Assembly (NCBI GenBank): GCA_964291265.2
Contig: OZ219747.1
Coordinates: 416,001-480,000 of the forward strand
Length of the DNA stretch: 64,000 nucleotides
Reading direction: 5' to 3'
DNA from: Alphaproteobacteria bacterium
GTDB lineage: Bacteria > Pseudomonadota > Alphaproteobacteria > SP197
Shown: positions 1 through 64,000 of the stretch, in pieces
Layout: each line of letters begins with the position of its first letter
How positions within the stretch are numbered: the first letter of the stretch is position 1
Program-made: the position numbers and the translations under genes
The notes under the pieces: generated by a model
Database searches by the model: none
What the model saw: the letters and a program-made list of their open reading frames with translations, nothing else
Told to the model about the DNA's origin: nothing

Positions 1-2
1 TC

Positions 3-887
3 TTCGTTGCCTCCACCGGGGTGATCGGCGAAGCGCTGCCCGTTTCCTCCATCGTCACGGCCCTTCCCGGAATCGCGTCCTCACTGGATGCCGACGCCTG
101 GCACGACGCCGCCCGGGCCATCATGACCACGGACACGTTTCCCAAGGGCTCCTCGTTCGTCACCTCGATCGCCGGAACGCCGGTGACGATCACGGGATTC
201 GCCAAGGGTTCCGGCATGATCGCGCCCGACATGGCGACGATGCTGGCCTACGTCTTCACGGATGCGGCGGTGCCGGCCGCCATTCTCCAGCCCTTGCTCG
301 CCTCGGCGGCCGACCGCTCCTTCAACGCCATCACCGTGGACAGCGACACCTCGACCAGCGACACGCTGCAGCTCTTTGCCACGGGCCGGGCCCGGCACCC
401 GGCCATCACCGATCGTCGGGACCCGCACCTCAAGGCCTTCCGCGAGGCGCTCGACGCCCTCTGCCTCGACCTGGCGCATCAGGTCGTCAGGGACGGCGAA
501 GGGGCGCAGAAGTTCGTCGAGATCCGCATCAAGGGCGCCAGGTCTGCGAGGGCGGCGCGAAGAACAGGCCTTGCGATTGCCAATTCGCCGCTGGTCAAGA
601 CCGCCATTGCCGGAGGTGACGCCAACTGGGGCCGCATCGTGATGGCGGTGGGCAAGTCCGGGGAACCGGTCGCCGAGACCGACCTCGACATTCACGTGGG
701 AGGCCACGCCGTCGCCCTCGAGGGCGCACCGCCTCCGGGTTACGACGAGACACCCGTCGCCCGGCACATGGCGGGACGGGAGATCCTGATCGAGGTCTCG
801 GTCGGCACCGGACGCGGCAGGGCAACGGTCTGGACATGCGATTTCACGCGGCGCTACATCGAGATCAACGCCGACTACCGCAGCTGA
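3..887 (+). CDS. argJ: Bifunctional ornithine acetyltransferase/N-acetylglutamate synthase (5'-truncated by window edge)
   Basis: Motifs STGVIG, IMTTDTFPK, AKGSGMIAPDMATML, DSDTSTSD, DGEGA, NWGR and C-terminal INADYRS. Confidence 0.96.
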   Translation, partial: FVASTGVIGEALPVSSIVTALPGIASSLDADAWHDAARAIMTTDTFPKGSSFVTSIAGTPVTITGFAKGSGMIAPDMATMLAYVFTDAAVPAAILQPLLASAADRSFNAITVDSDTSTSDTLQLFATGRARHPAITDRRDPHLKAFREALDALCLDLAHQVVRDGEGAQKFVEIRIKGARSARAARRTGLAIANSPLVKTAIAGGDANWGRIVMAVGKSGEPVAETDLDIHVGGHAVALEGAPPPGYDETPVARHMAGREILIEVSVGTGRGRATVWTCDFTRRYIEINADYRS

Positions 888-1232
888 AGCACGACACTTT
901 CCCCGAATGCCGGGGGCTCTTCCGGAGCTCACGGCACGGCGAGAAGCGATGCCGACTCCAGTCCGACCTGACCGTCGATTCGTCACCGCGTCTTCGCCCG
1001 GAGGCGTCCGCATCCAGTCGGGTAGACCACTGGCACGCGCATCCTCAAGGCAGAGGCCTTGTCCGTCACCGCTCTTTCGATTGCGGGCGAGGGGGAGCCC
1101 CCGGTTAAGGTTGAGCCCGACGAGGCAAGGCGGGCGTGTCGGGCCGCGCCGCTTCGGCGGCGTGGTTCCGATAATCGGCCCCTCTTTCCGCTGCCGCTTG
1201 CCTTAGCGCGCGACAGTCGCCAAACTCCGTCC

Positions 1233-1469
1233 ATGGTTGCTGCCTTCGATACCATTGCTGCCGTTCACCGGCTGGAAGACGCCGGTTTTTCGCGCGAGGC
1301 GGCCGAAGCGGTCACGGCGAGCGACCTCGAGGCGTCCGGGGCAGGCCGCGACGGGCTGGCGACCAAGGCGGACCTTGCGGCGCTGGAGGCCCGCATCACC
1401 TGGCGCATTGTCGGCATTGTAATCGCCGCAAACGCACTGCTGCTCGCTGCCTTCAAACTGATTCCGTAA
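1233..1469 (+). CDS. Small coiled-coil membrane-anchored protein (DUF1640/CCDC90-like)
   Basis: FDT..AV.RL..AGF....AEAV and LATKADL motifs plus hydrophobic C-terminus; ATG 1233 lies inside the longer ORF call. Confidence 0.7.
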   Translation: MVAAFDTIAAVHRLEDAGFSREAAEAVTASDLEASGAGRDGLATKADLAALEARITWRIVGIVIAANALLLAAFKLIP

Positions 1470-1674
1470 CACCCCGCCCTCCGCCGACCGTCCCGCTGAG
1501 GCAAAACCCCGGCCCCGGCGCTCGTTGACGCTCGGACGGGGTTGCCGTCATGCTTGCCTCCGGGACGCCGGCATGCGACATGCCGGCGACGGCTGAACGG
1601 CTGCGCCCGGTTCGGCGCTTACGGAAGCCAGGGCCCAAGCGTGTCCGGTCGATCTCGAAGCCAGGACAATTTCG

Positions 1675-2139
1675 ATGATCTGGACATCGATCAAATGGAT
1701 CGCAGGACTCGGCGTTGTCGCCGTCATGGCCTTGATCCTCCTCGGCAAGAAGACATTTCACGCGGAGGCGACCATTCCGGCTCCGCCTTCCGCCGTGTGG
1801 GAGGTATTGATGGACACGGCCAGGTACCCGGAATGGAATCCCGTCTTTGTGAGCGTCAGCGGCCCCTATGAACAGGACGGCGAAATTCTGAAGATGACGG
1901 CAACGGTCGCCGAACTCGTCCCCGAGAGGAAACTGCGCCAGAAGGGCGGCGTGACCGGCTTCATCACGTTCGACCATCAATGGCTTCTCGAACCCGTTGA
2001 CGGTGGAACCAGGGTCATCCAGCACGAGGTGGATCGCGGCCTTTACCTGTGGTTCTGGGATTCGAGCTGGATCGAGCCCGCCTACGGCAGAACGAACGAA
2101 GCGCTCAAGGCCCGCGTCATGTCGCTCGGCGGCCGATAA
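1675..2139 (+). CDS. SRPBCC (polyketide cyclase/START) family protein
   Basis: N-terminal hydrophobic helix; I.APP..VW.VL.D..RYPEWNP motif; C-terminal ALK helix. Confidence 0.8.
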   Translation: MIWTSIKWIAGLGVVAVMALILLGKKTFHAEATIPAPPSAVWEVLMDTARYPEWNPVFVSVSGPYEQDGEILKMTATVAELVPERKLRQKGGVTGFITFDHQWLLEPVDGGTRVIQHEVDRGLYLWFWDSSWIEPAYGRTNEALKARVMSLGGR

Positions 2140-2913
2140 TGGCCTGTGCCTCGTCGGCAGGGAGATCGAGGCCATGGTCCTCGCGCTCAAGCGCCATGGT
2201 CGCCCAATCCGTCAGGCGGATCATGTCCGGGCCTTTCGCGCTGCATCCAGCGAGAAAGGCCCGGACGCAGCTGCCTACGGCAGTCGAAGCAGTTGGGGAG
2301 CACGTGGCAGAAGCCCCATGGAAGCCAGCAGGCGCCCGTCGACCACCGGGGACCTGATGACACCCGACCGCTGGTCCTCGTTGAAGGTGCTGTGCGACAC
2401 GCTCAGCACACGGGCGCGCCGCGCGGTGCGCCGAAGGCCGTCTCGCTCCTGGCCCCCGGGAGCTTCACCGCACGGTAGACGGTGGGCCGCGAGACATCGA
2501 AGCCCTGGCCGGATCGACACGGCGGACGCCGGCGACCGCGTAGAACCTGGCGATGCACAGGGCCTGTCGACGGGCGGCAGACAGTCGAAGGGCTCAAGAT
2601 CGGAGAAGTGTACCATGCCTGATCGCCGATGACGGCCCACGAGAAGAACGAGGGTGTGGCATCGGCTCCCAGGAGCCGCAGGCAGGGTGTCACGACAGAC
2701 CAGAGATTGAACATTCGATATTGGACACACGTACCGCCACACATCAAGCGGAAACTGCGCCGAAACCGCCGGAAACACGGGAAAACAGTGGATCTCCCGA
2801 CGTCTGCGACATGCCTCCTCGGAAGATCAGGTCAGAGTGCCCGAGACTCCGAACCGCGACCATCGGAACCTCTCCATCCACTCTCGTGGCAAGGCCCGTT
2901 GTCTGTCCAGACG

Positions 2914-4077
2914 TCACGGTTCCGCGACGAGCGATGCCAGTTCTGCCAGACCGATCACTTCGACGCCGTCGCCCTTGGGGTATCGTTCGATGCCCGGGTA
3001 CACGACGAAGGAGCGGTCCGGCTGGAGGTCTTCGCGCGCGTGATGAAATCCCCTGTCCAGCCGGGGGGCGAGGCTGCGCTTGATCTCGATAGCCCACAAT
3101 GCTCCGCCCGGCATCTGGAGCACCAGATCGATTTCGGCGCCGCCTGTCGTTCGGTATAGGAAAGACTGAACGCGCCCTGGAGCGACGCCGAGGAGGTTTT
3201 CCAGCACGAACCCTTCCCAACTTCCGCCGGCGGCCGGGTGACCGAGCACTGCATCCCTGTCATCGAGCCCCAGCAGGGTGTGAACGAGGCCGCTGTCGCG
3301 CACGTAGACCTTCGGGGATTTCACCAGGCGCTTGGAGACATTGACATGGAATGGTGGCAGGCGGCGCACCAGCAGGAGGTCGACAAGCAGGTCGAGATAG
3401 CGGGCGACCGTCTTGCCATCGACGGCCAGACTTCGGGCGATCTGAGCCGCGTTGAGGATACTGCCCTGCAGGTGGGCCAGCATGGTCCAGAAACGGCGCA
3501 ACGTTTCCGCCGGTATGCGCGGTCCCAGTTGAGGAACATCGCGTTCCAGGTATGTACGGACAAAGGCCTCGCGCCAGACTGCGCTCGCCTCATCGCTCGC
3601 CGCGAGAAAACTGTCCGGGAATCCCCCCCGGACCCAGAGCCTCTCGTCCGGGTCATTCCCGACTTCGAGAACGTTGAAAGGACCCAGCTCGACATAGGCA
3701 ATCCGGCCGGCAAGGGATTCTCCCGACTGTCTGAGCAGATCGATCGAAGCTGAGCCGAGGAGCAGGAACCGGCCGGCGCGGAGACCCTGGCGGCGTCCCT
3801 TGTCTATGAGAACGCGAAGGGTCTGGAACAGCTCCGGCGCCCGCTGCACCTCGTCAATGATGATGAGGCCCTCTACGTGTCCGGAAAGGTAATGTGCGGC
3901 ATCGGTCAACTTCTCGCGGTCGGATGCGTCCTCGAGGTCGAGATAGAGGCCGGCCCGCTCTTGCGAGATGAGTCCGGCCAATGTGGTCTTGCCTGCCTGA
4001 CGCGGACCCAGGACAGCCACGGCGGGGAATTGATCCAGCCGGGCACGAACGACCTGTAGCGCTTGACGACTTATCAT
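2914..4077 (-). CDS. AAA_14 ATPase with DUF4143 domain
   Basis: Walker A GPRQAGKTT, Walker B IIIDEVQ, LLGSAS, ESLAGR, RGGFP, KSPKVYVRDSG, C-terminal EIDL...IEIK. Confidence 0.9.
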   Translation of the reverse strand: MISRQALQVVRARLDQFPAVAVLGPRQAGKTTLAGLISQERAGLYLDLEDASDREKLTDAAHYLSGHVEGLIIIDEVQRAPELFQTLRVLIDKGRRQGLRAGRFLLLGSASIDLLRQSGESLAGRIAYVELGPFNVLEVGNDPDERLWVRGGFPDSFLAASDEASAVWREAFVRTYLERDVPQLGPRIPAETLRRFWTMLAHLQGSILNAAQIARSLAVDGKTVARYLDLLVDLLLVRRLPPFHVNVSKRLVKSPKVYVRDSGLVHTLLGLDDRDAVLGHPAAGGSWEGFVLENLLGVAPGRVQSFLYRTTGGAEIDLVLQMPGGALWAIEIKRSLAPRLDRGFHHAREDLQPDRSFVVYPGIERYPKGDGVEVIGLAELASLVAEP

Positions 4078-4119
4078 CCTTGCATTTGTGGCGCATCACA
4101 CCACAAATGCAAGGATGAT
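4073..4119. promoter_or_regulatory. Perfect 19-bp inverted repeat overlapping the AAA_14 start codon
   Basis: ATCATCCTTGCATTTGTGG (4073-4091), 9-nt spacer, CCACAAATGCAAGGATGAT (4101-4119). Confidence 0.6.
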
Positions 4120-4271
4120 TTCCGGATGGATTGTCTGACCGCGCGGGCCCGACAGCATCGACAGAGGCCGTGTGCACGGGCATCCACTCGAGACAGGGGC
4201 ATGTCGTCGCACCTTGTGTCACTTCCGCCCCGGTGCCAGCATGACGAGAGCTTGACGTTCGGGAGACCGGC

Positions 4272-5280
4272 ATGGAATGGGTTCACGACCGGAAGGTGCT
4301 GCCTCTGCCCGGGGCGACATTCGGCAGGCTGATCGAGGTCGATGACGCCGAGACATTCACGAGCAAGGTCGAAGAAGCACCCGACGTTCTCCCGTCCCTG
4401 CTCTGCGAGGCAGGCGGACTCCTCGTCCTGAAGGGCATGGGAGCGATTTCGGGACACCCTGAACTCCTGGTCAGGCTCAGCCATCCCTTCGGCACGGAGG
4501 TGGAGGACTACGCCCTCACCTCGAACCGCCGCAACCTCCTTCATCCGGCCTCGACCCGGATCATCCGGATCTCCAACCGGCCACCGATGAATTTCGAGCC
4601 GCCGGAACCCCCGGATCCGCCGCGCACCGCCGACGGCGGGCTCCCGATCCGGTTTCCTCACCGGCGCGGCTGGCACACTGATCAGAGTTTCCGCCGCCCG
4701 CCGCCCGACATCTCGCTCTTCTACGCCCACGAACCGGCGCCTCGTGACCAGGGCCAGACGCTCTATGCCGATGGAACGGGCGCCTGGGAACGCCTTGACG
4801 ACGAGCTCGCCGCCATCGCCGAAGGCCTTGTCGGTATCCATGTCGCGCCCTTCAAGGGACATGGCGAGGACGATGTCCGGGAAGGGCGTGAGCCCCATGC
4901 CCTGAACGAACGCGACGGTCCCCAGCCCCAACCGGTGGTGCGCGTCCACCCGGTCAGCGGACGCAAGGCACTCTACCTGTGCGAACGCGAGCAGATGGAC
5001 TGGATCCACGGTCCCTTTGCCGGAATGGAGCCGGGCGTGCATGGCGAGGCGGCACAGCTCCTCTACCGCCTGATGCACCATTTCACGCAGCCCGCCCTTA
5101 CCTATGCCCATCACTGGGACCAGGGGGATCTCGTGATCTACGACAACAGGTGCACGATCCATTCGGCCACCTGGTTCGATGCCGCGAAGCACAACCGTGA
5201 CATGTGGCGCACCACCGTGTGGGGCAATCCAGGACCGTTCTACGACGGCGAGGCGAGGAGCTGGGAGGCGACGCCGCTAG
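4272..5280 (+). CDS. TauD/TfdA family 2-oxoglutarate dioxygenase (domain ends ~5280; ORF stays open to 6158)
   Basis: WHTD motif, G.T.YAD, PVVRVHPVSGRKALY, W..GDLVIYDNRCTIH, R.MWRTT. Confidence 0.85.
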
Positions 5281-6041
5281 AGGCTGATCGTCAGGCCGCC
5301 ATCGACCGTGAGGACATGGCCGTTGACATAGGCCGCCGCATCGGAGGCAAGGTAGAGCGCCGCCCAGCCGATGTCCGAGGGCTCTCCCCAGCGCCCCGCA
5401 GGAGTCCTGGTCCTGACAGACTCGAAAAATGCCGGATCGTCCTGAAGGGGCTTCGTCAGCTCCGTGACGACATAGCCGGGAGCGATGGCATTGACGGTGA
5501 TTCCGTGCGCCCCGAGTTCCGTCGCCATGACGCGAACGAGGGCGTTCATGCCCCCCTTGGCCGCTCCGTAGGCCGGCACATGCTCGCGTCCGAGGGAGGC
5601 GATGATCGACGAGATGAAGATGATGCGGCCGCGGGCCTGCTCCACCATGCGGCGCGCCACGGCCTGCGAGAGGCGAAATCCGGCCGAGAGATGCACGTCG
5701 AGCGTGCGCTGCCAGTCTTCGAACCCATGTTCGAGAAACGGCACGCGCATGCCATGGCCGGCGTTGTGGACGAGGATGTCGATCGTTCCCTGCCGGTCGC
5801 GAAACTCCTCGATCTTCCCGAGGGCGGTGTCGATGTCGCTGACGTCGAAGACAAGGTCATGCGCCTCGACGCCGGACTCGCCCAGTTCGCGGCACGCCCC
5901 GATCGTTGTCAGTGGATCACGGCCGTTGATGCCGACGACCGCTCCCGCTTCGCCCAGGGTCCTGGCTATGGCAAGCCCGAGACCACGCGTCGACCCGGTG
6001 ACGACGGCGCTCCGTCCGGCAAGGGAGAAGGGATGGGTCAT
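5277..6041 (-). CDS. SDR oxidoreductase (gluconate 5-dehydrogenase-like)
   Basis: TGSTRGLG, HNAG, catalytic YGAAK, VNAIAPG, VDGG; start overlaps the upstream stop (ATGA). Confidence 0.92.
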   Translation of the reverse strand: MTHPFSLAGRSAVVTGSTRGLGLAIARTLGEAGAVVGINGRDPLTTIGACRELGESGVEAHDLVFDVSDIDTALGKIEEFRDRQGTIDILVHNAGHGMRVPFLEHGFEDWQRTLDVHLSAGFRLSQAVARRMVEQARGRIIFISSIIASLGREHVPAYGAAKGGMNALVRVMATELGAHGITVNAIAPGYVVTELTKPLQDDPAFFESVRTRTPAGRWGEPSDIGWAALYLASDAAAYVNGHVLTVDGGLTISL

Positions 6042-8194
6042 GGCCGGTGCTTCCCGATGCAGGGGGCCGGAAGGGTATCGTCCTGTTGCGGGACCACAAT
6101 CGGCCTGTGTGGAACGATGAGGGCATCGGCAACGGTACACCCCTCGCCTTCGCCGTGAACGATGAGGGGATTGATGTCGACTCCTTCAAGCCATGGCTCG
6201 CGAGCCGCGGCAAACTCGGACAGGACCATCAAGGCAGCGATGAGGGCGGACCGGTCCGCCCGTGGCGCACCGCGCCATCCCGCGAGCATCTCATCGAGAC
6301 GGCGACCGCCGACGAGTGCCGCCACTTCGTCATCGGCTGCCGGTACGCACGCTGTGGCGACCTCATTCACGAGTTCGGCCAGAACGCCGCCAGGCCCGAC
6401 GGCCATCACGAGGCCGAACGAGGGGTCACGGGCGATGCCGGCGATGACCTCGACTCCCGGCGCTGCCATCTCCTGAACCACGATTTCCGCTTCCGGCAAG
6501 CCGGCAAGCCGTTGCTCCAGATCTGCGAAGGCTTCCTTCACGGCATCATCACCGGCAAGGGAGAGTTTCACAAGGTCATGCTCGCTGCGGTGCGGCAGGT
6601 GGTCGCCCACCGCCTTCATCGCAACGAAGCCACCGAGGTCCCGGGACGCCGCAACGGCATCATCCGAAGTGGCGACACGGATGCTGCGGGTCACCCTCAT
6701 CCCGGCATCGGCGAGAAGGCGCTTCGCATCGAGTTCGTGAAGAGTGGGCCTCGAAACCCAGTCCGGCGGCTGTCCGACGAGAGCCACGTCTGCGGGGCAT
6801 CGTCGAACCGATCCGTTCCAGGCGGCATGGCGAGTGATGGCGCCGAGGCCCTGGGACATGCCGCTGATGGTCGTGATGCCCTCGACGAGCAGTTTTCTGA
6901 CCTGGCTCGTGCGCATGATCCCGTGCCTCGCCGACATGAGGTAGAATGGCAGGGTAGCGTGCCGATGGGCATTGATGATGGCCGGGGTGATGGCCTCGTC
7001 CTGTCCCTCGTACTCCACGGCCTGGCCGTCGTTGCTGTCGAGCAGCACCACCACCGCATCATAGGCGCCGGACACCGAGGTTTCCCGCATCGCCACCTCG
7101 AAGTTGCCGGCAAAGTCGCCCTGCCCCCAGACATCGACCGGATTGCCGTCTCCGGTGATTGACCCGATCTTGGCTTCGACCGCCTGCCGTGCGGCAGGCG
7201 GCAGGGGTGGAAGGTTCAGCTCCCCGCCCTCGGCCAGATCGAGTGCAAGGCCGGCATGACCGCCCGAGCCCGTGATCACGGCGAGCCGGTCGCCGGCAGG
7301 CCGGCGTTCCGACTGGGTGACCGCCATCACTTCCACCATCTCCTCGAGATCGTGCACCTCGATGGCGCGGTGTGCCCTGAGCACCGCGGAGAGAACCCGC
7401 GATTCACCGGCGAGGCCGCCGGTGTGGGTCTCGATGGCCGCCGCCGCCCGGGTCGACCTGCCGGTCTTGAGCACGATGACCGGCTTGCCGGCATCATGGG
7501 CGCGATCGAGCGCGGCAACAAACCTCTCCGGTTCGCGCACGGTTTCGGCGAAAAGTGCAATGACCCCGGTCTCCGGATCGTCGACGAGGTACTCGATGTA
7601 GCGCGCGGCCGTCATGGCTGCCTCGTTGCCGCTCGAAATGACGTGGCTGAACCCGAAACGCCGGGTGTCCGACAGGAAACCGATGGCGATCGAGCCGCTC
7701 TGCGAAACGACACCGACGTTGCCGGCAAGACGGGGGGGATCCACCACGTCCATCATGAAGAGCGAGCACCTGTTGTGGAGGCTCATGGTCCCCATGCAGT
7801 TGGGTCCGCACAGGGCGACACCGGCCTCCCGGCACATGGCAACGAGCGCCTGCTGGTCGTCTCCGCCCTCCCCGCCGGCTTCGGCGAAGGCGCCGGAATA
7901 GACCACGACCGCCCCGGCGCCGCAAGCCACCGCCTTTTCGGCCTCGCCCATCACCCGGTCCCGGGAAAGGCAGATGGCAACCGCGTCGATCCTGCCCTCG
8001 ATCTCCCGGATGTCGGCGTGGCAAACATGGTCCAGGACCGTCTCGTTGCGTGGATGGACGGGGAGAATCCTTCCCCCGTAGCCCAGGACATCGAGCGAAC
8101 GGATGATGGTGCGCCCCAGCGATGGGCGCTCCGAGGCTCCGACAACGGCAATCGAAGACGGCGCCAACAGGCGATCCAGGGCCATCTCGCTCAT
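6038..8194 (-). CDS. Acyl-CoA synthetase, ADP-forming (acetate-CoA ligase family)
   Basis: SIAVVGAS, GPNCMG, SQSG, SSGNEA, phospho-His HTGGLAG, C-terminal ATP-grasp DINPL; start codon uncertain. Confidence 0.9.
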   Translation of the reverse strand: MSEMALDRLLAPSSIAVVGASERPSLGRTIIRSLDVLGYGGRILPVHPRNETVLDHVCHADIREIEGRIDAVAICLSRDRVMGEAEKAVACGAGAVVVYSGAFAEAGGEGGDDQQALVAMCREAGVALCGPNCMGTMSLHNRCSLFMMDVVDPPRLAGNVGVVSQSGSIAIGFLSDTRRFGFSHVISSGNEAAMTAARYIEYLVDDPETGVIALFAETVREPERFVAALDRAHDAGKPVIVLKTGRSTRAAAAIETHTGGLAGESRVLSAVLRAHRAIEVHDLEEMVEVMAVTQSERRPAGDRLAVITGSGGHAGLALDLAEGGELNLPPLPPAARQAVEAKIGSITGDGNPVDVWGQGDFAGNFEVAMRETSVSGAYDAVVVLLDSNDGQAVEYEGQDEAITPAIINAHRHATLPFYLMSARHGIMRTSQVRKLLVEGITTISGMSQGLGAITRHAAWNGSVRRCPADVALVGQPPDWVSRPTLHELDAKRLLADAGMRVTRSIRVATSDDAVAASRDLGGFVAMKAVGDHLPHRSEHDLVKLSLAGDDAVKEAFADLEQRLAGLPEAEIVVQEMAAPGVEVIAGIARDPSFGLVMAVGPGGVLAELVNEVATACVPAADDEVAALVGGRRLDEMLAGWRGAPRADRSALIAALMVLSEFAAAREPWLEGVDINPLIVHGEGEGCTVADALIVPHRPIVVPQQDDTLPAPCIGKHRP

Positions 8195-8318
8195 CCCCGA
8201 CGACTCTCCCGGCAATCCGAGGACCGTCGTTAATCCCCCGCGTCGCCGGGGTCAACGCCCGCTTGCAGACGCATTCGCCGGCCTCTAACGTGTGTGCCTT
8301 CCAACTGACGGGGGCGGC

Positions 8319-9494
8319 GTGAGCGAGTGCATCGAGCGATTTCGCGAGGAGGTGCGTGCGTTCATCCGCGAGGCGCTCCCCGATGACCTCAGGCGCAAGG
8401 TGAAACGCGAACACGCCGGTCTCACGCCCGCCGACACCAGCCGCTGGATGAGAATCCTCCACGACCGCGGCTGGAGCTGTCCCTCCTGGCCTGTCGAACA
8501 CGGCGGCCCCGGCTGGTCCCTCGAACAGCGGTATGTCTTCGAGAGGGAACTGGCTCTCAATGACGCGCCGCCCGTCAGCGTCCTTTCCGCCGGCATGGTG
8601 GGACCGGCGCTGATCGAGTTCGGCACGAGCGCCCAGAAGGAACGGTTTCTGCCCGGTCTCGCCAACGGCGACATCATTCTCTGCCAGGGGTATTCCGAAC
8701 CGGATGCGGGGTCGGACCTGGCATCATTGAAGTGCCGGGCAGACCGTGACGGCGATGACTATGTCATCAACGGATCCAAGATATGGACCAGCGACGCCAC
8801 CTGGGCCAACTGGATGTTCGGCCTTTTCAGAACGGACTCGTCCGGACGCAAGCAGCATGGCATCACGCTGCTCCTGGTCGACATGGCCGCACCGGGGATC
8901 TCCGTGCGACCGATCCCCACGTTCGATGGCGGCGAGGAACTCAACCAGGTTTTCTTCGAGAATGTCCGGGTTCAAGGCGCCAACCGCCTCGGGCCGGAAC
9001 ATGAAGGATGGTCGATCGGCAAGTACATTCTCAGCCTCGAACGGTTCGGGTCAGCCGAGGTCAGCCGGACCAAGGCCATGCTGAGCCGCCTCGGGAAAGT
9101 CGCTGCCCGCGAACCCCTGCGCGACGGTTACCTGATCGATGATGCCGACTTTTCCCGGAAGCTGGTGCGGACAGGGATCGCCTTGCGCCAGGTCGAACTG
9201 ACGGAGCGGCGCTTCCTCTTCGGTGAGGATGCCCCGGGCGCCGAGGCGTCTCTGCTCAAGATCAAGGGCACCGAGGTCCAGCAGCAGGTCATCTCTCTCA
9301 TGGTCGAGGCTCTGGGGCCCTATGGCCAGCTGGATCCAGACGACATGTCCGCACGCGACAACGCACCGTTGCCCGACGCGGCGCATCATGCCGCGAAGAC
9401 ATGCTTCAACCTGCGCAAGTCGACGATCTGGGGCGGGTCGAGCGAGGTCCTCAAGAACATCATCGCAAGGAGCGTGCTGGGGCTGCGGGCATGA
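8319..9494 (+). CDS. Acyl-CoA dehydrogenase, large subunit type (PimC-like)
   Basis: CQGYSEPDAGSDLASL, NGSKIWTS, TIWGGSSEVLKNII. Confidence 0.92.
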   Translation: MSECIERFREEVRAFIREALPDDLRRKVKREHAGLTPADTSRWMRILHDRGWSCPSWPVEHGGPGWSLEQRYVFERELALNDAPPVSVLSAGMVGPALIEFGTSAQKERFLPGLANGDIILCQGYSEPDAGSDLASLKCRADRDGDDYVINGSKIWTSDATWANWMFGLFRTDSSGRKQHGITLLLVDMAAPGISVRPIPTFDGGEELNQVFFENVRVQGANRLGPEHEGWSIGKYILSLERFGSAEVSRTKAMLSRLGKVAAREPLRDGYLIDDADFSRKLVRTGIALRQVELTERRFLFGEDAPGAEASLLKIKGTEVQQQVISLMVEALGPYGQLDPDDMSARDNAPLPDAAHHAAKTCFNLRKSTIWGGSSEVLKNIIARSVLGLRA

Positions 9495-10639
9495 CCGGAG
9501 GCCTCACCGAAGACCAGAGGGCATTCGCCGACAGCCTGGACCGACTGCTCGCCGATTCCCTGCCCTTCGCCCGTCGCCAGGCGGCGGTGGCGACACCCGG
9601 CGGCTTCGATGAGGATGTCTGGCGGCAGCTTGCCGAACTCGGGTGCATGGCGGCTGCCTTCCCCGAAGAACACGGCGGACTGGGAGGCGGGCCGCAAGAA
9701 CTCATGATCATCGGCGAGAAGTTCGGCCGCCACCTCGTGACCGGGCCCTTTCTTGCCAGTGTCGTTCTGGGCGGCCATGCCGTGCTGTTCGCAGGTTCCG
9801 ATGCATGGAAGGCCAGGGTGCTGCCCGGCGTTGTCAGGGGAACACGCAGGCTGGCGCTCGCCTGGGTGGAACGGCAGGCGCGCCACGACCTCCATGATGT
9901 CGCCACGAGCGTGCTGCCGGCGAACGGCAGCTGGGTGCTGTCGGGCCGCAAGGACGTGGTTCCCGGCGGCGCGCAGGCCGATGTCATCGTCGTCTCGGCG
10001 CGCGCTTCAGGTGATCGACGGGACCATGACGGCATCGTCCTCATCGCCGTACCGGCCGCTGCCCCGGGGGTCGTCCGGCTGGACGAGCGGGCCCACGACG
10101 GCAACCGGGTGTCGACGATCCTCCTCGATGGTGTCAAGGTTGCCGAGACGCAGTTTCTCACGACACCCGAGGACGGCCTCGCCGTCCTCGAACGCGTGAT
10201 CGACCATGCCACTGCCTTTGTCTGCGCCGATGCCGCGGGATCCATGCGACAGGTCTTCGAGACCACCCTGGAGTATCTCAAGACCCGGCGACAGTTCGAC
10301 CGGACGCTGGGATCATTCCAGGCGCTCCAGCATCGCCTGGTGGATCTCTACATCGACTGCGAACTCGCCTGGTCGATGGTTCTCGACGCGACGCAGGCCC
10401 TCACGTCGCCTCAGCGACGCCTTGCCGTGTCGTCGGCCAAGGTCGCGGTCGGCGAATCGGCGCGGCGGGTGGCCGAGGAGGGCGTTCAGCTCCATGGCGG
10501 TATCGGCATGACCATGGACGTGCCCGTCGGACATCATCTCAAGCGTGCCATGGTGATGAACGCCTCGTTCGGCGACGCCGACCATCACCTCGGCCTTCTC
10601 GCTTCGTCATCGGATTTCCGGGAGTCAAGCCATGTCTGA
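9491..10639 (+). CDS. Acyl-CoA dehydrogenase, small subunit type (PimD-like)
   Basis: W..LAELG, RRQFDRTLGSFQALQH, QLHGGIGMT; ATGA overlap with the previous gene. Confidence 0.9.
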   Translation: MTGGLTEDQRAFADSLDRLLADSLPFARRQAAVATPGGFDEDVWRQLAELGCMAAAFPEEHGGLGGGPQELMIIGEKFGRHLVTGPFLASVVLGGHAVLFAGSDAWKARVLPGVVRGTRRLALAWVERQARHDLHDVATSVLPANGSWVLSGRKDVVPGGAQADVIVVSARASGDRRDHDGIVLIAVPAAAPGVVRLDERAHDGNRVSTILLDGVKVAETQFLTTPEDGLAVLERVIDHATAFVCADAAGSMRQVFETTLEYLKTRRQFDRTLGSFQALQHRLVDLYIDCELAWSMVLDATQALTSPQRRLAVSSAKVAVGESARRVAEEGVQLHGGIGMTMDVPVGHHLKRAMVMNASFGDADHHLGLLASSSDFRESSHV

Positions 10640-11432
10640 AGCTGTCAGGACCGAGCGCCGCGGAAAGGTTCTCGAAGTCACCCTCGACCGGCCACCTGTC
10701 AATGCCATCGATGACAGAACATCGATGGAGCTCTACCAGGCCTTCCGAACGCTGCAGGACGACGACGAGCTCATGGTCGGCATCGTCACCGGTGCGGGTG
10801 AGCGCTGCTTTTCCGCCGGATGGGACCTCAAGGCCGTGGCCGCCGCCGACCGGCTCGACGAGGTCGACGGCGAGGGATCGCCTGGCGGGTTTGCCGGACT
10901 GACGGAGTTCTGGGATCTCCACAAGCCGGTCATCGGCGCCGTCAACGGCGTGGCCATCGGCGGCGGTTTCGAACTCGCCCTGTCGACCGACATCATGCTA
11001 GCCGCCGATCATGTCGAGTTCTGGCTGCCCGAGATGCAGCGCGGATTCCTGGCGAGCGCCGGCGCCATCCAGCGCCTGCCCCGGCGCATTCCCTACAACG
11101 TCGCCATGGACCTCTTCCTGACCGGACGCCACATGGATGCCGAGGAGGCACGGCACTGGGGTCTTGTGAGCGAGGTCGTGCCGGGCGCCGACCTGATGAC
11201 GCGGGCCCGCGAACTGGCGGATCAACTCAGCAAGTCGGCGCCCCTAGCGCTCCAGGGCCTCAAGGCGATCATGCCGGTCATCATGCCGCTTTCCCTCGAG
11301 AACGCCATGCGGAAGACGAAGACCGGCCATTCCGGTGTCGACGTCTACGAGAGGATGATGCACTCCGAGGACGCCATCGAGGGACCACGCGCCTTCGCCG
11401 AGAAACGCCGGCCCGAATGGAAGGGGCGCTGA
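10632..11432 (+). CDS. Enoyl-CoA hydratase/crotonase (CaiD-like)
   Basis: FSAGWDLK, KPVIGAVNGVAIGGGFELAL, LPE, EGPRAFAEKR.PEWKGR. Confidence 0.92.
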   Translation: MSEAVRTERRGKVLEVTLDRPPVNAIDDRTSMELYQAFRTLQDDDELMVGIVTGAGERCFSAGWDLKAVAAADRLDEVDGEGSPGGFAGLTEFWDLHKPVIGAVNGVAIGGGFELALSTDIMLAADHVEFWLPEMQRGFLASAGAIQRLPRRIPYNVAMDLFLTGRHMDAEEARHWGLVSEVVPGADLMTRARELADQLSKSAPLALQGLKAIMPVIMPLSLENAMRKTKTGHSGVDVYERMMHSEDAIEGPRAFAEKRRPEWKGR

Positions 11433-11482
11433 TCCGGCCTTGTTGAGAGGTTCGGACCTGGAGTAAGGTCGCGCACCCCCAT

Positions 11483-11571
<89 letters not shown>

Positions 11572-11591
11572 CCGGTTCTTGCCAGTCTCGT

Positions 11592-11699
11592 TTCCGCAAA
11601 CACCGCAAGCGCATGCGATACCGCCACCTCAGCGACCGCGGCGTCGCCATCGGCTCGGGCGTCGTCGAGGCCGCCAACAAAGTACTCATCACACAGAGG
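11592..11699 (+). pseudogene. Fragment of an ISKra4/ISLre2-like transposase
   Basis: FRKHRKRMRY...VAIGSGVVEAANKVLITQR aligns with the C-terminal part of the 462-aa transposases at 35073 and 38599. Confidence 0.85.
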
Positions 11700-11886
11700 A
11701 GACCCACTATGTTCAGAACCAGAACCGCCAGCATCATCTGACCGTCGCTCCAGCCCTGCGACGGGCTCCCGGACAGGCGCGGAAGCCCCGAAAGAACCCG
11801 CCTCGCCGCCAGCAAAGCAACTCGAACACCAGAACCAGACCGCCACGCGCTGTCGAAACTGCCCCACCAGGACGCTCAAATCATTC

Positions 11887-13106
11887 TAGTGTCATGTCAA
11901 CAATGATATGTCGTATATTTTGCGCTAGACTGTCCGTCCATTCGGGACGGAGGTCGGAGTATGAAACGCTACGTTGTGACCTTGGACGAGGCGGAACGGG
12001 AAGAACTTTCGGAGATCACGACCAAGGGCTCGCACCTGTCGCAAAAGGTGATCAACGCTCTGATCCTGCTCAACTGCGACGAGGGCGCGTTCAATGAACG
12101 CCAGGTGACCGGGGAGGTCATTGCCGGGATTCTGCGCATCAGCATGCGCAAGGTAGACCGGGTGAAGAAGCGTTTCGTGGAAGAGGGTCTGGAGGCGGCA
12201 TTGGGTGGCCGGCAGGGACGTCGTCCCAGCTCCGTGCGAAAAGCCGACGGCGCCTTCGAGGCGCGCTTGGTGGCCCTGAGTTGTGGCGAACCGCCCGAGG
12301 GTCACGCGCAATGGTCGTTGCGGCTGCTGGCCGACCGCGTTGTCGAGCTTGGCTACATCGATGCTGTGTCACACGAGACAGTGCGGCGTGTTCTAAAAAA
12401 AACTGCCTCAAGCCATGGCAGCGGGTCGGGTGGGTGATTCCTCCTCAAGGGAACGCCGACTTCGCCGCGGCGATGGAGAAGGTGCTCGATGTCTATCGCC
12501 GCCCCTATGATGCCGCCTTCCCCGTGGTCTGCATGGACGAAACGCCCCGACAACTGATCGGCGAGACACGGCAACCGATCGCCATGGCGCCAGGGCGGTC
12601 AGCGCGTGACGACGACGAGTATCGACGTTGCGGCACCTGCAACGTCTTCATGGCCACGGAACCCCTGGCCGGCAAGCGCATGACCAAGGTGACCAAGCGC
12701 AAGACCAAGATCGACTGGGCGCAGTTTCTGGCCGACATCGCCTCGCGCTACCAGGACGCCACCACCATCACCCTGGTGATGGACAACCTCAACACCCATC
12801 GGCCCGGCGCCCTCTACGAGGCCTACCCGCCGGACGAGGCCAAGGCCTTGTGGGACCGCTTCGAGTTCGTCTACACACCCAAGCACGGCAGTTGGCTGAA
12901 CGTGGCCGAGGTGGAACTCAACGTCATGATCCGCCAGTGCCTCAACCGCCGCATCGACTGCATCGAGGTGCTACGCCGGGAAGTCGCCGCCTGGCAGGCC
13001 TCCCGCGACCGCATCCAGGCCAAGGTGGATTGGCAGTTCACCACCGACGATGCCCGCGTGAAACTCAAACGGCTCTATCCGACATTTGACGAATGACAGG
13101 ACACTA
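11887..13106 (+). mobile_element. IS630 family insertion sequence
   Basis: Imperfect IRs TAGTGTCATGTCA / TAGTGTCCTGTCA, with CTAG at both junctions (11886-11889, 13104-13107). Confidence 0.9.
11961..13096 (+). CDS. IS630 transposase, two ORFs joined by a probable -1 frameshift
   Basis: HTH ORF 11961-12437 and DDE ORF (CMDE, VMDNLNTH, YTPKHGSWLNVAE) in the -1 frame; A8 run at 12395-12402. Confidence 0.88.
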
Positions 13107-13188
13107 GGAGTCGATGACACAGCCATCCTAGATTCCTTGAATGAAGGCAATGGTGCACAGATGAGCCAAGTTTTCATCACGGACATAT

Positions 13189-14783
13189 TCAGGCGGCAAG
13201 GGTCTGTCCCTCCCAGAGTTTGCTGACCTCGTCATCGAGCGAGTGGAGGATGCGTCCGAGCCTGGATGGCACCTTGTCATCGAAGGCCGCCGCCAGGGCA
13301 GGGCTGAGTGTCCGCCGGTGGATGCGGCAATAGGCAAGAGCGATCCTCTGCCCTCTTGCGTCAGACGATAGCGATGGGATGACGGTATCCTCTCGATGAG
13401 GCCCCGCAGGCGCAGGCGCCGCAGATCATAGGTGGCCTGACGTGAGCCATAGGTATCGGTCGACAGGAGGTCGGCAACGGCCTCTCTCATCTGGCGGTTG
13501 TTGAAGCCCATGGGGAGGAAGACATGCAGCAGGATGGCTGCGAGGACTGCCTGGATGCGTGGATCACCGAAGCGCAGGGCGGATACCCGACGTTCGTCGA
13601 CGACGACAGGTTGATGCAGGGCATCGAAGGTGGCTGCTCCGATCGGACAGTCGTGACTGATGCGTTGGACGTCGAGAAGACGTCGGGTGGCGTCGAAGCC
13701 GACCTCCTTGAGGTCATCGAGGTTGATCAGTCTGCGCTTGATGCCGAAGTCGTACGTGTTGTTGATCACCGTCTCCGTTCGCAGGGCACGGCCTTCCTTG
13801 AAGGACTGCTTGATACGCGAATGCCTGTCATCCACATGCAGCGACGGCTGCACGCCGTCGGTGATGACGCGGGTTCTGAACCGCGAGGTGGTCCGCCGTG
13901 TGATACGGCGGTTGAAGATCAACTGCACATGGTCAGGACGGCCGATGTCGAGGTTCTCGCGAATGATCTCCTCGAACAGGATCCGGCCGTGAAGAGGACG
14001 GTCAAACACCTGTGTGAGCGCACACTCCGCCTGGAGAATCGACAGGTCGTAGCGGATGCCCCTCATCGCGTCCTCGTCGGTGAAGGGATGGGGAAGCCAT
14101 GCCGTCCACTTGCGGAACAGCGCGTCGATCCGTGAGGCATCGATCTCCCCGGCCACGGCCTGCATGATCCGAGGATCGGCACAACTCAGGATGCCGTTGT
14201 CGAGAGCCTCGAAGGCCACCCCGCGCTTGCTCAGCTGACGCTTCAGGTATTCGTGACCATTGAGGCACAGCTTGGCGTTGTACGGGAAGTAGGAACAGAA
14301 CTTGATGAAGCAGGGACCAAAGTCGTCGTCCACGATGTAGATGTACCAGGCATTGACCATCGCCGTGCTGTGAACCAATTCGCAGGACGCCCTGCCCGTC
14401 GCCGGATCAACGCGCTTCTGCGTACGCAGGACACGGGCCTTCTCCTGGGCCTTGCCGACGTAAAGGACACCTTCACCGCCAGACCACAGGCGAAGATACT
14501 TCTGTGTCACATCATCCTTGCGCTCCCCCTTCCTGAAGCTGACAAGGTCGACACCCTGATCCCGGGCAAACCGCTCCAGGCGCGTCACAAAGCGCCGCGT
14601 CATCGGCGCCATCAGAGCCGATGACGGAACAGGATTGCCCCGAACCTCCCGAAAGAACCAGGCCGCGCCACCACCCGTCTGCAGCATTGGCACATAGGCG
14701 TTGAGATAAAGCCGGTCCAGACACTCAAGCTCCAGCGTCACGTGATTCTCAAGGACCTCGCCAACAGACCGTGCTATCGTCAT
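13189..14783 (-). pseudogene. Uncharacterised ~530-aa putative mobile-element protein with C-terminal winged HTH; 1-nt frameshift near 13350
   Basis: Long ORF from ATG 14783; motif RIKQSFKEGRALRTETVIN; wHTH YDLRRLRLRGLIERIP..HRYRLT; the alternative frame gives a natural-looking end RIALAYCRIH...QTLAA-stop at 13189. Confidence 0.65.
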
Positions 14784-15055
14784 CTTCTGGCCTCCGAACG
14801 ATGGGTTCCCCACATGGTTATCATAACCAACCCTCGGGCTGTATCAGGCGGGTCACCGCAGAGCGGAACAGCGGGCGGAGTCCTTTCCCTTCCGCGACGT
14901 CTCTCGTCGGTCTGAGGCATAGCCTCATTAGGAAAGGCATCGGACAACATGACACCCCTGCCGCAGCTCGCCGATCAGGGAGACCGCAACGCGCTTGACG
15001 GCGCGGGGCGGATTGTGTCATAATTGTAGCGTTCATCCCGAATGGAGACCGTGGC

Positions 15056-16027
15056 ATGGCCAGATTCAGAGGAACCGACGGCGACGACTGGCTCTACGGC
15101 AACTTGCTCTTCGGCGGCGCTGGCAACGACTGGCTCTTTGGCGGCGACGGCGACGACAAGCTTCGGGGCGGTGCTGGCAACGACATGATCTACGGCTTAA
15201 ACGGCAACGACAGGCTCCACGGCGGCGACGGCCACGACAGGCTCCACGGCGGCGACGGCGACGACGGGCTCCACGGCGGCGCTGGCCTCGACAGGCTCCA
15301 CGGCGACGCTGGCCACGACAGGCTCTACGGCCACGCTGGCGACGACTGGCTGGAAGGCGGAGCCGGCAACGACATGCTCTACGGCGGAGCCGGCAACGAC
15401 TGGCTCTTTGGCGGCGACGGCGACGACAAGCTTCGGGGCGGTGCTGGCAACGACAGGCTCGACGGCTTAAACGGCAACGACAGGCTCTCTGGCGGCGCTG
15501 GCAACGACTGCCTCTCTGGTGGCGCTGGCAACGACATACTCTACGGCGGAGCCGACAACGACTGCCTCTTTGGCGGCAACGGCGACGACAGGCTCTACGG
15601 CGGCGCTGGCGACGACAGCCTCTACGGCGACGGCGGCAACGACTGGCTCTCTGGCCGCGACGGTGGCGACACGCTCCGGGGCGACGCTGGCGACGACACG
15701 CTCCGGGGTGGCACTGGCGACGACACGCTCTATGGCGACGCTGGCGACGACACGCTCTACGGCGGGAAGGGCGACGACACGCTCCGGGGCGGCGCGGGCA
15801 ACGACCGCTTTTTCTTCGATGCCGAAAGCGACCATGACACCATTGCCGACTTCGGGAACGGCAGCGATACCATCGTGTTCAAACAGAAGTTGGCCTACGC
15901 CGACATCATCATCAAGGACCGCGACGCCGGGACCGTGATTACCGGGCCTAATGATGACTGGAGCATCACGCTTGAAGGCGTGACAGCGGCCGAGCTTACC
16001 GAAAGCGACTTTGAGTTTCTGGGATAG
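15056..16027 (+). CDS. RTX (hemolysin-type) calcium-binding repeat protein
   Basis: About 26 GGxGxDxLx nonapeptides, then D.I.DF..G.D.I and a type I secretion-like tail ending DFEFLG. Confidence 0.92.
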   Translation: MARFRGTDGDDWLYGNLLFGGAGNDWLFGGDGDDKLRGGAGNDMIYGLNGNDRLHGGDGHDRLHGGDGDDGLHGGAGLDRLHGDAGHDRLYGHAGDDWLEGGAGNDMLYGGAGNDWLFGGDGDDKLRGGAGNDRLDGLNGNDRLSGGAGNDCLSGGAGNDILYGGADNDCLFGGNGDDRLYGGAGDDSLYGDGGNDWLSGRDGGDTLRGDAGDDTLRGGTGDDTLYGDAGDDTLYGGKGDDTLRGGAGNDRFFFDAESDHDTIADFGNGSDTIVFKQKLAYADIIIKDRDAGTVITGPNDDWSITLEGVTAAELTESDFEFLG

Positions 16028-16556
16028 CTCGCGGCGTAGTCCTCGATGCGCTAGCGCATCATCGTCCCACCCCGCGAGCACCCCAGACACGCGGGGCGCG
16101 GGGCCGTCGCCGGGGTGCGGCGCACGAGCAAGCTCCCACGCCGACCCCGCCGAGACCCTATCGCGCCTAGGGCGTATGATCACGAATCATGGCGTTCCAT
16201 CGGGTACACAGCACCACATGTGGTGGGTACCATGGCTGGGGCTGGGGTCGCCCGAGCGAAATATAGGCATCGCGACGTCTTAAGGAACAAACTCTGAGGC
16301 AGCCGGTTTCACGCTGCGCACGTTCCGCGCCAACCGGAGAGCGCGGGCCTTCCATGAAGCGCACGGCCTCGTCGCGGTCGAATTCGGTCGCAGTGAAGCG
16401 GGAAACGAGCCCGACGTCGCCGGTCGCCGGGATCCGGCCTCCCTGACCTGATCGCGTTGTGCGCTGTCGCTGACGGAACAGCTGTTCCGGACTGTTGAGC
16501 GTGCTGCAGCCGTCTCACCTTGTCACGTGGCGACTGGCGGGTTCTTCCGGGGGCGA

Positions 16557-17408
16557 TCAGGGAGCGTCGATGAGCGTCACGTCGACGGACCGGCTGGGGT
16601 TCACGACTTCCTCGCGGCCGGGCACGAGGGCGAGTTCCTCGGTGCCGCAGGCGGCCGTCCTTCTCATGATGCCATGCGTGGCGGCGAGGGCATGGGCCAG
16701 GGCGGCGGGAAGCGCGGCACCCCGCAGGGTCACCGCGGTGAAGACCGCGGCGATGAGGTCGCCGGCGCCATCGACCGGGACGTCGAGGCGTTCGACGCTG
16801 GCCTGGCAGGCGCACTGACTGTCAACGGCGATGACGGGAATCGTGTCAGGATACCCGGCGCGCGCCTCGAGCGAGGTGACGACCACGGTCTGTGGCCCCA
16901 GGCCCTGCACCTGCCGAGCGGCGTGGAGTGCGTCATCGATGCCCTCGACCCGCCGCCCGGCGAGGAACTCGAGCTCCATGTGATTGGGGAAGAGAATGTC
17001 GGCCCTCGGCACGATGTGATCCCTGAGGTACTCGGGCACGCCGGGTTCCACAAAGAAACCGTCCTCGTTGCCCATCACCGGATCGCATGCATAGAGGGCG
17101 CCGGGATTGGCCCGGCGCAGCACGTCGAGAGCATGGAGCACGGTGTCGCCGAGTTCCGGCGAACCGATGAATCCCGTCAGCAGGGCCCGGCACCGGCCGA
17201 GACCGCGTCGCGCGACGCCGTCGATCAGCTGCGTCACCCAGGCGGGTTCGAGAGCCCGTCCCTCGTAATCCTGCCAGCCCAGGTGATTGGAAAACACAAC
17301 CGTCGGCACGGCATCGACCTCGAAACCGAGAAGCTGCAGGGGCAGCACTGCCGCATTGAGACCGACATGGCCCCGCGCGACATGGGACTGGATCGTCAGG
17401 ATATCCAT
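16557..17408 (-). CDS. pdxY: Pyridoxal kinase
   Basis: ILTIQSHVARGHVG, PTVVFSNH, CDPVMG, PN..ELEFL, GAGDL. Confidence 0.9.
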   Translation of the reverse strand: MDILTIQSHVARGHVGLNAAVLPLQLLGFEVDAVPTVVFSNHLGWQDYEGRALEPAWVTQLIDGVARRGLGRCRALLTGFIGSPELGDTVLHALDVLRRANPGALYACDPVMGNEDGFFVEPGVPEYLRDHIVPRADILFPNHMELEFLAGRRVEGIDDALHAARQVQGLGPQTVVVTSLEARAGYPDTIPVIAVDSQCACQASVERLDVPVDGAGDLIAAVFTAVTLRGAALPAALAHALAATHGIMRRTAACGTEELALVPGREEVVNPSRSVDVTLIDAP

Positions 17409-18276
17409 GGCTTCCGTCGTCCATCCGACGCACGCAATTGGCAAGGGCACGAGTGATAAGCCCTGCGGCCTTCCCGTGCAATGCGGCACGGAGTGACGAT
17501 GGACACCGAACGTCGGCGGCGTCATGGAAGACTTGTGCGGCGGGCGTCACCATGGAGACCGTGACGGGAGCCGACCGCCGTGAAGGATACTCTCGACTGC
17601 GCGATCGTCGGCGGGTGTACGCTTGCCCAGTGTCTTTCCACCGACAGTGTCATCCGTGTGCTCGTGGTGGAAACCGGAAGATGGGACCGCGGTCCCCCGA
17701 CTCACATTCCGCTGGGATGGGGCCGCGTCCTTCATGACTCCCTGCGCGGCTGGATGTATCTCCATGAACCCGTGCAAGGGTCTGGTGCCACGGCGTCGAG
17801 TGCGCCAGGAACAAGATCGTCGGAGGATCATGCTCGGTCAAGGCCATGGCATATGTGCGGAGAACCGCACGACTGCGACACCTGGGCGGCCGGCGATTCC
17901 GTCGACTGGGTCTGGATCAGCATGCGTCCCTGCTTCAAGCGCCAGGAGATCTGGGAGGAAGGCGCCGATGCCTGCCGGTGGCGCCCTCAACGTCCAGTTC
18001 TGCACGTACCGGGTTCCTCCTGTTGAGGCCTTGGGCGAGGCTGGCCGCGAAGCCCATCATGCCTGGACCGACGACTACAACCCCGCACACCAGGACGGTT
18101 TCGCTCGCCTGCAGATGACCATTCGCCCCGGCCGCCTGAGCGAGTGCCGCTTCGGCCGGCCTGCGCCCGGCACCCGGAAGGCGTGAACCGAGCGTGAACT
18201 CCCAGGCCAGGCGCATTCTCTGCGAGGGTGCGAGCGCCGTGGGCGTGGGGGCGCGCCAGGGCGAGCGGACACACAC

Positions 18277-20651
18277 CTTTCAACCAGACACTGTTGAATC
18301 CATCTTTTTCAGCATATCGAGTTCCTGCAGTTTCCGCATATTTCGGTGATGTTCGACGAAGGTGAGGAGGATTTCGTATCCCTGCCAGAGTTTCTCAGTC
18401 CCCGGCAGGGGTTGACGTTTTCTGGGAATGAAGCCCGCCAGGCGTGCGACGTCGACGGCGAAGGCTGCGATGGTCGGTTCGGGATCGGGAGGTCCACGCG
18501 GCGTGCGCTGTCGGCTGACCTTATAGATGTTCAGGACCGTGATCTCGTCGCGGTGGACGATGTGGCTTGCCGGGGTGTCTGGTGCCGAGCGTGCGAGGCG
18601 CTCGACGGTCATGACGCGGCATGCGGTGATGGCGTCGAAGGCCAGACACTTCCTCAGATCGTCGGCCTGGTTGAGGCGCCGGTCCTTGATCCGGGTGCCG
18701 ACCTTCAGGGCCTTGAAGTACTCTTCGATCCACCATCGCCTCTCGTAGAAGGAGACGGTCTTGAGGGCATCGTCTGCGGTGACGTCGCCTTCGGTGGTGA
18801 GCAGCATCCAGTCGAGAGGATCGCGGCCTGGCGGTGGGGCGGGTTCCGTGACCCGCACGGCCATCATGGAGAGCGGCGGCGTTGCCTGAGGCTTCTTGTC
18901 CGGCGGAGCCAGGTCGACCCTTGCCGCACGGACTTCGAGGCGTACGCCCTTGCGCTCCTTGCGACGACGCGGCCCTCCGCAGGCTGCGATGTCGATCTGC
19001 TTCGTTGCGATGCACGGCTCGTCCGCCATGTAGTCCCAAAGGTCCCGGCAGGCGCCCGTTGCGGTGACCACGCGGCGCCGTGTCGAGCGCCTGACGCGCA
19101 CCAGCAGACCGGCCTCGTGCTCCGTGCTCCGGGCCAGCAGGTCCCAGATGTCGCCTTCACGGTCACAGATCACCAACACCCTTGTCGAAGGACAGGCAGC
19201 GGCCAGTTCCACGGCCTTGTCGTACCCGTCGAGCCAGCGCCGGCTCTCCTTGTCGTCTGGCTCGTCCTTCTTCTGATCCGGCTTGAGACGGAAGTCGGCG
19301 TCGAGATGGAACAGGCCGAGGGATGAGCCGCCTTCGCTGAAGGCAACCCCGGCATGGGCCGCCATGCCAAGGGCGCCCGAGCCGCCGCCGCCGATGTCAA
19401 CAAGACCCTTGGTCGCCTCCAAGCCGTTGTCATTCAAGAACGTCGTGTCCTGGATGGCAAGAATCAGGCGCTGCGAACGGCAGCGTTCCACCATCGCTTC
19501 CTGGTGCCCCTCAAGGATATGCTCCATCGTCACCCTCGGATTCGACAACAAGCGGTAGGCCGCCTTCTGCTCCGCCTCGCCGGGGAAGATCACCGGCAGG
19601 ATCGCGCCGGGACGATCGTTCCACGCCCGGCCCATGGTGACAAGGCGCTCGCGGATGCGCACGTCACTGTGGCTGCTGCGGGCGTACTCCCTCATCGCCC
19701 AGTCGGTCCTGTCATCACCGACAAGGGGCGCCGCCTGGCCCATGACACGCTCAGGCTCCCGGCACAGCACGGCGCGCCAGTCAGGCGTCAGGGGCTTCAT
19801 CCATACGGACCGCTGCACGCCCGGGCCGGTGGCCCCGGGAGGTCGACCCGAGGTCATCTCCTCACAGCGCTCCCAGCCCGCCGCCCGGTAGCTCACGCCG
19901 CTGTGCTCGGGACCCACATACGTGTACGCCAGAACCGGCTTCACCCCGTACTTCTCGTGCCAGTCCGTAGCCAGACGCCGGCAGGCACAGGCCAGGGCAT
20001 GGGAGGCCAACTCCTTCACATCCACCGATGGAAGAATCAGGAAGCGATCATTGTTGACGATCTCGCCGAGGTGGGCGACACGGGCTCCCTGGGACCAGCC
20101 GATGAAGTCGTCGCGCGCCTTCTGGTGCCAACTCGCCGCACCAAACACCAGGCCGCCGAGGCGACCGTGGCGCGACGAGGTGATCCAGTAGCTCACCCGG
20201 GCTCCGGGTGCGCACGCCTCGCCTTCGGGATGCCAGGTCGCCATCATCGAACGGGCCAGGCGCTTGTCCTCGCCCTCGCCCACAGGCTCCAAGGTGACCT
20301 CTCCAAGGTCCTCCAGAGAACAGGCGAGGAGCTTGTCGGGATAGTCCCGCTCAAGGATGTCGGCGCCGGTGCCGAAGGCATCAGGCCTTGGTGCAGGAAG
20401 GGCGATGTCGAGCGACGCAGCAAGGTCAGGCAGGGCCGCACGCGCCGAGGCAAGACAGAGCTCGCCCTTCGCGTTGCGCCACTCCTCGCGCTCGCACAAT
20501 CCCCGCGCCAGAGACGAGCGTGTGCTGCCCTCGGCAGCCGACGCCGCCTTCAGCCAGTCAACCGTCGTCGCAGACAGATGTCGAAAGCCGATCCTCATGG
20601 GCCACTATGTAAGGCCTCATGAACGTCGAGTCAAGCCTGTCCCGTTGAAAG
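18277..20651 (-). mobile_element. IS4 family element A
   Basis: IRs CTTTCAACCAGACACTGTTGA / CTTTCAACGGGACAGGCTTGA; 9-bp TSD GACACACAC (18268-18276, 20652-20660). Confidence 0.92.
18280..20598 (-). CDS. IS4 (IS50-like) transposase with N-terminal DUF4338-like domain
   Basis: N-half RDDFIGWS, NNDRFLILP, LASH.L, Y...GVSYRAAGW; C-half AAYRLL, IQDTT, CDREGD, Y..RW.IEEYFKALK, LAGF...PG...LW.G. Confidence 0.9.
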   Translation of the reverse strand: MRIGFRHLSATTVDWLKAASAAEGSTRSSLARGLCEREEWRNAKGELCLASARAALPDLAASLDIALPAPRPDAFGTGADILERDYPDKLLACSLEDLGEVTLEPVGEGEDKRLARSMMATWHPEGEACAPGARVSYWITSSRHGRLGGLVFGAASWHQKARDDFIGWSQGARVAHLGEIVNNDRFLILPSVDVKELASHALACACRRLATDWHEKYGVKPVLAYTYVGPEHSGVSYRAAGWERCEEMTSGRPPGATGPGVQRSVWMKPLTPDWRAVLCREPERVMGQAAPLVGDDRTDWAMREYARSSHSDVRIRERLVTMGRAWNDRPGAILPVIFPGEAEQKAAYRLLSNPRVTMEHILEGHQEAMVERCRSQRLILAIQDTTFLNDNGLEATKGLVDIGGGGSGALGMAAHAGVAFSEGGSSLGLFHLDADFRLKPDQKKDEPDDKESRRWLDGYDKAVELAAACPSTRVLVICDREGDIWDLLARSTEHEAGLLVRVRRSTRRRVVTATGACRDLWDYMADEPCIATKQIDIAACGGPRRRKERKGVRLEVRAARVDLAPPDKKPQATPPLSMMAVRVTEPAPPPGRDPLDWMLLTTEGDVTADDALKTVSFYERRWWIEEYFKALKVGTRIKDRRLNQADDLRKCLAFDAITACRVMTVERLARSAPDTPASHIVHRDEITVLNIYKVSRQRTPRGPPDPEPTIAAFAVDVARLAGFIPRKRQPLPGTEKLWQGYEILLTFVEHHRNMRKLQELDMLKKMDSTVSG

Positions 20652-20924
20652 GACACACACCGTCCGCCGGGCGCGAAGTCATCGTGCCATGCGGGGGTAT
20701 CGATTCGGCGACATTCCTCATGCATTCTGGCCTCGGCGCTGTCCACGCCCTGCGCCAGCATGACATCCTGGTTCTCGTCGACCTGCCCGGTGTCTACGGC
20801 ACTCTGCAGGACCATATCTCGACGATCCTGCCCTACCCCTGCCGAGAAACCGGGGCCCTTCGCCAGGGCCATGCGCCATGCGGCGGGCCCGGTTTCTCGG
20901 CAGCGGCCTTGCCCTGCCTATTTG

Positions 20925-23282
20925 TCATAAATCGTGCAGGGCGCGGTCATGTCCTTCCGACGTCGGATCCAGATCGAGGGCCTCGAGCAGGCATTCATAG
21001 GCCAGGGCAGCGGTGGCCAGTCGCGGATAGCCATGCCACATCGTCTGGTTGCCCGGCGCCGGATCATGCTTGCGGTCCAGATACCCGCCGAGGATCGCCA
21101 CCAGCTTCACCGCCGCCCCCAGCGTGTCGGGCGGGTCCAGCCGGTATCGCCGGGCATAGTCGCCGAGGAAGCGGAGTTCCAGGTCCGAGAACAGGCAGTC
21201 GGGCTTCATCGTCGGCACATCCCGCCCGAGCAGGGTCATCAGGGCAAGACGCCAGGCGATCACGGCGTGGATGGTGATCTGCCGTTCCAGGCGGCAGGCC
21301 TTGCGCGTCGCCAGGTGCTCCACCCGGCAGCCGGACTTCAGCACCCGGAACCAGCATTCGATCCGCCAGCGCAGCGCGTACCAGCCGACGATCTCCTGGG
21401 CCGCTTCGGCGTGGTCCACAGGAAGGTCGGTCAACAGGAACCATTCCACCGGAGCTTCCCCGGCCGGCGGGGCCGTCTCGAGGAGATGCAGCGCGGTCAC
21501 GGCCACGGGCGCGGCATCGGGGCAGCCAGCGGTCGCCGGCAGCGTGGTCGACAACCAGCGCAACTCCAGCACCGCGTTCCGCCGGGCAGTGCGGCCGGGC
21601 TGCTTCTTGCGCCCCGAGGACTTCGGCCGGGCCGTCAGGCGGGGTATGTCGATCTGCATGGTGCCGCGGCAGGCAGACGTACGTAGTCGGGTGAACAGCT
21701 TCGCAGCCCCGCGCTTGAGGACCCGGTCATGTCGAGCCCGCACCAGCATCGACAGACGGCGATGCTGCCGGCACCGGTCGAACAGTTCGAAGAAGTCCGC
21801 TTCCCGGTCCATCACGCACACGACCTTCACCCCGGTCGTCCGGGCCGCGAGGTCCGCGATGTCGTCGAGACCGTCGAGCCAGCGCTGCGACTTGCGCCGG
21901 GACATCTCGACATCCTCGCCCGAACCGGTCTTTGCCCGGGGGCGGGGAGGAGCGTCGAAGGCAAGACGCGCCACCCCCAGCGGCAGGCCTTCGCCGCTGA
22001 CAACGTAGCTGGCGTGCAGGTGCAGGCCCAGGGTCTGCGAGGCCGTCTGGTTCGTGCCGATGATGCCCAGACCGTCGCAGCCCGGACGGGTCGCGAAGTT
22101 CAGGTCCGTCCCGTCCTGAATGCACAACGCCACCCGCTGGCCGCACATCCGCTGCACCGTTCGTTGACGGTGCGGCGCCAGGATGTTCGCCGGGGTCACC
22201 GCCGACGTCTCCGGCTGATCCAGGAACCGATAATAGGCCCGGACACCGGCAGGATCCGGGCGCGCCAGACCGCTGTAGGACGACATCGGACTCTCTCCCT
22301 GTCTTCGTGCAATCTCCACCAGGCGCGCACTCAGACGCCGGTCGCCGATCGGCGCTCCCCCGAACTCGTGGTGCGCCCACGCCGAGGCGTCCAGACCCTC
22401 CCCCGGGGACAGGGCCGGCATCGGCTCCGCCACCCCCAGCTTGTGCCGCCAGTCCCGGTCCAGAACGTACATGTACACGGCCTTGACGCTCTCGGCCATC
22501 TCGCGCGCGCGGTCCTGACGGCCTCGGCCCCGGGTGAACCCCACGAGCTGCCAGTTCGCCGCCCGCAGGCTCGCACCGTCGCGCGTCGGGTCGACATAGG
22601 TCTCGACCAGCCATGGCAGGAACCCGTAGCGCTGCGCAACATCGGCGCCCAGGCGAGACAGGCACATCGACAGCGTCTTCGACGCAAGGTTCGCAACCGG
22701 CACCCGGATCAGAAACCGGCTCATCGACAGCACCCGGTGTCGCTCCGCACGACGCCGGTCGGCATCCCAGCCGATCCAGGCATCCCGATCCGCCACCTTC
22801 AGCGCCGCTGCGGCAAAGCCGAAACCGCCGAGACAGCCGTGAGCGGAATCCACCAGATAGCGCAGCTGATGACCGGCCAGAATGGGAGCGCCGAGAAAGT
22901 GCTCCCGCGCCATCAGTTCGTTCCAGAGCGCCCGTTCGGCATCCGTGCGCACCAGCAGGATCCGCAGACCCTGGATCGCCGCCACGCTCGCCGGCACATC
23001 ACGCGGCTTCTCCACCGCCTCGCCGAGCCGGCGGGGCGTTGCCCGACGCCGCTGACCGGAGGGCTCCGGCAAGCCCTCGATCCTGCCCTGCGATGCCAGC
23101 TGCTTCAGGGCCACGACACAGCTCGATACCCGCTCGCGTCCCCGTGCGTCCCGCAGGCCGAAGTGCCGGCACACTTCCAGCGCCAGGCGGTTTTGACTAC
23201 TATCGCCGCTCTCGGTGACGATCGACTGCAGGCGATCGAGCTGGTCCTCGAGGACGCGTTTGATCGGAATGTGTGCTTCCAT
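20925..23282 (-). CDS. IS4 (IS50-like) transposase with N-terminal DUF4338-like domain
   Basis: RDAWIGWD, SRFLI, NLAS, ETYVD...GASLRAANW...G.TRGRGR; IQDGTDL, MDREAD, Y.LRWRIE..FRVLK. Confidence 0.9.
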   Translation of the reverse strand: MEAHIPIKRVLEDQLDRLQSIVTESGDSSQNRLALEVCRHFGLRDARGRERVSSCVVALKQLASQGRIEGLPEPSGQRRRATPRRLGEAVEKPRDVPASVAAIQGLRILLVRTDAERALWNELMAREHFLGAPILAGHQLRYLVDSAHGCLGGFGFAAAALKVADRDAWIGWDADRRRAERHRVLSMSRFLIRVPVANLASKTLSMCLSRLGADVAQRYGFLPWLVETYVDPTRDGASLRAANWQLVGFTRGRGRQDRAREMAESVKAVYMYVLDRDWRHKLGVAEPMPALSPGEGLDASAWAHHEFGGAPIGDRRLSARLVEIARRQGESPMSSYSGLARPDPAGVRAYYRFLDQPETSAVTPANILAPHRQRTVQRMCGQRVALCIQDGTDLNFATRPGCDGLGIIGTNQTASQTLGLHLHASYVVSGEGLPLGVARLAFDAPPRPRAKTGSGEDVEMSRRKSQRWLDGLDDIADLAARTTGVKVVCVMDREADFFELFDRCRQHRRLSMLVRARHDRVLKRGAAKLFTRLRTSACRGTMQIDIPRLTARPKSSGRKKQPGRTARRNAVLELRWLSTTLPATAGCPDAAPVAVTALHLLETAPPAGEAPVEWFLLTDLPVDHAEAAQEIVGWYALRWRIECWFRVLKSGCRVEHLATRKACRLERQITIHAVIAWRLALMTLLGRDVPTMKPDCLFSDLELRFLGDYARRYRLDPPDTLGAAVKLVAILGGYLDRKHDPAPGNQTMWHGYPRLATAALAYECLLEALDLDPTSEGHDRALHDL

Positions 23283-23294
23283 GCAGGGCAGGGT

Positions 23295-25742
23295 CAGACG
23301 TCCTGACCTCGTGAGTTGACTTGATCCGTCCGGACCTTCTTTTTTTCCAACACAATGAACGGGTTTCCCAGTTTTTTGCTTGACACCATAGCCGTGGGGT
23401 GATCCAATATAACATGACGCCTATATTGGAGCATTCCAGGCCATGAACACGCTCGCAATGCACCCTCCCGAAGCCGTCCAGATCGGAACCTCGTGCTTCT
23501 CCCTTGCCGACCTCGACGGACAGACCGTCTACTTCTCGAACATGGAGCCCTTCGACTGCCACGACGAGGGCGACCGGCCGGCCATGCTGCTGCGGATCGC
23601 CAGGTTCGTCAGGCACGGCGTTCCTCAAAGAGACCTGCAGGCGGCCTTCGACGTGAGCCGCGCGACCGTGCAGCGGGCTTATGAGGAAGCTCCGGGACAG
23701 GGGTGAAGCGAGCTTCTACGAGCCACGCAAGGGCCGTGGTCTCAGCGTGATCACAGGCGAGACGGCAGCCGCGGCGAACCGTCTCCTGGCCGAGGGCATG
23801 AACGCCGCGGCACTGGCCCGGGAACTGGGGATCGCGAGATCGACGGCGTACTACAACCTCAGCAACGGCTTCATCGGCGGCGGAGAGCGGCCGCAGGCGG
23901 CGCAAGTCGACGAGGCCACGCGATGCCCGGACGATCTTCTCGGCCGCGGCGAACGGGACCGTCGCGACAGGGTCGCGCCGATGGGGCGCGGCGCGCGCGA
24001 CAGCGCCGGGCGCGTCGCGGCCTCGACGGGAGCCATGAGCGAAGCGCCGCCGCGCTTCGACGAGCCACTCTCGGCGGTCGCCGGCGGCGGCGTCCTGGCG
24101 GCGCTGCCGGCGCTGCTGAAGGAGGGTCTCCTGGAGCACGCGGACAGGTTCCTGTCGCTGCCGAAAGGGTACTACGGGCTGACGAGCGTGCTTCTCATGC
24201 TCGCCTTCCTGTTCATGGCCCGGATCCGCAACCCCGAGGCGCTGCGCCACGAGGCGCCCGGGGAACGGGGTGCGGTCCTGGGGCTCGACCGCTGCCCGGA
24301 GGTCAAGACGCTGCGGCGCAAGATCAGGGCGCTGGCGAGCGACCCGCAGCGGGTCCGGGACTGGCAGGACGCGCTGGCGAAGGACTGGATCGCGGAGGCG
24401 CCGGATGTCTGCGCGACACTGTCGGTGGACGGGCACGTGAAGGTGTATACCGGCCGCAAGGGTCGCCTGCCGAAGTACTTCGTGTCACGTCAGAAGCTCT
24501 GTCTGCCGGCCTCGACAGGCTATTGGGTCAACGCGCTCGGCGGCCGGCCGCTCCTGTGCCTGCACAAGGACCTCGATCCGACCATGACGCACGCGCTGGA
24601 GCACGACATCCTGCCCGCGCTGGAGCGGCTCGGCCTGCCGGGGCCGGAGGCGCCGGACCTCGCCAGGGGAGAGGCGGTCGCGCCGGGGCTGACGCTGGTG
24701 TTCGACCGCGAGGGCTGGAGCCCGGCGCTGTTCGCCCGCCTCGCCCGGCGCGGGGTGGCGGTGATCACCTGGCACAAGGGGTTCCGGAGCGATCCCTGGC
24801 CACAGGGAGAGTTCCGCACGGTCCGGGCGCCGCTCCACTCACCAGGTGGCGTCCGCACCGCCGAGGTGCGGCTCGCACAGAGACGGATCACGCTGTCCGG
24901 CGGACCGCAGGTGCGCCAGATCCGGCGTCTTCTGGACAGCGGCCGGCAGGTGCCGCTTGTCACCACGGACATGCACACGCCCATGGAGCGGGTCGCCGGC
25001 GCGCTGTTCTCGCGCTGGTCCCAGGAGAACTTCTTCAAGTACATGCGCCAGGAGTTCGGCCTCGACACGCTGGCCGTGCACGGCCTTGTCGAGCAGGACC
25101 CCGAAGCGCGCGTCGTCCATCCGCACTGGCGCCGCTGCGACCGCCGCATCCGCCAGCTGCGCCAGAAGCTCGGCACACTGCGCAACCGCGTCGCCGACCT
25201 GCTCAAGGGCGCCCCGTCCGACACCGCCATCACGGCCGCCGCGACGCTGCAGGACAAGATCGTGACGCTCGACGCCGAGCACGAGGCGCTCAAGGTCCGG
25301 CGTTCAGAAATCCCGAAACATGTCACCGTGGCCGAGCTCGACGAGAACGACAGGCTCGACGCCCTGCCCTCCAGCGAGAGGCTGCTGCTCGACATCGTTC
25401 GCATGATCGCCTACCGCGCCGAAACCTGGATGATGGCCGCCGTCGCCCAGGCCCAGGGCGCAAAACAGCGTCCGCGACGCCCCCTCGCCGAACTGTTCCA
25501 GTCGGACGCCGACATCATCCCCGATCAGGAAAACCGCGTCCTGCGGGTGCGCTTCCTCGGCACCGCCAGCAACGCGCGCGACGCCGATATCGCCGGACTG
25601 CTCGACGAACTCAACCAGACGCGCACGACCTTCCCAGGAACCGACCTGCGCATGATCTACGAACTGCCAGACAACCCAGCCAAACTCGGCCCAGAAGCAT
25701 CAAACTGATTGGACAAATTCATAGCCGAGGTCAGGACGTCTG
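23295..25742 (+). mobile_element. Unclassified IS, copy 1 (2448 bp)
   Basis: Perfect 17-bp IRs CAGACGTCCTGACCTCG; 5-bp TSD AGGGT (23290-23294, 25743-25747). Confidence 0.93.
23443..25708 (+). pseudogene. Putative DDE transposase of copy 1, with a 1-nt frameshift near 23678
   Basis: VDGH, VFDREGWS, RWSQENFFKY motifs; copy 2 is in frame across this point (GCGGTGAGG versus GCTTATGAGG here). Confidence 0.85.
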
Positions 25743-26480
25743 AGGGTGCACCATCCGAATCATCTTGTCCAGCACGATTTATGACCCAAGAGTAGGCCTT
25801 GCCAGCGACCCTCCAGCAGGAATCACCGCCATCCTCGAGACCGACGTCAGACTGTCGGCGCCCGACATCCGGCTCCCTTCCTGCGGCAGCCCGCGCAACG
25901 CCGGTCCGTGACGCCTCGAACCCTTCACGGATGGCTTTGTCTTCCCCGCAACGGGGAACGGATCACGCTCGCCGATGGGAATCCTGCGGCATGGACGCCT
26001 CTGCAGTTGACGTTCCTTGCCAGGGAGAACGACTGGAAGGCGATGCGCCGGGTATCGAGCTTGCCCGCGATGTCCCTTCGCAGCTGCTCTCGGGCCCTTA
26101 CACAGACGCCGGGACCGGGAGGCAGGGATATCGGCGATCACATCCGATCGGCTCCCATCTCCGTGCATCATCCGCCGGGCGCCTGCTCGATGGGACGTGA
26201 CGGCGATCCGGCAGCGGTCGTCGACCGGATCCTGGAAGTCCATGGAGCCACGGTCCTGAGGGTCATCGATGCCGCGTCATGCCGCGCCTCGCGAGCGTCG
26301 GCGTCAACGCCGCTCCCATCGCCGTGGCGGAGCGTGCAGCCGGCCTCATTCCGGACAATCCGCCGCTTCCTCAGGTGGCGGAGATCATTGCGGATGGCGG
26401 AGGGCATCCTGTAGGCTCAGGCTCCCTGATCCGGCCCCCTGCCCTCCGGGGAACGGATTGACCTGACGAGGGAGATCCCC

Positions 26481-27527
26481 ATGAAGCAATCCGCAAGAAA
26501 GTTCATTGTCGGGCTCGCGGCGGGAGCCGTCATGGCGTTCGGCGTCATCGGGGCCGCAGTGGCCGACGACGTCACGAGCATTGCGGTTCTCGTTCCTGAA
26601 CAGGGCACGGATTTCGGCTGGAACCAGCAGGGTGTCGATGCCGCACGCACCGTCGCGGACATGCACGGCCTCGACTTCATGCCGGCAGAAGGTCTGGGCT
26701 ATGGCGACGTCCGCCCCACACTGCGCGAACTCGCCGAGGACGGCGCCAGCCTGATGATCGCCCACGCCAGCGGGTACAACACGGCGGCCCCGGAGATCGC
26801 TGCCGAGACCGGTGTGCCGGTGGCCATTGTCGACAGCCCCGATGCCATCCAGGAGGGCCTGGTCGCAGACTACACGCTCCACGGCCACGAAGGAGCCTGG
26901 CTCGCCGGGGCCATGGCCGCGATGATGAGCCGCTCGGGAACCGTGGGCATCGTCGTTTCCGGTGAACCGCCGTCGTGGAATTCCCAGTCCGCCGGGTTTG
27001 CCATGGGCGCCCGCGCCACAAATCCCGACATCAACATCGTCTACGCCGTGATCGGCCCGGCCGCCTACGGTGATGTCGCCGGTGGACGCCGTGTCACGGA
27101 GACGGTGATTGCCGCAGGCGCCGATATCATCTTCGGACAGGGGAACGGTTCCAGTTTCGGCATGATCCAGGCGGTCGAAACGACCGCAGCCGCGGACGGT
27201 GGCAAGGTGTGGTTCATCGACGTGATCGGCGACAAGACATCCCAGGCCGCCAGCCACCTCCTCAGTTCCGTCCTGTGGAACATGGTTCCAGTCTATTCCG
27301 CCATGCTCGAAGACCTCAAGGCGGGCACCTTCGGAACCGTGGGATACAAGATCCAGCTGGCCGATGATTCCGTCCAGTTGCTGAAGACCGACAACATTCC
27401 GGATGAAGTCTGGACGGCGGTCATGGCCAGGCGCAATGACATCCTCTCCGGCATGATGATCGACCTCATCACGGATGCCCGGAAGGTCCGTGCACTGATG
27501 ACGTCGATCGATATCGGCAAGGACTGA
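26481..27527 (+). CDS. BMP family ABC transporter substrate-binding protein (nucleoside/purine type)
   Basis: Signal peptide, D.GWNQ.G, E..WLAG..AA, GADII; RBS GAGGGAG. Confidence 0.9.
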   Translation: MKQSARKFIVGLAAGAVMAFGVIGAAVADDVTSIAVLVPEQGTDFGWNQQGVDAARTVADMHGLDFMPAEGLGYGDVRPTLRELAEDGASLMIAHASGYNTAAPEIAAETGVPVAIVDSPDAIQEGLVADYTLHGHEGAWLAGAMAAMMSRSGTVGIVVSGEPPSWNSQSAGFAMGARATNPDINIVYAVIGPAAYGDVAGGRRVTETVIAAGADIIFGQGNGSSFGMIQAVETTAAADGGKVWFIDVIGDKTSQAASHLLSSVLWNMVPVYSAMLEDLKAGTFGTVGYKIQLADDSVQLLKTDNIPDEVWTAVMARRNDILSGMMIDLITDARKVRALMTSIDIGKD

Positions 27528-27571
27528 ACCGGGACCTGCGTCAAGGGTCACACTGCCAGGAGCAGCGACGG

Positions 27572-29173
27572 GTGGAACCTGGTCCGGTCGGTGCGCCTGA
27601 CGGCGATGCCGCCCTCACGCTTCATCACATCACGAGGCGATTCCCCGGCGTCCTCGCAAACGACCGGGTGTCGCTGGTCTTCCGGCGCGGCGAGATTCAT
27701 GCCCTGCTGGGCGAGAACGGCGCCGGCAAGTCCACGCTCATCGGCATCGTTTCCGGCATGGTGCGCCCCGACTCCGGCTCCATCGAAGTGGCGGGCCGAA
27801 TGGTGCGAATCACGTCGCCTTCCGCCGCCCTGCGCCTGGGTATCGGCACGGTTCATCAGCATGTCCTGCTCGTCCCGAGCCTGAGTGTCCTCGAGAACCT
27901 GATGCTGGGAAACCCGTGGTGGCACATCCTTGACCGTGCCGCGACATCCCAGCGATTCGCCGAACTCGCCGAACTGCTCTCTGTCAGGGTATCGCCGGAT
28001 GCTCCGCTGAGCAGGCTCTCCCTGGGAGAACAACAACAGGTCGAGATCATGCGCGCCCTGTGGCACGGCGAACTGGTTCTCTTCCTCGATGAACCAACGT
28101 CGATGCTCACGCCCCAGGGCGTCGACGATCTCGGAGTCGTCATGCGACGCCTGCGCGACCATGGTGTCGCCATCGTCTTCATCACCCACAAGCTGAAGGA
28201 GGCCAGTGATCTCGCTGACCGCATATCGGTGCTGCGCCAGGGGCGCGTTGTCGGTGAAGTGACGCCCGTCGAACTGCGCGCCATGTCGTCGGACGCGATC
28301 ATTGAACGCGTCGTGGCGATGATGTTCGGAGACGGCGGGAAGGCGGGGGACCTGCGGGCCACCCTCGTCGGCGACGCCGTCGAACCGCCGAGCCGGCGGC
28401 ACACCGATGCCGGGGTGGAGCCCCTTCTTCGACTCCGTGGCGGACATACTGCCGGAAGGCAGGGCGAGTGCGCTCTCGATGGCGTGGACCTCGAGGTCCG
28501 GCCCGGAGAGGTCATGGGCATTGCCGGTGTCGACGGCAACGGACAGAAACACCTGGCCGAGGTGCTTGCCGGCCAGCGCATGATGACAGCCGGCTCGCTC
28601 TCGCTTGCCGGCCGGGAGATCAGCCATCTCGACGTTACCGGTCGCCGCCGACTCGGGGTGCGCTACATCACCGACGATCGACTCGGCGAGGGAACCGCAC
28701 CGCGCCACTCTCTGGCCGTCAACCTTGTCATCAAGGAAATCGGCTCGCCACGATTCTGGAAGGGCGGAATCACCTCGTGGAGACGTATCCACGCTCACGC
28801 CCGGAACATGATCAGGGCCTACAGCATCGTGGCGCCGTCGGAACGGGCGCCTCTTGCCGGCCTCTCGGGCGGCAACATCCAGAAGGTCCTGCTGGCCCGG
28901 GAGTGGACCGGCGATGCCCGGCTTCTGGTGATTTCCAAGCCGACCTACGGACTTGACCTTCAGAACACGCGCCGGGCGCGGGACTGGATCAAGAACATCG
29001 GCGGCAACACAGATGTTGCAGTTGTCGTCATCTCCAATGAACTCGATGAACTGATCGAGGTGACGCATCGCATCGCGGTGTTGGAGCGCGGCCGCATTTC
29101 CGGCATCGTCATGAACCGGTCGGGCGCCAGGACAGCGATCGGCCGCCTGATGGCGGGAGTCGGGGCTGCCTGA
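27572..29173 (+). CDS. ABC transporter ATP-binding protein (double ABC, nucleoside type)
   Basis: GENGAGKST, LSLGEQQQVEI, LDEPT, GVDGNGQ, LSGGNIQK. Confidence 0.92.
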   Translation: MEPGPVGAPDGDAALTLHHITRRFPGVLANDRVSLVFRRGEIHALLGENGAGKSTLIGIVSGMVRPDSGSIEVAGRMVRITSPSAALRLGIGTVHQHVLLVPSLSVLENLMLGNPWWHILDRAATSQRFAELAELLSVRVSPDAPLSRLSLGEQQQVEIMRALWHGELVLFLDEPTSMLTPQGVDDLGVVMRRLRDHGVAIVFITHKLKEASDLADRISVLRQGRVVGEVTPVELRAMSSDAIIERVVAMMFGDGGKAGDLRATLVGDAVEPPSRRHTDAGVEPLLRLRGGHTAGRQGECALDGVDLEVRPGEVMGIAGVDGNGQKHLAEVLAGQRMMTAGSLSLAGREISHLDVTGRRRLGVRYITDDRLGEGTAPRHSLAVNLVIKEIGSPRFWKGGITSWRRIHAHARNMIRAYSIVAPSERAPLAGLSGGNIQKVLLAREWTGDARLLVISKPTYGLDLQNTRRARDWIKNIGGNTDVAVVVISNELDELIEVTHRIAVLERGRISGIVMNRSGARTAIGRLMAGVGAA

Positions 29174-29174
29174 G

Positions 29175-30224
29175 ATGGGCCAGCGGCACCCTTTCCTTTC
29201 CCCGCTTCACGGGATGATCTCGGTGCTGTTGCCGGTCGTTCTCGCTCTTGCCGTCGGCGCTGTCCTGCTGCTGGCGCTCGGCAAGGATCCCTTCGCCTAC
29301 TACGGCTACGTCGTCAAGCGGGGCCTGTTGAGCCCGACGGGGCTTGAGGCCACACTCACCCGCACGGCGCCCCTGCTGTTGATCGCTGCCGGATTGATCG
29401 TGGCCTTTCGCAGCGGCCTGTGGAACCTGGGCGTGGACGGTCAGCTCCTTCTCGCCGCCGTGGTGACGGCGGCCCTGGCGCCCGAACTCGCAGGCACGAT
29501 GCCATCGCTGCTGATGGTGGCTGTCTGTCTTGCCGTGGCCATGGCGGTTGGCGCCGCCTGGTCTCTCATTCCCGCTTTCCTCAAGGCCCAGTTCGGCGTC
29601 AACGAGATCATCTCAACCCTGATGATGAGCTTTCTGGGTGTCAGCCTCGCCAATGTCCTCATCAAGATTCCTTTCAACGATCCGCTGACCACCGTGCCTC
29701 AGACCGCCACCCTTGCCGTCGAAGACCGTCTCACGCGGCTGGCGGATACCACCATCCACTGGGGGGTGCTGCTGGCGCTCGCCATGGTGGTGGTTGTCCA
29801 CCACGCGATGACGATGACGGCACTGGGGTTGAGACTGCAGATTGTCGGGGCGAACATGCGCACGGCCGTCCACGCAGGCCTCCGGCTGCGGATTCTCGTG
29901 GTGGTCGCCTTCGCCATCAGTGCGGGCCTGGCAGGTCTGGCCGGCGCCGTCGACGTTCTCGGCGTCCACGGCGCCATCCGCGCCGACTGGAACCCAGCCT
30001 ACGGCATCGTCGTCATCCCCCTGGTCTTCCTGGCGCGCTTCAACGGTTACGCGGTCATCGCCTTCGTCTTCGTCTTCGCCGTGCTCGTCATCGGTGGGGA
30101 AAGCGCCGCCCGGCGGCTTGACGTTCCGACGTACTTCGTTCTGGTGCTGGTGGGACTGGTGATGCTGTTCCTGGCCGTCACCGAATTCCTGGACCACCGC
30201 CGGCGCCTGACGGAAAGGGACTGA
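29175..30224 (+). CDS. ABC transporter permease
   Basis: Multiple TM segments; NLGVDGQ, NEIISTLM, LAGLAGA. Confidence 0.9.
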   Translation: MGQRHPFLSPLHGMISVLLPVVLALAVGAVLLLALGKDPFAYYGYVVKRGLLSPTGLEATLTRTAPLLLIAAGLIVAFRSGLWNLGVDGQLLLAAVVTAALAPELAGTMPSLLMVAVCLAVAMAVGAAWSLIPAFLKAQFGVNEIISTLMMSFLGVSLANVLIKIPFNDPLTTVPQTATLAVEDRLTRLADTTIHWGVLLALAMVVVVHHAMTMTALGLRLQIVGANMRTAVHAGLRLRILVVVAFAISAGLAGLAGAVDVLGVHGAIRADWNPAYGIVVIPLVFLARFNGYAVIAFVFVFAVLVIGGESAARRLDVPTYFVLVLVGLVMLFLAVTEFLDHRRRLTERD

Positions 30225-30229
30225 CACCC

Positions 30230-31165
30230 GTGGACGGCCTGCTCAGCGAAGCCTTCATTGCCTCCCTCTTCTTCGGCGCCGTCACGGCCGGAGTGCCGCT
30301 GCTTCTCGCCGGGCTTGGCGAGCAGGTGTCCGAAAAGGCGGGCGTTCTCAACATTGGACTCGAGGGCATGATGCTGGCCGGCGCCTTTGCCGGATTCGCC
30401 GCTGCCCATGCCAGCGAATCGTTCCTTGCCGGTTTCTGTGCCGGAATCCTGGCGGGCATGGCCGCGGCGCTCATCATGGCCATGCTGTGTGTCGTTCTCG
30501 GCATGAACCAGATCGTCGTCGGTATCGCCATCACGCTTGGCGCCGAGGGCGTCACGGCCCTCCTGCACCACGTGCTCTATTCCCGTTCCTATCCACGGCT
30601 CTCCCGGGTCGAGACATGGACCATTCCCGGCCTGGCCGACATCCCCTACGTCGGCGCGGCCCTCTTCGACCGCAACGCCCTCATCTACGTCACCTTCGCT
30701 CTCACCTTCTTCATGATCTGGGTGTTCAGGCACACCCAGGCCGGGCTCAACCTGCAGGCAGCCGGCGATGCCCCGGCGGCCCTCGATGCGGCGGGCGTGA
30801 GCGTGACGATGACGCGTTTCGTTTCGGTGCTCGTGACTGGATGCCTTGGCGGTCTGGGAGGCGCCTACATGGCAACGGTCGGCGGTGGCCTCTTCCTGCC
30901 CTTCATGACCGGCGGCGCCGGATTCATCGCCATCGTGCTTGCCATGCTGGCCCGCGGCAATCCCCTGTGGGTCCTCTTCGGAGCCCTCCTGTTCGGCTCC
31001 AGCCTCGCTCTCACCACCGCCCTGCAGGTGGCCGGCGTCAACATCCCCACCGACGTCATCCAGATGCTGCCCTTCGCCATGGTGATCGTGGTCCTGCTGC
31101 TGTTTGCCAGGCACAGCTACCTGCCACCGGCACTGGGGCTTCCCTATCGGCGCGGAGCGCGCTGA
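30230..31165 (+). CDS. ABC transporter permease
   Basis: SEKAGVLNIGLEGMML, GFIAI, P.ALG.PY. Confidence 0.9.
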   Translation: MDGLLSEAFIASLFFGAVTAGVPLLLAGLGEQVSEKAGVLNIGLEGMMLAGAFAGFAAAHASESFLAGFCAGILAGMAAALIMAMLCVVLGMNQIVVGIAITLGAEGVTALLHHVLYSRSYPRLSRVETWTIPGLADIPYVGAALFDRNALIYVTFALTFFMIWVFRHTQAGLNLQAAGDAPAALDAAGVSVTMTRFVSVLVTGCLGGLGGAYMATVGGGLFLPFMTGGAGFIAIVLAMLARGNPLWVLFGALLFGSSLALTTALQVAGVNIPTDVIQMLPFAMVIVVLLLFARHSYLPPALGLPYRRGAR

Positions 31166-32305
31166 CGGCATCACCCACCGGAGAGGATCACGTCACGGCC
31201 GGTCCCAAGGACCGCCTTCGCGGCGGCGGAAACCTGATGATCGACGGCTTCCATGCCTTCCGGAACCGTGGACCGGGAGGTGAACTCCGTTCCTTCCCTA
31301 CGACCATGCCGTCCGAGTCGGACATGGAGACGCTCGCCATCTCTTCGACATCAGCTACGACCATGAGTGCACCATGAAGGTGCCGCCCTTCGAGACACCG
31401 CTGCAGACACCCGTGCGGACCATTCCGGGAGTCCTCGGTCTCGTCGGTCCGAGGCCCTCCGACATCAACTCGCAAGGGTGGCTTCGATCGCTGCCGCGGG
31501 AGCCGGCACATCGCGACCGCTACCCGGTGTACCGCGAGGGACTCGAAGCCCGCGAGCGCCATCAACCCTTCGAAAACCCGGGACGGATCCCGGCTTCACG
31601 AAGGGCGGGACGGCGATGGACGAGTTCAGTCGGCGGCTCGGGAAGCTCCGAGATCGCGGTCTGTCCGCCGAGAGTCGAGACCCTGACCGGCAGTCAGGAC
31701 ATTGCCAGGGTCCTGCGGCTCTTCGAGACTCCCGAGCACTCGGGCTTATCACGACTCGATGATGGTCGAACTGGCCAACCGGCGGCCCATGCTCTCCGTC
31801 GCCGCCGAACGAGGACACCGCATCGGCGACGGGGAGCGTCCCCTTGATCGACAATCGAATCGAGGATGCCGACGGCGTATCGCGGTGGACGGACAGCGGC
31901 AACCACGGAGATGTCCCGGTGGTCATGGAGTGCGCCTCAACAAGCAGCCGGGCCCATGGCGTCATTGAACGGTACTCTGATCTCGACCATCGTCTCGTGA
32001 CAGCGTGAACCGGTAGTCGAACCCCTTGCCGCAGACGCCCGATGCAGGGCTGGAGACAGCATCGTCGGCCGAGACCGGCGAGGCGTGTCGCAGCCTCGAT
32101 GGCCACGGCCGGGTCGGCCTGAAGGATGAGGGCGGTTCGTTCCGGCGCATGGCGCGGGCGCACTTGAGCGTCGTTTCCACGTGGAAGACCTGGAACAGGG
32201 AATCGAAGTCGCTTACCGATCGGCCGCGCCATGGCCTGCGGCGCACGGGAAGAGTCCTGCAACGGCGCGGCGCTCAACGTCAGAACCGGAGGGTCCTTCG
32301 CCGTC

Positions 32306-33067
32306 ATGTCCCTTTCTCGACAGGTCTTCGCCGCAATCGTCATGACGTGCGCCCTCGTGGCGTGCCGGCACGACGACAGCGTCCGCATCGCACTCATCAA
32401 CGCCACCCATGCCGACATGCGCTGCGTCGCCGTGCTGGCACACTTCGTGACCGTGGATCTTCCTGTCATCCCCGCCGGCGACACCTACCGGTTCACCCTC
32501 GTCGACACGGCAGATGGCGGTCTCGCGATGGCCCATGATGTCATGGGGCCGATGATGCTGGAGAACCTGCTCTGCGGCCTGGACGAGGACTGGAGCCGGA
32601 GTGTCGTCACGACCGACCTTGCCGCGGCCGCAGGCCAAGACCGGACGTTCAGCTGCTTGACCGACGGGGACCGCCTCGCCTGCCGTGCTCCGCGACGGGG
32701 AGGGGAGCTTCTTCCTGCCAACGCGTCATGCCGGCGTCCGCGGCGATATCGCATGGAAGGTCCGGCCCGGCTCCTCGTCCGATCTGGCAGTGGGACCACC
32801 GCCGCCGATGTCCGAAGCGGCCGTGGAGACCCCCTCGTCGGCAAGCCTGGAGGCACAGGCAGCACCGATTCCGCCTGCCGCTCCGGTCACGATCGTGACA
32901 GGTCCCTCGAATCGTCCCACCGTTCCACCGTCCTCGTCTCGATCACCGTTGCATGCGCCATTCGATGCTGCGTCGTCAGACACCCTCCAGACGTCCTGAC
33001 CATGACATTCCGGGATGTGCTCGATGCACCCGCTGTCGACATGGAGCGAAGAGGAATGACCGCCTGA
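32306..33067 (+). CDS. Putative small lipoprotein; only the first ~125 codons look protein-like
   Basis: Signal peptide with lipobox-like LVAC and upstream GGAGGG; the tail is antisense to an SDR remnant. Confidence 0.45.
   Translation: MSLSRQVFAAIVMTCALVACRHDDSVRIALINATHADMRCVAVLAHFVTVDLPVIPAGDTYRFTLVDTADGGLAMAHDVMGPMMLENLLCGLDEDWSRSVVTTDLAAAAGQDRTFSCLTDGDRLACRAPRRGGELLPANASCRRPRRYRMEGPARLLVRSGSGTTAADVRSGRGDPLVGKPGGTGSTDSACRSGHDRDRSLESSHRSTVLVSITVACAIRCCVVRHPPDVLTMTFRDVLDAPAVDMERRGMTA
32726..32920 (-). pseudogene. N-terminal SDR remnant
   Basis: GRFEGPVTIVTGAAGGIGAACASRLADEG...DI, then loss of similarity. Confidence 0.7.
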
Positions 33068-33134
33068 ACCGGCACCCGGCAGGCGAGCATGCCGGAGAGG
33101 GTTGCTGGTACATTCCTCCGGGGAGAGCGGGCCG

Positions 33135-33902
33135 CTACGGTCGCTGTTGGTCCCGCAGCGCCTGACCGAATGCTTCGAAGAGAGCCCGGTTGACGGGATT
33201 GGTCTGCGGGTCGTACTCGGCATGCCACTGCACTCCCAGCGCAAACGCCGGGGCATTGGCAATGCGAATAGCCTCGATGGTGTCGTCCTCCGCCACGCCC
33301 TCGACGATCACCCGCTCCCCTGGCTCCACGATGCACTGACCATGGAGCGAATTGACACGCACGGTCCGCCTGCCAAGGATCTCCTCGAATACACCTCCCG
33401 GTGTGAAGCGAACTTCGTGCCTGTCCGCAAACACGACCCCCGGGTCGGGGTGGACTTCTCCGTTTTCCAGCCGGGGAGCCCGGTGGTTCAACCGCCCGGG
33501 CAGATCACCGGTTTCGGGGTGAAGAACGCTCCCGAAGGCCACGCCGAGCTCCTGGATGCCACGGCACAGGCCGAAAATCGGCACGCCCCTTGCGACACAG
33601 GCCTTCGCCACGGACAACGCCACCGCATCCCGTTCCCGGTCGTAGGGTTCGTGGCTCGGGTGAGGATCGACATTGAAACAGGAAGGATGAACGTTGGCGC
33701 GCGCTCCGGTGAGCAGAATGCCGTCAACGGCGTCAACCAGAGAGGCCACATCGGTGATGCCAGGCGTTCCGGCGAACATCAACGGCAGGGCGCCGGTGAC
33801 TTCCGCCACGGCAGCAAGATTCTTCTCCCCGGTCATCTGTGTCACATAGCTGTCGCCGAAGAGATGCCTGGAGCCGATGACGCCAACGAGGGGTTTCATC
33901 AT
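33135..33902 (-). CDS. Gamma-glutamyl-gamma-aminobutyrate hydrolase family (peptidase C26, PuuD-like)
   Basis: DGILLTG, GLCRGIQE, VNSLHGQ, GVQWHAE. Confidence 0.92.
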   Translation of the reverse strand: MMKPLVGVIGSRHLFGDSYVTQMTGEKNLAAVAEVTGALPLMFAGTPGITDVASLVDAVDGILLTGARANVHPSCFNVDPHPSHEPYDRERDAVALSVAKACVARGVPIFGLCRGIQELGVAFGSVLHPETGDLPGRLNHRAPRLENGEVHPDPGVVFADRHEVRFTPGGVFEEILGRRTVRVNSLHGQCIVEPGERVIVEGVAEDDTIEAIRIANAPAFALGVQWHAEYDPQTNPVNRALFEAFGQALRDQQRP

Positions 33903-34764
33903 CGTTGGATCTGGTTCCTCCCTGCCGCACCATCGATCCGCCGGAGACGCAGGGGATTCGTAGGGCGGGAACGGGCGCGTGTCCACCCGATCTTCAGAGA
34001 ATTGCCGTCAGCCCCCGGGGAGGATCGCCCGAAAGACGCAGGGGATGAGCCGTTCGGGCCCGGATTCGTGGAGTATCAGGGGATTGTGCGAGTGAAGCGG
34101 CTCTCTGTCTCGACGGGGCTCTCGTCGATGATCGAGATGATGGCATCGATCTTGTTCCTGGTGATGATCGGCGGTGGGATGGAATTCAAGGGGACGCAGG
34201 CCCTCCATGAGGCAGACGCCGCTCCAAGCGCTGCCGTCGAAAGGGATTCTCGTCCTCGAAGATCCGGATGTTCCGCGGAGCAGCAGCGGACGCCACATCC
34301 GAACAGGTGCTCGACGGGCTCCATCACGCCACCGATCGACGCTCAGCCGCCGGGAAACCCCTTGGCGATGGTCATCATGCCGGGCACGACGCCGCAGGGA
34401 CCGGCGGCAAGCACCGTTGATCGCCGTCCATGATCAGAGAAGGCGCCGGTTCGCTGGCAGGTGTCGCGTAATCTCCACCAACGGCAGAGCGGCGGATCCT
34501 CGCCCCGATGCGGGATTTTCTTCTCCACATGGCGGGCGCAGATGAAATCCCCCGTCTTCGCCCGGGAGACCGAAGCGGTCGTGTGCAGGCACGTGGCTGA
34601 CGGTCTGCATGAGGAATCAGGGTGCCGCCCGAAGTTCAAGCGGCGCGGGAGTGACGGCTCAGGAGGCCATCCGCATCCCGCGTGATCGGCCACCTCAACC
34701 GGGTTCCGGCTTTCACGCCTCGCCGTCTCGGGATCGGCACACAGCGGCTCGAACTCGCCCGCAA

Positions 34765-34967
34765 GGGGCGATGACACCATCTTGGACTTCGCTGCGGGGG
34801 ACACCATCGCGTTGAGGAACATTGATGGGGTCAACGCGTTCGGCGACATGACCGTTGATTCCACGGAAGGCGGTTTCACGATCTCCTTCGGTGACGGCAG
34901 CGCCGACACCCTGACCGTCACGTCCAGCCTGAAGGCACTCGAAGCCGAACACTTCGACTTCCTGTGA
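34765..34967 (+). pseudogene. C-terminal fragment of an RTX/calcium-binding protein
   Basis: GDDTILDFAAGDTI...LEAEHFDFL-stop parallels the C-terminus of 15056-16027; no intact 5' part. Confidence 0.65.
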
Positions 34968-34978
34968 TGCGTTTCGCG

Positions 34979-35004
34979 CGCAGGGCCGCCACCGCGGCCC
35001 TGCG
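34979..35004 (+). terminator. Terminator-like hairpin
   Basis: 11-bp stem CGCAGGGCCGC / GCGGCCCTGCG with a 4-nt loop, just after the stop at 34967. Confidence 0.55.
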
Positions 35005-35005
35005 T

Positions 35006-36672
35006 GGGTGTGAGTCTAGTATGGCAGTTCTGTTATGGTCTTAAGTTATGGACTTAGTTCCATTGTTTCATCTCATGCGGCCAGCGCCGGGGTGTGATGT
35101 GGGCTGATGTTGTCGTTGGCTGGTGCGTTGTCGCCCTCGATCATGGCGGTCCACGCGCTTTCGAAGCGGCCTGATTTGAGCAGGGCGCGGAAGGTGAGAA
35201 CGGCTTGTCCGCCGACGATGCGCCAGCGCATGCCGGAGCGCTTCATGCGCTGTGTGACGAGGGTCTTGTTGGCTGCCTCGACAAGTCCCGAGCCGATGGC
35301 GATCCCCTGTTGCTTCAGCGCGTGGTAGCGCATGCGGTGGCGATGCTTGCGGAAGAAGGCCAGTTCCCTGTCGATGTCGGCTCGGCCCGCCGGCTTGGCG
35401 GTGTCGCGAAGGTGGCGCAGCGCCCGGATCACCCTGTCGATGCCGCGGGGGTCGTGACGCAGGATCTCGCGGTACTTCTCGAACCAGTGGGGCGCCGCTG
35501 CATGGTCGGCCACCACGCGCAGATGCTCGCAGGCATGCCAGAAGTCGATCACCTCGGTTTCGGGTTCAAGACCAGAGAGGAAGGTCCAGTTGTCGGCGGC
35601 GGCGTCGGCGATGGCGCTGATCCTGATCTCGGGACGCTCGCGCCTGATATGCGCGACCTCGCTTGCCAGCTGCACCTTCAGCGTGCACTTGCCGCGCTCG
35701 GGCATGCGGCCGAGATAGACGGTCTTCAGGCGCTCACCGTCGGCATCGTGGAAGGAGACTGTGCCACAGGCCGCCTCGCGCCAGCAGGCCTCGCTACGGC
35801 CGTCCTCGCCGGCCCGCAGCGCCACCATGACGCCGTCGAGCGAGACCGAGGCGGTGACCGCGTCCTGCGGGATGTCCTCGGCTTCCCGGATGCCATCCAG
35901 GGCCTGCGGACCGAGACGTTCCCAACGCTCCTGCATGGTCAGGCTCAAGCGCTGCAAGGTGCTCACAGACGGCGTCATGGCGCCGAGCTTGCCGAAGAAC
36001 GCCTCCGCTTCCCGCGCCGTGCAGTGGACCATCATCATCAGCCCAAGCTGAGCCGCCGGCCGTGTCAGGTCGTCGTCGACGAGGCCCAGGCTTTCGTCCA
36101 CCGGCATCAGCGACCGGCAGTGCCCGCCGGTGCGATAGCGCGCACGCCGAAAGGTCACCGGGCCGAGCGAGGTCATGATCGTCTTCGGCGTCGGCGCCAC
36201 ACGGAACCAGTTCTGCCCGTCCCGTTCGATCCGGGGCGCACCGTCGTCCCGGGCCTCGGCACAGGCACCCAGGATCTCGCAACCAAGCGCGTGCACGCTC
36301 TCAAGCACCCGCCGCTCCGCTTCCTCGAAGGCCTCGGCAGAGCGCTCTGAACCAAGCTGTCGATGACACACCGCGGTCACTTGCGTGACCGCTTCGACAA
36401 CCCGAGGCGGCAAGCCGAGAAGATCGATGGACGCGGAAGGCCGAAGCTGTGACACTGACATGGGAGCGCTCCTGATGTTGTGGTTTCAAGCCAGCATCAT
36501 ATCGCATCTTGCGGTGCGGAGCGTTCCCGCATCCACCGCCAAGCCCTGCTGTCGTGACAAAATCCGGTCCTGAAACGGGCAATTGTCACGAAACCCCGTT
36601 TTCGCCGTTCCATCGCGAACGCACAACCGTGATAAATCAATGACTTGGCTTCGCCATACGAGAACTACACCC
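35006..36672 (-). mobile_element. ISKra4/ISLre2-like IS, copy A (1667 bp)
   Basis: IRs GGGTGTGAGTCTAGTATGGC / GGGTGTAGTTCTCGTATGGC; 7-bp TSD CCTGCGT. Confidence 0.9.
35073..36461 (-). CDS. ISKra4/ISLre2-like (Mutator-type DDE) transposase
   Basis: SLDGVM, IADAA, DFWHACEHL, IGSG.VEAANK...RMKRSGMRW. Confidence 0.88.
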   Translation of the reverse strand: MSVSQLRPSASIDLLGLPPRVVEAVTQVTAVCHRQLGSERSAEAFEEAERRVLESVHALGCEILGACAEARDDGAPRIERDGQNWFRVAPTPKTIMTSLGPVTFRRARYRTGGHCRSLMPVDESLGLVDDDLTRPAAQLGLMMMVHCTAREAEAFFGKLGAMTPSVSTLQRLSLTMQERWERLGPQALDGIREAEDIPQDAVTASVSLDGVMVALRAGEDGRSEACWREAACGTVSFHDADGERLKTVYLGRMPERGKCTLKVQLASEVAHIRRERPEIRISAIADAAADNWTFLSGLEPETEVIDFWHACEHLRVVADHAAAPHWFEKYREILRHDPRGIDRVIRALRHLRDTAKPAGRADIDRELAFFRKHRHRMRYHALKQQGIAIGSGLVEAANKTLVTQRMKRSGMRWRIVGGQAVLTFRALLKSGRFESAWTAMIEGDNAPANDNISPHHTPALAA

Positions 36673-38531
36673 CCTGCGTTGCATCCGGACTGCGTGCGGC
36701 GGGAGGCGTCGACGATGCGGCGCTGGCGCTATGGTGAGCCCGTGAGCAGCGGAGGGCGGACCGTCTGTCGCTAGTCCGAAGTTCCAGAACCGATCAGACG
36801 TATCGTTATGAATGTATTGACGTTTGAAAAAATCGGGTGTGTCGCTACTGGGAACGCTGCAGGCGTATGCCGAGGTAGTCCAGGGCCTTTTTCTGGAGCG
36901 GCGTGGGCCGCGTGGTGACCTGGAAGGGTTGGGCGCCCGCAAGGCGGGGCGCCACGGTGTTGCGGGTGATGGTCGCGAGATCATCGAGGAGGGTGCGGAA
37001 ACTGTGCACCGGATCACCCCCGGGCGTCCTCTTCGTTGCCGCCTTGGCCCGGGCGCTCGCCGAGACTTCTGCCGGCGCCACGACGGACGGCCGCCGGGCC
37101 TCGGCGCCTTCGGCATCCTCGTCGTCGAACAGCATGGGCTTCAGTTTCTGGCGCATGTGCCATTCCACGTAGTAGGCGAGCATGCACAGGAAGACATGGG
37201 CGCGGACCCGGGGTTCGGTGCGGTGGTAGACGGGACGGACCTTCAGATCCACGGTCTTCAGGCTGCGGAAGGCCCGTTCCACCGAACTCAACCGCTTGTA
37301 GGCGCGCACCGTGCCGGGACCGTCGAGTGCGCTTTGCGGCAGGCTGGTGCGGATCACGCAGAGGCCGTCGAGCCTGGCCTCGGCGGCGATGGCAGCCTCA
37401 TCGCGCCCATAGGTGAAGACACCGTCGTCGTCGATGGACCACGTGAAGTGCTTCGCCATCTTGTACTTGCCGATGACCTTGCCGACCCGCTCCCCGATCT
37501 TGTCGGCACCCTTGAGACGGCGCTTGTCGCGCCGTGTCGCTGCTGCGATCGGTTCAAGCAGGGCCTCGGTGGCCTCGAGCAGTTCCTGGCGCTTGCGGGC
37601 CCGGTCCTCGGCCAGCAGGGGGTTGCGGCAGACCATGAGGCGTTCGCCGGGATACGCATCGCTGGTGATCTCCACCAGGTCCCTCTCGTCGAAGAGCGAC
37701 ATCTCGACGTCGCCGGCCTCCACAAGGGCGCGGATGGCCGGTCCCCTCAAGGCGCTGATCCAGTCCAGGCCCGCAGGCTTCACCTCCTCGCGTATGCGCG
37801 CCTCGGTCAGCATCCCCCGGTCTCCCACCAGCACCACCTTCGCCAGGGAGAAGCGCTCCTGCAGCGTGGTGATCTGTGATGCCACCGTCCCGGGGTCCGC
37901 CGTGTTGCCGGGGAACACTTCCACCGACACTGGACAGCCGTCCCGATCGCACAGAAGGCCGAACTCGATCTGCAGCTTGCCCTTCTTGCCATCCCGGGAA
38001 TGACCCCTCCTGGCCAGGGGACACGCTCTCCCCTCCATCCATACCGAGGTCAGGTCATAGAGCACCAGGCAGCCCTCTTCGAGGCGCCGCTTCGCCAGGG
38101 ACCGCTCGATCCTCTCCTGACGCTCCAGGAGCCAGTCCATGGCGCCATAGAGGGCGTCCTCGTCCATCTCCGCATCGAGGACCTCGCCCAGGGTGCTGAC
38201 CGCCGTGGCCTCGGCCAGCCCCCTGGCCGTGGCCAGCTTCGAGGCGGGCTCGAGGATGCGTGCCACGATCATGGCCAGGACCTGATCGCGCTCAGGCGAG
38301 GGCTTCGGGTCGATCAACCTGTCCAGTCCCAGCTTCTTCAGGGTTCCCAGCACTGCGGCGACATGCCCATGGGGTAGGGAGCGGACGATGTCGAAGGCGT
38401 CGTCACGACCGACGAGGGGTTCGTTCTTCAAGAACCGCCGCAGGGTCTCGACCTTTTCCATGGGCCAGGAGGAGAGATTGGCGATGGTGCGCTTCTTGAC
38501 CTTGCCGTTCTCGCGCCATCCCTCTCGCAGG

Positions 38532-40198
38532 GGGTGTGAGTCTAGTATGGCAGTTATGTTATGGTCTTAAGTTATGGACTTAGTTCCATTGTTTTATCTC
38601 ATGCGGCCAGCGCCTGGGTGTGATGTGGGCTGATGTTGTCGTTGGCTGGTGCGTTGTCGCCCTCGATCATGGCGGTCCACGCGCTTTCGAAGCGGCCTGA
38701 TTTGAGCAGGGCGCGGAAGGTGAGAACGGCTTGTCCGCCGACGATGCGCCAGCGCATGCCGGAGCGCTTCATGCGCTGTGTGACGAGGGTCTTGTTGGCT
38801 GCCTCGACAAGTCCCGAGCCGATGGCGATCCCCTGTTGCTTCAGTGCGTGGTAGCGCATGCGGTGGCGATGCTTGCGGAAGAAGGCCAGTTCCCTGTCGA
38901 TGTCGGCTCGGCCCGCCGGCTTGGCGGTGTCGCGAAGGTGGCGCAGCGCCCGGATCACCCTGTCGATGCCGCGGGGGTCGTGACGCAGGATCTCGCGGTA
39001 CTTCTCGAACCAGTGGGGCGCCGCTGCATGGTCGGCCACCACGCGCAGATGCTCGCAGGCATGCCAGAAGTCGATCACCTCGGTTTCGGGTTCAAGACCA
39101 GAGAGGAAGGTCCAGTTGTCGGCGGCGGCGTCGGCGATGGCGCTGATCCTGATCTCGGGACGCTTGCGCCTGATATGCGCGACCTCGCTTGCCAGCTGCG
39201 CCTTCAGCGTGCACTTGCCGCGCTCGGGCATACGGCCGAGATAGACGGTCTTCAGGCGCTCACCGTCGGCATCGTGGAAGGAGACTGTGCCACAGGCCGC
39301 CTCGCGCCAGCAGGCCTCGCTACGGCCGTCCTCGCCGGCCCGCAGCGCCACCATGACGCCGTCGAGCGAGACCGAGGCGGTGACCGCGTCCTGCGGAATG
39401 TCCTCGGCTTCCCGGATGCCATCCAGGGCCTGCGGGCCGAGACGTTCCCAACGCTCCTGCATGGTCAGGCTCAAGCGCTGCAAGGTGCTCACAGACGGCG
39501 TCATGGCGCCGAGCTTGCCGAAGAACGCCTCCGCTTCCCGCGCCGTGCAGTGGACCATCATCATCAGCCCAAGCTGAGCCGCCGGCCGTGTCAGGTAGTC
39601 GTCGACGAGGCCCAGGCTTTCGTCCACCGGCATCAGCGACCGGCAGTGCCCGCCGGTGCGATAGCGCGCACGCCGAAAGGTCACCGGGCCGAGCGAGGTC
39701 ATGATCGTCTTCGGCGTCGGCGCCACACGGAACCAGTTCTGCCCGTCCCGTTCGATCCGCGGCGCACCGTCGTCCCGGGCCTCGGCACAGGCACCCAGGA
39801 TCTCGCAGCCAAGCGCGTGCACGCTCTCAAGCACCCGCCGCTCCGCTTCCTCGAAGGCCTCGGCAGAGCACTCTGAACCGAGCTGTCGATGACACACCGC
39901 GGTCACTTGCGTGACCGCCTCGACAACCCGAGGCGGCAAGCCGGAAAGATCGATGGACGCGGAAGGCCGAAGCTGTGACACTGACATGGGAGCGCTCCTG
40001 ATGTTGTGGTTTCAAGCTAGCATCATATCGCATCTTGCGGTGCGGAGCGTTCCCGCATCCACCGCCAAGCCCTGCTGTCGTGACAAAATCCGGTCCTGAA
40101 ACGGGCAATTGTCACGAAACCCCGTTTTCGCCGTTCCATCGCGAACGCACAACCGTGATAAATCAATGACTTGGCTTCGCCATACGAGAACTACACCC
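38532..40198 (-). mobile_element. ISKra4/ISLre2-like IS, copy B (1667 bp)
   Basis: About 99% identical to copy A (offset 3526); 8-bp TSD CTCGCAGG (38524-38531, 40199-40206). Confidence 0.92.
38599..39987 (-). CDS. ISKra4/ISLre2-like transposase
   Basis: 462 aa, near-identical to 35073-36461. Confidence 0.88.
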   Translation of the reverse strand: MSVSQLRPSASIDLSGLPPRVVEAVTQVTAVCHRQLGSECSAEAFEEAERRVLESVHALGCEILGACAEARDDGAPRIERDGQNWFRVAPTPKTIMTSLGPVTFRRARYRTGGHCRSLMPVDESLGLVDDYLTRPAAQLGLMMMVHCTAREAEAFFGKLGAMTPSVSTLQRLSLTMQERWERLGPQALDGIREAEDIPQDAVTASVSLDGVMVALRAGEDGRSEACWREAACGTVSFHDADGERLKTVYLGRMPERGKCTLKAQLASEVAHIRRKRPEIRISAIADAAADNWTFLSGLEPETEVIDFWHACEHLRVVADHAAAPHWFEKYREILRHDPRGIDRVIRALRHLRDTAKPAGRADIDRELAFFRKHRHRMRYHALKQQGIAIGSGLVEAANKTLVTQRMKRSGMRWRIVGGQAVLTFRALLKSGRFESAWTAMIEGDNAPANDNISPHHTQALAA

Positions 40199-40405
40199 CT
40201 CGCAGGAGGACGGCGGGGGGTGAGTTACGGTTGGGGACGATGTCTACGTACATGGCAACGTATATGGGGGCGTAAGCCCACCGTGTCAAGGGAAAACTTC
40301 GCCGTTACATGGGAACATTCTCGCGCCATCATCGCGCTGTTTTGCCAACACAATCAACCGGTTATCGTGACTCTGCCGCTGAAATCGTCCGGAACTTCGG
40401 GCTAG

Positions 40406-40794
40406 TCCGAAGTTCCAGCACCGTTCAGACGTATCATCATGAATGTATTGACGTTTGATGGAATCGCGTGTGGCGCTACTGGGAACGCTAGAGGCGCACG
40501 CCGAGGTGGTTCAGGGCCCTTTTTATGGAGCGGCGTGGGCCGCGTGGTGACCTGGAAGGGCCGCAGGGTTTCGACGTTCTCCATGGGCCAGGAGGAGAGA
40601 CTGGTGGCGGGGGGCTCATGCGGTTGGGGACGATGTCCACGTACATGGCAACGTACATGGGGGCAAAAGCCTCCTGTGTCAACAGGGTGTTTCACCGTTA
40701 CATGGGAACTTCTGCATGTTGTCTCTGTACGCTTTTATCAGTAAGATCAACTAGTTGATGTGGTTATAGCGCTGAAATCGTCCGGAACTTCGGG
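40406..40794 (-). mobile_element. Non-autonomous, internally deleted IS1634 derivative (MITE-like, 389 bp)
   Basis: Both IS1634 ends retained; fused N-terminal (MYVDIVPNR..SSWPMENVETLR) and C-terminal (PFQVTTRPTPL) scraps; flanked by CTAG. Confidence 0.88.
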
Positions 40795-41014
40795 CTAGTG
40801 CTCGGGGGCCGGGATGGGGAGTCCGCTTGATGACGGCCGGGACACCGTCACCAAACAGTCATGAACGTCGGCCTGCCTGCTCACCCCGCGCCATGAAGCA
40901 TGAGCCCGTCGTGGCCGTTGGACGAGTGCGTTGTTCCAGCGTGTTGGTACACGATAATGCGATGGTCCTGGAGGGGCCCGTCTCCATGAGGACAGGATCA
41001 GCGCAAACAGGTCA

Positions 41015-41240
41015 AGGTCGCACGTTTCCTTACCCGGGTTCCATGCTGTCCTGCGCCCGTGTCCGGACTTTCCTTGCGAAGGCAGAGTGCCGCCGCCTGG
41101 AGGGATGCAGACAGGGCGGCGGTCGCCTCCACGGCGTGCGGTATCCGCGCAAGCCGCACGCGCCCGGCCTTCGCGACGACGTCCGCCGCTTCACTGCGCC
41201 TGTGGCAAGCGCCTCCGCAGACCGGTGCGGATTCAGCCGG
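41015..41240 (+). pseudogene. Decayed homolog of the Zn-finger gene at 49196-49810
   Basis: FPYPGSMLSCARV...RLEGC..GGRLH..RYPRKPHA..LR.D.RRF aligns with the intact gene. Confidence 0.8.
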
Positions 41241-42030
41241 TCGCGTTCCCGGGGGACGGCACCGGTGTCAGTGGCTGGCGTCGGCCGAAGTAGCGCATGT
41301 GAATCTCGTCGCTGAAGCGTTGACCGGGCTGCGCCTCGTAACTCAGCGTCAACATGCGGCGCGACGGCGCGCGACGGACCGGTGCGACCCGGTGGAGCGC
41401 GCGGTGACCGTTGAAGATCGTCAGCGTACCCGGGAGGACGTCGAGCGTCCGCACGAGTGAAGAGCAGCCGGCCAGCAGATCGTCGATGAGCGACGGGAGA
41501 TCCGTGCGATGACGGATGTCGGGAATGTACTCGAATGCGCCACCGGACCCCGCCCTGCGGAGCATGATGGTGACCGCGCCATCATTGGAATCGAAATGCC
41601 ATCCCAGCTCGTCTCCCGATGCGTATTCGCTCACCATGCACGATGCGATGGCGTCGGCATTGCGGTAGTAGGGACGCCGTTCCAGCACCTCCGATACGAA
41701 CCGCGTGAGAGCGTCCCACAGAAAGAGGCGGTGCGGCGGTGATTCGCGAGGCATCTGGTCAAGGCCCGCGCAGACGAGACTGACCCGGGTCTCCCGGCCC
41801 ATGCCGGGCGGAAAGGCGTTGCGGCGATCCAGCCGCCGGAACCCGTCACGACACAGTCTGTCGGTCTCCTTTTCCACGGCCGCGATGCCCTCGGCGTGAA
41901 GGAAACAGGGCATGGTGAAGACACCGTCTGCGGCGAGGTTTCGGCGTCCCTCGCGCACGATTGCGACCGCTTCGGGACACGCGATGTCCGCGATCGGATA
42001 GCGATCGAGATCGACGAGATCTCCCACCAT
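41233..42030 (-). CDS. 2OG-Fe(II) oxygenase (ArpA/BesD-like family, HxD type)
   Basis: VDLDRYPI, ELGWHFD, GGAFEYIPDIR, PGTL.IF.G..ALHRV.PV, R....LSY. Confidence 0.8.
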   Translation of the reverse strand: MVGDLVDLDRYPIADIACPEAVAIVREGRRNLAADGVFTMPCFLHAEGIAAVEKETDRLCRDGFRRLDRRNAFPPGMGRETRVSLVCAGLDQMPRESPPHRLFLWDALTRFVSEVLERRPYYRNADAIASCMVSEYASGDELGWHFDSNDGAVTIMLRRAGSGGAFEYIPDIRHRTDLPSLIDDLLAGCSSLVRTLDVLPGTLTIFNGHRALHRVAPVRRAPSRRMLTLSYEAQPGQRFSDEIHMRYFGRRQPLTPVPSPGNATG

Positions 42031-44886
42031 CGCACGATCCGCACTAGACGACGGCACGGCTGCTGCCGATCCTCGGAGACGGACGCATGCCAACCGAAAA
42101 CATCATGACGGCGAGAATCCCCTCCGGACTCGGCGCACCCAAGGACATGATCGTGATCGGTGTCGAGTTCGCTGAACGACCAGATATCATCCTCTACGTC
42201 CCTTCTGTCGAGTTGGCTGACGGCCTCGCTGCGTGCATGTCCGGCCGCACGGCGGCGGGACCAGCCCTTGATACTCCATCGTCGGTCCCAAGTGTTGTCA
42301 GACCGCGCCGAAGCCTGCAACCGACAACGCACCATGCACGGCACGGACGACGGCATGCTTGCGAGCCGGTTCCCCATGACGTCGGCTTCCGGTTCTCGAA
42401 AGCCGCAGCAATCATGGCTCAGCCCTTCATCGATCTCACGCTCCCGGAGGCGGCAGGGCTCTTCTTTTGTCCGGTTTCGTCCGATGAGGGGGCGTTGCAG
42501 GCAGATCTGGAGGTCCATTCGGGACCGGATTTCGTTGTCGATATGCCGGTTTCGACCTCGAGAAAGTGCCACCAACTTCAGACGTCCTGACCTCGGCTAT
42601 GAATTTGTCCAATCAGTTTGATGCTTCTGGGCCGAGTTTGGGTGGGTTGTCTGGCATGTCGTAGATCATGCGCAGGTCGGTTCCTGGGAAGGTCGTGCGC
42701 GTCTGGTTGAGTTCGTCGAGCAGTCCGGCGATATCGGCGTCGCGTGCGTTGCTGGCGGTGCCGAGGAATCGCACCCGCAGGACGCGGTTTTCCTGATCGG
42801 GGATGATGTCGGCGTCCGACTGGAACAGTTCGGCGAGGGGGCGTCGCGGACGCTGTTTTGCGCCCTGGGCCTGGGCGACGGCGGCCATCATCCGGGTTTC
42901 GGCGCGGTAGGCGATCATGCGAACGATGTCGAGCAGCAGCCTCTCGCTGGAGGGCAGGGCGTCGAGCCTGTCGTTCTCGTCGAGCTCGGCCACGGTGACA
43001 TGTTTCGGGATTTCTGCACGCCGGACCTTGAGCGCCTCGTGCTCGGCGTCGAGCGTCACGATCTTGTCCTGCAGCGTCGCGGCGGCCGTGATGGCGGTGT
43101 CGGACGGGGCGCCCTTGAGCAGGTCGGCGACGCGGTTGCGCAGTGTGCCGAGCTTCTGGCGCACCTGGCGGATGCGGCGGTCGCAGCGGCGCCAGTGCGG
43201 ATGGACGACGCGCGCTTCGGGGTCCTGCTCGACAAGGCCGTGCACGGCCAGCGCGTCGAGGCCGAACTCCTGGCGCATGTACTTGAAGAAGTTCTCCTGG
43301 GACCAGCGCGAGAACAGCGCGCCGGCGACCCGCTCCATGGGCGTGTGCATGTCCGTGGTGACAAGCGGCACCTGCCGGCCGCTGTCCAGAAGACGCCGGA
43401 TCTGGCGCACCTGCGGTCCGCCGGACAGCGTGATCCGTCTCTGTGCGAGCCGCACCTCGGCGGTGCGGACGCCACCTGGTGAGTGGAGCGGCGCCCGGAC
43501 CGTGCGGAACTCTCCCTGTGGCCAGGGATCGCTCCGGAACCCCTTGTGCCAGGTGATCACCGCCACCCCGCGTCGGGCGAGGCGGGCGAACAGCGCCGGG
43601 CTCCAGCCCTCGCGGTCGAACACCAGCGTCAGCCCCGGCGCAACCGCCTCTCCCCTGGCGAGGTCCGGCGCCTCCGGCCCCGGCAGGCCGAGCCGCTCCA
43701 GCGCGGGCAGGATGTCGTGCTCCAGCGCGTGCGTCATGGTCGGGTCGAGGTCCTTGTGCAGGCACAGGAGCGGCCGGCCGCCGAGCGCGTTGACCCAATA
43801 GCCTGTCGAGGCCGGCAGACAGAGCTTCTGACGTGACACGAAGTGCTTCGGCAGGCGACCCTTGCGGCCCGAATATACCTTCACGTGCCCGTCCACCGAC
43901 AGTGTCGCGCAGACATCCGGCGCGCCCGCGATCCAGTCCTTCGCCAGCGCGTCCTGCCAGTCCCGGACCCGCTGCGGGTCGCTCGCGAGCGCCCTGATCT
44001 TGCGCCGCAGCGTCTTGACCTCCGGGCAGCGGTCGAGCCCCAGGACCGCGCCCCGTTCTCCGGGCGCCTCGTGGCGCAGCGCCTCGGGGTTGCGGATCCG
44101 GGCCATGAACAGGAAGGCGAGCATGAGAAGCACGCTCGTCAGCCCATAGTACCCTTTCGGCAGCGACAGGAACCTGTCCGCGTGCTCCAGGAGACCCTCC
44201 TTCAGCAGCGCCGGCAGCGCCGCCAGGACGCCGCCGCCGGCGACCGCCGAGAGTGGCTCGTCGAAGCGCGGCGGCGCTTCGTTCATGGCTCCCGTCGAAG
44301 CCGCGACGCGCCCGGCGCTGTCGCGCGCGCCGCGCCCCATCGGCGCGACCCTGTCGCGACGGTCCCGTTCGCCGCGGCCGAGAAGATCGTCCGGGCATCG
44401 CGTGGCCTCGTCGACTTGCGCCGCCTGCGGCCGCTCTCCGCCGCCGATGAAGCCGTTGCTGAGGTTGTAGTACGCCGTCGATCTCGCGATCCCCAGTTCC
44501 CGGGCCAGTGCCGCGGCGTTCATGCCCTCGGCCAGGAGACGGTTCGCCGCGGCTGCCGTCTCGCCTGTGATCACGCTGAGACCACGGCCCTTGCGTGGCT
44601 CGTAGAAGCTCGCTTCGCCCTCGTCCCGGAGCTTCCTCACCGCCCGCTGCACGGTCGCGCGGCTCACGTCGAAGGCCGCCTGCAGGTCTCCTTGAGGAAC
44701 GCCGTGCCTGGCGAACCTCGCGATCCGCAGCAGCATGGCCGGCCGGTCGCCCTCGTCGTGGCAGTCGAAGGGCTCCATGTTCGAGAAGTAGACGGTGAGC
44801 GCCTTCAGGCAGATTGATGATGCGTTGATCGGGCAATTTAGTGGACATGAGCTTTCGCGCTGCGCTTGGTTTGCGGTTCTTGAAGG

Positions 44887-45750
44887 CTACTTGGAAGGGA
44901 AGGCTGGTGTTCGTGCCTTGAGGACGTCGTTCCAGTCTTTGTGTCCGTCTGGGGGTCTCATGCGGAGAGCTCTTGGGTCTTGGCTGACGAGGCGCTCGGC
45001 GGCCTGTTCTCCGACGGGATCGGCGTCGAAGGCGACGAGGATGCGCTTTGGCGTCCAGGCTTCGGCCCATGTTGGGAGACGGTAAGCGATGCCGGCGGTT
45101 GACAGGATCACGGTAGCGGATTGCCGACATTCCTTGAGGCACCATGCGGAGAGGGCGTCGATGGCGCTTTCGGTGATGATGATGGTGCGTGGCATGGAGC
45201 GGTCCACGGGGATCCAGAAGCTGCCGGCGGCCTTGCGTGATCCACGCGCCATGGCTCTGTACTGCTTTCCGTCTGCGTTGGGGACGGTACCGACGATCTC
45301 GGCGCCGGAGACGTCTCTTCGTGCGTTGGTGCATGTGAAGACGGCGTTTCTGCGTTCGTCGGCGGCGACGAGGCCGTGCTGTCGGCAAGCGTCCAGGCAA
45401 CGGTCTGGCAGGCGGCGGTCATGGGCGAGGTAGTGGCGTACGGCGTGCCAGGTTTCCTCGCAGTGCGTTGGTGTTCTCGGCCCCTTGCCGCCGGAGCGTG
45501 CGGTGAGGAGTGCGACGGCGTCGTTGAAGCTGCAGCGGTGTGCATGCATGACGAGATCGATGGCGCCGCCACCGCCGGACTGGGTGATGTGGTCGAACCA
45601 GCGTTGTCGGTTGACGCTGATGACGGATCCGTGGCGCTTGAAGCGTCGCGGGTCGCGCGGGTCTCTTCGGTAGCCGAGCCGCAGGGCGAGTGGTTCGAGG
45701 GGCTGGTTGCGGATGTCATCGAGATGCTGATTGTCCCAGGACCGGATCAT
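44887..45750 (-). CDS. TOPRIM-domain primase-like protein (DUF3991/TOPRIM-like)
   Basis: N-terminal WFDH....GGGAIDLVMH....FNDAV..L; TOPRIM motifs ITESAIDALS, AFDAD..G, KDWND. Confidence 0.82.
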   Translation of the reverse strand: MIRSWDNQHLDDIRNQPLEPLALRLGYRRDPRDPRRFKRHGSVISVNRQRWFDHITQSGGGGAIDLVMHAHRCSFNDAVALLTARSGGKGPRTPTHCEETWHAVRHYLAHDRRLPDRCLDACRQHGLVAADERRNAVFTCTNARRDVSGAEIVGTVPNADGKQYRAMARGSRKAAGSFWIPVDRSMPRTIIITESAIDALSAWCLKECRQSATVILSTAGIAYRLPTWAEAWTPKRILVAFDADPVGEQAAERLVSQDPRALRMRPPDGHKDWNDVLKARTPAFPSK

Positions 45751-45785
45751 GGTCTGTCGAGCCTCCTGCGTGGTGGACGGGGGGT

Positions 45786-45850
45786 GGTTCCCGTTGGCGG
45801 TTCCCACCTGAACTCCCAGGGTGAACGGGAACCGGGAACCGGGAACCGCC
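45786..45850. repeat. Cluster of GGGAACC heptamers in inverted arrangement (candidate origin)
   Basis: GGTTCCC at 45786 and 45799; GGGAACC x3 in tandem at 45827-45847; 10-bp IR GGCGGTTCCC / GGGAACCGCC. Confidence 0.75.
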
Positions 45851-45884
45851 TGGCGTCGGGGCGTTTTGCGCCTGGTTGTTGCGG

Positions 45885-46832
45885 TCAGGCTTTGGCGACG
45901 CGATAGGCACCGGGACCGTCCTGTGCGACACGTCCTTCCTGGACGAGCTTGGCCAGAAGCGTGGCGACGGTCGTGTTCCGTGTTGGGACGCGGTCCCGGA
46001 CCTGGCGCAGCGAGAGCGGGGCATCGGCGTCGGCGAGGACCTGGACGATGCGCTGTTCGGGGGTTGGCGGCTGCGGCCTGGCGCCGTCGGGTTCCTGTTG
46101 CCGCAGCTGCAGGGCGGCTCCGTTGCCGCTGTCGGTGAGTTCGATGTCGAGATCGGCGAGTCCGGGTGCGGCGCGGTGTTCGACGGTCATGAGGATGGTT
46201 TCGTGGCGGCGCCGCAGGTAGAGGTTGCTGTCGCCCCATGCGTGCAGCTCGCTGCTTCCGCGCAAGGCCTGTCCGGGCCGGCTGGCGGCGCTCTTGCGTG
46301 CGTGGTGGACGAGCAGCACGGCGGCGCCGGAGTGTCGCTGCACGTCGCGCAGGAAGCCGAGGATCGGCGCGATCTCGGCGACGGCGTTTTCGTCGACGCC
46401 GTGCAGGCGGACGAGGGGGTCGAGGATGAGCAGGCGGGAGCCGTGACGCTCGACGGTCTCGAGCAGGCTCTGGCGGTCGGTTGGGTGGTCGAGGCGCAGT
46501 GCGGGGACGTCGATGACGGCGATGTCGAGGGTGTCGAAGTCGGCGCCGGCTGCGGCGGCGATGCCCTGGAGGCGGCGTCGCACGATGTGGCCGGCGTCCT
46601 CGGCGGCGAACATGAGCACCGGTCCGGGGTGCATGGCCGGGAAGCGGCGCAGACAGGGGACGCCGGCGGCGACGGCGACGGCGAGATCGAGGGCGAGGAA
46701 GGACTTTCCGCACTTGGGTTCGCCGCCGATGATGCCGACGGCCTCGCGGCCCCACAGGCTGTCGACGAGCCACTGCCCCTCGGTTGGCCGGTCCTCGAGT
46801 TCGGCCGGGCTGCGGGTTGGCAGGCCGATCAT
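45885..46832 (-). CDS. AAA_25 / RepA-like (RecA-fold) helicase with C-terminal winged HTH
   Basis: WLVDSLW, Walker A GEPKCGKS, AED, LLILDP, LVHHARK, LRGSS; ATGA overlap with the upstream gene. Confidence 0.87.
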   Translation of the reverse strand: MIGLPTRSPAELEDRPTEGQWLVDSLWGREAVGIIGGEPKCGKSFLALDLAVAVAAGVPCLRRFPAMHPGPVLMFAAEDAGHIVRRRLQGIAAAAGADFDTLDIAVIDVPALRLDHPTDRQSLLETVERHGSRLLILDPLVRLHGVDENAVAEIAPILGFLRDVQRHSGAAVLLVHHARKSAASRPGQALRGSSELHAWGDSNLYLRRRHETILMTVEHRAAPGLADLDIELTDSGNGAALQLRQQEPDGARPQPPTPEQRIVQVLADADAPLSLRQVRDRVPTRNTTVATLLAKLVQEGRVAQDGPGAYRVAKA

Positions 46833-47659
46833 CGTGTGCGCCTCGGCGGGATGGGTTCGCCCCAGGTTTCGAGGAAGAGCTTTTCGTCGAGCACCTCGCG
46901 GTCGGTGTCGAGGGCGACAGCGAGGAGGTTGTCGGCGAGGATGGTCAGGGAGCGCGGATTGCCGTCTGCATGGACGACGAGGGTCTCCTTGAGGCCGGGG
47001 GTCATGAGGCCTGGATTGCCGGCGGCGTCGAGCAGGTGGTCGAGCAGGCGGAGCAGTTCGTCGGGTTCGCAGCGCGTCATGACGAGGCGTTGACGGACCC
47101 GCGAGGCGACGGCTTGCAGGTCGGGGCTGTGCAGCTTGGCGAGCAGGCGGCTGTCGCCGGCCAGGACGACGCTGAGGATGGCGCGCGAGTCGAACTCCGT
47201 GGAGGCGAGCAGGCGCAGTTCGGTGAGCACGGCCTGCGGCATCTCCTGGGCCTCGTCGACGAGCAGGACCGGGCGCATGCGGGTGTCCTCGAGATGGGTG
47301 AGCCAGCACTCGCGCAGGGCCTTGAAGCCGGCCCAGAGGTTCCGGCGCAGTGTCGTGATGCCGAAGAGGTCGGTCATCTCGCGGTAGAAGTCTGCGGTGC
47401 TCGACGAGGGATGGGCGAGCACGGCGACGTCGAGGCCCTCCGCGGTCTCGAGACGCTCGTCGAGCAGGCGCAGGGCGACGCTCTTGCCGGTGCCATGCTC
47501 GCCGGCCACCACGGCGAAGCCGCCCTGGCGCACGAGCTGACGCTCGATCCTGCGGCAGAAGCTGTCGATCGCGGGCGTTGCGAGAAGGCCCTCGACCGGC
47601 AGGTCGGCGGCGAAGGGGTTCCACTTGAGGCCGTAATGGGTGAGGTGTTGGCGGTTCAT
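46829..47659 (-). CDS. ExeA/AAA_22 family ATPase (transposition helper, TnsC/MuB-like)
   Basis: YGLKWNPF, GEHGTGKS, LLVDEAQ, VLAG, SR, GNPR; ATGA overlap with the transposase stop. Confidence 0.9.
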   Translation of the reverse strand: MNRQHLTHYGLKWNPFAADLPVEGLLATPAIDSFCRRIERQLVRQGGFAVVAGEHGTGKSVALRLLDERLETAEGLDVAVLAHPSSSTADFYREMTDLFGITTLRRNLWAGFKALRECWLTHLEDTRMRPVLLVDEAQEMPQAVLTELRLLASTEFDSRAILSVVLAGDSRLLAKLHSPDLQAVASRVRQRLVMTRCEPDELLRLLDHLLDAAGNPGLMTPGLKETLVVHADGNPRSLTILADNLLAVALDTDREVLDEKLFLETWGEPIPPRRTR

Positions 47660-49173
47660 GACATGTCTCCCTGATCGTTGTTGTCCTTGCCTTCGTCGTT
47701 CGGGCCGGCATCCTTGCCGAAGGGCAACCATGCCGGGGGCAGGCCGGTGGCGTCCTGCTCGTCGCGCAGGCGCTTGAGCAGCGGCGCCGGCCCGGTCTGT
47801 GGCTTCACCTCGTCGTCTTCTCTCCGGCGCCCGGTCCGGCGGCGGAGCCCCTCGGCGTTGCGAGACTTGTCCACCGGACGCAGGGTCGAGATGCGGTCCC
47901 CGGTGCGGCCGTCGACCATGTCGATGCCGGAGAGGTCCCAGCGGGCGACGCGCAGGTCGATCTCGCGCAGGTGGCGCCACGGCGCCGGCAGTTGATAGCG
48001 GACACTCGCCACCGTCACCGTGGCGTCGGAGCGTCGCACCTTGCGACGCACCTTGATGCGGAAGGCGGCCCGGAGTTCGCTGCTGTCCGGGCATGTCCGC
48101 GAGGCGTCCTCGCTGTCGATCACGCGCCTGAGCGGCGTGACCCCCGTCTCGCGGTGTACGCGGCGGTGATACTCGCGCTCGAACCAGATGACGGTGGCGT
48201 CGTTCAGGTCCTGCAGGGTCAGGGTCTCGACGTTCTCGAGCATCGCCATCAGGCGGCCCTCGACCTGGGCGAACAGCACCTCCTGCTTGCCGTTCTGGTA
48301 CGGGCTGCGGACAAGCGTGTGGTGGTGCAGCACGCCGAGGGCGTGCAGTCCCTCCTGCACCTCCCCGGCCGTCATCGCCGATCCGTTGTCGGTCAGAAGG
48401 GACCGCGGCAGCCCTCGCTTCATGAAGGCCTGGCTGATGCCGTGAACGAAGATCTCCGTGGTCTCCCCGAGATACCACTGCATGTGGCAGACGAGACGCG
48501 AGTGGTCGTCGATGAAGCTGAGCAGGATCGGCGTCCTCCACTCCCCGGACGGCGTCAGCACGCGACAGGTCCGCGCATGGTGGAAGTCGGCGTGCCACAG
48601 GGCATGGCTGCGCGAGACCTCGTAGCTCAGCACCTCGCGCCCCTCGACCGCAGGCCGCTCCGCTTCACCACCGAACTTCCGCTGCCGCCGCCGCCGCTCC
48701 AGGCCCGCCGAACGCATGACCCGGGTCAGCGTCGCATAGGACGGCATCGGCCCGAGCGAAGGGTCGGCCTCGACCAGCGCGCAAAGGTTGTCGTGGTGGA
48801 GCTGAACCGACCACGTGGGGTGCGCCCTGTACTGGTCGCGCAAGGCCGCCATCAGCAGGGGCGAGACGCTCCGCGCACGACCGGCGTCGCAGCGCACCCG
48901 ACGGCGCAGCGCCCGCACCGGATCCCGGTCGGCCGACCGCGCCTTGTAGTACCAGCGCTCGATCGTCGACACCGAGAAGCGGATCGTGCCGCCCCTGACG
49001 GGATGCTCCCAGTCCCGCCGCGACAGCCGTTGAAGCTCGGCCCGCAAACCACCCTTCGGCGGCGGCGACGCCAGCAGCGGGCCAACCACCGCAAAGCGCA
49101 GCCGCGTCCAGGCGTCCCCGGCGTCCGCTTCGTCCTTCGTCACCACGACGGCCTTCCTCCCTCGTCGTCCCAT
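47656..49173 (-). CDS. DDE (rve) transposase with N-terminal HTH and Mu-like C-terminal domain
   Basis: STIERWY, LWHADFH, FIDDHSR, LLTDNGS, PYQNGKQE, YH..VH..TG.TP, RKVR.SD.TV. Confidence 0.92.
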   Translation of the reverse strand: MGRRGRKAVVVTKDEADAGDAWTRLRFAVVGPLLASPPPKGGLRAELQRLSRRDWEHPVRGGTIRFSVSTIERWYYKARSADRDPVRALRRRVRCDAGRARSVSPLLMAALRDQYRAHPTWSVQLHHDNLCALVEADPSLGPMPSYATLTRVMRSAGLERRRRQRKFGGEAERPAVEGREVLSYEVSRSHALWHADFHHARTCRVLTPSGEWRTPILLSFIDDHSRLVCHMQWYLGETTEIFVHGISQAFMKRGLPRSLLTDNGSAMTAGEVQEGLHALGVLHHHTLVRSPYQNGKQEVLFAQVEGRLMAMLENVETLTLQDLNDATVIWFEREYHRRVHRETGVTPLRRVIDSEDASRTCPDSSELRAAFRIKVRRKVRRSDATVTVASVRYQLPAPWRHLREIDLRVARWDLSGIDMVDGRTGDRISTLRPVDKSRNAEGLRRRTGRRREDDEVKPQTGPAPLLKRLRDEQDATGLPPAWLPFGKDAGPNDEGKDNNDQGDMS

Positions 49174-49195
49174 GGGAGGAAGGCCCTATACGGTC

Positions 49196-49810
49196 CTATG
49201 TCATCGCACTACAGGCACTCTCTGCGGGCGGCGACAGACCATCGACGATCCTGCAGAAGCCGGTCCACGGCATGAGCCAGACCAGGCTCCGCAGAAGGCG
49301 CGATCGAAACGATCCGCCGCGCATCAAGCGCACCAGGGCCACAAGCGGAGGCTCGTCCGCCTCCACCGCCAGATCGCCACGTTTCCAGCGCCACGCCGCC
49401 GTCGCCGGGAACCTCTCCCGCCACCATCGACGCCACCGGCCAAGCGTCCTCTCCGGGATGCCAGACATGCGGCTCGCCTTCGCCAGGGGAACACTGCCGC
49501 ACAGAACCAGGAGGCTCGCAGCCAGGTATACCGGCGCCGCACGGAACCTCCGGCCGAAGAAGCGCACCGAGGGCGGAGTCGTCCGGCTCCTGCACTCAGC
49601 ACAGCAGAAGCTGAAACGGCGGTTGTCGCCGCGAAGAGCAGGCGCAAGCGCGTGCGGCTTGCGCGGATACCGCGCGCTGTGAAGACGACCGCCGCAATGC
49701 GGGCATCCCTCCAGGCGGCAGCGCTCCGCCTCGGCCGCATCAATCCTCTCAAGGAGAGGCCAGACATGAGCGCAGGAAAGTATGGGACCCGGGAAGGAAA
49801 CGTGCGACAT
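49196..49810 (-). CDS. Zn-finger/HTH accessory protein, first gene of the transposon
   Basis: CPHCGG and CCAECR cysteine pairs, R.TPPSVRF, HTH-like GIPERTLGRWRRWW. Confidence 0.78.
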   Translation of the reverse strand: MSHVSFPGPILSCAHVWPLLERIDAAEAERCRLEGCPHCGGRLHSARYPRKPHALAPALRGDNRRFSFCCAECRSRTTPPSVRFFGRRFRAAPVYLAASLLVLCGSVPLAKASRMSGIPERTLGRWRRWWRERFPATAAWRWKRGDLAVEADEPPLVALVRLMRGGSFRSRLLRSLVWLMPWTGFCRIVDGLSPPAESACSAMT

Positions 49811-50287
49811 TGACTGGCCTCCGGTGATCTCACCGTCACGGAGACAAGCCCCTCGGCCGACTTCTTGCAAGTCGGTCGAGGGGCAATCACCCCAGACCAG
49901 CAGACAATTCAAGCAAAACCGACGGAATCCACGTCAAAAATCGCGCAAACGCTTAGACGGTCTGTCCGTCGAGGTCGGCAAGGGAGAAGCACGAGGTTCC
50001 AATCTGGACGGCTTCGGGAGGGTGCATTGCGAGCGTGTTCATGGCCTGGACTGCTCCAATATAGGCATCATGTCATATTGGATCACCCCACGGCTATGGT
50101 GTCAAGCAAAAAACTGGGAAACCCGTTCATTGTGTTGGAAAAAAAGAAGGTCCGGACGGATCAAGTCAACTCACGAGGTCAGGACGTCTGAACTTCAAGA
50201 ACGGTCACTCTGAAGCGGTTGTCCACCGCCGATCACGACAACAGAACGGTCCTGCCGGAGGCGGTGACGCCCTTGCCATTCGAGATG

Positions 50288-50303
50288 GAATGTTATAACG
50301 TTC
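50288..50303. promoter_or_regulatory. Putative Zur box
   Basis: Near-perfect palindrome GAATGTTATAACGTTC, 30 bp upstream of zur and the Zn ABC operon. Confidence 0.7.
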
Positions 50304-50332
50304 TTCCGCATTCTGCCAGTTGAGAACAGGAG

Positions 50333-50839
50333 ATGACGAAGCCTTCAGTCCGACCCCGACCCTGCATCGATCCGGATTGCCGCGGGCAGCACTCGCAAGG
50401 CGAACGGGTCGCCCTGGCGGAGTCGATTTGCGCAGAGCGCGGCGTGCAGATGACAGAGTGGCGCAGGCGTATCCTGGAGTTGCTCTGGGTCCGCGGTGAG
50501 CCGACAAGCGCCTACCAGCTGATCGAGGCCGTCAGACTCAAGGATTCGCGTCCGATCGGACCGCCGACAGTGTACCGGGCGCTGCACTTCCTGATGGAAC
50601 AGGGTCTCGTTTCCAGGATCGAGAGCCTCAATGCCTACGTCCCATGCATCCATCCCGAGCGTGATCACGATTGCCTCTTCTTCATTTGCAGGGCCTGTGG
50701 AACGTCGGTCGAGCTCGAGGATCCGCGAATCGCGGGACTGCTCGCCGAGGATGCCGCCGTCCTCGGGTTCGTCGCCAAGCGTCGCACGGTTGAAGTCGAG
50801 GGCACGTGCGCCGAGTGCGCAGGAACCGATGCGACATAG
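50333..50839 (+). CDS. zur: Zinc uptake regulator (Fur family)
   Basis: SAY.L, PPTVYRAL.FL..GLV.RIESLNAY..C, C..C pairs; heads a Zn ABC operon. Confidence 0.88.
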   Translation: MTKPSVRPRPCIDPDCRGQHSQGERVALAESICAERGVQMTEWRRRILELLWVRGEPTSAYQLIEAVRLKDSRPIGPPTVYRALHFLMEQGLVSRIESLNAYVPCIHPERDHDCLFFICRACGTSVELEDPRIAGLLAEDAAVLGFVAKRRTVEVEGTCAECAGTDAT

Positions 50840-50861
50840 GCAGGAGGGAAGTACGGCACCC

Positions 50862-51074
50862 ATGGTGGAGAAGGCCGTGCCAGGATGGACCGTCGCGGCG
50901 ACCGGAGGTGACCGCCGTCACTCGGCAGGAAGCACTGGCAAGAAGACCCGGTACACCCGATCACTTCGGCTGCTGCCGTTGGGCGCCGGCTCTCGGCTCA
51001 TCGGCGCAGGCCTGATCGTTGCTGTGCTCTGGGGCGCCTTCTTCTGGGCAACGTCCACGCCAGGTGGACCGTGA
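50862..51074 (+). CDS. Small membrane protein preceding the metal ABC ATPase
   Basis: Single TM segment RL..AGLIVAVLWGAFFWA; stop overlaps the next start (GTGA). Confidence 0.55.
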   Translation: MVEKAVPGWTVAATGGDRRHSAGSTGKKTRYTRSLRLLPLGAGSRLIGAGLIVAVLWGAFFWATSTPGGP

Positions 51075-51814
51075 CCTACGCCCTTCAGTTTCAGGATCTG
51101 ACCCTCGGCTACGACCGGCATCCGGCCGTGCATCGCCTGCATGGCGAGATCGCGGAGGGAAGCCTGACTGCTGTCGTCGGACCGAACGGGGCCGGAAAGT
51201 CCACGATGTTGAAGGGAGTCATCGGTGCACTCCGCCCACTGGAGGGACGGATTACCCTTGGTGGGCTCACGCGGAACGAGATCGCCTACCTGCCGCAGCA
51301 GTCGGACGTCGACCGGTCATTCCCCATCACAGTCGCCGACCTCGTGAGCATGGGGCTCTGGCGGGAGATCGGCGGCTTCGCCGGCTTGCGGGCCCGCCAT
51401 CGCACACGCATCGCCGATGCGATTTCCGCGGTCGGACTCGACGGGTTCCAGAAACGTCCGATCGGGTCGCTGTCGGTCGGACAGGTACAGCGCACGCTCT
51501 TTGCGCGGCTTCTCCTCCAGGACGCACGGCTCGTCCTGCTGGACGAGCCCTTCAACGCTGTTGACGCAAGAACGATGGCGGACCTGATCGGTGTGGTGCG
51601 GCGCTGGCACGGCGAGGGCCGCACGGTGCTTGTCGTCCTGCACGACTTCGACACGGTGCGGGCCCACTTCCCTCGCACGCTGATGCTCGCCCGGGAGCTC
51701 GTGGCCCATGGACCCACGGCGCAGGTTCTGACGGCCGAGAACCATTTCCGGGCGCGCCAGATGTGCGAAGCCTGCGTTGGCTTCCCGCATACCTGCGGGC
51801 GGAGCGCGGCGTGA
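51071..51814 (+). CDS. Zn/Mn ABC transporter ATPase (AztA/ZnuC-like)
   Basis: GPNGAGKST, AYLPQ, LSVGQ.QR, LLDEPF, VLHD. Confidence 0.92.
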   Translation: MTYALQFQDLTLGYDRHPAVHRLHGEIAEGSLTAVVGPNGAGKSTMLKGVIGALRPLEGRITLGGLTRNEIAYLPQQSDVDRSFPITVADLVSMGLWREIGGFAGLRARHRTRIADAISAVGLDGFQKRPIGSLSVGQVQRTLFARLLLQDARLVLLDEPFNAVDARTMADLIGVVRRWHGEGRTVLVVLHDFDTVRAHFPRTLMLARELVAHGPTAQVLTAENHFRARQMCEACVGFPHTCGRSAA

Positions 51815-52680
51815 TGTGGGAGGCACTTGTCCAGCCCTTTGCCGATTTTGGCTTCATGCGGCGCGCACTCGTCGGCTGCGTGGCGATATCCCTGGGCGCA
51901 ACGCCCGTCGGGGTGTTCCTGATGCTGCGCCGCATGAGTCTGACTGGAGACGCGATGGCCCATGCGATCTTGCCGGGAGCGGCCGTCGGCTTTCTTGTCG
52001 CAGGCCTCTCGCTTGGAGCGATGACCGTGGGCGGGCTGATCGCGGGCATGACCGTGGCGCTTCTTGCGGGGTTCGTGACCCGAGCCACCGCTCTGCAAGA
52101 GGACGCGAGCCTCGCGGCCTTCTACCTGATCTCGCTGGCGACCGGCGTGCTGATCGTGTCCACTCGAGGCAGCAACGTCGACCTGATGCATGTGCTGTTC
52201 GGTACCGTGTTGGCACTCGACAACGCTGCCCTGATCCTGCTCGGCACCATCGCGAGCGTTACGTTGTTCACGCTTGCGGTGCTGTTCCGGCCGCTCGTGC
52301 TCGAATGCGCGGACCCGCAGTTCCTGCGTTCGGTCAGCAAGCTCAGCGCCGTTGCGCACTTTGCTCTTCTCGTCCTCGTCGTGCTCAACCTCGTGGGCGG
52401 ATTCCAGGCGCTCGGCACGCTGATGGCGGTCGGCATCATGATCCTTCCCGCCGCCGCGGCGCGGTTCTGGACGGTGAGCGTCGGTGCATTGATCGCCGTC
52501 GCGACAGCCATCGGGATGCTCTCAAGCGTGAGCGGACTTCTTCTCTCCTATCATTTCAGCCTGCCCTCCGGTCCGGCGATCATCCTTGTCGCCGGTCTCG
52601 CCTATGGGTTCTCCCTGGTCCTTGGCCCGGTCAGCGGCCTTGCCGCGCGAGCCTTCTGGGGCCGCTACCTCGAAGCCTGA
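51814..52680 (+). CDS. Zn/Mn ABC transporter permease (AztB/ZnuB-like)
   Basis: FMRRAL, RRMSL.GDAMAHAILPG, LFG, P.GPAI. Confidence 0.92.
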   Translation: MWEALVQPFADFGFMRRALVGCVAISLGATPVGVFLMLRRMSLTGDAMAHAILPGAAVGFLVAGLSLGAMTVGGLIAGMTVALLAGFVTRATALQEDASLAAFYLISLATGVLIVSTRGSNVDLMHVLFGTVLALDNAALILLGTIASVTLFTLAVLFRPLVLECADPQFLRSVSKLSAVAHFALLVLVVLNLVGGFQALGTLMAVGIMILPAAAARFWTVSVGALIAVATAIGMLSSVSGLLLSYHFSLPSGPAIILVAGLAYGFSLVLGPVSGLAARAFWGRYLEA

Positions 52681-52692
52681 AGGATGCTTGCC

Positions 52693-53751
52693 ATGCCCAC
52701 TCGCAGAAACTTCTTGAGCTCTGTTGCCGCTGTTCCCCTTCTGTCGCTCGCCTCTCCGGTCGCCGCGCAGTCCAGCAATCCGATCAAGGTGGTCGCCACC
52801 TTCTCGATCCTCGGCGACATGACAAGGCGAATCGGAGGCGAGCATGTCGATGTCACGACCCTCGTCGGTCCTGACGGGGATACGCATGTTTACCGGCCAA
52901 CACCCGCAGATGCCCGGGCCGTCAGCGAAGCGGAAATCGTTGTCGTCAACGGACTGGAGTTCGAAGGTTGGCTGGACCGTCTGATCGACGCTTCGGAATT
53001 CAGCGGTGTCCGGGTGGCGGCGACCGACGGCATCGAGCCGATCGCCTACGAGCGCGACGACCACGATGATCATGACGATCACGATGATCACGACGACCAT
53101 GACGATCACGACGACCATGACGACCATGACGATCACGAAGACCACGATGATCACGACGACCATGATGATCACGACGATCACGACGACCATGACGACCACG
53201 ATGATCATGACCATCACCATGGCGCCTTCGACCCCCACGCCTGGCAGAGCCTCCGCAATGCCATCGTGTACGTGAACAACATTGCTGCGGCGCTGTCCGA
53301 GGCCGACGCGGACAATGCCGGCACGTTCTACCGGAATCGCGAGGCTTATGTGGACGAACTCGAGGCCCTCGATTCGGAATTCCGCGACACCTTTGCCCAG
53401 CTTCCCGAGGGCAGCCGAACCGTCGTCACCTCACACGACGCGTTCCAGTACTTCGGTCGCGACTACGGGCTGATCTTCCTGTCGCCGCAAGGGCTCAGCA
53501 CCGAATCGGAGGCATCCGCACAGGAAGTCGCTCGGCTCGTCAAGCAGATACGCGATCAGGACATTCAGGCCGTCTTCGTCGAGAACATCGCGGACCACCG
53601 CCTCCTGGAACGCATTGCCGACGAGACAGGAGCCGCCATCGGCGGCACGCTCTATCCAGGCGCGTTGTCCGACTCCGACGGTCCGGCACCGACCTATCTC
53701 GACATGATGCGGCACAACGCGACAACGATCATGCAGGCGCTGACCCCATAG
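52693..53751 (+). CDS. Zn ABC substrate-binding protein (AztC/ZnuA-like) with Tat signal and His/Asp loop
   Basis: TRRNFL, VVATFSILGD, D.H.Y.PTP, DPHAW, HDAF.Y. Confidence 0.93.
   Translation: MPTRRNFLSSVAAVPLLSLASPVAAQSSNPIKVVATFSILGDMTRRIGGEHVDVTTLVGPDGDTHVYRPTPADARAVSEAEIVVVNGLEFEGWLDRLIDASEFSGVRVAATDGIEPIAYERDDHDDHDDHDDHDDHDDHDDHDDHDDHEDHDDHDDHDDHDDHDDHDDHDDHDHHHGAFDPHAWQSLRNAIVYVNNIAAALSEADADNAGTFYRNREAYVDELEALDSEFRDTFAQLPEGSRTVVTSHDAFQYFGRDYGLIFLSPQGLSTESEASAQEVARLVKQIRDQDIQAVFVENIADHRLLERIADETGAAIGGTLYPGALSDSDGPAPTYLDMMRHNATTIMQALTP
53056..53220 (+). repeat. Coding 9-bp tandem repeat: 17 x (D/E)DH plus DHHH
   Basis: GAY GAY CAY units counted directly. Confidence 0.95.
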
Positions 53752-54135
53752 AGGCGGGAGCGCGGTATCAGGAAGGGACCATCCTTCGATGGGTTGAACG
53801 GCGCGATACTGCCGTTGTTCCCGCCACGCGACGCGCGGCCAGCGAAGCGGGCCGCGTGGCTTGGGACCGGTTCGACGCGGACACTGACCACATGGCTGAA
53901 GAGCCTGCTTCAGGTTGACGGGGGCAGCGGTCGGGATTGTCCGAGATAAGCGAACGCGGTTGCGAACAGGGCTTCGCAGCGAGGTCCGCGGAACATCCGG
54001 ACAACGGTTCGAGGGTGCCATCGCAGCCCCGAACCGGTCCTTCGTCCCGCCTGCCCGGTCGGCAGCCCCGAAGGTGCGGTTGTCCGATCCGGTCGCGGGA
54101 CTGTAGTGTTGCTGCACAATCTCGGAGGAGGAACC

Positions 54136-55017
54136 GTGCAGCACACGACACGTCCGCGGCGCAGCGTTCTCTACATGCCGGGATCCAACCCCCGGACGCT
54201 CGAGAAGGCGAAGACACTTGCCGCCGACGGGCTCATCTTCGACCTCGAGGACGCCGTCGCTCCCGATGCGAAGGACGAGGCGCGCAGCCTTGTCTGCGCG
54301 GCGGTGACGCAGGGCGGTTACGCGAAACGCGAGATCATCATCCGCGTCAACGGGCTGGCTACGCCATGGGGGCGTGACGACATCATGCGCGCAGCATGCT
54401 CCGGCGCCCATGCCCTGCTGTTGCCCAAGGTCGAGGGCGCCGAAGACATTCGCGAGGCACTGTCCCTGATGGACGCCGCCGGGGCGCCGCAGTCGATGTC
54501 GGTGTGGTGCATGATGGAAACACCGCTCGGCATCCTCCATGCGGAACGGATCGCCTCGGCCAGCCCGCGGATCGGTGCCCTGATCATGGGGACGTCGGAT
54601 CTCACCAAGGATCTGGGAGCGAGGCACACGCCCGATCGCATCGCCATGTCGACGAGTCTCGGCACATGCGTGCTGGCGGCGCGGGCCTTCGGCATCTCGA
54701 TTCTCGATGGCGTGTTCCTCGATCTTCGCGATGACAGCGGATTCGAGGCCGCCTGCATCCAGGGCCGCGACATGGGATTCGATGGAAAGACCGTCATCCA
54801 TCCACGCCAGGTCGCGCCTGCCAACAACGTGTTTGGACCGACCGCCGAGGACGTTGCCTTGGCGCGGCGCATCATCGATGCCCACACCGAGGCCTCGGCC
54901 AGGGGACGGGGCGTGGTCGTGGTCGATGGCAGGCTGATCGAAAACCTCCACGTGGCGGAAGCACGGCGTACCCTTGCCCTTGCCGACGCCATCGAACAGA
55001 TGACCGCCGGTTCATGA
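54136..55017 (+). CDS. CitE family CoA-ester lyase/thioesterase (Mcl2-like)
   Basis: RRSVLYMPGS, FDLEDAV, IRVN, PKVE, MMET, GTSDL, DGV, GK..IHP.Q; RBS GGAGGAGG. Confidence 0.88.
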   Translation: MQHTTRPRRSVLYMPGSNPRTLEKAKTLAADGLIFDLEDAVAPDAKDEARSLVCAAVTQGGYAKREIIIRVNGLATPWGRDDIMRAACSGAHALLLPKVEGAEDIREALSLMDAAGAPQSMSVWCMMETPLGILHAERIASASPRIGALIMGTSDLTKDLGARHTPDRIAMSTSLGTCVLAARAFGISILDGVFLDLRDDSGFEAACIQGRDMGFDGKTVIHPRQVAPANNVFGPTAEDVALARRIIDAHTEASARGRGVVVVDGRLIENLHVAEARRTLALADAIEQMTAGS

Positions 55018-56063
55018 GGCCCTGCAGCGGCCATTTCCTCGAGGACTTCGACGTCGGAAGGGTCTTCCGCCACGCCACCCCGCGCACCGTCACGGCAGGT
55101 GACCGGGCGCTTCATGTCGCTCTCACGGGATCGCGGTTCGCCATGGCCTCGGCCGATACCTTTGCCGCCTCCTGTGGCTTCGCCAGGGCGCCGGTGGATG
55201 ATGTCCTGGTATTCAACTTGATCTTCGGCAAGACCGTCCCCGACATCTCGGCCAACGCCATCGCCAATCTCGGCTACGCCGCCTGCCGGTTCACCGCACC
55301 GGTTCATGAAGGGGACACGCTCGATGCCGTCTCCGAGGTCATCGGCCGCCGGGAACTCTCCAATGGCCGGTCCGGCATCGTCTGGGTGCGTTCGACCGGC
55401 CGCAACCAGGCCGGGAAGGCCGTGCTCGACTATGTCCGCTGGGTGATGGTGAACAAGCGTGATCCGGCAAGCCCTGCGCCGGAAGCCATCGTGCCGACGC
55501 TTGCCGACGCCGTCGATCCCACTTCGATCGTGATCCCGCAGGCACTCGATCTGTCAGGGTACGACTGGGCGGCGGCCGGCGATGGCGCGGACTGGGATTC
55601 CCTCGTGTGCGGTCAGCGGTTTGACCATGTCGACGGGATGACCGTCGAGGAAGGAGAGCACCAGATGGCAACGCGTCTCTACCAGAACACGGCGCGGGTC
55701 CATTTCGATCAACACCGGTCTTCCACCACCCGCTTCGGCCGGCGAGTCGTCTACGGCGGCCACATCATCAGCCTCGCCCGCGCCCTCTCGTTCAACGGCC
55801 TGTCCCACGCCTGCCTCGTCGCCGCCCTCAACGGCGGCCGGCACACGGCGCCGACCTTCGCCGGAGACACCATCTATGCCTGGTCGAACGTTCTGACAAA
55901 GGCAAAGGTCGATGGCCGCCGGGACATCGGTCTGGCGCGCCTGCGCACCGTGGCGGCGAAGAACCACCCGTGCGACGACTTCCCCGACCGCGATGACCAT
56001 GACCGCGACCATCCCGACAAGGTGCTTGATCTCGACTACTGGGTGGTGATGCCACGGCGTTGA
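55014..56063 (+). CDS. mch: Mesaconyl-CoA hydratase (double MaoC)
   Basis: G.F.EDF..G....HATPRTV, FGKTVPDIS.NA.ANLGY, ATRLYQNTA.VHF, YGGHIIS.ARALSFNGL, LDLDYW. Confidence 0.82.
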   Translation: MRPCSGHFLEDFDVGRVFRHATPRTVTAGDRALHVALTGSRFAMASADTFAASCGFARAPVDDVLVFNLIFGKTVPDISANAIANLGYAACRFTAPVHEGDTLDAVSEVIGRRELSNGRSGIVWVRSTGRNQAGKAVLDYVRWVMVNKRDPASPAPEAIVPTLADAVDPTSIVIPQALDLSGYDWAAAGDGADWDSLVCGQRFDHVDGMTVEEGEHQMATRLYQNTARVHFDQHRSSTTRFGRRVVYGGHIISLARALSFNGLSHACLVAALNGGRHTAPTFAGDTIYAWSNVLTKAKVDGRRDIGLARLRTVAAKNHPCDDFPDRDDHDRDHPDKVLDLDYWVVMPRR

Positions 56064-56091
56064 CCCGCACCGCGCCGGGACATATAGACTC

Positions 56092-56511
56092 GTGACCATG
56101 TCGACTGCTCAACCAGATGACGAGGCTGGCGCCGCGCGGCCACTGTCGCCCCACCTCCAGGTCTATCGCCCGCAGATCACCTCCGTCCTTTCCATCACCC
56201 ATCGCCTGACAGGCGCCCTGCTGTCGATCGGCATGGCCGGCCTCGTGGCCTGGCTGGCGGCGGCAGCGGCCGGACCGGAGAGCTTTGCGACGGTGCGTGA
56301 CATCGCCGGCTCGTGGTCGGGGCAAGTCATCCTCTTCATCTGGTCCCTCTGCCTTGTCTACCACCTGCTGAACGGCATCCGGCACCTGGTGTGGGATACG
56401 GGGCGCGGTCTTGAGATGACGTCGGTGCGGGTGTCGGGATGGGCCGTTGTCGGCGGTACGCTCATTCTCACCACCCTTGCCTGGGTGCTTGGCGCCATGG
56501 CGGCCGGATGA
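56092..56511 (+). CDS. sdhC: Succinate dehydrogenase cytochrome b subunit
   Basis: RPLSPHLQVYRPQITSVLSITHR, H.LNGIRHL.WD. Confidence 0.95.
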   Translation: MTMSTAQPDDEAGAARPLSPHLQVYRPQITSVLSITHRLTGALLSIGMAGLVAWLAAAAAGPESFATVRDIAGSWSGQVILFIWSLCLVYHLLNGIRHLVWDTGRGLEMTSVRVSGWAVVGGTLILTTLAWVLGAMAAG

Positions 56512-56858
56512 TGGCGAATCCGAAGCGAGGCGCGCCGCACTGGCGTCACCAGCGTCTGACAGCGCTGGCGCTCATCCCCCTCACCCTTGTCTTCATCGGC
56601 CTGTTGCCTGTTCTCGCGACCGCAGATCATGGGGCCGTCGTGGGGCTCATGGAGACCGTCATCGTTCCGCTCTTCCTGGTGGTGCTTCTGGGTGTCGGCC
56701 TCTGGCACATGAAACTGGGCCTTGAGACCATCATCGACGACTACGTGGGACGAGGATCCTGCGGTTCCGCGCTCAAGGCCCTCGTCACTGCCGCCGCGGT
56801 GGTCCTGGCGGCCGTCGCCGCTGTCTCCCTCGCCATGCTCATGGCGAGCCAGGCATGA
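56508..56858 (+). CDS. sdhD: Succinate dehydrogenase membrane anchor
   Basis: HW..QRLTA.ALIPL, HMKLG...IIDDYV; position in the operon. Confidence 0.92.
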
Positions 56859-58645
56859 AGACCGCCTACACCATCGTCGATCACGCCTACGACGTGATCG
56901 TGGTCGGCGCCGGCGGCGCCGGCCTGCGCGCCACCCTCGGCCTGGCCGAGAGCGGCCTGTCGACCGCCTGCATCACCAAGGTCTTCCCCACCAGAAGCCA
57001 CACCGTCGCCGCCCAGGGAGGGATCTCGGCAGCGCTGGGCAACATGGGTGACGATGACTGGCGCTACCACATGTACGACACCGTCAAGGGCTCCGACTGG
57101 CTCGGCGACCAGGATGCCATCGAGTATATGTGCAAGGAGGCTCCGGCCGCGGTGATCGAACTCGAACACTACGGCGTGCCGTTCTCGCGCACCGCTGAGG
57201 GCACCATCTACCAGCGCGCCTTCGGCGGCATGACCACGGAGTACGGCAAGGGCACGGCCCAGCGAACCTGCGCCGCCGCCGACCGCACCGGCCATGCAAT
57301 CCTGCATACGCTCTATCAGCAGTCCTTGCGTCACGAGGCGCAGTTCTTCATCGAGTATTTCGCCCTCGATCTCATCATGGACGACGACGGCGCATGCCGG
57401 GGCGTGATGGCCTGGTGCCTGGAGGACGGCACCCTGCACCGGTTTTCCGCGTCGCTGACCATTCTCGCGACCGGCGGATACGGCCGCTGCTATCTGTCGT
57501 GTACCTCGGCCCACACCTGCACTGGCGACGGCAACGGCATGGTCCTGCGCGCCGGGTTGCCGCTGCAGGACATGGAATTCGTCCAGTTTCACCCGACCGG
57601 GGTCTACGGCGCCGGTGTCCTCATCACGGAGGGCGTGCGAGGAGAGGGCGGCTACCTCGTCAACGGCGAGGGCGAACGGTTCATGGAGCGCTACGCCCCC
57701 TCGGCCAAGGACCTGGCGAGTCGCGACGTCGTATCGCGCTCCATGACGATCGAGATTCGCGAGGGCCGTGGCGCCGGCGAGGACAAGGACCACATCCTGC
57801 TCAAGCTTGACCATCTCGATCCCGACGTCATCGCCGCGCGTCTCCCCGGAATCTCGGAGAGCGCGAGGATCTTCGCCGGCGTCGACGTGACGCGCGAGCC
57901 GGTTCCGGTGCTGCCGACGGTCCATTACAACATGGGAGGGATCCCGACCAACCATCACGGCGAAGTGGTGGTGCCACGGGACGGCGATCCCGATTCCGTC
58001 GTGCCGGGTCTCATGGCGTCCGGGGAGGCGGCTTGCGTTTCGGTGCACGGCGCCAACCGCCTGGGGTCCAACTCCCTGCTCGATCTCGTCGTGTTCGGCC
58101 GGGCCGCAGCCCTGCGTGCCGCCAGCCTGGTTGCGCCCGGCGGGACGCGCGAGGACCTGCCCCCCGGCGCCGGTGAAGCGACGGTTGAACGCTTCGACCG
58201 GTTGCGTCATGCCGCCGGCGGCACGCCGACGGCCCGGTTGCGCGAGATGATGCAGCGCACCATGCAGAATGACGCCGCGGTGTTCCGCACCGAATCGTCA
58301 CTCCGGGAAGGATGCCGCCGGATGGCGCAGGTCCATGCCGGATTCTCCGACATCCAGGTCAGCGACCGCTCCCTGGTGTGGAACACCGACCTCATGGAAA
58401 CATGGGAACTCGACAACATGCTGCGTCAGGCCGTGGTCACCATCGTCTGCGCCGAACACCGCAAGGAGAGTCGCGGCGCCCACGCCCGGGAGGACTACAC
58501 GGAACGCGACGACGAGAACTGGATGAAGCATACCGTCGCCTGGCTCGACGATGACGGCCGCCACAGGATCGATTATCGGCCCGTGCATCTCGACACGCTG
58601 ACCAACGAGGTGGAGAGCATTCCTCCCCGGTCCAGGGTGTACTGA
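56855..58645 (+). CDS. sdhA: Succinate dehydrogenase flavoprotein
   Basis: [45 protein letters not shown]. Confidence 0.97.
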
Positions 58646-58676
58646 CCATGCCGGGTTTACTGACCATGCCGGGTTT
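58641..58676 (+). repeat. 18-bp tandem duplication at the sdhA stop
   Basis: ACTGACCATGCCGGGTTT x2. Confidence 0.9.
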
Positions 58677-58705
58677 CCGTCCGCCACGCTCCGGAGCGAT
58701 TCACC

Positions 58706-59488
58706 ATGGCTGAGTTCAGACTGACAGGGAGTTCGAGAGTGCGGGTCGGCAAGGCCCACCCCGTGCCGCAGGGCAGCACCCGGCGCACCCGCTTCAAGAT
58801 CTACCGCCATGATCCCGACAGCGGCGCCGGCCCGCGCCTCGACACCTTCGAGGTCGACCGCGACACCTGTGGTCAGATGGTCCTCGACGCCCTCATCACC
58901 ATCAAGAACGAGCTGGATTCGACGCTCGTTTTCCGCCGTTCGTGCCGCGAGGGCGTGTGCGGTTCCTGCGCCATGAACATCGATGGCGTCAACACCCTAG
59001 CCTGCACCAAGCCTCTCGATGACATCTCCGGGGACGTCCGGGTCTACCCCCTGCCCCATATGCGGGTCATCCGGGATCTCGTCACCGACGTCTCGCATGT
59101 CTACGGGCAGCTCGCCTCGGTGAAGCCGTGGCTTCGCTCGCAAAGCGCCGCGCCGGAGGCCAGGGAACGCCTGCAGTCACCTCGCGAGCGCGAGAAACTC
59201 GACGGCCTCTACGAGTGCATCCTGTGTTTCTGCTGCCAGACGGCCTGTCCGAGCTACTGGTGGAACGGCGAGACATTTCCAGGTCCCGCCGTTCTCCTGC
59301 AGGCCTACCGCTGGGTTGTCGACAGCCGCGACGAGACAGGCGATGAACGGATCGCGGAACTCGATGGCGCCGACGAACTCTTCCGCTGCCGCACCATCGT
59401 CAACTGCACCAATGCCTGCCCCAAGGGCCTCAATCCGGCTCGCGCCATCGCCGAGGCCAAGAAGCGCGCGGCACAGTCACATCGCTAG
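58706..59488 (+). CDS. sdhB: Succinate dehydrogenase Fe-S subunit
   Basis: [18 protein letters not shown]...CPSYWW, C..I.NC..ACPKGL.P. Confidence 0.96.
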
Positions 59489-59628
59489 TTCCTGCAAAGA
59501 CCACTAAAACAGTGATAATGCGGGATCATTCGCGCCATTAACGGGTTGGGATTTCGCTTGTATGGCGATTGTCGGGTTGAATCGGGCATGTTCAGGTCGA
59601 TGTCGGGGAGTCTTCGCGAGGTGATGCC

Positions 59629-60860
59629 ATGAGACATGTACGCCATCCCCGGATGGAGCTGAGCGAGGTGCGGATCGAGGACATCCAGATCAACCGGAGG
59701 TCCCGGTACGCCATTCCGGCGTTGTTGCTGGGTCTTCAGCATCTCTATGGCGATGGGGAGACCCGCGCCCGTCTGTTCGCGCTTCTCGACGAGCATATGC
59801 ATGTCGGCGTCGACCGCACAGTAGGGCGACCGGGCATGGAGATGTGGCGGATCCTTGTGATGGGCGTGGTGATGCAGGGGCTGGGCTGCGGTGTCGAACA
59901 CCTTCACGAACTGGTGAACGAGCACAGGACACTTCGCCGGTTTCTCGGTCACGAGGCGTTTTCGGATGAGAGGTACGAGTACCAGACGGTGGTGGACAAC
60001 GTCTGTCTGATGCGCCCCGAGTTGTTGGCGCGGGTGGGACAGATGATGGTGGAGAGCGGCCATGTTGTGGCGAGAAAGAAAGCCTGGCGAGCTGTTGCGC
60101 GGGCGCGGTGATTCCTTCGTGGTGGAGACGGACGTTCACGATCCCACGGATGTGAACCTTCTCATGGACGCGAGGCGCTTGCCTGCTCCGGGAGACGGGC
60201 CGTGCGGCGCATGAGCATGATGTGAAGGGTTGGCGCCGGTGGAGCCATCTGACGATGTCGATGAAGGGTCAGTTCAACCAGGTGCGCTCGACCCGCCGCG
60301 CCCGTGCGGACCATGTCGAGGCGTATCGTTGAGACCTGCCGCGGTCTTGTGGAGCTGGCGCAGGTGACGCATCGGGACCTGGCCTTGCGTGGTGCGCCGT
60401 CCTGCAAGCTGGTGACTACCTGATCCCTGTCTGGGTCATGCGAGGCGTCGGATCGACCAAGTGGAGTGCCGCCCTCTCAACGGCGAGACGATCCCGCATG
60501 ACGAGAAGGTGTTCCCGATCTTCGAGAGCCACACGCATTGGATCTCGAAGGGCAAGGCGGGGACGCAAGTGGAACTCGAGGTTCCCAGGCGCTCTTTCCC
60601 GACCTGCGCTGGTGCAGCTTCGACCGCGGCTTCCGCAGCCCTGACAACAGGCCTCGTCTCGACGCGCTTCTCGAACACAACGTGCTGCCACCTCGACACG
60701 TGTCATCGCTGGAAGGGGTGTTTCCCGGCAGGCCCTGGTTCATGGTCGCAAACCACGCGCGAGACGGACAGGAACACCCGCCGACAGTCGTCATCGCGGG
60801 CCGAACGCATGGGCCGTGGTGTTCGGGCGGACCTTGACTCGCGACGAGCGAGCCCCTAAG
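59629..60860 (+). pseudogene. Degraded transposase (IS5-like/ISNCY type)
   Basis: IPALL.GLQ.LY, GRPGM.MW.I, DSFVVETDVH.PTD, GETIPHDEKVF.IFE.HT.WISKGKAG..VEL, SFDRGF; frameshifts and deletions; right boundary approximate. Confidence 0.78.
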
Positions 60861-60963
60861 GGATGTCCGCTCGCAGTATGGGAGGACATGCTTCGGGGCC
60901 ACGCTCTGCCGCGTCCTCCTGTCCTGTGATCAGCAGAGAAATCACTCAAGGAGATGTGCTGTC

Positions 60964-62493
60964 ATGTTTGCCATGCCCAGGAAGGCAGTGTTCAGGCCCG
61001 TTGATCGCCGCAGGTTTCTGGAACTCGGCGGTGGTGTTGCGACGACGCTCGGCGCCGGATCGATTGCGGTCGGAATGAACTCCATGATCACACGACGCCC
61101 GGTCTACGCGTCGTCCTCGGAAGAGGCCAAGTGGCGCCAGTACGAGGGTTCGAAGCTTGTGTTCATGTCGGAGAACACGCCTCCTTCCTTCGCCATCCGT
61201 GACAACATCAAGGCATTCTACGACCTCACCGGCATCGAGGTGGAGATCCTCACCGACGGATTGCCGACCGTGCAGCAGAAGGTCGGCATCGATCTCAGGA
61301 GCGGCCAGGCCGACTATCACCTGAACTACGTGCAGGACAAGCCGATCGGGTCGCCCTTCGCCGATTTCTACGCCGACCTCAACGAATTCACGGTTGACGA
61401 CACCCTGCCGCTCGATCCCCAGGGCTACGGCAGCGAGGTCTGGTTCGAGAACTATCTCGATGCCTGCGGCGTCTACTACGAACGCGGGCCGATCCGGGCC
61501 TTCCCCTACGACTGCGCGGTCTCATGCACCTTCTACAGGCAGGATCTCTTCGAGAAGCTGTCCAAGGATTTCGAGGCCGACTACGGTTACCGTCTCGAGT
61601 TCACGGACGACACGACCTACGCGAACATGGTCGATTTCGCCGCGTTCTTCAAGATGATGCACGAGCGCGATGCATCCGTTCCCTACGGTTACGCGCAGCA
61701 TCACGGCTCATTCAGCTGGACGACGCAGCTCGATATCCAGCGACATATGTACGCGCAGAACCAGTGGCTCGACTTCGCGGTCGACGACACCCTGGGCTCG
61801 AAGGAACCCGGCCCGACGAACTGGGGTGACGCGCAGTCGGTCAGGTCCATGGAAGGCTACAAGGCGCTTGCCGATGTCAGCCACCCGGACAACCTGACCA
61901 ACGGGACACTGGAGCTGAACACCGTCTACGCCGCCGGCGGCATCGCGATGCAGATCCAGTATCACGAGTTTGCCGCCTCGATCGAGGATCCCGAGCAGTC
62001 CGTCGCCGCTGGCGGCAGGACGGCCTACGCCATGGGGCCGAAGGGTGATCCATCGTGGAACACCGATGGCAGCAGCAATGTGGTCAACGCCACCAACTGC
62101 GGCATCGGCGGCATCGGCATCAACGCCGGCGCATCGATGGACCTGCAGCGTGCGGCGTTCATCTTCGCCAGCTGGGCGTGCAGCCACGACACGCAGCTCA
62201 TGGTGCTGCAGGGCGTCGGCGGCACGCCGACCCGCAGGTCCGTTCTGGACGTGCCCGAGGTCCGGCAGGCCCGCAACCGGCCCACCAGCATGCCGAATGC
62301 CCTGACCTTCGAGGCGGTCTACGACAAGGGCATCCGCTCGCCGAACATGGTGCTCGGACCCAAGTTGCCAAAGGCGAACGAGTACCACGAGATCGTCCGC
62401 ATCGGTACGCAGCAGTGCATCTCGGGCGAGCTTTCGGCCCAGGAAGCCTGTGAGTCCATCAGGGACGAACTCGATTCAATTCACGGAGTCTGA
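60964..62493 (+). CDS. Sugar-type (CUT1) ABC substrate-binding protein with Tat signal
   Basis: DRRRFL, F...TGIEVE, FYR.DLF; followed by MalF/MalG-like permeases. Confidence 0.85.
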   Translation: MFAMPRKAVFRPVDRRRFLELGGGVATTLGAGSIAVGMNSMITRRPVYASSSEEAKWRQYEGSKLVFMSENTPPSFAIRDNIKAFYDLTGIEVEILTDGLPTVQQKVGIDLRSGQADYHLNYVQDKPIGSPFADFYADLNEFTVDDTLPLDPQGYGSEVWFENYLDACGVYYERGPIRAFPYDCAVSCTFYRQDLFEKLSKDFEADYGYRLEFTDDTTYANMVDFAAFFKMMHERDASVPYGYAQHHGSFSWTTQLDIQRHMYAQNQWLDFAVDDTLGSKEPGPTNWGDAQSVRSMEGYKALADVSHPDNLTNGTLELNTVYAAGGIAMQIQYHEFAASIEDPEQSVAAGGRTAYAMGPKGDPSWNTDGSSNVVNATNCGIGGIGINAGASMDLQRAAFIFASWACSHDTQLMVLQGVGGTPTRRSVLDVPEVRQARNRPTSMPNALTFEAVYDKGIRSPNMVLGPKLPKANEYHEIVRIGTQQCISGELSAQEACESIRDELDSIHGV

Positions 62494-62501
62494 GTGACGT
62501 T

Positions 62502-62564
62502 CCGCACCGACCGCGGTCGGTGCGGCCCGGTGCGTGGTCCCCGGCAGTGCCGCGGGGGACCACG
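62502..62564 (+). promoter_or_regulatory. Two intercistronic hairpins
   Basis: 24-bp perfect palindrome CCGCACCGACCGCGGTCGGTGCGG and 11-bp stem GCGTGGTCCCC / GGGGACCACGC. Confidence 0.55.
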
Positions 62565-62584
62565 CGCCGTCACCATGGCGAGAC

Positions 62585-63556
62585 ATGCAGATCGACACCT
62601 TGAAGAGTGACGCCGCAGCGGTCCGCGGTGCGCGCACGGTCGAGCGCGTGCCGGAGAGCTTCAACCCGCGTCCGCTGCGCCTTTACCTGCTGTGGCTGAT
62701 GCTGCCGGCGATCCTGTTGCTCGCGGCCATCACGCTCTATCCCTTCTTCTGGCTCATCTTCATGACCCTGCACGAGGTTCAGCTTGCGCCCGGCAAGCCG
62801 GACCTGTGGGTCGGCCTGGACAATTTCGCGCGACTTATCCACGACAAGCAGTTCCTGAACGGGTGGCTCACGCTGTTCAGGTACAGCGCTCTTTGCCTCT
62901 CGGTGGAGATCTGCCTCGGCGTGCTCGTCGCCGTCCTTCTGCACAACAGCCGTTTCGAGAAGATCCTCGTCACCGTTTTCCTGATGCCGATGATGATGGC
63001 ACCGGTGATCGCCGGATTTCTCTACCTGTTCCTCTACAACGGGACGTTCGGCTGGTATTTCTGGCTGTTGCAGAGCATCGGCCTCCTCGAAGGGGGGTCG
63101 ATCCTCGGCAACAAGTCATGGGCCATGTTCGCCATCGTTGCGACCGATGTCTGGCAATGGACGCCGTTGATTGCGCTCATCACGCTTGCCGGCCTCAAGC
63201 GCGTTCCTCAGGACCAGCTCGAGGCCCACATGGTGGACGGCGCCGGCGCCCTGCGCAATTTTGTCAGCGTGGCCCTGCCCAACCTCTACCCTTTCCTGCT
63301 GATCGCGATCCTGCTTCGTTTCATGGACAACTTCAGGTTCATTGACGCCATCCTGATCATGACCGGTGGCGGCCCGGCCAATGCCACCAAGATCCTGCCG
63401 ACGTATCTCTTCGACGTCTCCTTCAAGTACTTCGAGCTCGGACGCGGCGCCGCCGTTGCCTTCACCCTTCTGCTGCTGACGATCATCCTGGGTCTCGTGC
63501 TCACCAAGGTGTTCGAGAGTCCGGGCAGCAAGATTACCTCCGGACAGGGAGACTAG
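62585..63556 (+). CDS. Carbohydrate ABC permease (MalF-like)
   Basis: VGLDNF, DVWQWTP, EA..VDGA, GGP...T. Confidence 0.9.
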   Translation: MQIDTLKSDAAAVRGARTVERVPESFNPRPLRLYLLWLMLPAILLLAAITLYPFFWLIFMTLHEVQLAPGKPDLWVGLDNFARLIHDKQFLNGWLTLFRYSALCLSVEICLGVLVAVLLHNSRFEKILVTVFLMPMMMAPVIAGFLYLFLYNGTFGWYFWLLQSIGLLEGGSILGNKSWAMFAIVATDVWQWTPLIALITLAGLKRVPQDQLEAHMVDGAGALRNFVSVALPNLYPFLLIAILLRFMDNFRFIDAILIMTGGGPANATKILPTYLFDVSFKYFELGRGAAVAFTLLLLTIILGLVLTKVFESPGSKITSGQGD

Positions 63557-63560
63557 GCCC

Positions 63561-64000
63561 GTGTCGTCGCGCGAGATCGTCCGCTATCGTTCGCCGATGC
63601 GCAGCGTGGGCCAGGGACTTTCGACCCTGTTCCTGATCGTGTTCCTTGCATGGACCGTGTTGCCGCTCTTCATCATGGTGGTGTCGTCCTTCAAGGATCT
63701 GCTGGATGCGTTCCAGCTGCCCGCGGTCGGCGACTGGGGCGGCGTCGGTGTCATGTTCGATTTCGAACCGACGGGCCGGCACTACGTCGAACTGTTCACC
63801 GAGAAGAGTTTCGGCACCTATCTGCGGAACAGCCTGATCGCATCGCTGGGTTCGGCGGCGGTTTCGGTCGCACTGGGCTCGATGGCGGCCTACGCGCTGT
63901 CTCGGGCCGAGTTCCGGGGCAGGAAAGACCTTCTGTTCTGGATCATCTCGACGCGGATGGCGCCCGTGGTAGCGGTCATGGTGCCGCTCTACGTGATCTT
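63561..64000 (+). CDS. Carbohydrate ABC permease (MalG-like), 3'-truncated by window edge
   Basis: Open frame from GTG 63561: P..MVVSSFK, NSLI, AAYALSR, RMAP; missing from the ORF track because it has no stop. Confidence 0.88.
   Translation, partial: MSSREIVRYRSPMRSVGQGLSTLFLIVFLAWTVLPLFIMVVSSFKDLLDAFQLPAVGDWGGVGVMFDFEPTGRHYVELFTEKSFGTYLRNSLIASLGSAAVSVALGSMAAYALSRAEFRGRKDLLFWIISTRMAPVVAVMVPLYVI

Follow-up and report, generated by a model that had tools for sequence, protein, structure and literature searches.

A decayed insertion sequence copy points to a large element family with a putative tyrosine transposase of predicted Rep_trans/TBP-like fold

Elements of the IS200/IS605 group move by peel-and-paste with HUH Y1 enzymes; they make no target-site duplication, are cut 3' of a tetranucleotide and carry a subterminal hairpin. 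The end logic of IS608 consists of one cut 3' of the target tetranucleotide and another 3' of a hairpin-linked tetranucleotide. IS91 is described, in the text available of one source, as inserting without target-site duplication, with its target tetranucleotide beside oriIS, a related tetranucleotide and a palindrome at terIS, and the bottom strand as the functional circle (PMC13181058). The design of IS91 and Helitrons comprises a tetranucleotide target, a hairpin terminator, flank read-through and miniature hitch-hikers. The accessible part of PMC5714925 describes the transposases of rolling-circle elements as HUH enzymes, with Rep_trans proteins acting only in replication and conjugation. 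Rep_trans (PF02486) covers pT181/pC221 RepC/RepD, RepSTK1 (4CIJ), inovirus Reps and MOB_T. Acidic motifs N', I and IV and a Tyr-x-Lys motif III are given for it in the available sections of PMC6499999 and PMC5714925, where a tyrosine on a beta strand together with an acidic triad are the signs of Rep_trans as against HUH. Rep-Arvir/RepSNJ2 (DUF7845, PF25227) joins an N-terminal TBP-like catalytic domain to a MarR-like winged helix and has a hairpin cis-element (PMC13107129, in the portion available).

The element analysed here lies in a 64,000-nucleotide stretch of alphaproteobacterial DNA (the window). With the IS91 family (IS91, IS801, IS1294; HUH Y2) it shares the absence of target-site duplication and of terminal inverted repeats, a target tetranucleotide at the right end, a left end that combines a related tetranucleotide with a subterminal palindrome, and miniatures (PMC13181058 and PMC3189936, as far as available). 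However, its target is the palindrome CTAG, and its enzyme is predicted to be TBP-like with the tyrosine on a beta strand (residues 322-329), whereas the IS91 enzyme is HUH with the tyrosine on a helix. Neither IS91 or Y1 transposases nor the DEDD RuvC-like recombinase of IS110/IS1111 gave a match in Pfam or NCBIfam. The three traits of IS200/IS605 named above, namely no duplication, a cut 3' of a tetranucleotide and a subterminal hairpin, recur in the element, for which the cut is a predicted one, but its 531-aa non-HUH enzyme, the target at the downstream end of the gene and the lack of a TnpB-like second gene set it apart. Like Rep-Arvir it has a hairpin in cis, and it differs from the Rep_trans replicons and ICEs in being a single-gene, 1.8-kb, chromosomal multi-copy insertion sequence.

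The window copy and its locus

The insertion sequence body spans 13132..14931 on the minus strand (1800 bp). Homology to other genomic copies ends at these positions, and the layout is kept across about 100 loci. It carries a putative transposase gene of 531 codons in the family frame (13189..14783, minus strand; from ATG at 14783 to the stop of that frame at 13189-13191), which is broken in this copy and, read with its frameshift, extends from 14813 to 13128 on the minus strand and gives 561 aa. The earlier note had described a gene of about 530 aa in an element without inverted repeats. Both descriptions were borne out, no terminal inverted repeat being present among the 25 longest of 34 inverted pairs in 11000-17000. 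At codon 327 (13803..13805, minus strand) the window copy encodes Ser, while the family has Tyr, the putative catalytic nucleophile, which occupies this position in all 30 homologs of alignment A1. Compared with these 30 homologs the copy carries Y327S, Y319D and four further changes at conserved sites. A one-base frameshift lies at about codon 478, after the winged helix (13350..13354, near 13353), where tblastn changes frame. The extra base that keeps the frame is present in population contigs of runs X1, X2, X3 and X5, and the Tyr codon in contigs of X1, X3 and X5. Both lesions had been proposed from the DNA alone, together with the inactivity of the copy, and both are real. The 1.8-kb insertion sequence at 13132-14931 has decayed; with Y327S and the frameshift this copy is dead, makes no active enzyme and could move solely in trans.

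When this region of the window was compared with its own genome by BLAST, 18 pieces were obtained, corresponding to four other large broken copies and several end fragments. The four large copies are 94-98% identical to the window copy. The copies stop matching at its two end points and have different flanks. No intact copy was found in the source genome, the others being split by another IS, altered by an internal duplication or a deletion, or reduced to a fragment.

The window copy is located between an IS630 (about 11886-13105) and an RTX-repeat gene, downstream of a tRNA. A 24-nt extra piece (13104..13127; CTAG plus 20 nt) abuts its right end. In one contig of run X2 and three of X3, sequence matching 11863-11884 joins 14929 directly, which suggests an ancestral site without the IS630, the element and the 24-nt piece. 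The 20 nt have one other genomic site within 2 mismatches (1 such match arose in 12 shuffles), at the edge of a dispersed repeat. Judged from short loose ends of contigs, the piece may derive from the flank of an earlier site and have arrived together with the element. It sits at the right end, not on the side of IS91-type read-through, which counts against the mechanism proposed below. An empty site of the window locus was not found in 40 relatives or in JGI metagenomes.

Distribution, ends and target of the element family

The homolog search returned at least 8000 relatives, every scored candidate being a relative, and a profile search, clustered at 50%, gave 15,133 family representatives, of which many are fragments. 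In a genome scan 587 of 608 stretches were confirmed and 80 kept; the record titles of the latter name Proteobacteria, Acidobacteria, Actinomycetes, Planctomycetes, Chloroflexi, Gemmatimonadota, Verrucomicrobia and a spirochaete, and are thus bacterial, whereas Rep-Arvir is a replication initiator of archaeal viruses and plasmids and not a transposase. Distribution is patchy (10/201 genomes of the phylum; 11/22 other genomes of the genus). Twenty-seven large-plasmid records carry the family, annotated as hypothetical in the two regions inspected, and cultured carriers include Burkholderia and Rhodococcus plasmids; viral and phage collections held no family member.

Several genomes carry multiple copies: the 17 near-full copies of G201 fall into two sets, each near-identical in sequence, and the complete copies examined numbered 11 in G203, eight in G202, six in G208 and five in G212. 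The flanks of the copies in G201, G203 and G202 are mutually unrelated, and identical multi-copy elements retain an intact ORF. A search in which the left and right flanks of 99 elements were queried separately yielded one clean empty site (locus L135, empty, against L094, filled), 99.6% identical on both sides and with a single CTAG, as well as two paralogous sites of greater age, likewise 4 nt apart, which read TTAG and CTGG. The proposal that the window holds a mobile element is in line with these multi-copy homologs with unrelated flanks and with the empty site, and that the family is a mobile insertion sequence is, in our judgement, virtually certain.

In gene orientation the left end reads CTA(A/G), one base, a hairpin GAGGC-NNN-GCCTC and then the conserved AGACCGACG; the right end reads TGaCTCA, a variable spacer and CAAGGANT. 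In the window the hairpin with its following motif occupies 14905..14927 (minus strand; stem-loop 14913-14927); it is conserved across phyla with a 3-nt loop that varies, and it folds as a hairpin. The adjoining tetranucleotide CTAA (14928..14931; TTAG on the plus strand) would be an element-borne near-copy of the target and a putative termination site. It is CTAA or CTAG, fixed per element type. The right end (13132..13173, minus strand) is kept in full and miniature elements and, by analogy with oriIS, may serve as the origin. Beside it, downstream of the gene, lies CTAG (13128..13131), the likely target tetranucleotide.

Both ends were resolved in 52 of 55 full copies examined from 8 genomes. 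The right junction was CTAG in 52/52, and the left was CTAG in 28 and CTAA in 24, fixed per genome bar one copy. Over a larger set of 158 left and 119 right junctions, CTAA formed the left end in 78/158, and the bases at -1 and +1 were mixed, by which an extended palindromic target was rejected as a rule. In the window, TAG is present at both points named in the earlier note (13129-13131 and 14929-14931), and the joined flanks do form the palindrome described there, TCCTAGGA; only its CTAG core is general. CTAG itself is depleted in the source genome (849 seen against 3619 expected, 0.23 of expectation). Target bias is one-sided, A standing at -4 in 89/158 left flanks as compared with T at +4 in 29/119 right flanks. 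An extra CTAG within 12 nt outside the element occurs at 20/158 left ends versus 3/119 right ends (p 0.002), which could fit read-through at the left end but is also explained by target preference. Among 107 elements, a single 9-nt pair was the only right flank shared between insertions.

Duplications of at least 3 bp were absent from 94/99 element pairs. The remaining 5/99 CTAG-group elements show duplications of 3-6 bp (three of 6 bp and one of 4 bp among them) that leave the left tetranucleotide whole; they fit a register in which the target lies on the right, and such sites may be older than the insertion. Regular 3-bp or TA duplication was rejected by this comparison and by the distant subfamily described below. 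Among 54 short-match loci scanned, 29 were two-ended miniatures of 93-164 nt without a gene, with G210, G211 and G209 as the bearing genomes. Such miniatures suggest that the ends, for which about 93 nt are enough, are all that is needed in cis, with mobilisation likely in trans.

Because the right junction is CTAG in all 52 resolved copies and the CTA shared by both ends hides the cut, the CTAG group does not fix the cut position. A distant subfamily with about 24% identity to this group was therefore informative; at 80 metagenomic loci it forms units of about 1.89 kb with conserved, non-inverted ends. Of its 44 unique left ends, 38 show the triplet TTA, while the 60 right ends divide among TTA (24), ATA (21), CTA (3), GTA (2) and others (10), some of these ten being pattern mis-calls (left-right difference, p 9e-5). 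Four bodies that are 100% identical share TTAG as the left tetranucleotide, and their right ends have GTA, GTC, TTA or ATA; the pairing of TTA with GTC at L307 speaks against TA duplication. Left and right first bases agree in 20/46 elements, about the chance level (expectation calculated by hand); flank swaps across repeats in metagenomic assembly weaken this pairing count but not the left-right difference. The A-rich flank bias appears again at -4/-5 (29/44 at -4). Since the right triplet varies among identical bodies whereas the left is fixed, the left tetranucleotide is read as element-borne and the right as target, with no duplication. By transfer of this register from the distant subfamily, the window element is placed at 13132-14931 beside CTAG at 13128-13131, the most likely target; the ends proposed earlier map to the points at which genomic copies stop, with this tetranucleotide now probably outside the element.

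These junctions bear on two other readings of the cut. In a rolling circle of Rep_trans register the gene strand would be nicked at CT'AA in the left end and termination would occur at CT'AG in the right. Such a scheme is encouraged by the CT'AA nick of Rep_trans and MOB_T enzymes (PMC9371924, in its accessible part), by the CTAA found at about half of the left junctions as counted above, and by the TCTAAT that the joined ends of the window copy would form, a sequence also found in the pT181 origin. It conflicts with the right ends of identical bodies in the distant subfamily, where the base preceding TA, and in one case TA as well, varies, so that the cut would lie outside the tetranucleotide, with the 6-bp and 4-bp duplications that leave the left tetranucleotide whole, and with the position of CTAA beside the hairpin and not in its loop. 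We consider it distinctly unlikely; a CT'AA nick on the gene strand, an early reading of the data, was demoted on the right-end variation of the distant subfamily. The register of the Rep_trans nick nevertheless differs from that of the cut favoured here, and this difference counts against the mechanism proposed below.

In the second reading the element would pass, like IS110 or tyrosine-recombinase elements, through a double-stranded circle, with conservative double-strand recombination at a short CTA core. The core is common to both junctions and single in the empty site, the two bases adjoining the cores are all that separates one G202 copy from its siblings, and one source-genome copy has CTG at both ends, all as this reading would have it. 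Yet no recombinase family match was obtained, and the distant subfamily shows no covariation between the core bases of its two ends, the 20/46 agreement being about what the margins predict; core recombination is accordingly quite improbable. A target on the right and an element-borne tetranucleotide on the left remain the preferred register.

Predicted fold and conserved residues of the element protein

In a first structure model, for which 31 close sequences were used, residues 274-330 remained unfolded and only MarR-type matches were obtained. A second model, built on 142 diverse rows for residues 1-382 of an intact homolog from G214, reached a pLDDT of 94.9 and a pTM of 0.90 and predicts a TBP-like core at about residues 15-375. 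Foldseek against the PDB placed RepSTK1 (4CIJ) at ranks 1-3 with E 1.2e-3 to 4e-3, no match falling under 1e-3. In a VIA search of 48,161 chains, TBP scored Z 9.1 (rmsd 3.7, 177 aligned), RepDE (4CWC) Z 7.0 (rmsd 5.0, 183 aligned) and 4CIJ Z 7.0 (5.3, 187), with unrelated folds at Z 6.8 and below; TBP thus outscores the Rep proteins, values under 8 may reflect a common arrangement, and the likeness to the TBP-like crescent fold of Rep_trans (Z 7-9) is moderate. The viral library BFVD gave TBP-fold proteins and, at E 2.2e-3, A0A345MNV4, an inovirus Rep_trans protein that also tied RepSNJ2 to Rep_trans (PMC13107129, available portion). HUH and RuvC folds did not occur among the matches listed in the fold searches, an absence that by itself excludes neither. 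The fold check suggested earlier for Rep_trans, structure prediction plus Foldseek, hence returned a TBP-like protein with RepSTK1 as the top PDB match.

Since a fold alone shows no function, residue conservation adds weight. In an alignment of 116 rows that reaches down to about 21% identity, D23 (91/91), E253 (114/116), Y327 (111/115) and E337 (110/115) are near-invariant, and K329 (108/116) and R335 (115/115) are kept as well; no HUH pair exists among the near-invariant columns. Nearly all rows keep the tyrosine whose conservation the earlier note proposed to test. D23, E253, Y327 and E337 fall on the predicted beta strands 15-30, 246-260, 322-329 and 333-340, and their order, an acidic triad plus the tyrosine, matches D46/D142/Y191/E214 of RepDE; the spacing is much like that of E25/D207/Y283/E303 in Rep-Arvir (both from the accessible text of PMC13107129). 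The YxK and RxE motifs of Rep_trans have counterparts in Y327-x-K329 and R335-x-E337, and in the distant subfamily the motif letters are FDRV and IKQYNK, compared with FDAM and IRIYNK in one pT181-type Rep. The element protein differs from Rep_trans in reading QxE for the RxD of motif I, in its longer core (about 360 aa) and in a C-terminal winged helix. The latter, also foreseen in the earlier note, is of MarR type (residues about 430-498; match probabilities 0.8-0.96, E 0.0047 at positions 430-498), so that the order of domains, TBP-like catalytic then winged helix, is that of Rep-Arvir.

Sequence profiles did not place the protein in a named family. Pfam and NCBIfam gave no match for it or its homologs, the core included, PHROGs and PDB sequence searches found nothing for the core and only weak winged-helix matches, and the ESM Atlas held unnamed clusters only. 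PF02486 matched neither the window protein nor homologs, and PF25227 matched none of the 31 + 33 members scanned; hhalign against a 2-sequence Rep_trans alignment gave a probability of 0.2%, with a profile too shallow to weigh much. PF02486 was likewise not found in the source genome and 20 relatives, and gave one sub-threshold match among 151 genomes of the class. As no PF02486 or PF25227 profile matches, the protein is taken to work like these families and not to be a member of them. That it is the tyrosine transposase of the element we consider very probable.

A different role has to be weighed, in which the protein is a non-catalytic DNA binder or passenger and the unit is moved by a host or DDE transposase, such as that of IS630. 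TBP is the best structural match by Z, an IS630 lies next door, and IS630 also inserts in CTAG. But a DDE enzyme, terminal inverted repeats and duplication of TA characterise IS630, while the element has no inverted repeats and no regular duplication (as found for 94/99 pairs), its distant subfamily lacks TA duplication, and its protein gave no DDE-family match in Pfam or NCBIfam, as the earlier note's failure to identify a DDE motif had indicated. The acidic triad and Tyr-x-Lys are kept across about 24% identity, and the intact ORF of identical multi-copy elements also speaks for an active role. A passenger protein is therefore highly improbable.

Proposed mechanism and meaning of the family

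The explanation that we lean towards is that this dead copy belongs to an insertion sequence which would move by an IS91-style rolling circle, with a tyrosine enzyme of predicted Rep_trans/TBP fold instead of an HUH enzyme; the strand and the replicative mode set out here are given the same slightly better than even confidence. Judging from the model and from conservation, D23, E253 and E337 would bind metal, Y327 would cut one strand and hold its 5' end, and the winged helix would bind the element ends. Read on the window plus strand, the element begins just 3' of CTAG and finishes in the hairpin-TTAG. This end anatomy would place the first cut at the right end, 3' of CTAG on the strand opposite the gene (the window plus strand). 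The cut strand would then be displaced by host replication, a second cut at the left end, 3' of the hairpin-TTAG, would close a single-stranded circle, and the circle would be joined in 3' of a new CTAG. A non-HUH tyrosine rolling-circle transposon, as suggested in the earlier note, is supported in this form, with the rolling-circle mode read from ends and protein. Of the circular intermediates that the note advised looking for, neither a circle nor a back-joint was present in the contigs of 5 runs, assembled contigs being apt to drop rare forms. None of six 5'-truncated fragments (0/6) starts at a CTAG-like tetranucleotide, so that one-ended transposition was not seen here, an apparent difference from the IS91 family. 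Both negative results count against the rolling-circle model.

The lack of tetranucleotide-bounded one-ended fragments would also suit peel-and-paste by the same enzyme, as in IS200/IS605, with excision of one strand at both ends out of single-stranded DNA, resealing of the donor and pasting of the circle 3' of CTAG, without priming of replication. The end logic, with cuts 3' of the target and of the hairpin-linked tetranucleotide, fits this route equally well. It is disfavoured by the known Rep_trans-fold enzymes, all of which start rolling-circle synthesis in the accessible parts of PMC5714925 and PMC13107129, by a conserved hairpin that in the CTAG group is found at the left end only, and by the left-biased extra CTAG, which suggests read-through. 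We rate peel-and-paste as unlikely and keep the replicative rolling circle as the preferred reading.

In the full-text literature searched, with subscription papers, supplements and ISfinder/TnCentral outside that scope, no description of this element or of a Rep_trans-fold transposase was found, and the part available of bioRxiv 10.64898/2026.10.21.760802 contained nothing relevant. The window copy is a dead member of a real, large and unannotated class of insertion sequences, and the transposase chemistry of this class is probably new. IS catalogues likely miss the family, because its proteins are annotated as hypothetical despite its size and its many phyla. With compact ends, natural miniatures and cultured carriers, the mechanism is open to direct test, and a CTAG integrase that is compact, leaves no scar and consists of a single protein could serve as a tool. 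Taken together, we consider it likely that the Rep_trans/TBP-fold nuclease superfamily independently gave rise to a large class of bacterial transposons, with subfamilies that differ in target (CTAG, NTA), which reached the IS91/Helitron design with unrelated chemistry and constitutes a new transposase class. If this is true, a Rep_trans-fold transposase would represent new chemistry and convergent evolution of rolling-circle transposition.

Surroundings of the element in the window

A tRNA gene (window 11483-11568) is located just upstream of the cluster of insertion sequences to which the element (window 13132-14931, minus strand) belongs. An IS630 copy inserted in CTAG, with its transposase in two frames, occupies window 11886-13105, and one more large copy as well as several partial copies of this IS630 were found elsewhere in the genome. 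A 323-aa protein that consists nearly entirely of RTX calcium-binding nonapeptide repeats is encoded at window 15056-16027. Two long minus-strand ORFs follow at window 18280-20598 and 20925-23282 (772 and 785 aa, respectively), which, from by-eye reading of motifs, we take to resemble transposases of the IS4/Tn5 type with an extra N-terminal domain.

Arrangement and flanks of family copies

As each element end provides a CTAG target, elements can be placed head-to-tail, and at six loci (L019, L043, L101, L207, L225 and L255) the element was found in this arrangement with the end of a miniature or of a related element. In some elements (L059, L072, L084, L209 and L247) the hairpin motif of the left end occurs twice, with the additional copy in inverted orientation at a small distance inside the element. 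When the copy L090 of genome G202 was compared with its sibling copies, only two base differences were observed, at position 4 and at the last base, and both touch the junction cores.

Ahead of the left end, L023 and L024 (genome G209) and L213 (genome G211) share a spacer of 9-12 nt that comes with an extra CTAG. These are three unrelated sites in two genomes, and the shared spacer is possibly a captured left flank. Within the distant subfamily, the left flank is common to L298, L314, L315 and L316 over at least 30 nt, while the right flanks of L314 and L315 differ from each other; either left-flank capture or assembly swaps would account for the common flank.

Repeats and the serine allele in the source genome

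A repeat of approximately 195 nt (for example at 1514128-1514326 of contig C2) is present in about 17 copies with 94-98% identity in the source genome, and is probably another miniature element. On the same contig, the exchange of the putative catalytic tyrosine for serine is common to four dispersed copies of the element (the window copy at 429128 and those at 1370845, 2972187 and 4153615) that are 94-98% identical; the copy at 3307942 retains the tyrosine. The remaining lesions show a mosaic distribution among the copies. Taken together, the shared serine allele and the mosaic lesions suggest that a dead parent was spreading in trans or that gene conversion took place between copies.

Follow-up and report, generated by a model that had tools for sequence, protein, structure and literature searches.

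The usual expectation for bacterial pseudogenes is AT-ward decay. Very-short-patch repair of T:G mismatches by Vsr, which is strand-blind, raises T>C, lowers C>T and shapes the abundance of CTAG. Almost every genome is short of the dinucleotide TpA, a shortage whose unsettled cause is commonly ascribed to selection on RNA. In bacteria the depletion is described as stronger at high GC and its cause as mysterious (PMC11282364). In Bigelowiella natans, integrated viral DNA undergoes TpA hypermutation, which exceeds 1000-fold, consists nearly entirely of transitions and is confined to foreign regions (bioRxiv 10.64898/2026.01.13.699255), whilst 'Streptomyces philanthi' exemplifies GC-ward early genome erosion with many pseudogenes and GC-enriched relaxed DNA (PMC8092579). 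Among repair-defect signatures, loss of mismatch repair favours GpTpN (an A with a 3′ C), loss of mutT gives context-free T>G, and the hotspots named for E. coli are GATC, CCWGG and runs (PMC10625568, PMC13250602).

The genome of the uncultured alphaproteobacterium from which our 64,000-nucleotide stretch (the window) was taken resembles B. natans in its TpA>TpG/CpA changes, which are strand-symmetric and GC-ward; unlike there, the effect is 3–4-fold, comes with TA>TC/GA changes and a shortage of TG>TA, and reaches its maximum in metabolic pseudogenes of single copy (bioRxiv 10.64898/2026.01.13.699255). With 'S. philanthi' it shares early erosion, GC-ward relaxed DNA and intact mutM and mutY; however, the latter is an Actinobacterium with broken alkA, mug, nei, tag and recA, for which the available part of the report holds no dinucleotide analysis, whereas ours is an alphaproteobacterium that is rich in IS and shows a TpA context (PMC8092579). 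As in bacterial repair-defect signatures, A:T>G:C and A:T>C:G changes are context-dependent, but the leading influence here is a 5′ T, and mutS/L along with mutY and mutM appear intact (PMC10625568, PMC13250602). Finally, while the cited survey of TpA depletion concerns standing composition, here the substitution flux was measured in dead genes (PMC11282364).

Dead genes in this genome decay GC-ward, with TpA as the hottest site: they lose TpA about 3–4-fold faster than other A/T sites and rarely regain it, a conclusion supported by pseudogenes compared with intact orthologues in a strict (n=27) and a broad (n=35) set. Polarity came mostly from one outgroup, the related genome G011, and the baseline given by intact genes was subtracted; three-way polarisation was confined to ~0.4 Mb. 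A first set of 85 pseudogenes (ratio 1.69), contaminated by paralogues and compensated indels, was discarded in favour of these two. In the strict set, TA>CA/TG occurred at 69 of 376 sites compared with 445 of 5815 other A/T sites, and TA>GA/TC at 13/376 compared with 118/5815, whereas TA>AA/TT was not elevated (5/376 vs 73/5815); the excess ratio over intact genes was 2.86 (CI 2.1–3.7), that of CA>TA 0.26. In the broad set, 103 of 491 TpA sites had changed against 832 of 7661 other A/T sites (Fisher p=5e-10), giving a rate ratio of 2.59 (1.9–3.4) and a hazard ratio of 4.3 (3.3–6.2) after saturation correction; 81 of the 103 changes were TA>TG/CA transitions and 16 were TA>TC/GA. TG>TA ran at ~0.3-fold, and decay as a whole favoured GC by 2.3:1. 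TC>TA was not clearly lowered in pseudogenes (0.85, CI 0.18–2.9), in contrast to its strong reduction at 4-fold sites and among IS copies. The excess varied with the 3′ base (C 67, G 69, A 35, T 34), the effect of the 5′ T being larger (155). Tyr codons suffered too, with 88 of 205 lost (43%) across the 35 pseudogenes relative to intact orthologues vs 76 of 378 Phe codons (20%; p=9e-9).

A sequence-only reading of the window had proposed a TpA-specific, strand-symmetric mutational process; the excess in unconstrained DNA bears this out, though by way of pseudogenes and not of the IS pair on which that reading leaned. The excess does not vanish genome-wide, the TpA rate exceeding that of other A/T sites in 28 of the 35 pseudogenes, and it is not a general AT>GC bias, having been measured against other A/T sites. 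Beyond the source genome, three pseudogenes of G004 showed TA>TG at 7 of 34 sites, four of G011 showed no TpA excess (2/65), and the one from G013 had 0 of 8 TpA changed; in the reciprocal direction, only 3 pseudogenes passed in the comparison with G011.

Several pseudogenes lie within the window, in which an Rfam scan returned one tRNA. In the GMC oxidoreductase pseudogene (17580..18277, + strand), set against 10 orthologues, 6 of 25 TpA sites are altered, with 5 dinucleotides abolished and none gained. Pairwise against G011, a metallo-beta-lactamase-fold pseudogene (31197..31808, +; 11 frameshifts) lost 8 TpA, gained 3 and kept 1; a class-V aminotransferase pseudogene (31801..32261, −; 12 frameshifts) lost 5, gained 3 and kept 1. 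Both TpA are gone from a fragment at 34169..34448 (5 frameshifts), which contigs of two runs (X2, X3) cover letter for letter with zero differences, a check that speaks against base-calling error. Of these runs, X2 could derive from the source sample itself.

Six decaying genes had been singled out as having replaced a Tyr. Homologues of all six do carry a Tyr codon at the named position, and the direction of loss is clear for five. Tyr occupies the GMC position (HDCDTW) in 10/10 orthologues, the IS630 motif (12605..12622, +; one Tyr>Asp, TAC>GAC) in 5/5 homologues, and the IS1634 position (DGLCVI, 37352–37369) in 20 of 23 copies, the other three having Cys. DVHDPTD belongs to a fragment with Asp (60131..60151, +) where 4/4 paralogues (67–78%) have Tyr; the gene, previously called 'IS5-like', scores best as ISNCY, below the cut-off. 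For the IS4-family motif FLNDNG, which has Asp (19423..19440, −), the 22 matches comprise 14 Tyr, 7 Asp and 1 His. In the 13-kb gene (13797..13835, −), Tyr/Asp and Tyr/Ser polymorphisms occur among 6 copies (Tyr in 3/6 and 2/6 at its two positions), and the direction is not established.

The two copies of a 1667-bp IS that suggested one-way loss tell a different story. Copy A (35006..36673, −), with a 462-aa ORF (35073–36461) for a transposase that is ISKra4-like at a score below cut-off, holds 16 TpA; copy B (38532..40199, −; 98.9% identity) holds 21, as had been estimated. Copy B sits inside the end region of IS1634, other copies of which match up to 38531; in contigs from two runs, 38523 is joined to 40199. 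The copies differ at 18 of 1668 sites, agreeing with the reported count, and the five TpA seen in B only lie exactly where they had been placed. Their inferred direction, however, fails in a 13-copy alignment polarised by majority rule: 35030 (B: 38556) was lost in A alone (1 C against 10 A), 35069/38595 (T in 2/13, a minority allele) and 35706/39232 (A in 1/13, private to B) are gains in B, and 36071 (B: 39597; 7 C : 6 A) and 36492 (B: 40018; 5 C : 6 T) are shared, unpolarised polymorphisms. The 5:0 score is the most lopsided among 55 pairwise comparisons of 11 copies, and the pair itself shows no TpA direction.

Repeats make up ~20% of the genome. Net TpA loss in IS copies was rejected, as gains exceeded losses both in a strict-unanimity pileup (1044 changes in 606,744 site-copies) and in 223 repeat blocks; repeat families gave 63 gains vs 35 losses, and IS repeats polarised with in-genome outgroups 35 vs 8. 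A rule confining TA>GA to TAY held in repeats (14/14) but broke in pseudogenes, where 6 of 13 cases were in TAR. The supposed erosion of IS function thus lacks support: in addition to the net gain in repeat families, 11/11 large copies of family A have a frame of at least 470 aa, and 8/8 large IS1634 copies retain the 550-aa frame, the window's IS1634 transposase (36845..38461, −), which carries the Tyr>Cys, likewise having an intact frame. Erosion of TA/CTAG target sites fares no better, since family-A target duplications are ~8 bp and neither TA nor CTAG. The IS1634-derived MITE (40401..40604) does, as reported, lack several TpA of the IS1634 end and show at least one gain (3 lost, 2 gained, 4 kept).

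Substitution in unconstrained DNA proceeds at rates that vary with the neighbouring base and predict the standing composition. A>G ranks T>C>A>G by 5′ base and G>A ranks in the mirror order, G>C>A>T (forward/reverse T 134/8, C 69/22, A 49/16, G 30/36); the synonymous G/A ratios (31, 4.2, 2.8 and 1.8 after T, C, A and G) run parallel to the forward/reverse ratios. Sequence simulated under the pseudogene rates correlates with the genome's ten dinucleotide ratios at r=0.96 (0.94 without TA), with TA at 0.21, GA/TC 1.39, AT 1.72, CG 1.23 and CC 0.89, while a context-free control yields TA at 1.07. The simulation is too high for GC (0.71 vs 0.65) and for AT (1.72 vs 1.33) and places CA/TG on the opposite side of 1 from the genome. 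Measured rates thereby reproduce the dinucleotide signature and much of the synonymous codon bias, and the bias would likely account for the TA shortage of the genome without selection on RNA or protein. That shortage is pronounced: TA o/e is 0.34 compared with a median of 0.49 for 18 other loci at 62–68% GC, and 0.20 at 4-fold junctions compared with 0.33–0.47 in six comparison groups, two single loci being lower (0.04, 0.07). Tyr codons account for 69% of genic TpA.

On balance we lean towards a context-dependent, genome-wide replication or repair bias at the T-A step rather than a mechanism directed against mobile DNA. Unconstrained DNA drifts GC-ward with a strong neighbour effect, A after T turning into G or C ~3–4-fold faster than other adenines and the reverse being ~3-fold rarer, probably through biased formation or resolution of A:C/T:G and A:G mismatches at that step. 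The mirror pattern could arise from polymerase misinsertion that disfavours A after T, or from excision of A (or T) from the mismatch whichever strand is the newer one. Candidates present in the genome include MutY and MutM, glycosylases of the UDG family and of the HhH-GPD type, and ImuB-DnaE2. Most DNA already lies near a low-TpA equilibrium, and because of this, net loss is confined to places where selection had held TpA up, chiefly the Tyr codons of dying genes. What we describe is a moderate bias with candidate enzymes and not a new defence system: targeted hypermutation of the Bigelowiella or RIP-like kind was rejected, as the effect is not restricted to foreign or repeated DNA (excess ratio 1.8–1.9 in repeat families vs 2.6–2.9 in single-copy pseudogenes), includes the 16 transversions and has a hazard ratio of only 4.3.

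The repair genes compared show no difference that points to one enzyme, and none is among the 26 pseudogene orthologues scanned (1.6 Mb of G011). Gene content speaks against a mutS/mutL-deficient mutator, both genes being above cut-off with zero internal stops and so predicted to be intact. The best mutT-like match (82 bits) is under the cut-off, as in all 5 genomes searched, and A>G lies far above A>C, unlike a mutT-deficient spectrum. Presence of dnaE2 (15/23 genomes) does not track the trait, since G009 and G006 have no match over the cut-off yet are TpA-depleted. CTAG is the rarest tetramer of the genome (Markov o/e 0.23), resembling the outcome of Vsr repair; unlike that system, no vsr was found in the genome (it is present in 14 of 22 other genomes of the genus), and loss spans TpA contexts including transversions.

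The most serious competitor places the bias at fixation, with ordinary mutation followed by heteroduplexes, from gene conversion or inter-strain recombination, that are resolved GC-ward and best at T-A steps. IS copies are indeed recombinant mosaics, four-gamete incompatibility rising from 0.10–0.32 (<50 bp) to 0.50–0.69 (>500 bp) in 4/4 families, and mirror-image rates are what an allele-level bias would produce. In addition, IS singletons are nearly GC-neutral (GC-ward ratio 1.11) vs 2.3 in pseudogenes, which points to a fixation component, although majority polarisation in mosaic families confounds the comparison and would itself reduce singleton bias. The gain deficit also deepens with age, from 0.68 in isolated singletons (TpA loss 1.58, CI 0.65–3.0) and 0.51 in all copy-private IS changes (loss O/E 1.93, 1.2–2.7) to 0.26–0.31 in pseudogenes and 0.21 on the species branch. 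Yet the loss is already 2.6-fold in copy-private changes at synonymous and non-coding sites, and single-copy pseudogenes have no near paralogue as conversion partner. We regard fixation bias as rather unlikely and would place the bias at mutation or repair.

Selection acting weakly against TpA at the DNA or RNA level (through UpA cleavage, spurious -10 boxes or DNA mechanics), even in pseudogenes and IS copies, would also fit a gain deficit that grows with age, and TpA is the most depleted dinucleotide in >15,000 bacterial genomes, with RNA/DNA stability the usual reason given (PMC11282364). We consider it improbable, however, in a genome with signs of weak selection (its repeat load, 27 vs 3 pseudogenes relative to G011, and a net loss of Tyr from intact genes, 250 lost vs 122 gained); moreover, loss occurs on both strands (44/194 coding, 25/182 template), and no increase is seen in TA>AA/TT, a change that equally removes TpA.

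Deamination of A in TpA on single-stranded DNA, enzymatic or chemical, as proposed for Bigelowiella, is quite doubtful here. EndoV and Mpg, which remove hypoxanthine, are found in 0/23 genomes of the genus, the genome has an intact TadA-like gene, A>G makes up 79% of the changes at TpA, and the coding strand is slightly favoured (Tyr>Cys 38 vs Tyr>His 24), a difference that is, however, confounded with the base two places upstream. TadA-type deamination prefers TACG, whereas no such preference was seen (16/63 vs 19/86 for other TACN), and deamination predicts neither the 3-fold lower TG>TA nor the raised TA>TC. An artefact of assembly, alignment or polarisation is very improbable: although the pseudogenes are rich in indels with mostly a single outgroup, and Logan contigs neither confirm nor deny two copy-private IS alleles, the excess is absent from 595 intact genes (41 changes per 1000 at TpA vs 43 at other A/T sites), the GMC gene was polarised with 10 orthologues, one pseudogene is matched exactly by two runs, and an E. 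coli control is flat under the same O/E method (TpA loss 0.93, gain 0.77).

It is possible, and we offer it tentatively, that in high-GC Proteobacteria TpA plays the part that CpG plays in vertebrates, with a strand-blind bias of replication or repair against T-A steps alone yielding the TpA shortage, the dinucleotide signature, the near-absence of CTA, GTA, ATA and TTA codons, part of the high GC, and the bleeding of Tyr under weak selection. If so, an eroding genome makes the bias visible by supplying neutral DNA. In four-species parsimony (176 kb), TpA gains exceeded losses on all four branches when all sites were counted, and intergenic TpA showed no faster loss on the species branches (ratios 0.45–1.0), where functional TpA may be conserved. 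A clade-specific trait, seen at one locus (0.23–0.32 vs 0.62–0.68), weakened once more sequence was added. The rank order of synonymous G/A, with T highest, is the same in Phenylobacterium, Hyphomonas and Cupriavidus loci, which suggests that the bias is not peculiar to the source genus. Across 10 genomes (6–13 kb each), TA was 0.26–0.37 in seven and 0.43–0.58 in the three with 69–72% GC.

TpA steps are lost preferentially from dead genes in the genome under study, G000 (4.83 Mb, 64.8% GC), of which the window covers G000:C2:416001-480000. With gene calls from a purpose-written codon-score script and counting at 0-fold sites only, alignment to intact genes of three congeneric genomes (1.6 of 4.1 Mb of G011, 0.4 Mb each of G004 and G013) yielded 693 single-copy pairs, 27 of which pass strict pseudogene criteria and 595 of which are intact; in the reciprocal direction, 3 of 687 are pseudogenes. 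Within the strict set, TA>CA/TG runs at 183 per 1000 sites against 76.5 at other A/T sites, TA>GA/TC at 34.6 against 20.3 and TA>AA/TT at 13.3 against 12.6, while CA>TA stands at 15.3 against 46.3. Intact genes change equally at TpA and other A/T sites. The resulting excess ratio at TpA is 2.86 (2.1-3.7). A broader set of 35 pseudogenes gives 2.59 (1.9-3.4), with TG>TA at 0.31 and AT>GC / GC>AT at 2.33; the saturation-corrected hazard ratio is 4.3 (3.3-6.2), the TpA rate exceeds the other A/T rate in 28 of the 35, and the number of aligned TpA drops from 313 to 253, with GC going up from 65.4% to 66.3%. Three G004 pseudogenes also show the excess (7/34), and none was seen in four from G011 (65 sites) or one from G013 (8 sites). 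G000 is decaying faster than G011 (27 vs 3 pseudogenes over the compared 1.6 Mb), its pseudogenes including urease subunits, a GAPDH copy, a glutamine-synthetase-family gene and hydantoinase B.

At the protein level, Tyr is the residue most often lost from the strict set (46%, followed by Lys at 31%, Phe at 19% and Trp at 11%), being replaced mainly by Cys and His. The sequence-only reading, which had placed an original Tyr at altered motifs of six decaying genes, holds up well: homologues carry Tyr at the named place in all six, and the direction of change is clear in five but not in the sixth. In the GMC oxidoreductase pseudogene (window 17580..18277, + strand), compared with 10 orthologues, 6 of 25 TpA and 35 of 307 other A/T sites have changed, with no gains. 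Even among intact genes, 250 Tyr were lost and 122 gained from G011 to G000, a stronger skew than for Phe (358 vs 288), as part of an overall shift of amino acids in the GC direction. Net drift relative to G011 is towards Arg, Ala, Gly, Val, Cys and His. On the species branches, TpA gains exceed losses overall, and intergenic TpA is lost no faster.

The effect depends on the 5′ neighbour. Excess A>G in pseudogenes stands at 134 after T, 69 after C, 49 after A and 30 after G; the corresponding G>A values are 8, 22, 16 and 36, and those for A>C 29, 9, 23 and 10. The forward/reverse ratios (17, 3.1, 3.1 and 0.8 after T, C, A and G) track the genome's synonymous third-position G/A ratios (31, 4.2, 2.8 and 1.8), which are drawn from a separate set of positions. 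A simulation that started from random sequence and applied the pseudogene rates by 5′ base, plus 3′ effects, ends at TA 0.21, GA/TC 1.39, AT 1.72, CG 1.23, CC/GG 0.89 and GC 0.71, correlating with the ten genomic dinucleotide ratios at 0.96 (0.94 without TA); a context-free simulation leaves every ratio near 1. Observed/expected TpA is 0.34 for G000 as a whole; short intergenic DNA has 0.33, 4-fold codon junctions only 0.20, and in-frame Tyr codons supply 69% of genic TpA. Neutral DNA lies close to a low-TpA equilibrium at which gains balance or lead losses, and TpA maintained by Tyr drains after gene death, which reconciles the repeat and pseudogene data. Beyond dinucleotide effects, the rarest tetramers are CTAG (0.23) and CTAA/TTAG (0.43), although Vsr was not found in this genome.

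About 20% of G000 is present in another copy at ≥90% identity. In 223 repeat blocks (60,385 sites, 1946 polymorphisms), singletons comprise 35 TpA losses and 63 gains. Per opportunity, with strata for the type of change and its effect on coding, there were 62 losses against 34.3 expected (1.81, CI 1.43-2.33) and 90 gains against 192.8 (0.47, CI 0.37-0.60); isolated singletons alone give 1.58 (0.65-3.0) and 0.68 (0.46-0.92). The identical method in E. coli (seven strains, ~50 kb, 1662 polymorphisms) gives 0.93 and 0.77. In all four IS families tested, four-gamete incompatibility grows with distance, reaching 69% of site pairs, which implies heavy gene conversion among copies 1-3% apart.

Two copies of a 1667-bp IS, A (window 35006-36673) and B (38532-40199), both on the - strand, had been read as evidence of directional TpA loss. 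They do differ at 18 of 1668 sites, five being TpA in B alone, a 5:0 count that is the most extreme among 55 copy pairs. Aligned across 13 copies, the five break down into a loss unique to A, two TpA alleles that B shares with few or no other copies, and two sites segregating at ~50%; because the copies are mosaics, their pairwise difference cannot be read as decay since insertion. What the IS pair seemed to show is an artefact of polarisation. The IS1634-derived MITE (40401-40604) did lose three TpA, yet gained two. Nor is IS function eroding, transposase frames being full in 11/11 copies of this family of at least 1600 bp and in 8/8 IS1634 copies of at least 1650 bp; erosion of TA/CTAG targets fails likewise, the family's duplications being ~8 bp. 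The underlying idea of a TpA-specific process holds in moderate form, on the evidence of the pseudogenes. B (taken as 38523-40199) lies within an IS1634 end region, and the empty site is present in contigs of sequencing runs X3 and X4.

The TpA bias appears to be a pronounced version of a trait shared more widely among high-GC Proteobacteria. Observed/expected TA is 0.37-0.38 in three congeners (400 kb each), and small samples put seven of ten genomes of the genus at 0.26-0.37, against a median of 0.49 at 18 unrelated loci of 62-68% GC. At 4-fold sites CA>TA is also too rare in Cupriavidus (0.44), Phenylobacterium (0.26) and Hyphomonas (0.71), whereas TC>TA is reduced further in the genus of G000 (0.11-0.26 vs 0.51-0.83, small counts). 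The effect belongs to a known kind, context-dependent substitution bias. According to the abstract of PMC2891978, codon bias mostly tracks background patterns of substitution. A search of mostly open-access main texts brought up no publication that describes excess substitution at TpA in pseudogenes of bacteria. Two unrelated high-GC MAG loci, L143 and L144 (one titled Nitriliruptorales), are more strongly depleted, at 0.19 and 0.27 overall and 0.07 and 0.04 at 4-fold junctions, and would suit a pseudogene-type TpA test.

As to cause, we lean towards a bias in mutation or repair. The mirrored forward and reverse rates, together with a TA>AA rate that is not raised, indicate a step at which a mismatch is settled in favour of A or of G/C; this could be the polymerase inserting a base after T, or an excision blind to strand. 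G000 carries mutS, mutL, mutY, mutM, dinB, imuB-dnaE2 and a TadA-like gene, with four HhH-GPD and four UDG-family matches. MutY, according to PMC3584444, converts A:G to C:G in a context-sensitive manner, whereas A:C went unrecognised in early work, so that MutY accounts better for the transversions than for the transitions, which dominate. The loss-of-repair signatures given in PMC10625568 are unlike the pattern here. Biased conversion, for which the mosaic IS copies offer a setting, is an unlikely though serious competitor of this mutation or repair bias, and the pseudogene excess comes from single-copy pairs. Selection is improbable. Deamination is slightly harder still to credit, the TpA changes showing no preference for TACG, the motif of TadA. 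EndoV and Mpg, which repair hypoxanthine, and Vsr, which affects CTAG, were not found in G000. An artefact is very improbable.

A partial cytidine/deoxycytidylate-deaminase-family match (G000:C2:3614450-3614680, 47 bits) overlaps no called gene; single full matches in each of four relatives (99-102 bits) are candidate counterparts by sequence. The window further contains a tandem pair of IS4/Tn5-type transposases, each with DruA (Druantia) as its N-terminal domain (18280-20598 and 20925-23282, - strand), an ORF of RTX calcium-binding nonapeptide repeats (15056-16027, + strand) and a 537-aa ORF without Pfam or NCBIfam match (13128-14813, - strand), which has several copies in G000 and mostly disrupted counterparts in 10 of 22 congeners, and is probably an unclassified transposase. 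The most abundant large repeat is a 5.3-kb element of ~30 copies (G000:C1:51890-57217), with a putative IS21-like transposase and helper pair and ORFs of 297 and 55 aa.

Follow-up and report, generated by a model that had tools for sequence, protein, structure and literature searches.

A Tn6049-type DDE transposon carrying a helicase, an iteron site and a primase as a candidate replication-start module

The element and its insertion site

The window, the whole 64,000-nucleotide stretch of an alphaproteobacterial contig that we analysed, contains a minus-strand transposon of 5,160 bp (68% GC) at 44796–49955. It lies at about codon 27 of the transposase reading frame of a host insertion sequence (Transposase_29, ~2.45 kb; 42578–50191, minus strand, outside the element), of which copy 1 (23294–25743) retains the empty site. 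Both the split gene and the empty site had been noted in the original prediction and are as described, as are the target duplication GACGG, present on the plus strand at 44791–44795 and 49956–49960, and the ends TGAGCG and TAAGCG. The former, a short imperfect inverted repeat 3′ of the primase gene (44796–44807, plus strand), and the latter, ahead of ORF1 (49944–49955, minus strand; TGAG in relatives), give termini reading TGAGCG.../...CGCTTA; those of relatives read TGAG/TGAA...CTCA. The boundaries had also been called exact, and the positions hold, although the register is ambiguous at this copy alone because its junction has eight letters in common. The host genome has five further full copies, each with its own duplication (GCACC, GATGG, CCGCG, ACGTC and ACAGG), and the ends are therefore fixed exactly. 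All six copies are flanked by 5-bp target duplications of their own; four are intact at 99.4–100%, and two are split by a 5.3-kb IS21-like element. Judged by its sequence, the 5.2-kb unit is an active transposon of Mu/Tn7 architecture and of the Tn6049 (TnsB/TnsC-like) type.

Core genes and named relatives

There are five co-oriented minus-strand ORFs, of 204, 505, 276, 315 and 287 aa, with ATGA overlaps between transposase and ATPase and between ATPase and helicase; this arrangement had been predicted and is borne out by the ORF calls and by Pfam, whose matches are, in order, HTH_23 (weak, below cut-off), rve, AAA_22, AAA_25 with a weak HTH, and DUF3991 with Toprim. ORF1 (49196–49810), which has a homologue in Tn6049, codes for a DUF6431-like protein with a Zn-ribbon (C36/C39/C70/C73) and an HTH, DUF6431 being found in 32–44% of members of the matching clusters. 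The DDE transposase gene (47656–49173) encodes a triad, D196, D262 and E298, that is invariant across 32 sequences, and its closest solved relative is ShCAST TnsB (best PDB profile match, E 8e-9). Directly downstream is the AAA_22/ExeA-like AAA+ helper ATPase (46829–47659), whose closest solved relatives are ShTnsC and the 'ATP-dependent target DNA activator B' (8xvb), which we take to be MuB. These TnsB- and TnsC/MuB-type structures agree with the proposed Mu/Tn7 pairing of a DDE transposase with an AAA helper. At E≤0.1, neither TnsA nor TniQ has a Pfam or NCBIfam match in the five ORFs, and the element lacks the TnsA and TniQ/TnsD genes that mark Tn7-like elements; it also has no resolvase. 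It has the TnsB-like transposase with a complete triad and the downstream AAA+ regulator of TnsBC and Tn6049-type elements.

No named family had been recognized for this layout; however, the three-gene core is homologous to that of the named but little-studied Tn6049 (Cupriavidus metallidurans CH34; Pseudomonas aeruginosa plasmid pHS87a), whose TnsB/TnsC-type core is accompanied by neither TnsA nor TniQ nor a resolvase. The gene order is the same, with ORF1 (46% identity over 137 aa), DDE transposase (47%) and ExeA/'gspA' ATPase (53%), and Tn6049 likewise has short imperfect terminal repeats and is multicopy; the available literature passages on it report 4-bp direct repeats and 12 copies in CH34, and hold no description of its mechanism. 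A Paraburkholderia relative (locus L002) has an identical TGAGCG end. Tn6049 is ~3.5 kb long, and in place of the element's helicase, iteron site and primase it has an acidic-tail ORF of 71 aa. We found no description of the element's layout in the literature searched, mostly outside subscription journals; the ISfinder and TnCentral databases and the first account of Tn6049 lay beyond its scope. Tn6048, a different 10.4-kb element, was rejected as the Cupriavidus match.

According to the available parts of the report on TnsBC elements (bioRxiv 10.1101/2024.11.13.623437), the succession of a TnsB-like transposase and an AAA+ regulator is common to these elements, Mu (MuA/MuB) and type V-K CASTs (TnsB/TnsC), and TnsBC elements share with ours the lack of TnsA and TniQ, the two ends and a ~5-bp duplication. 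Unlike those elements as described there, ours has no resolvase, has an extra Zn-ribbon/HTH gene ahead, and carries its own helicase, iterons and primase, and the duplications of its relatives vary from 4 to 5 bp; the word 'primase' is nowhere in the main text of that report as available. IS21 (IstA/IstB) also combines a transposase with an AAA+ helper, but IS21 models have no match to the element at E≤0.1, leaving it without an identifiable IstA/IstB pair, and the host's own IS21-like IstA/IstB is unmatched in tblastn with the element proteins at E≤1e-4. The best NCBIfam matches of the transposase and ATPase are IS481-type and ExeA-type models, both below cut-off; the IS481 family was rejected, the transposase scoring 108.6 bits where 224 are required and the element having five genes rather than one.

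The helicase, its iteron site and the variable slot

The helicase gene (45885–46832, minus strand) codes for a RecA-fold protein of 315 aa with a C-terminal winged helix (~258–312). RSF1010 RepA is both its best sequence match (E 2e-13, ~22% identity) and its best fold match, in keeping with its earlier description as RepA-like, and the fold is also matched by RAD51 paralogues, RadA and KaiC. Residues K43, D138, H176/H177, R220 and R285 are invariant in 97/97 sequences, and E78 in 96/96. The DUF3991+TOPRIM protein (44887–45750, minus strand; 287 aa) has the fold of DnaG/T7-type primases, as had been anticipated, and its catalytic residues E194, D198, D242 and D244 are invariant in 62 sequences. 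With dN/dS of 0.15–0.30 for the helicase and 0.33–0.37 for the primase, against 0.20–0.33 for the transposase (ranges from five and four pairs, which are not independent), both genes appear to be under purifying selection similar to that on the transposase. The IncQ replicon of RSF1010 (RepA, RepB′ and RepC) has the RepA-type helicase in common with the element, but the element has no RepC-type initiator (no Pfam match in the five ORFs), its winged helix is fused to the helicase, and its primase is of the DnaG/TOPRIM type, unlike RepB′, which belongs to another class.

Among 80 metagenome helicase loci examined, five lack upstream room; in all of the other 75 the gene immediately ahead of the helicase encodes a transposon ATPase, which belongs to the element's own clade in 57, to a second DDE/ExeA clade (clade B, 29% transposase identity) in 10, and to IS21 as IstB in eight. 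A quick tree of the helicases needs eight partner changes, of which well-supported branches force at least three to clade B and two to IS21. In some IS21 elements the equivalent slot is occupied by this helicase with its site, or by a related primase. Complex prediction for ATPase and helicase gives a score of 0.00, which counts neither for nor against an interaction. Records holding the family span Pseudomonadota, Acidobacteriota, Chloroflexota and Actinomycetota; the helicase profile matches in only one of 400 other genomes of a class-wide sample (up to five candidates scored per genome), and the module is therefore patchy.

Behind the helicase gene lies a conserved inverted iteron site (45786–45848, minus strand), the predicted helicase binding or loading site, with three GGTTCCC-type units, a 21-bp spacer that is not AT-rich (12/21 G+C, 57% GC) and two units in the opposite direction. 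A candidate origin had been proposed without coordinates, and this origin-like site falls within the segment put forward for testing (44887–46832). Of 89 helicases, 68 are followed by a looser form of the pattern (mean 0.1 in shuffles; in-gene controls 0/96, three times), and several of the 21 unmatched helicases have a similar site by eye. The site is missing at 11/11 helicase-less loci, five of which had <600 bp of room, and at primase-only loci behind a clade-B ATPase; within the host genome, matches to the strict pattern are confined to the six element copies. A hairpin or terminator is not supported, as folding of the site is no stronger than that of shuffled sequence (z −1.2) and there is no T run, and the one Rfam match (E 0.95) is regarded as chance.

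The central base is changed jointly in both arms in 61 of the 68 sites, and its best predictors among the 315 helicase columns are 284 and 286, on either side of the invariant R285, where the last helix of the winged helix (the predicted recognition helix) begins. P286 is paired with GGTAA in 12/13 cases and in 0/55 others, and the three site variants, GGGAA, GGTAA and GGAAA, track the winged helix; after tree correction (FastTree), four independent pairs remain, all of which agree (p=0.125, not significant). The winged helix and the site are neighbours, and recombination can carry both together. From these sequence patterns, site-specific binding of the helicase to the iterons is predicted.

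According to the available parts of the SaPI study (PMC9371898), genes for SaPI initiator-helicases are followed by opposed iterons, and the SaPI/PICI Rep-ori resembles the element in its C-terminal winged helix, opposed short iterons behind the gene and adjoining primase. The element has the SaPI/PICI-type minimum of at least two opposed iterons per side directly behind the gene (3+2). As described in those parts, however, SaPI Reps are SF3/SF6 AAA+ helicases rather than RecA-fold and RepA-like; the element also lacks the AT-rich centre, has its primase downstream rather than upstream, has a DDE transposase in place of the integrase, and carries no phage-satellite genes.

The slot behind the ATPase is variable among relatives: it may hold the helicase with its site, the helicase with a primase, only a primase, or an acidic-tailed short peptide. 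Helicase-only elements (up to 15 copies), primase-only elements (15 copies in one genome, G024) and Tn6049, with neither (12 copies), are all multicopy. The five-gene unit of the original prediction is thus present, but as one of several forms rather than an obligatory set. In 10 of 11 helicase-less relatives, including Tn6049, the slot has an ORF of 59–89 aa, and nine of these 10 end in an acidic tail and Phe, compared with 14 of 6,329 long six-frame segments of the host genome; the tail resembles that of SSB. Three identical 8,080-bp copies have an interrupted helicase, each with its own duplication (loci L079–L081), and it is possible that their helicase is supplied in trans.

A possible replication start for transposition

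We favour, at a probability of roughly 55%, the reading that helicase, site and primase form a swappable replication-start module that serves transposition, rather than a free replicon. The transposase, without TnsA, would nick only the 3′ ends and give a branched strand-transfer intermediate; the winged helix would read the iterons, and the RepA-like ring would load itself within the element, much as a SaPI Rep does, and unwind toward the element ends. The displaced strand may then be primed by the element's primase, or by host DnaG in elements without one, and a host polymerase would finish the copy, yielding simple insertions with their own target duplications. The slot would be a booster and not a requirement, and the acidic-tail peptide would engage host restart proteins. 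In Mu, loading of DnaB at the strand-transfer intermediate relies on the PriA restart primosome of the host. The available parts of PMC3325207 state that Mu needs the PriA primosome in the replicative and repair pathways alike.

This module reading is consistent with the linkage of helicase and ATPase, their repeated partner changes, the conserved residues, the conservation and covariation of the site, the SaPI-like layout, the acidic-tail peptides and the PriA need of Mu. Against it are the dispensability of the module, with Tn6049 at 12 copies and the helicase-interrupted copies having duplications of their own, the loss of significance of the covariation after the tree, the spacer composition and the helicases unmatched by the site pattern. 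Matched duplications in 47 of 51 copies of relatives (5 bp long in 30 and 4 bp in most of the rest), as in 6/6 in the host genome, differ from the swapped flanks expected of intramolecular cointegrates, and the transposition pathway is therefore uncertain; neither these duplications nor the resolvase-free gene content gives a positive sign of cointegrates. Among the roles first suggested, priming or starting the element's own transposition-linked replication fits best, and nothing points to a phage satellite.

More tentatively, and with the odds somewhat against it, the element may represent a widespread DDE transposon class with a working self-loading helicase origin and incompatibility-like variants, in which replication is fired from inside, in place or as a circle, to supply donor copies independently of the host's restart primosome, and in which three unrelated transposase families trade the module. 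Should the helicase-site pair function as an origin, the element would be a compact DDE transposon that brings its own replication start, and this could account for the family's spread across those four phyla. What is known of the hand-over from transposition to replication comes mainly from Mu, in which the PriA restart proteins of the host are required. Here a single slot is filled in four interchangeable ways in transposons that otherwise match, which makes the hand-over testable by slot swapping; the system could also point to ways of steering TnsB/TnsC genome-editing tools toward cointegrates or simple inserts.

Rather improbable is a role of the site as an operator or enhancer-like assembly site, in which case the RecA-fold ATPase would control operon expression or reshape the transposition complex and would not start replication: a site that is not AT-rich and does not favour folding, translational coupling to the transposition genes and a fold common to non-replicative ATPases would suit it, yet the best sequence and structure match is a replicative RepA, the site is behind the gene and not at a promoter, and the other slot occupants are a primase and an SSB-tail-like peptide. 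We consider it least probable that the block is cargo captured from a plasmid or satellite replicon and passively carried. Loss or breakage of the module in active elements agrees with passive carriage, as do the primase's plasmid relatives, which are domains of MobV relaxases (30–36% identity). However, no close helicase relative was found outside the transposon ATPase operon in the 75 loci, in viral contigs (no relatives) or in plasmids (30–34% partial matches), and passive carriage is also opposed by purifying selection and by the way three transposase families have each taken the module into this slot, more than once over the tree. Viral contigs give three weak TOPRIM-only matches.

An unlikely alternative, though ahead of these two, is that helicase, site and primase constitute a true mini-replicon, by which an excised circle, or the integrated element in place, would be amplified independently of strand transfer, the extra copies acting as donors. 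IS21 elements form circles, and the module occurs on them too; matched duplications of variable length would suit a circular or linear donor. The correspondence of site variant and winged helix is what plasmid incompatibility types would show, and two elements with different variants coexist in one genome (L057 and L071); the rep-then-opposed-iteron order is that of the SaPI origin in the available parts of PMC9371898. Yet the primase-only and peptide-only versions cannot be replicons and are nonetheless multicopy or intact, and the five ORFs include no copy-control or partition gene. The end-to-end circle junction that had been proposed as a check was absent from the host genome and 218 loci, and none was listed in Logan contigs of four runs, although contigs drop rare variants and so do not show absence. 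Seventeen matches to a generic junction pattern in the 218 loci were rejected, 16 being one in-gene word and one an ordinary flank. In run X1, possibly the source sample, excess coverage, a further proposed check, was also not seen: element and flank depths of 314 and 50.7 give a ratio of ~6, equal to the six chromosomal copies, a weak measure as depth is not copy number. In runs X2 and X3, where strains are mixed, element depth is 7–23 times that of the flank, a ratio to which we give no weight.

The element and its transposition core

The predicted 5,160-bp unit (window 44796-49955, minus strand) is real: it breaks the transposase frame of a host IS near codon 27, and the site is still empty in the window's other copy of that IS; the five ORFs and two ATGA overlaps were borne out as first described. 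A BLAST search of the source genome (G000, in which the window spans C2:416001-480000) identified six full copies and additional fragments. Four copies are intact at 99.4-100% (15-30 bases of difference among them), and a 5.3-kb IS21-like element splits the other two; the ends are identical in every full copy, each of which has its own 5-bp duplication. The host IS (window 23294-25743 and 42578-50191) is a 2.45-kb Transposase_29 IS with TCAGACGTCC ends and 3-bp duplications. Its transposase is split near the 5′ end into two overlapping frames in four of six uninterrupted copies examined, a single 764-codon frame is present in one copy, and copy 1 lies within a ~250-bp repeat that is uninterrupted in 10 copies elsewhere. 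A decayed remnant (~74%) of a related element's ORF1 end is present on the opposite strand at window 40971-41193.

The transposition core belongs to a known kind. ORF1 codes for a Zn-ribbon/HTH protein near DUF6431, and in profile searches against solved structures the transposase comes closest to ShCAST TnsB, and the ATPase to ShTnsC and 8xvb, which we take to be MuB. A TnsB-like transposase with a TnsC/MuB-like ATPase fits the 'TnsBC' class as defined in bioRxiv 10.1101/2024.11.13.623437. A tblastn search of plasmids gave transposase matches of 47-51% in Cupriavidus, Pseudomonas, and Paraburkholderia. In two loci, L001 and L002, homologues of ORF1, the transposase, and the ATPase are found in the same order, with no helicase or primase after the ATPase; L001 has terminal repeats agreeing with those given for Tn6049 in PMC4739549, and Tn6049 is described in PMC2864759 as 3.5 kb, with 12 copies and a 'gspA' ATPase. 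The original prediction knew of no named family with this layout, which does not hold for the three core genes, as these are Tn6049 homologues. For the slot behind the ATPase gene, with its candidate replication-start functions, we found no description in the literature searched (a set without ISfinder, TnCentral, or most of the subscription journals).

Helicase, iteron site, primase, and short ORFs

A dedicated accessory of transposons, the helicase matches RSF1010 RepA in sequence and fold and has a C-terminal winged helix. K43 of Walker A, D138 of Walker B, H176/H177, and R220 are unchanged in all 97 distinct sequences, and E78 in 96/96. Among the best 80 of 590 transposase-anchored GTDB loci, a set biased toward close relatives, a helicase match lies behind the ATPase in 70, none in nine, and one lacks room; a full primase follows the helicase in 14. 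With multicopy elements counted once, 25 have the helicase (seven with primase too) and nine do not. There are two stable forms with TGAG...CTCA-type ends, one of ~4.4 kb with four genes (six copies in genome G008 and 15 loci in another) and one of 5.0-5.2 kb with five. Among the best 80 of 321 helicase-anchored metagenome matches, a transposon ATPase is directly upstream in all 75 loci with room (57 of the element's clade, 10 of a second DDE/ExeA clade, and eight IstB), and these partners are interleaved over a quick helicase tree with eight changes. The second clade (29% transposase identity; L071:10185-13497, minus strand, and genomes G024, G026, and G028) carries the same helicase with the site, helicase with primase, or primase alone. 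Loci L079-L081 are three identical copies of an 8,080-bp form in which the helicase gene is interrupted, each with its own duplication.

Behind the helicase gene, opposed TT(C/A/T)CC and GG(G/T/A)AA units (window 45786-45848 in the element) are found in 68 of the 89 sequences that have room for them (the query and 96 relatives, less eight with short flanks), compared with 0.1 in shuffles and 0/96 in each of three in-gene controls. The strict pattern in G000 is confined to the six element copies, and none of 11 helicase-less loci has the pattern, nor does the IS21-like element; this candidate origin-like site travels with the helicase. The central base is switched jointly in both arms of 61/68 sites, and its best predictors among the 315 columns of the helicase are 284 and 286, on either side of the invariant R285, where the last helix of the winged helix begins. 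GGTAA sites, which need 10 changes when the winged helix is left out of the tree, are accompanied by P286 in 12/13, and P286 is never found with other types; only four independent pairs have good support (p=0.125), and this covariation could be due in part to linkage. In PMC9371898, SaPI Rep is likewise described as a helicase with a C-terminal winged helix and opposed iterons directly behind its gene, although SaPI origins have an AT-rich center, and the element's site (57% GC) does not. A contig from sequencing run X2 links window 44952 to 45880, omitting the primase gene and site; either a deletion variant or a related element could account for it.

The primase, though intact, is optional: its model agrees in structure with DnaG and T7 primase, and all 62 sequences compared keep the TOPRIM acidic residues. 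On plasmids, its relatives occur as domains of MobV relaxases (30-36%). Without a helicase, it lies directly behind second-clade ATPases (L221-L224, L226, and L233, with 15 full matches in G024), and also behind IstB in a ~30-copy element of G000 itself. This 5,326-bp IS21-like element (G000:C2:2284347-2289672 and ~30 further places), which also splits two copies of the 5,160-bp unit, has TGT...ACA ends and codes for a Zn-finger ORF, IstA, IstB, and a DUF3991/TOPRIM primase-like protein (33% like that of the 5,160-bp unit over 179 aa), with no helicase or iteron site; its 29 full copies have duplications of 5 bp (21), 6 bp (four), 7 bp (one), or none (three).

Where both helicase and primase are absent, a 59-89 aa ORF fills the slot in 10/11 loci, Tn6049 included (L001:7309-7524, L002:7263-7478, L086, L089, L092, L093, L095, L096, L104, and L106). 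Nine of the 10 end in an acidic tail with terminal Phe, presumably the SSB motif at which restart and repair proteins dock. The same ending occurs in 14 of the 6,329 long six-frame segments of G000 that served as control, non-coding frames among them.

Proposed role in replication start and alternatives

Judged from sequence, every filling of the slot suggests a role in starting replication, and the element can do without each of them. The simplest reading, to which we give a probability of about 0.55, is that a TnsA-less element brings a self-loading helicase, a loading site, and a primase for this purpose; it may face the same replication-start step as Mu, and these components would start it. 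Two observations count against this reading: copies with an interrupted helicase (L079-L081) still moved, and 47 of 51 insertions have matched duplications, mostly of 4-5 bp, so cointegrate formation is not established as the pathway.

The SaPI-like layout would also suit a free or in-place replicon made up of helicase, site, and primase, but we consider this unlikely, as it is at odds with the primase-only and peptide-only forms, and sequencing run X1, with a depth equivalent to about six copies, argues weakly against it. A regulatory or remodelling role fits less well and is more doubtful still, and passive cargo, which also fits less well, seems the least probable of all.

Other features of the window

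More than 25 tandem 27-bp units at window 15014-15934 code for Gly/Asp nonapeptide repeats, which we take to be of the RTX calcium-binding type. Genes at 50333-53751, named from motifs, presumably code for a Zur-like regulator and a ZnuC/B/A-like ABC transporter, with a long (His-Asp-Asp)n loop in the binding protein (53021-53254). Two 462-aa ORFs (35073-36461 and 38599-39987) are 3,526 bp apart; a comparison of 300 bases shows their DNA to be 99% identical, indicating a recent duplication.
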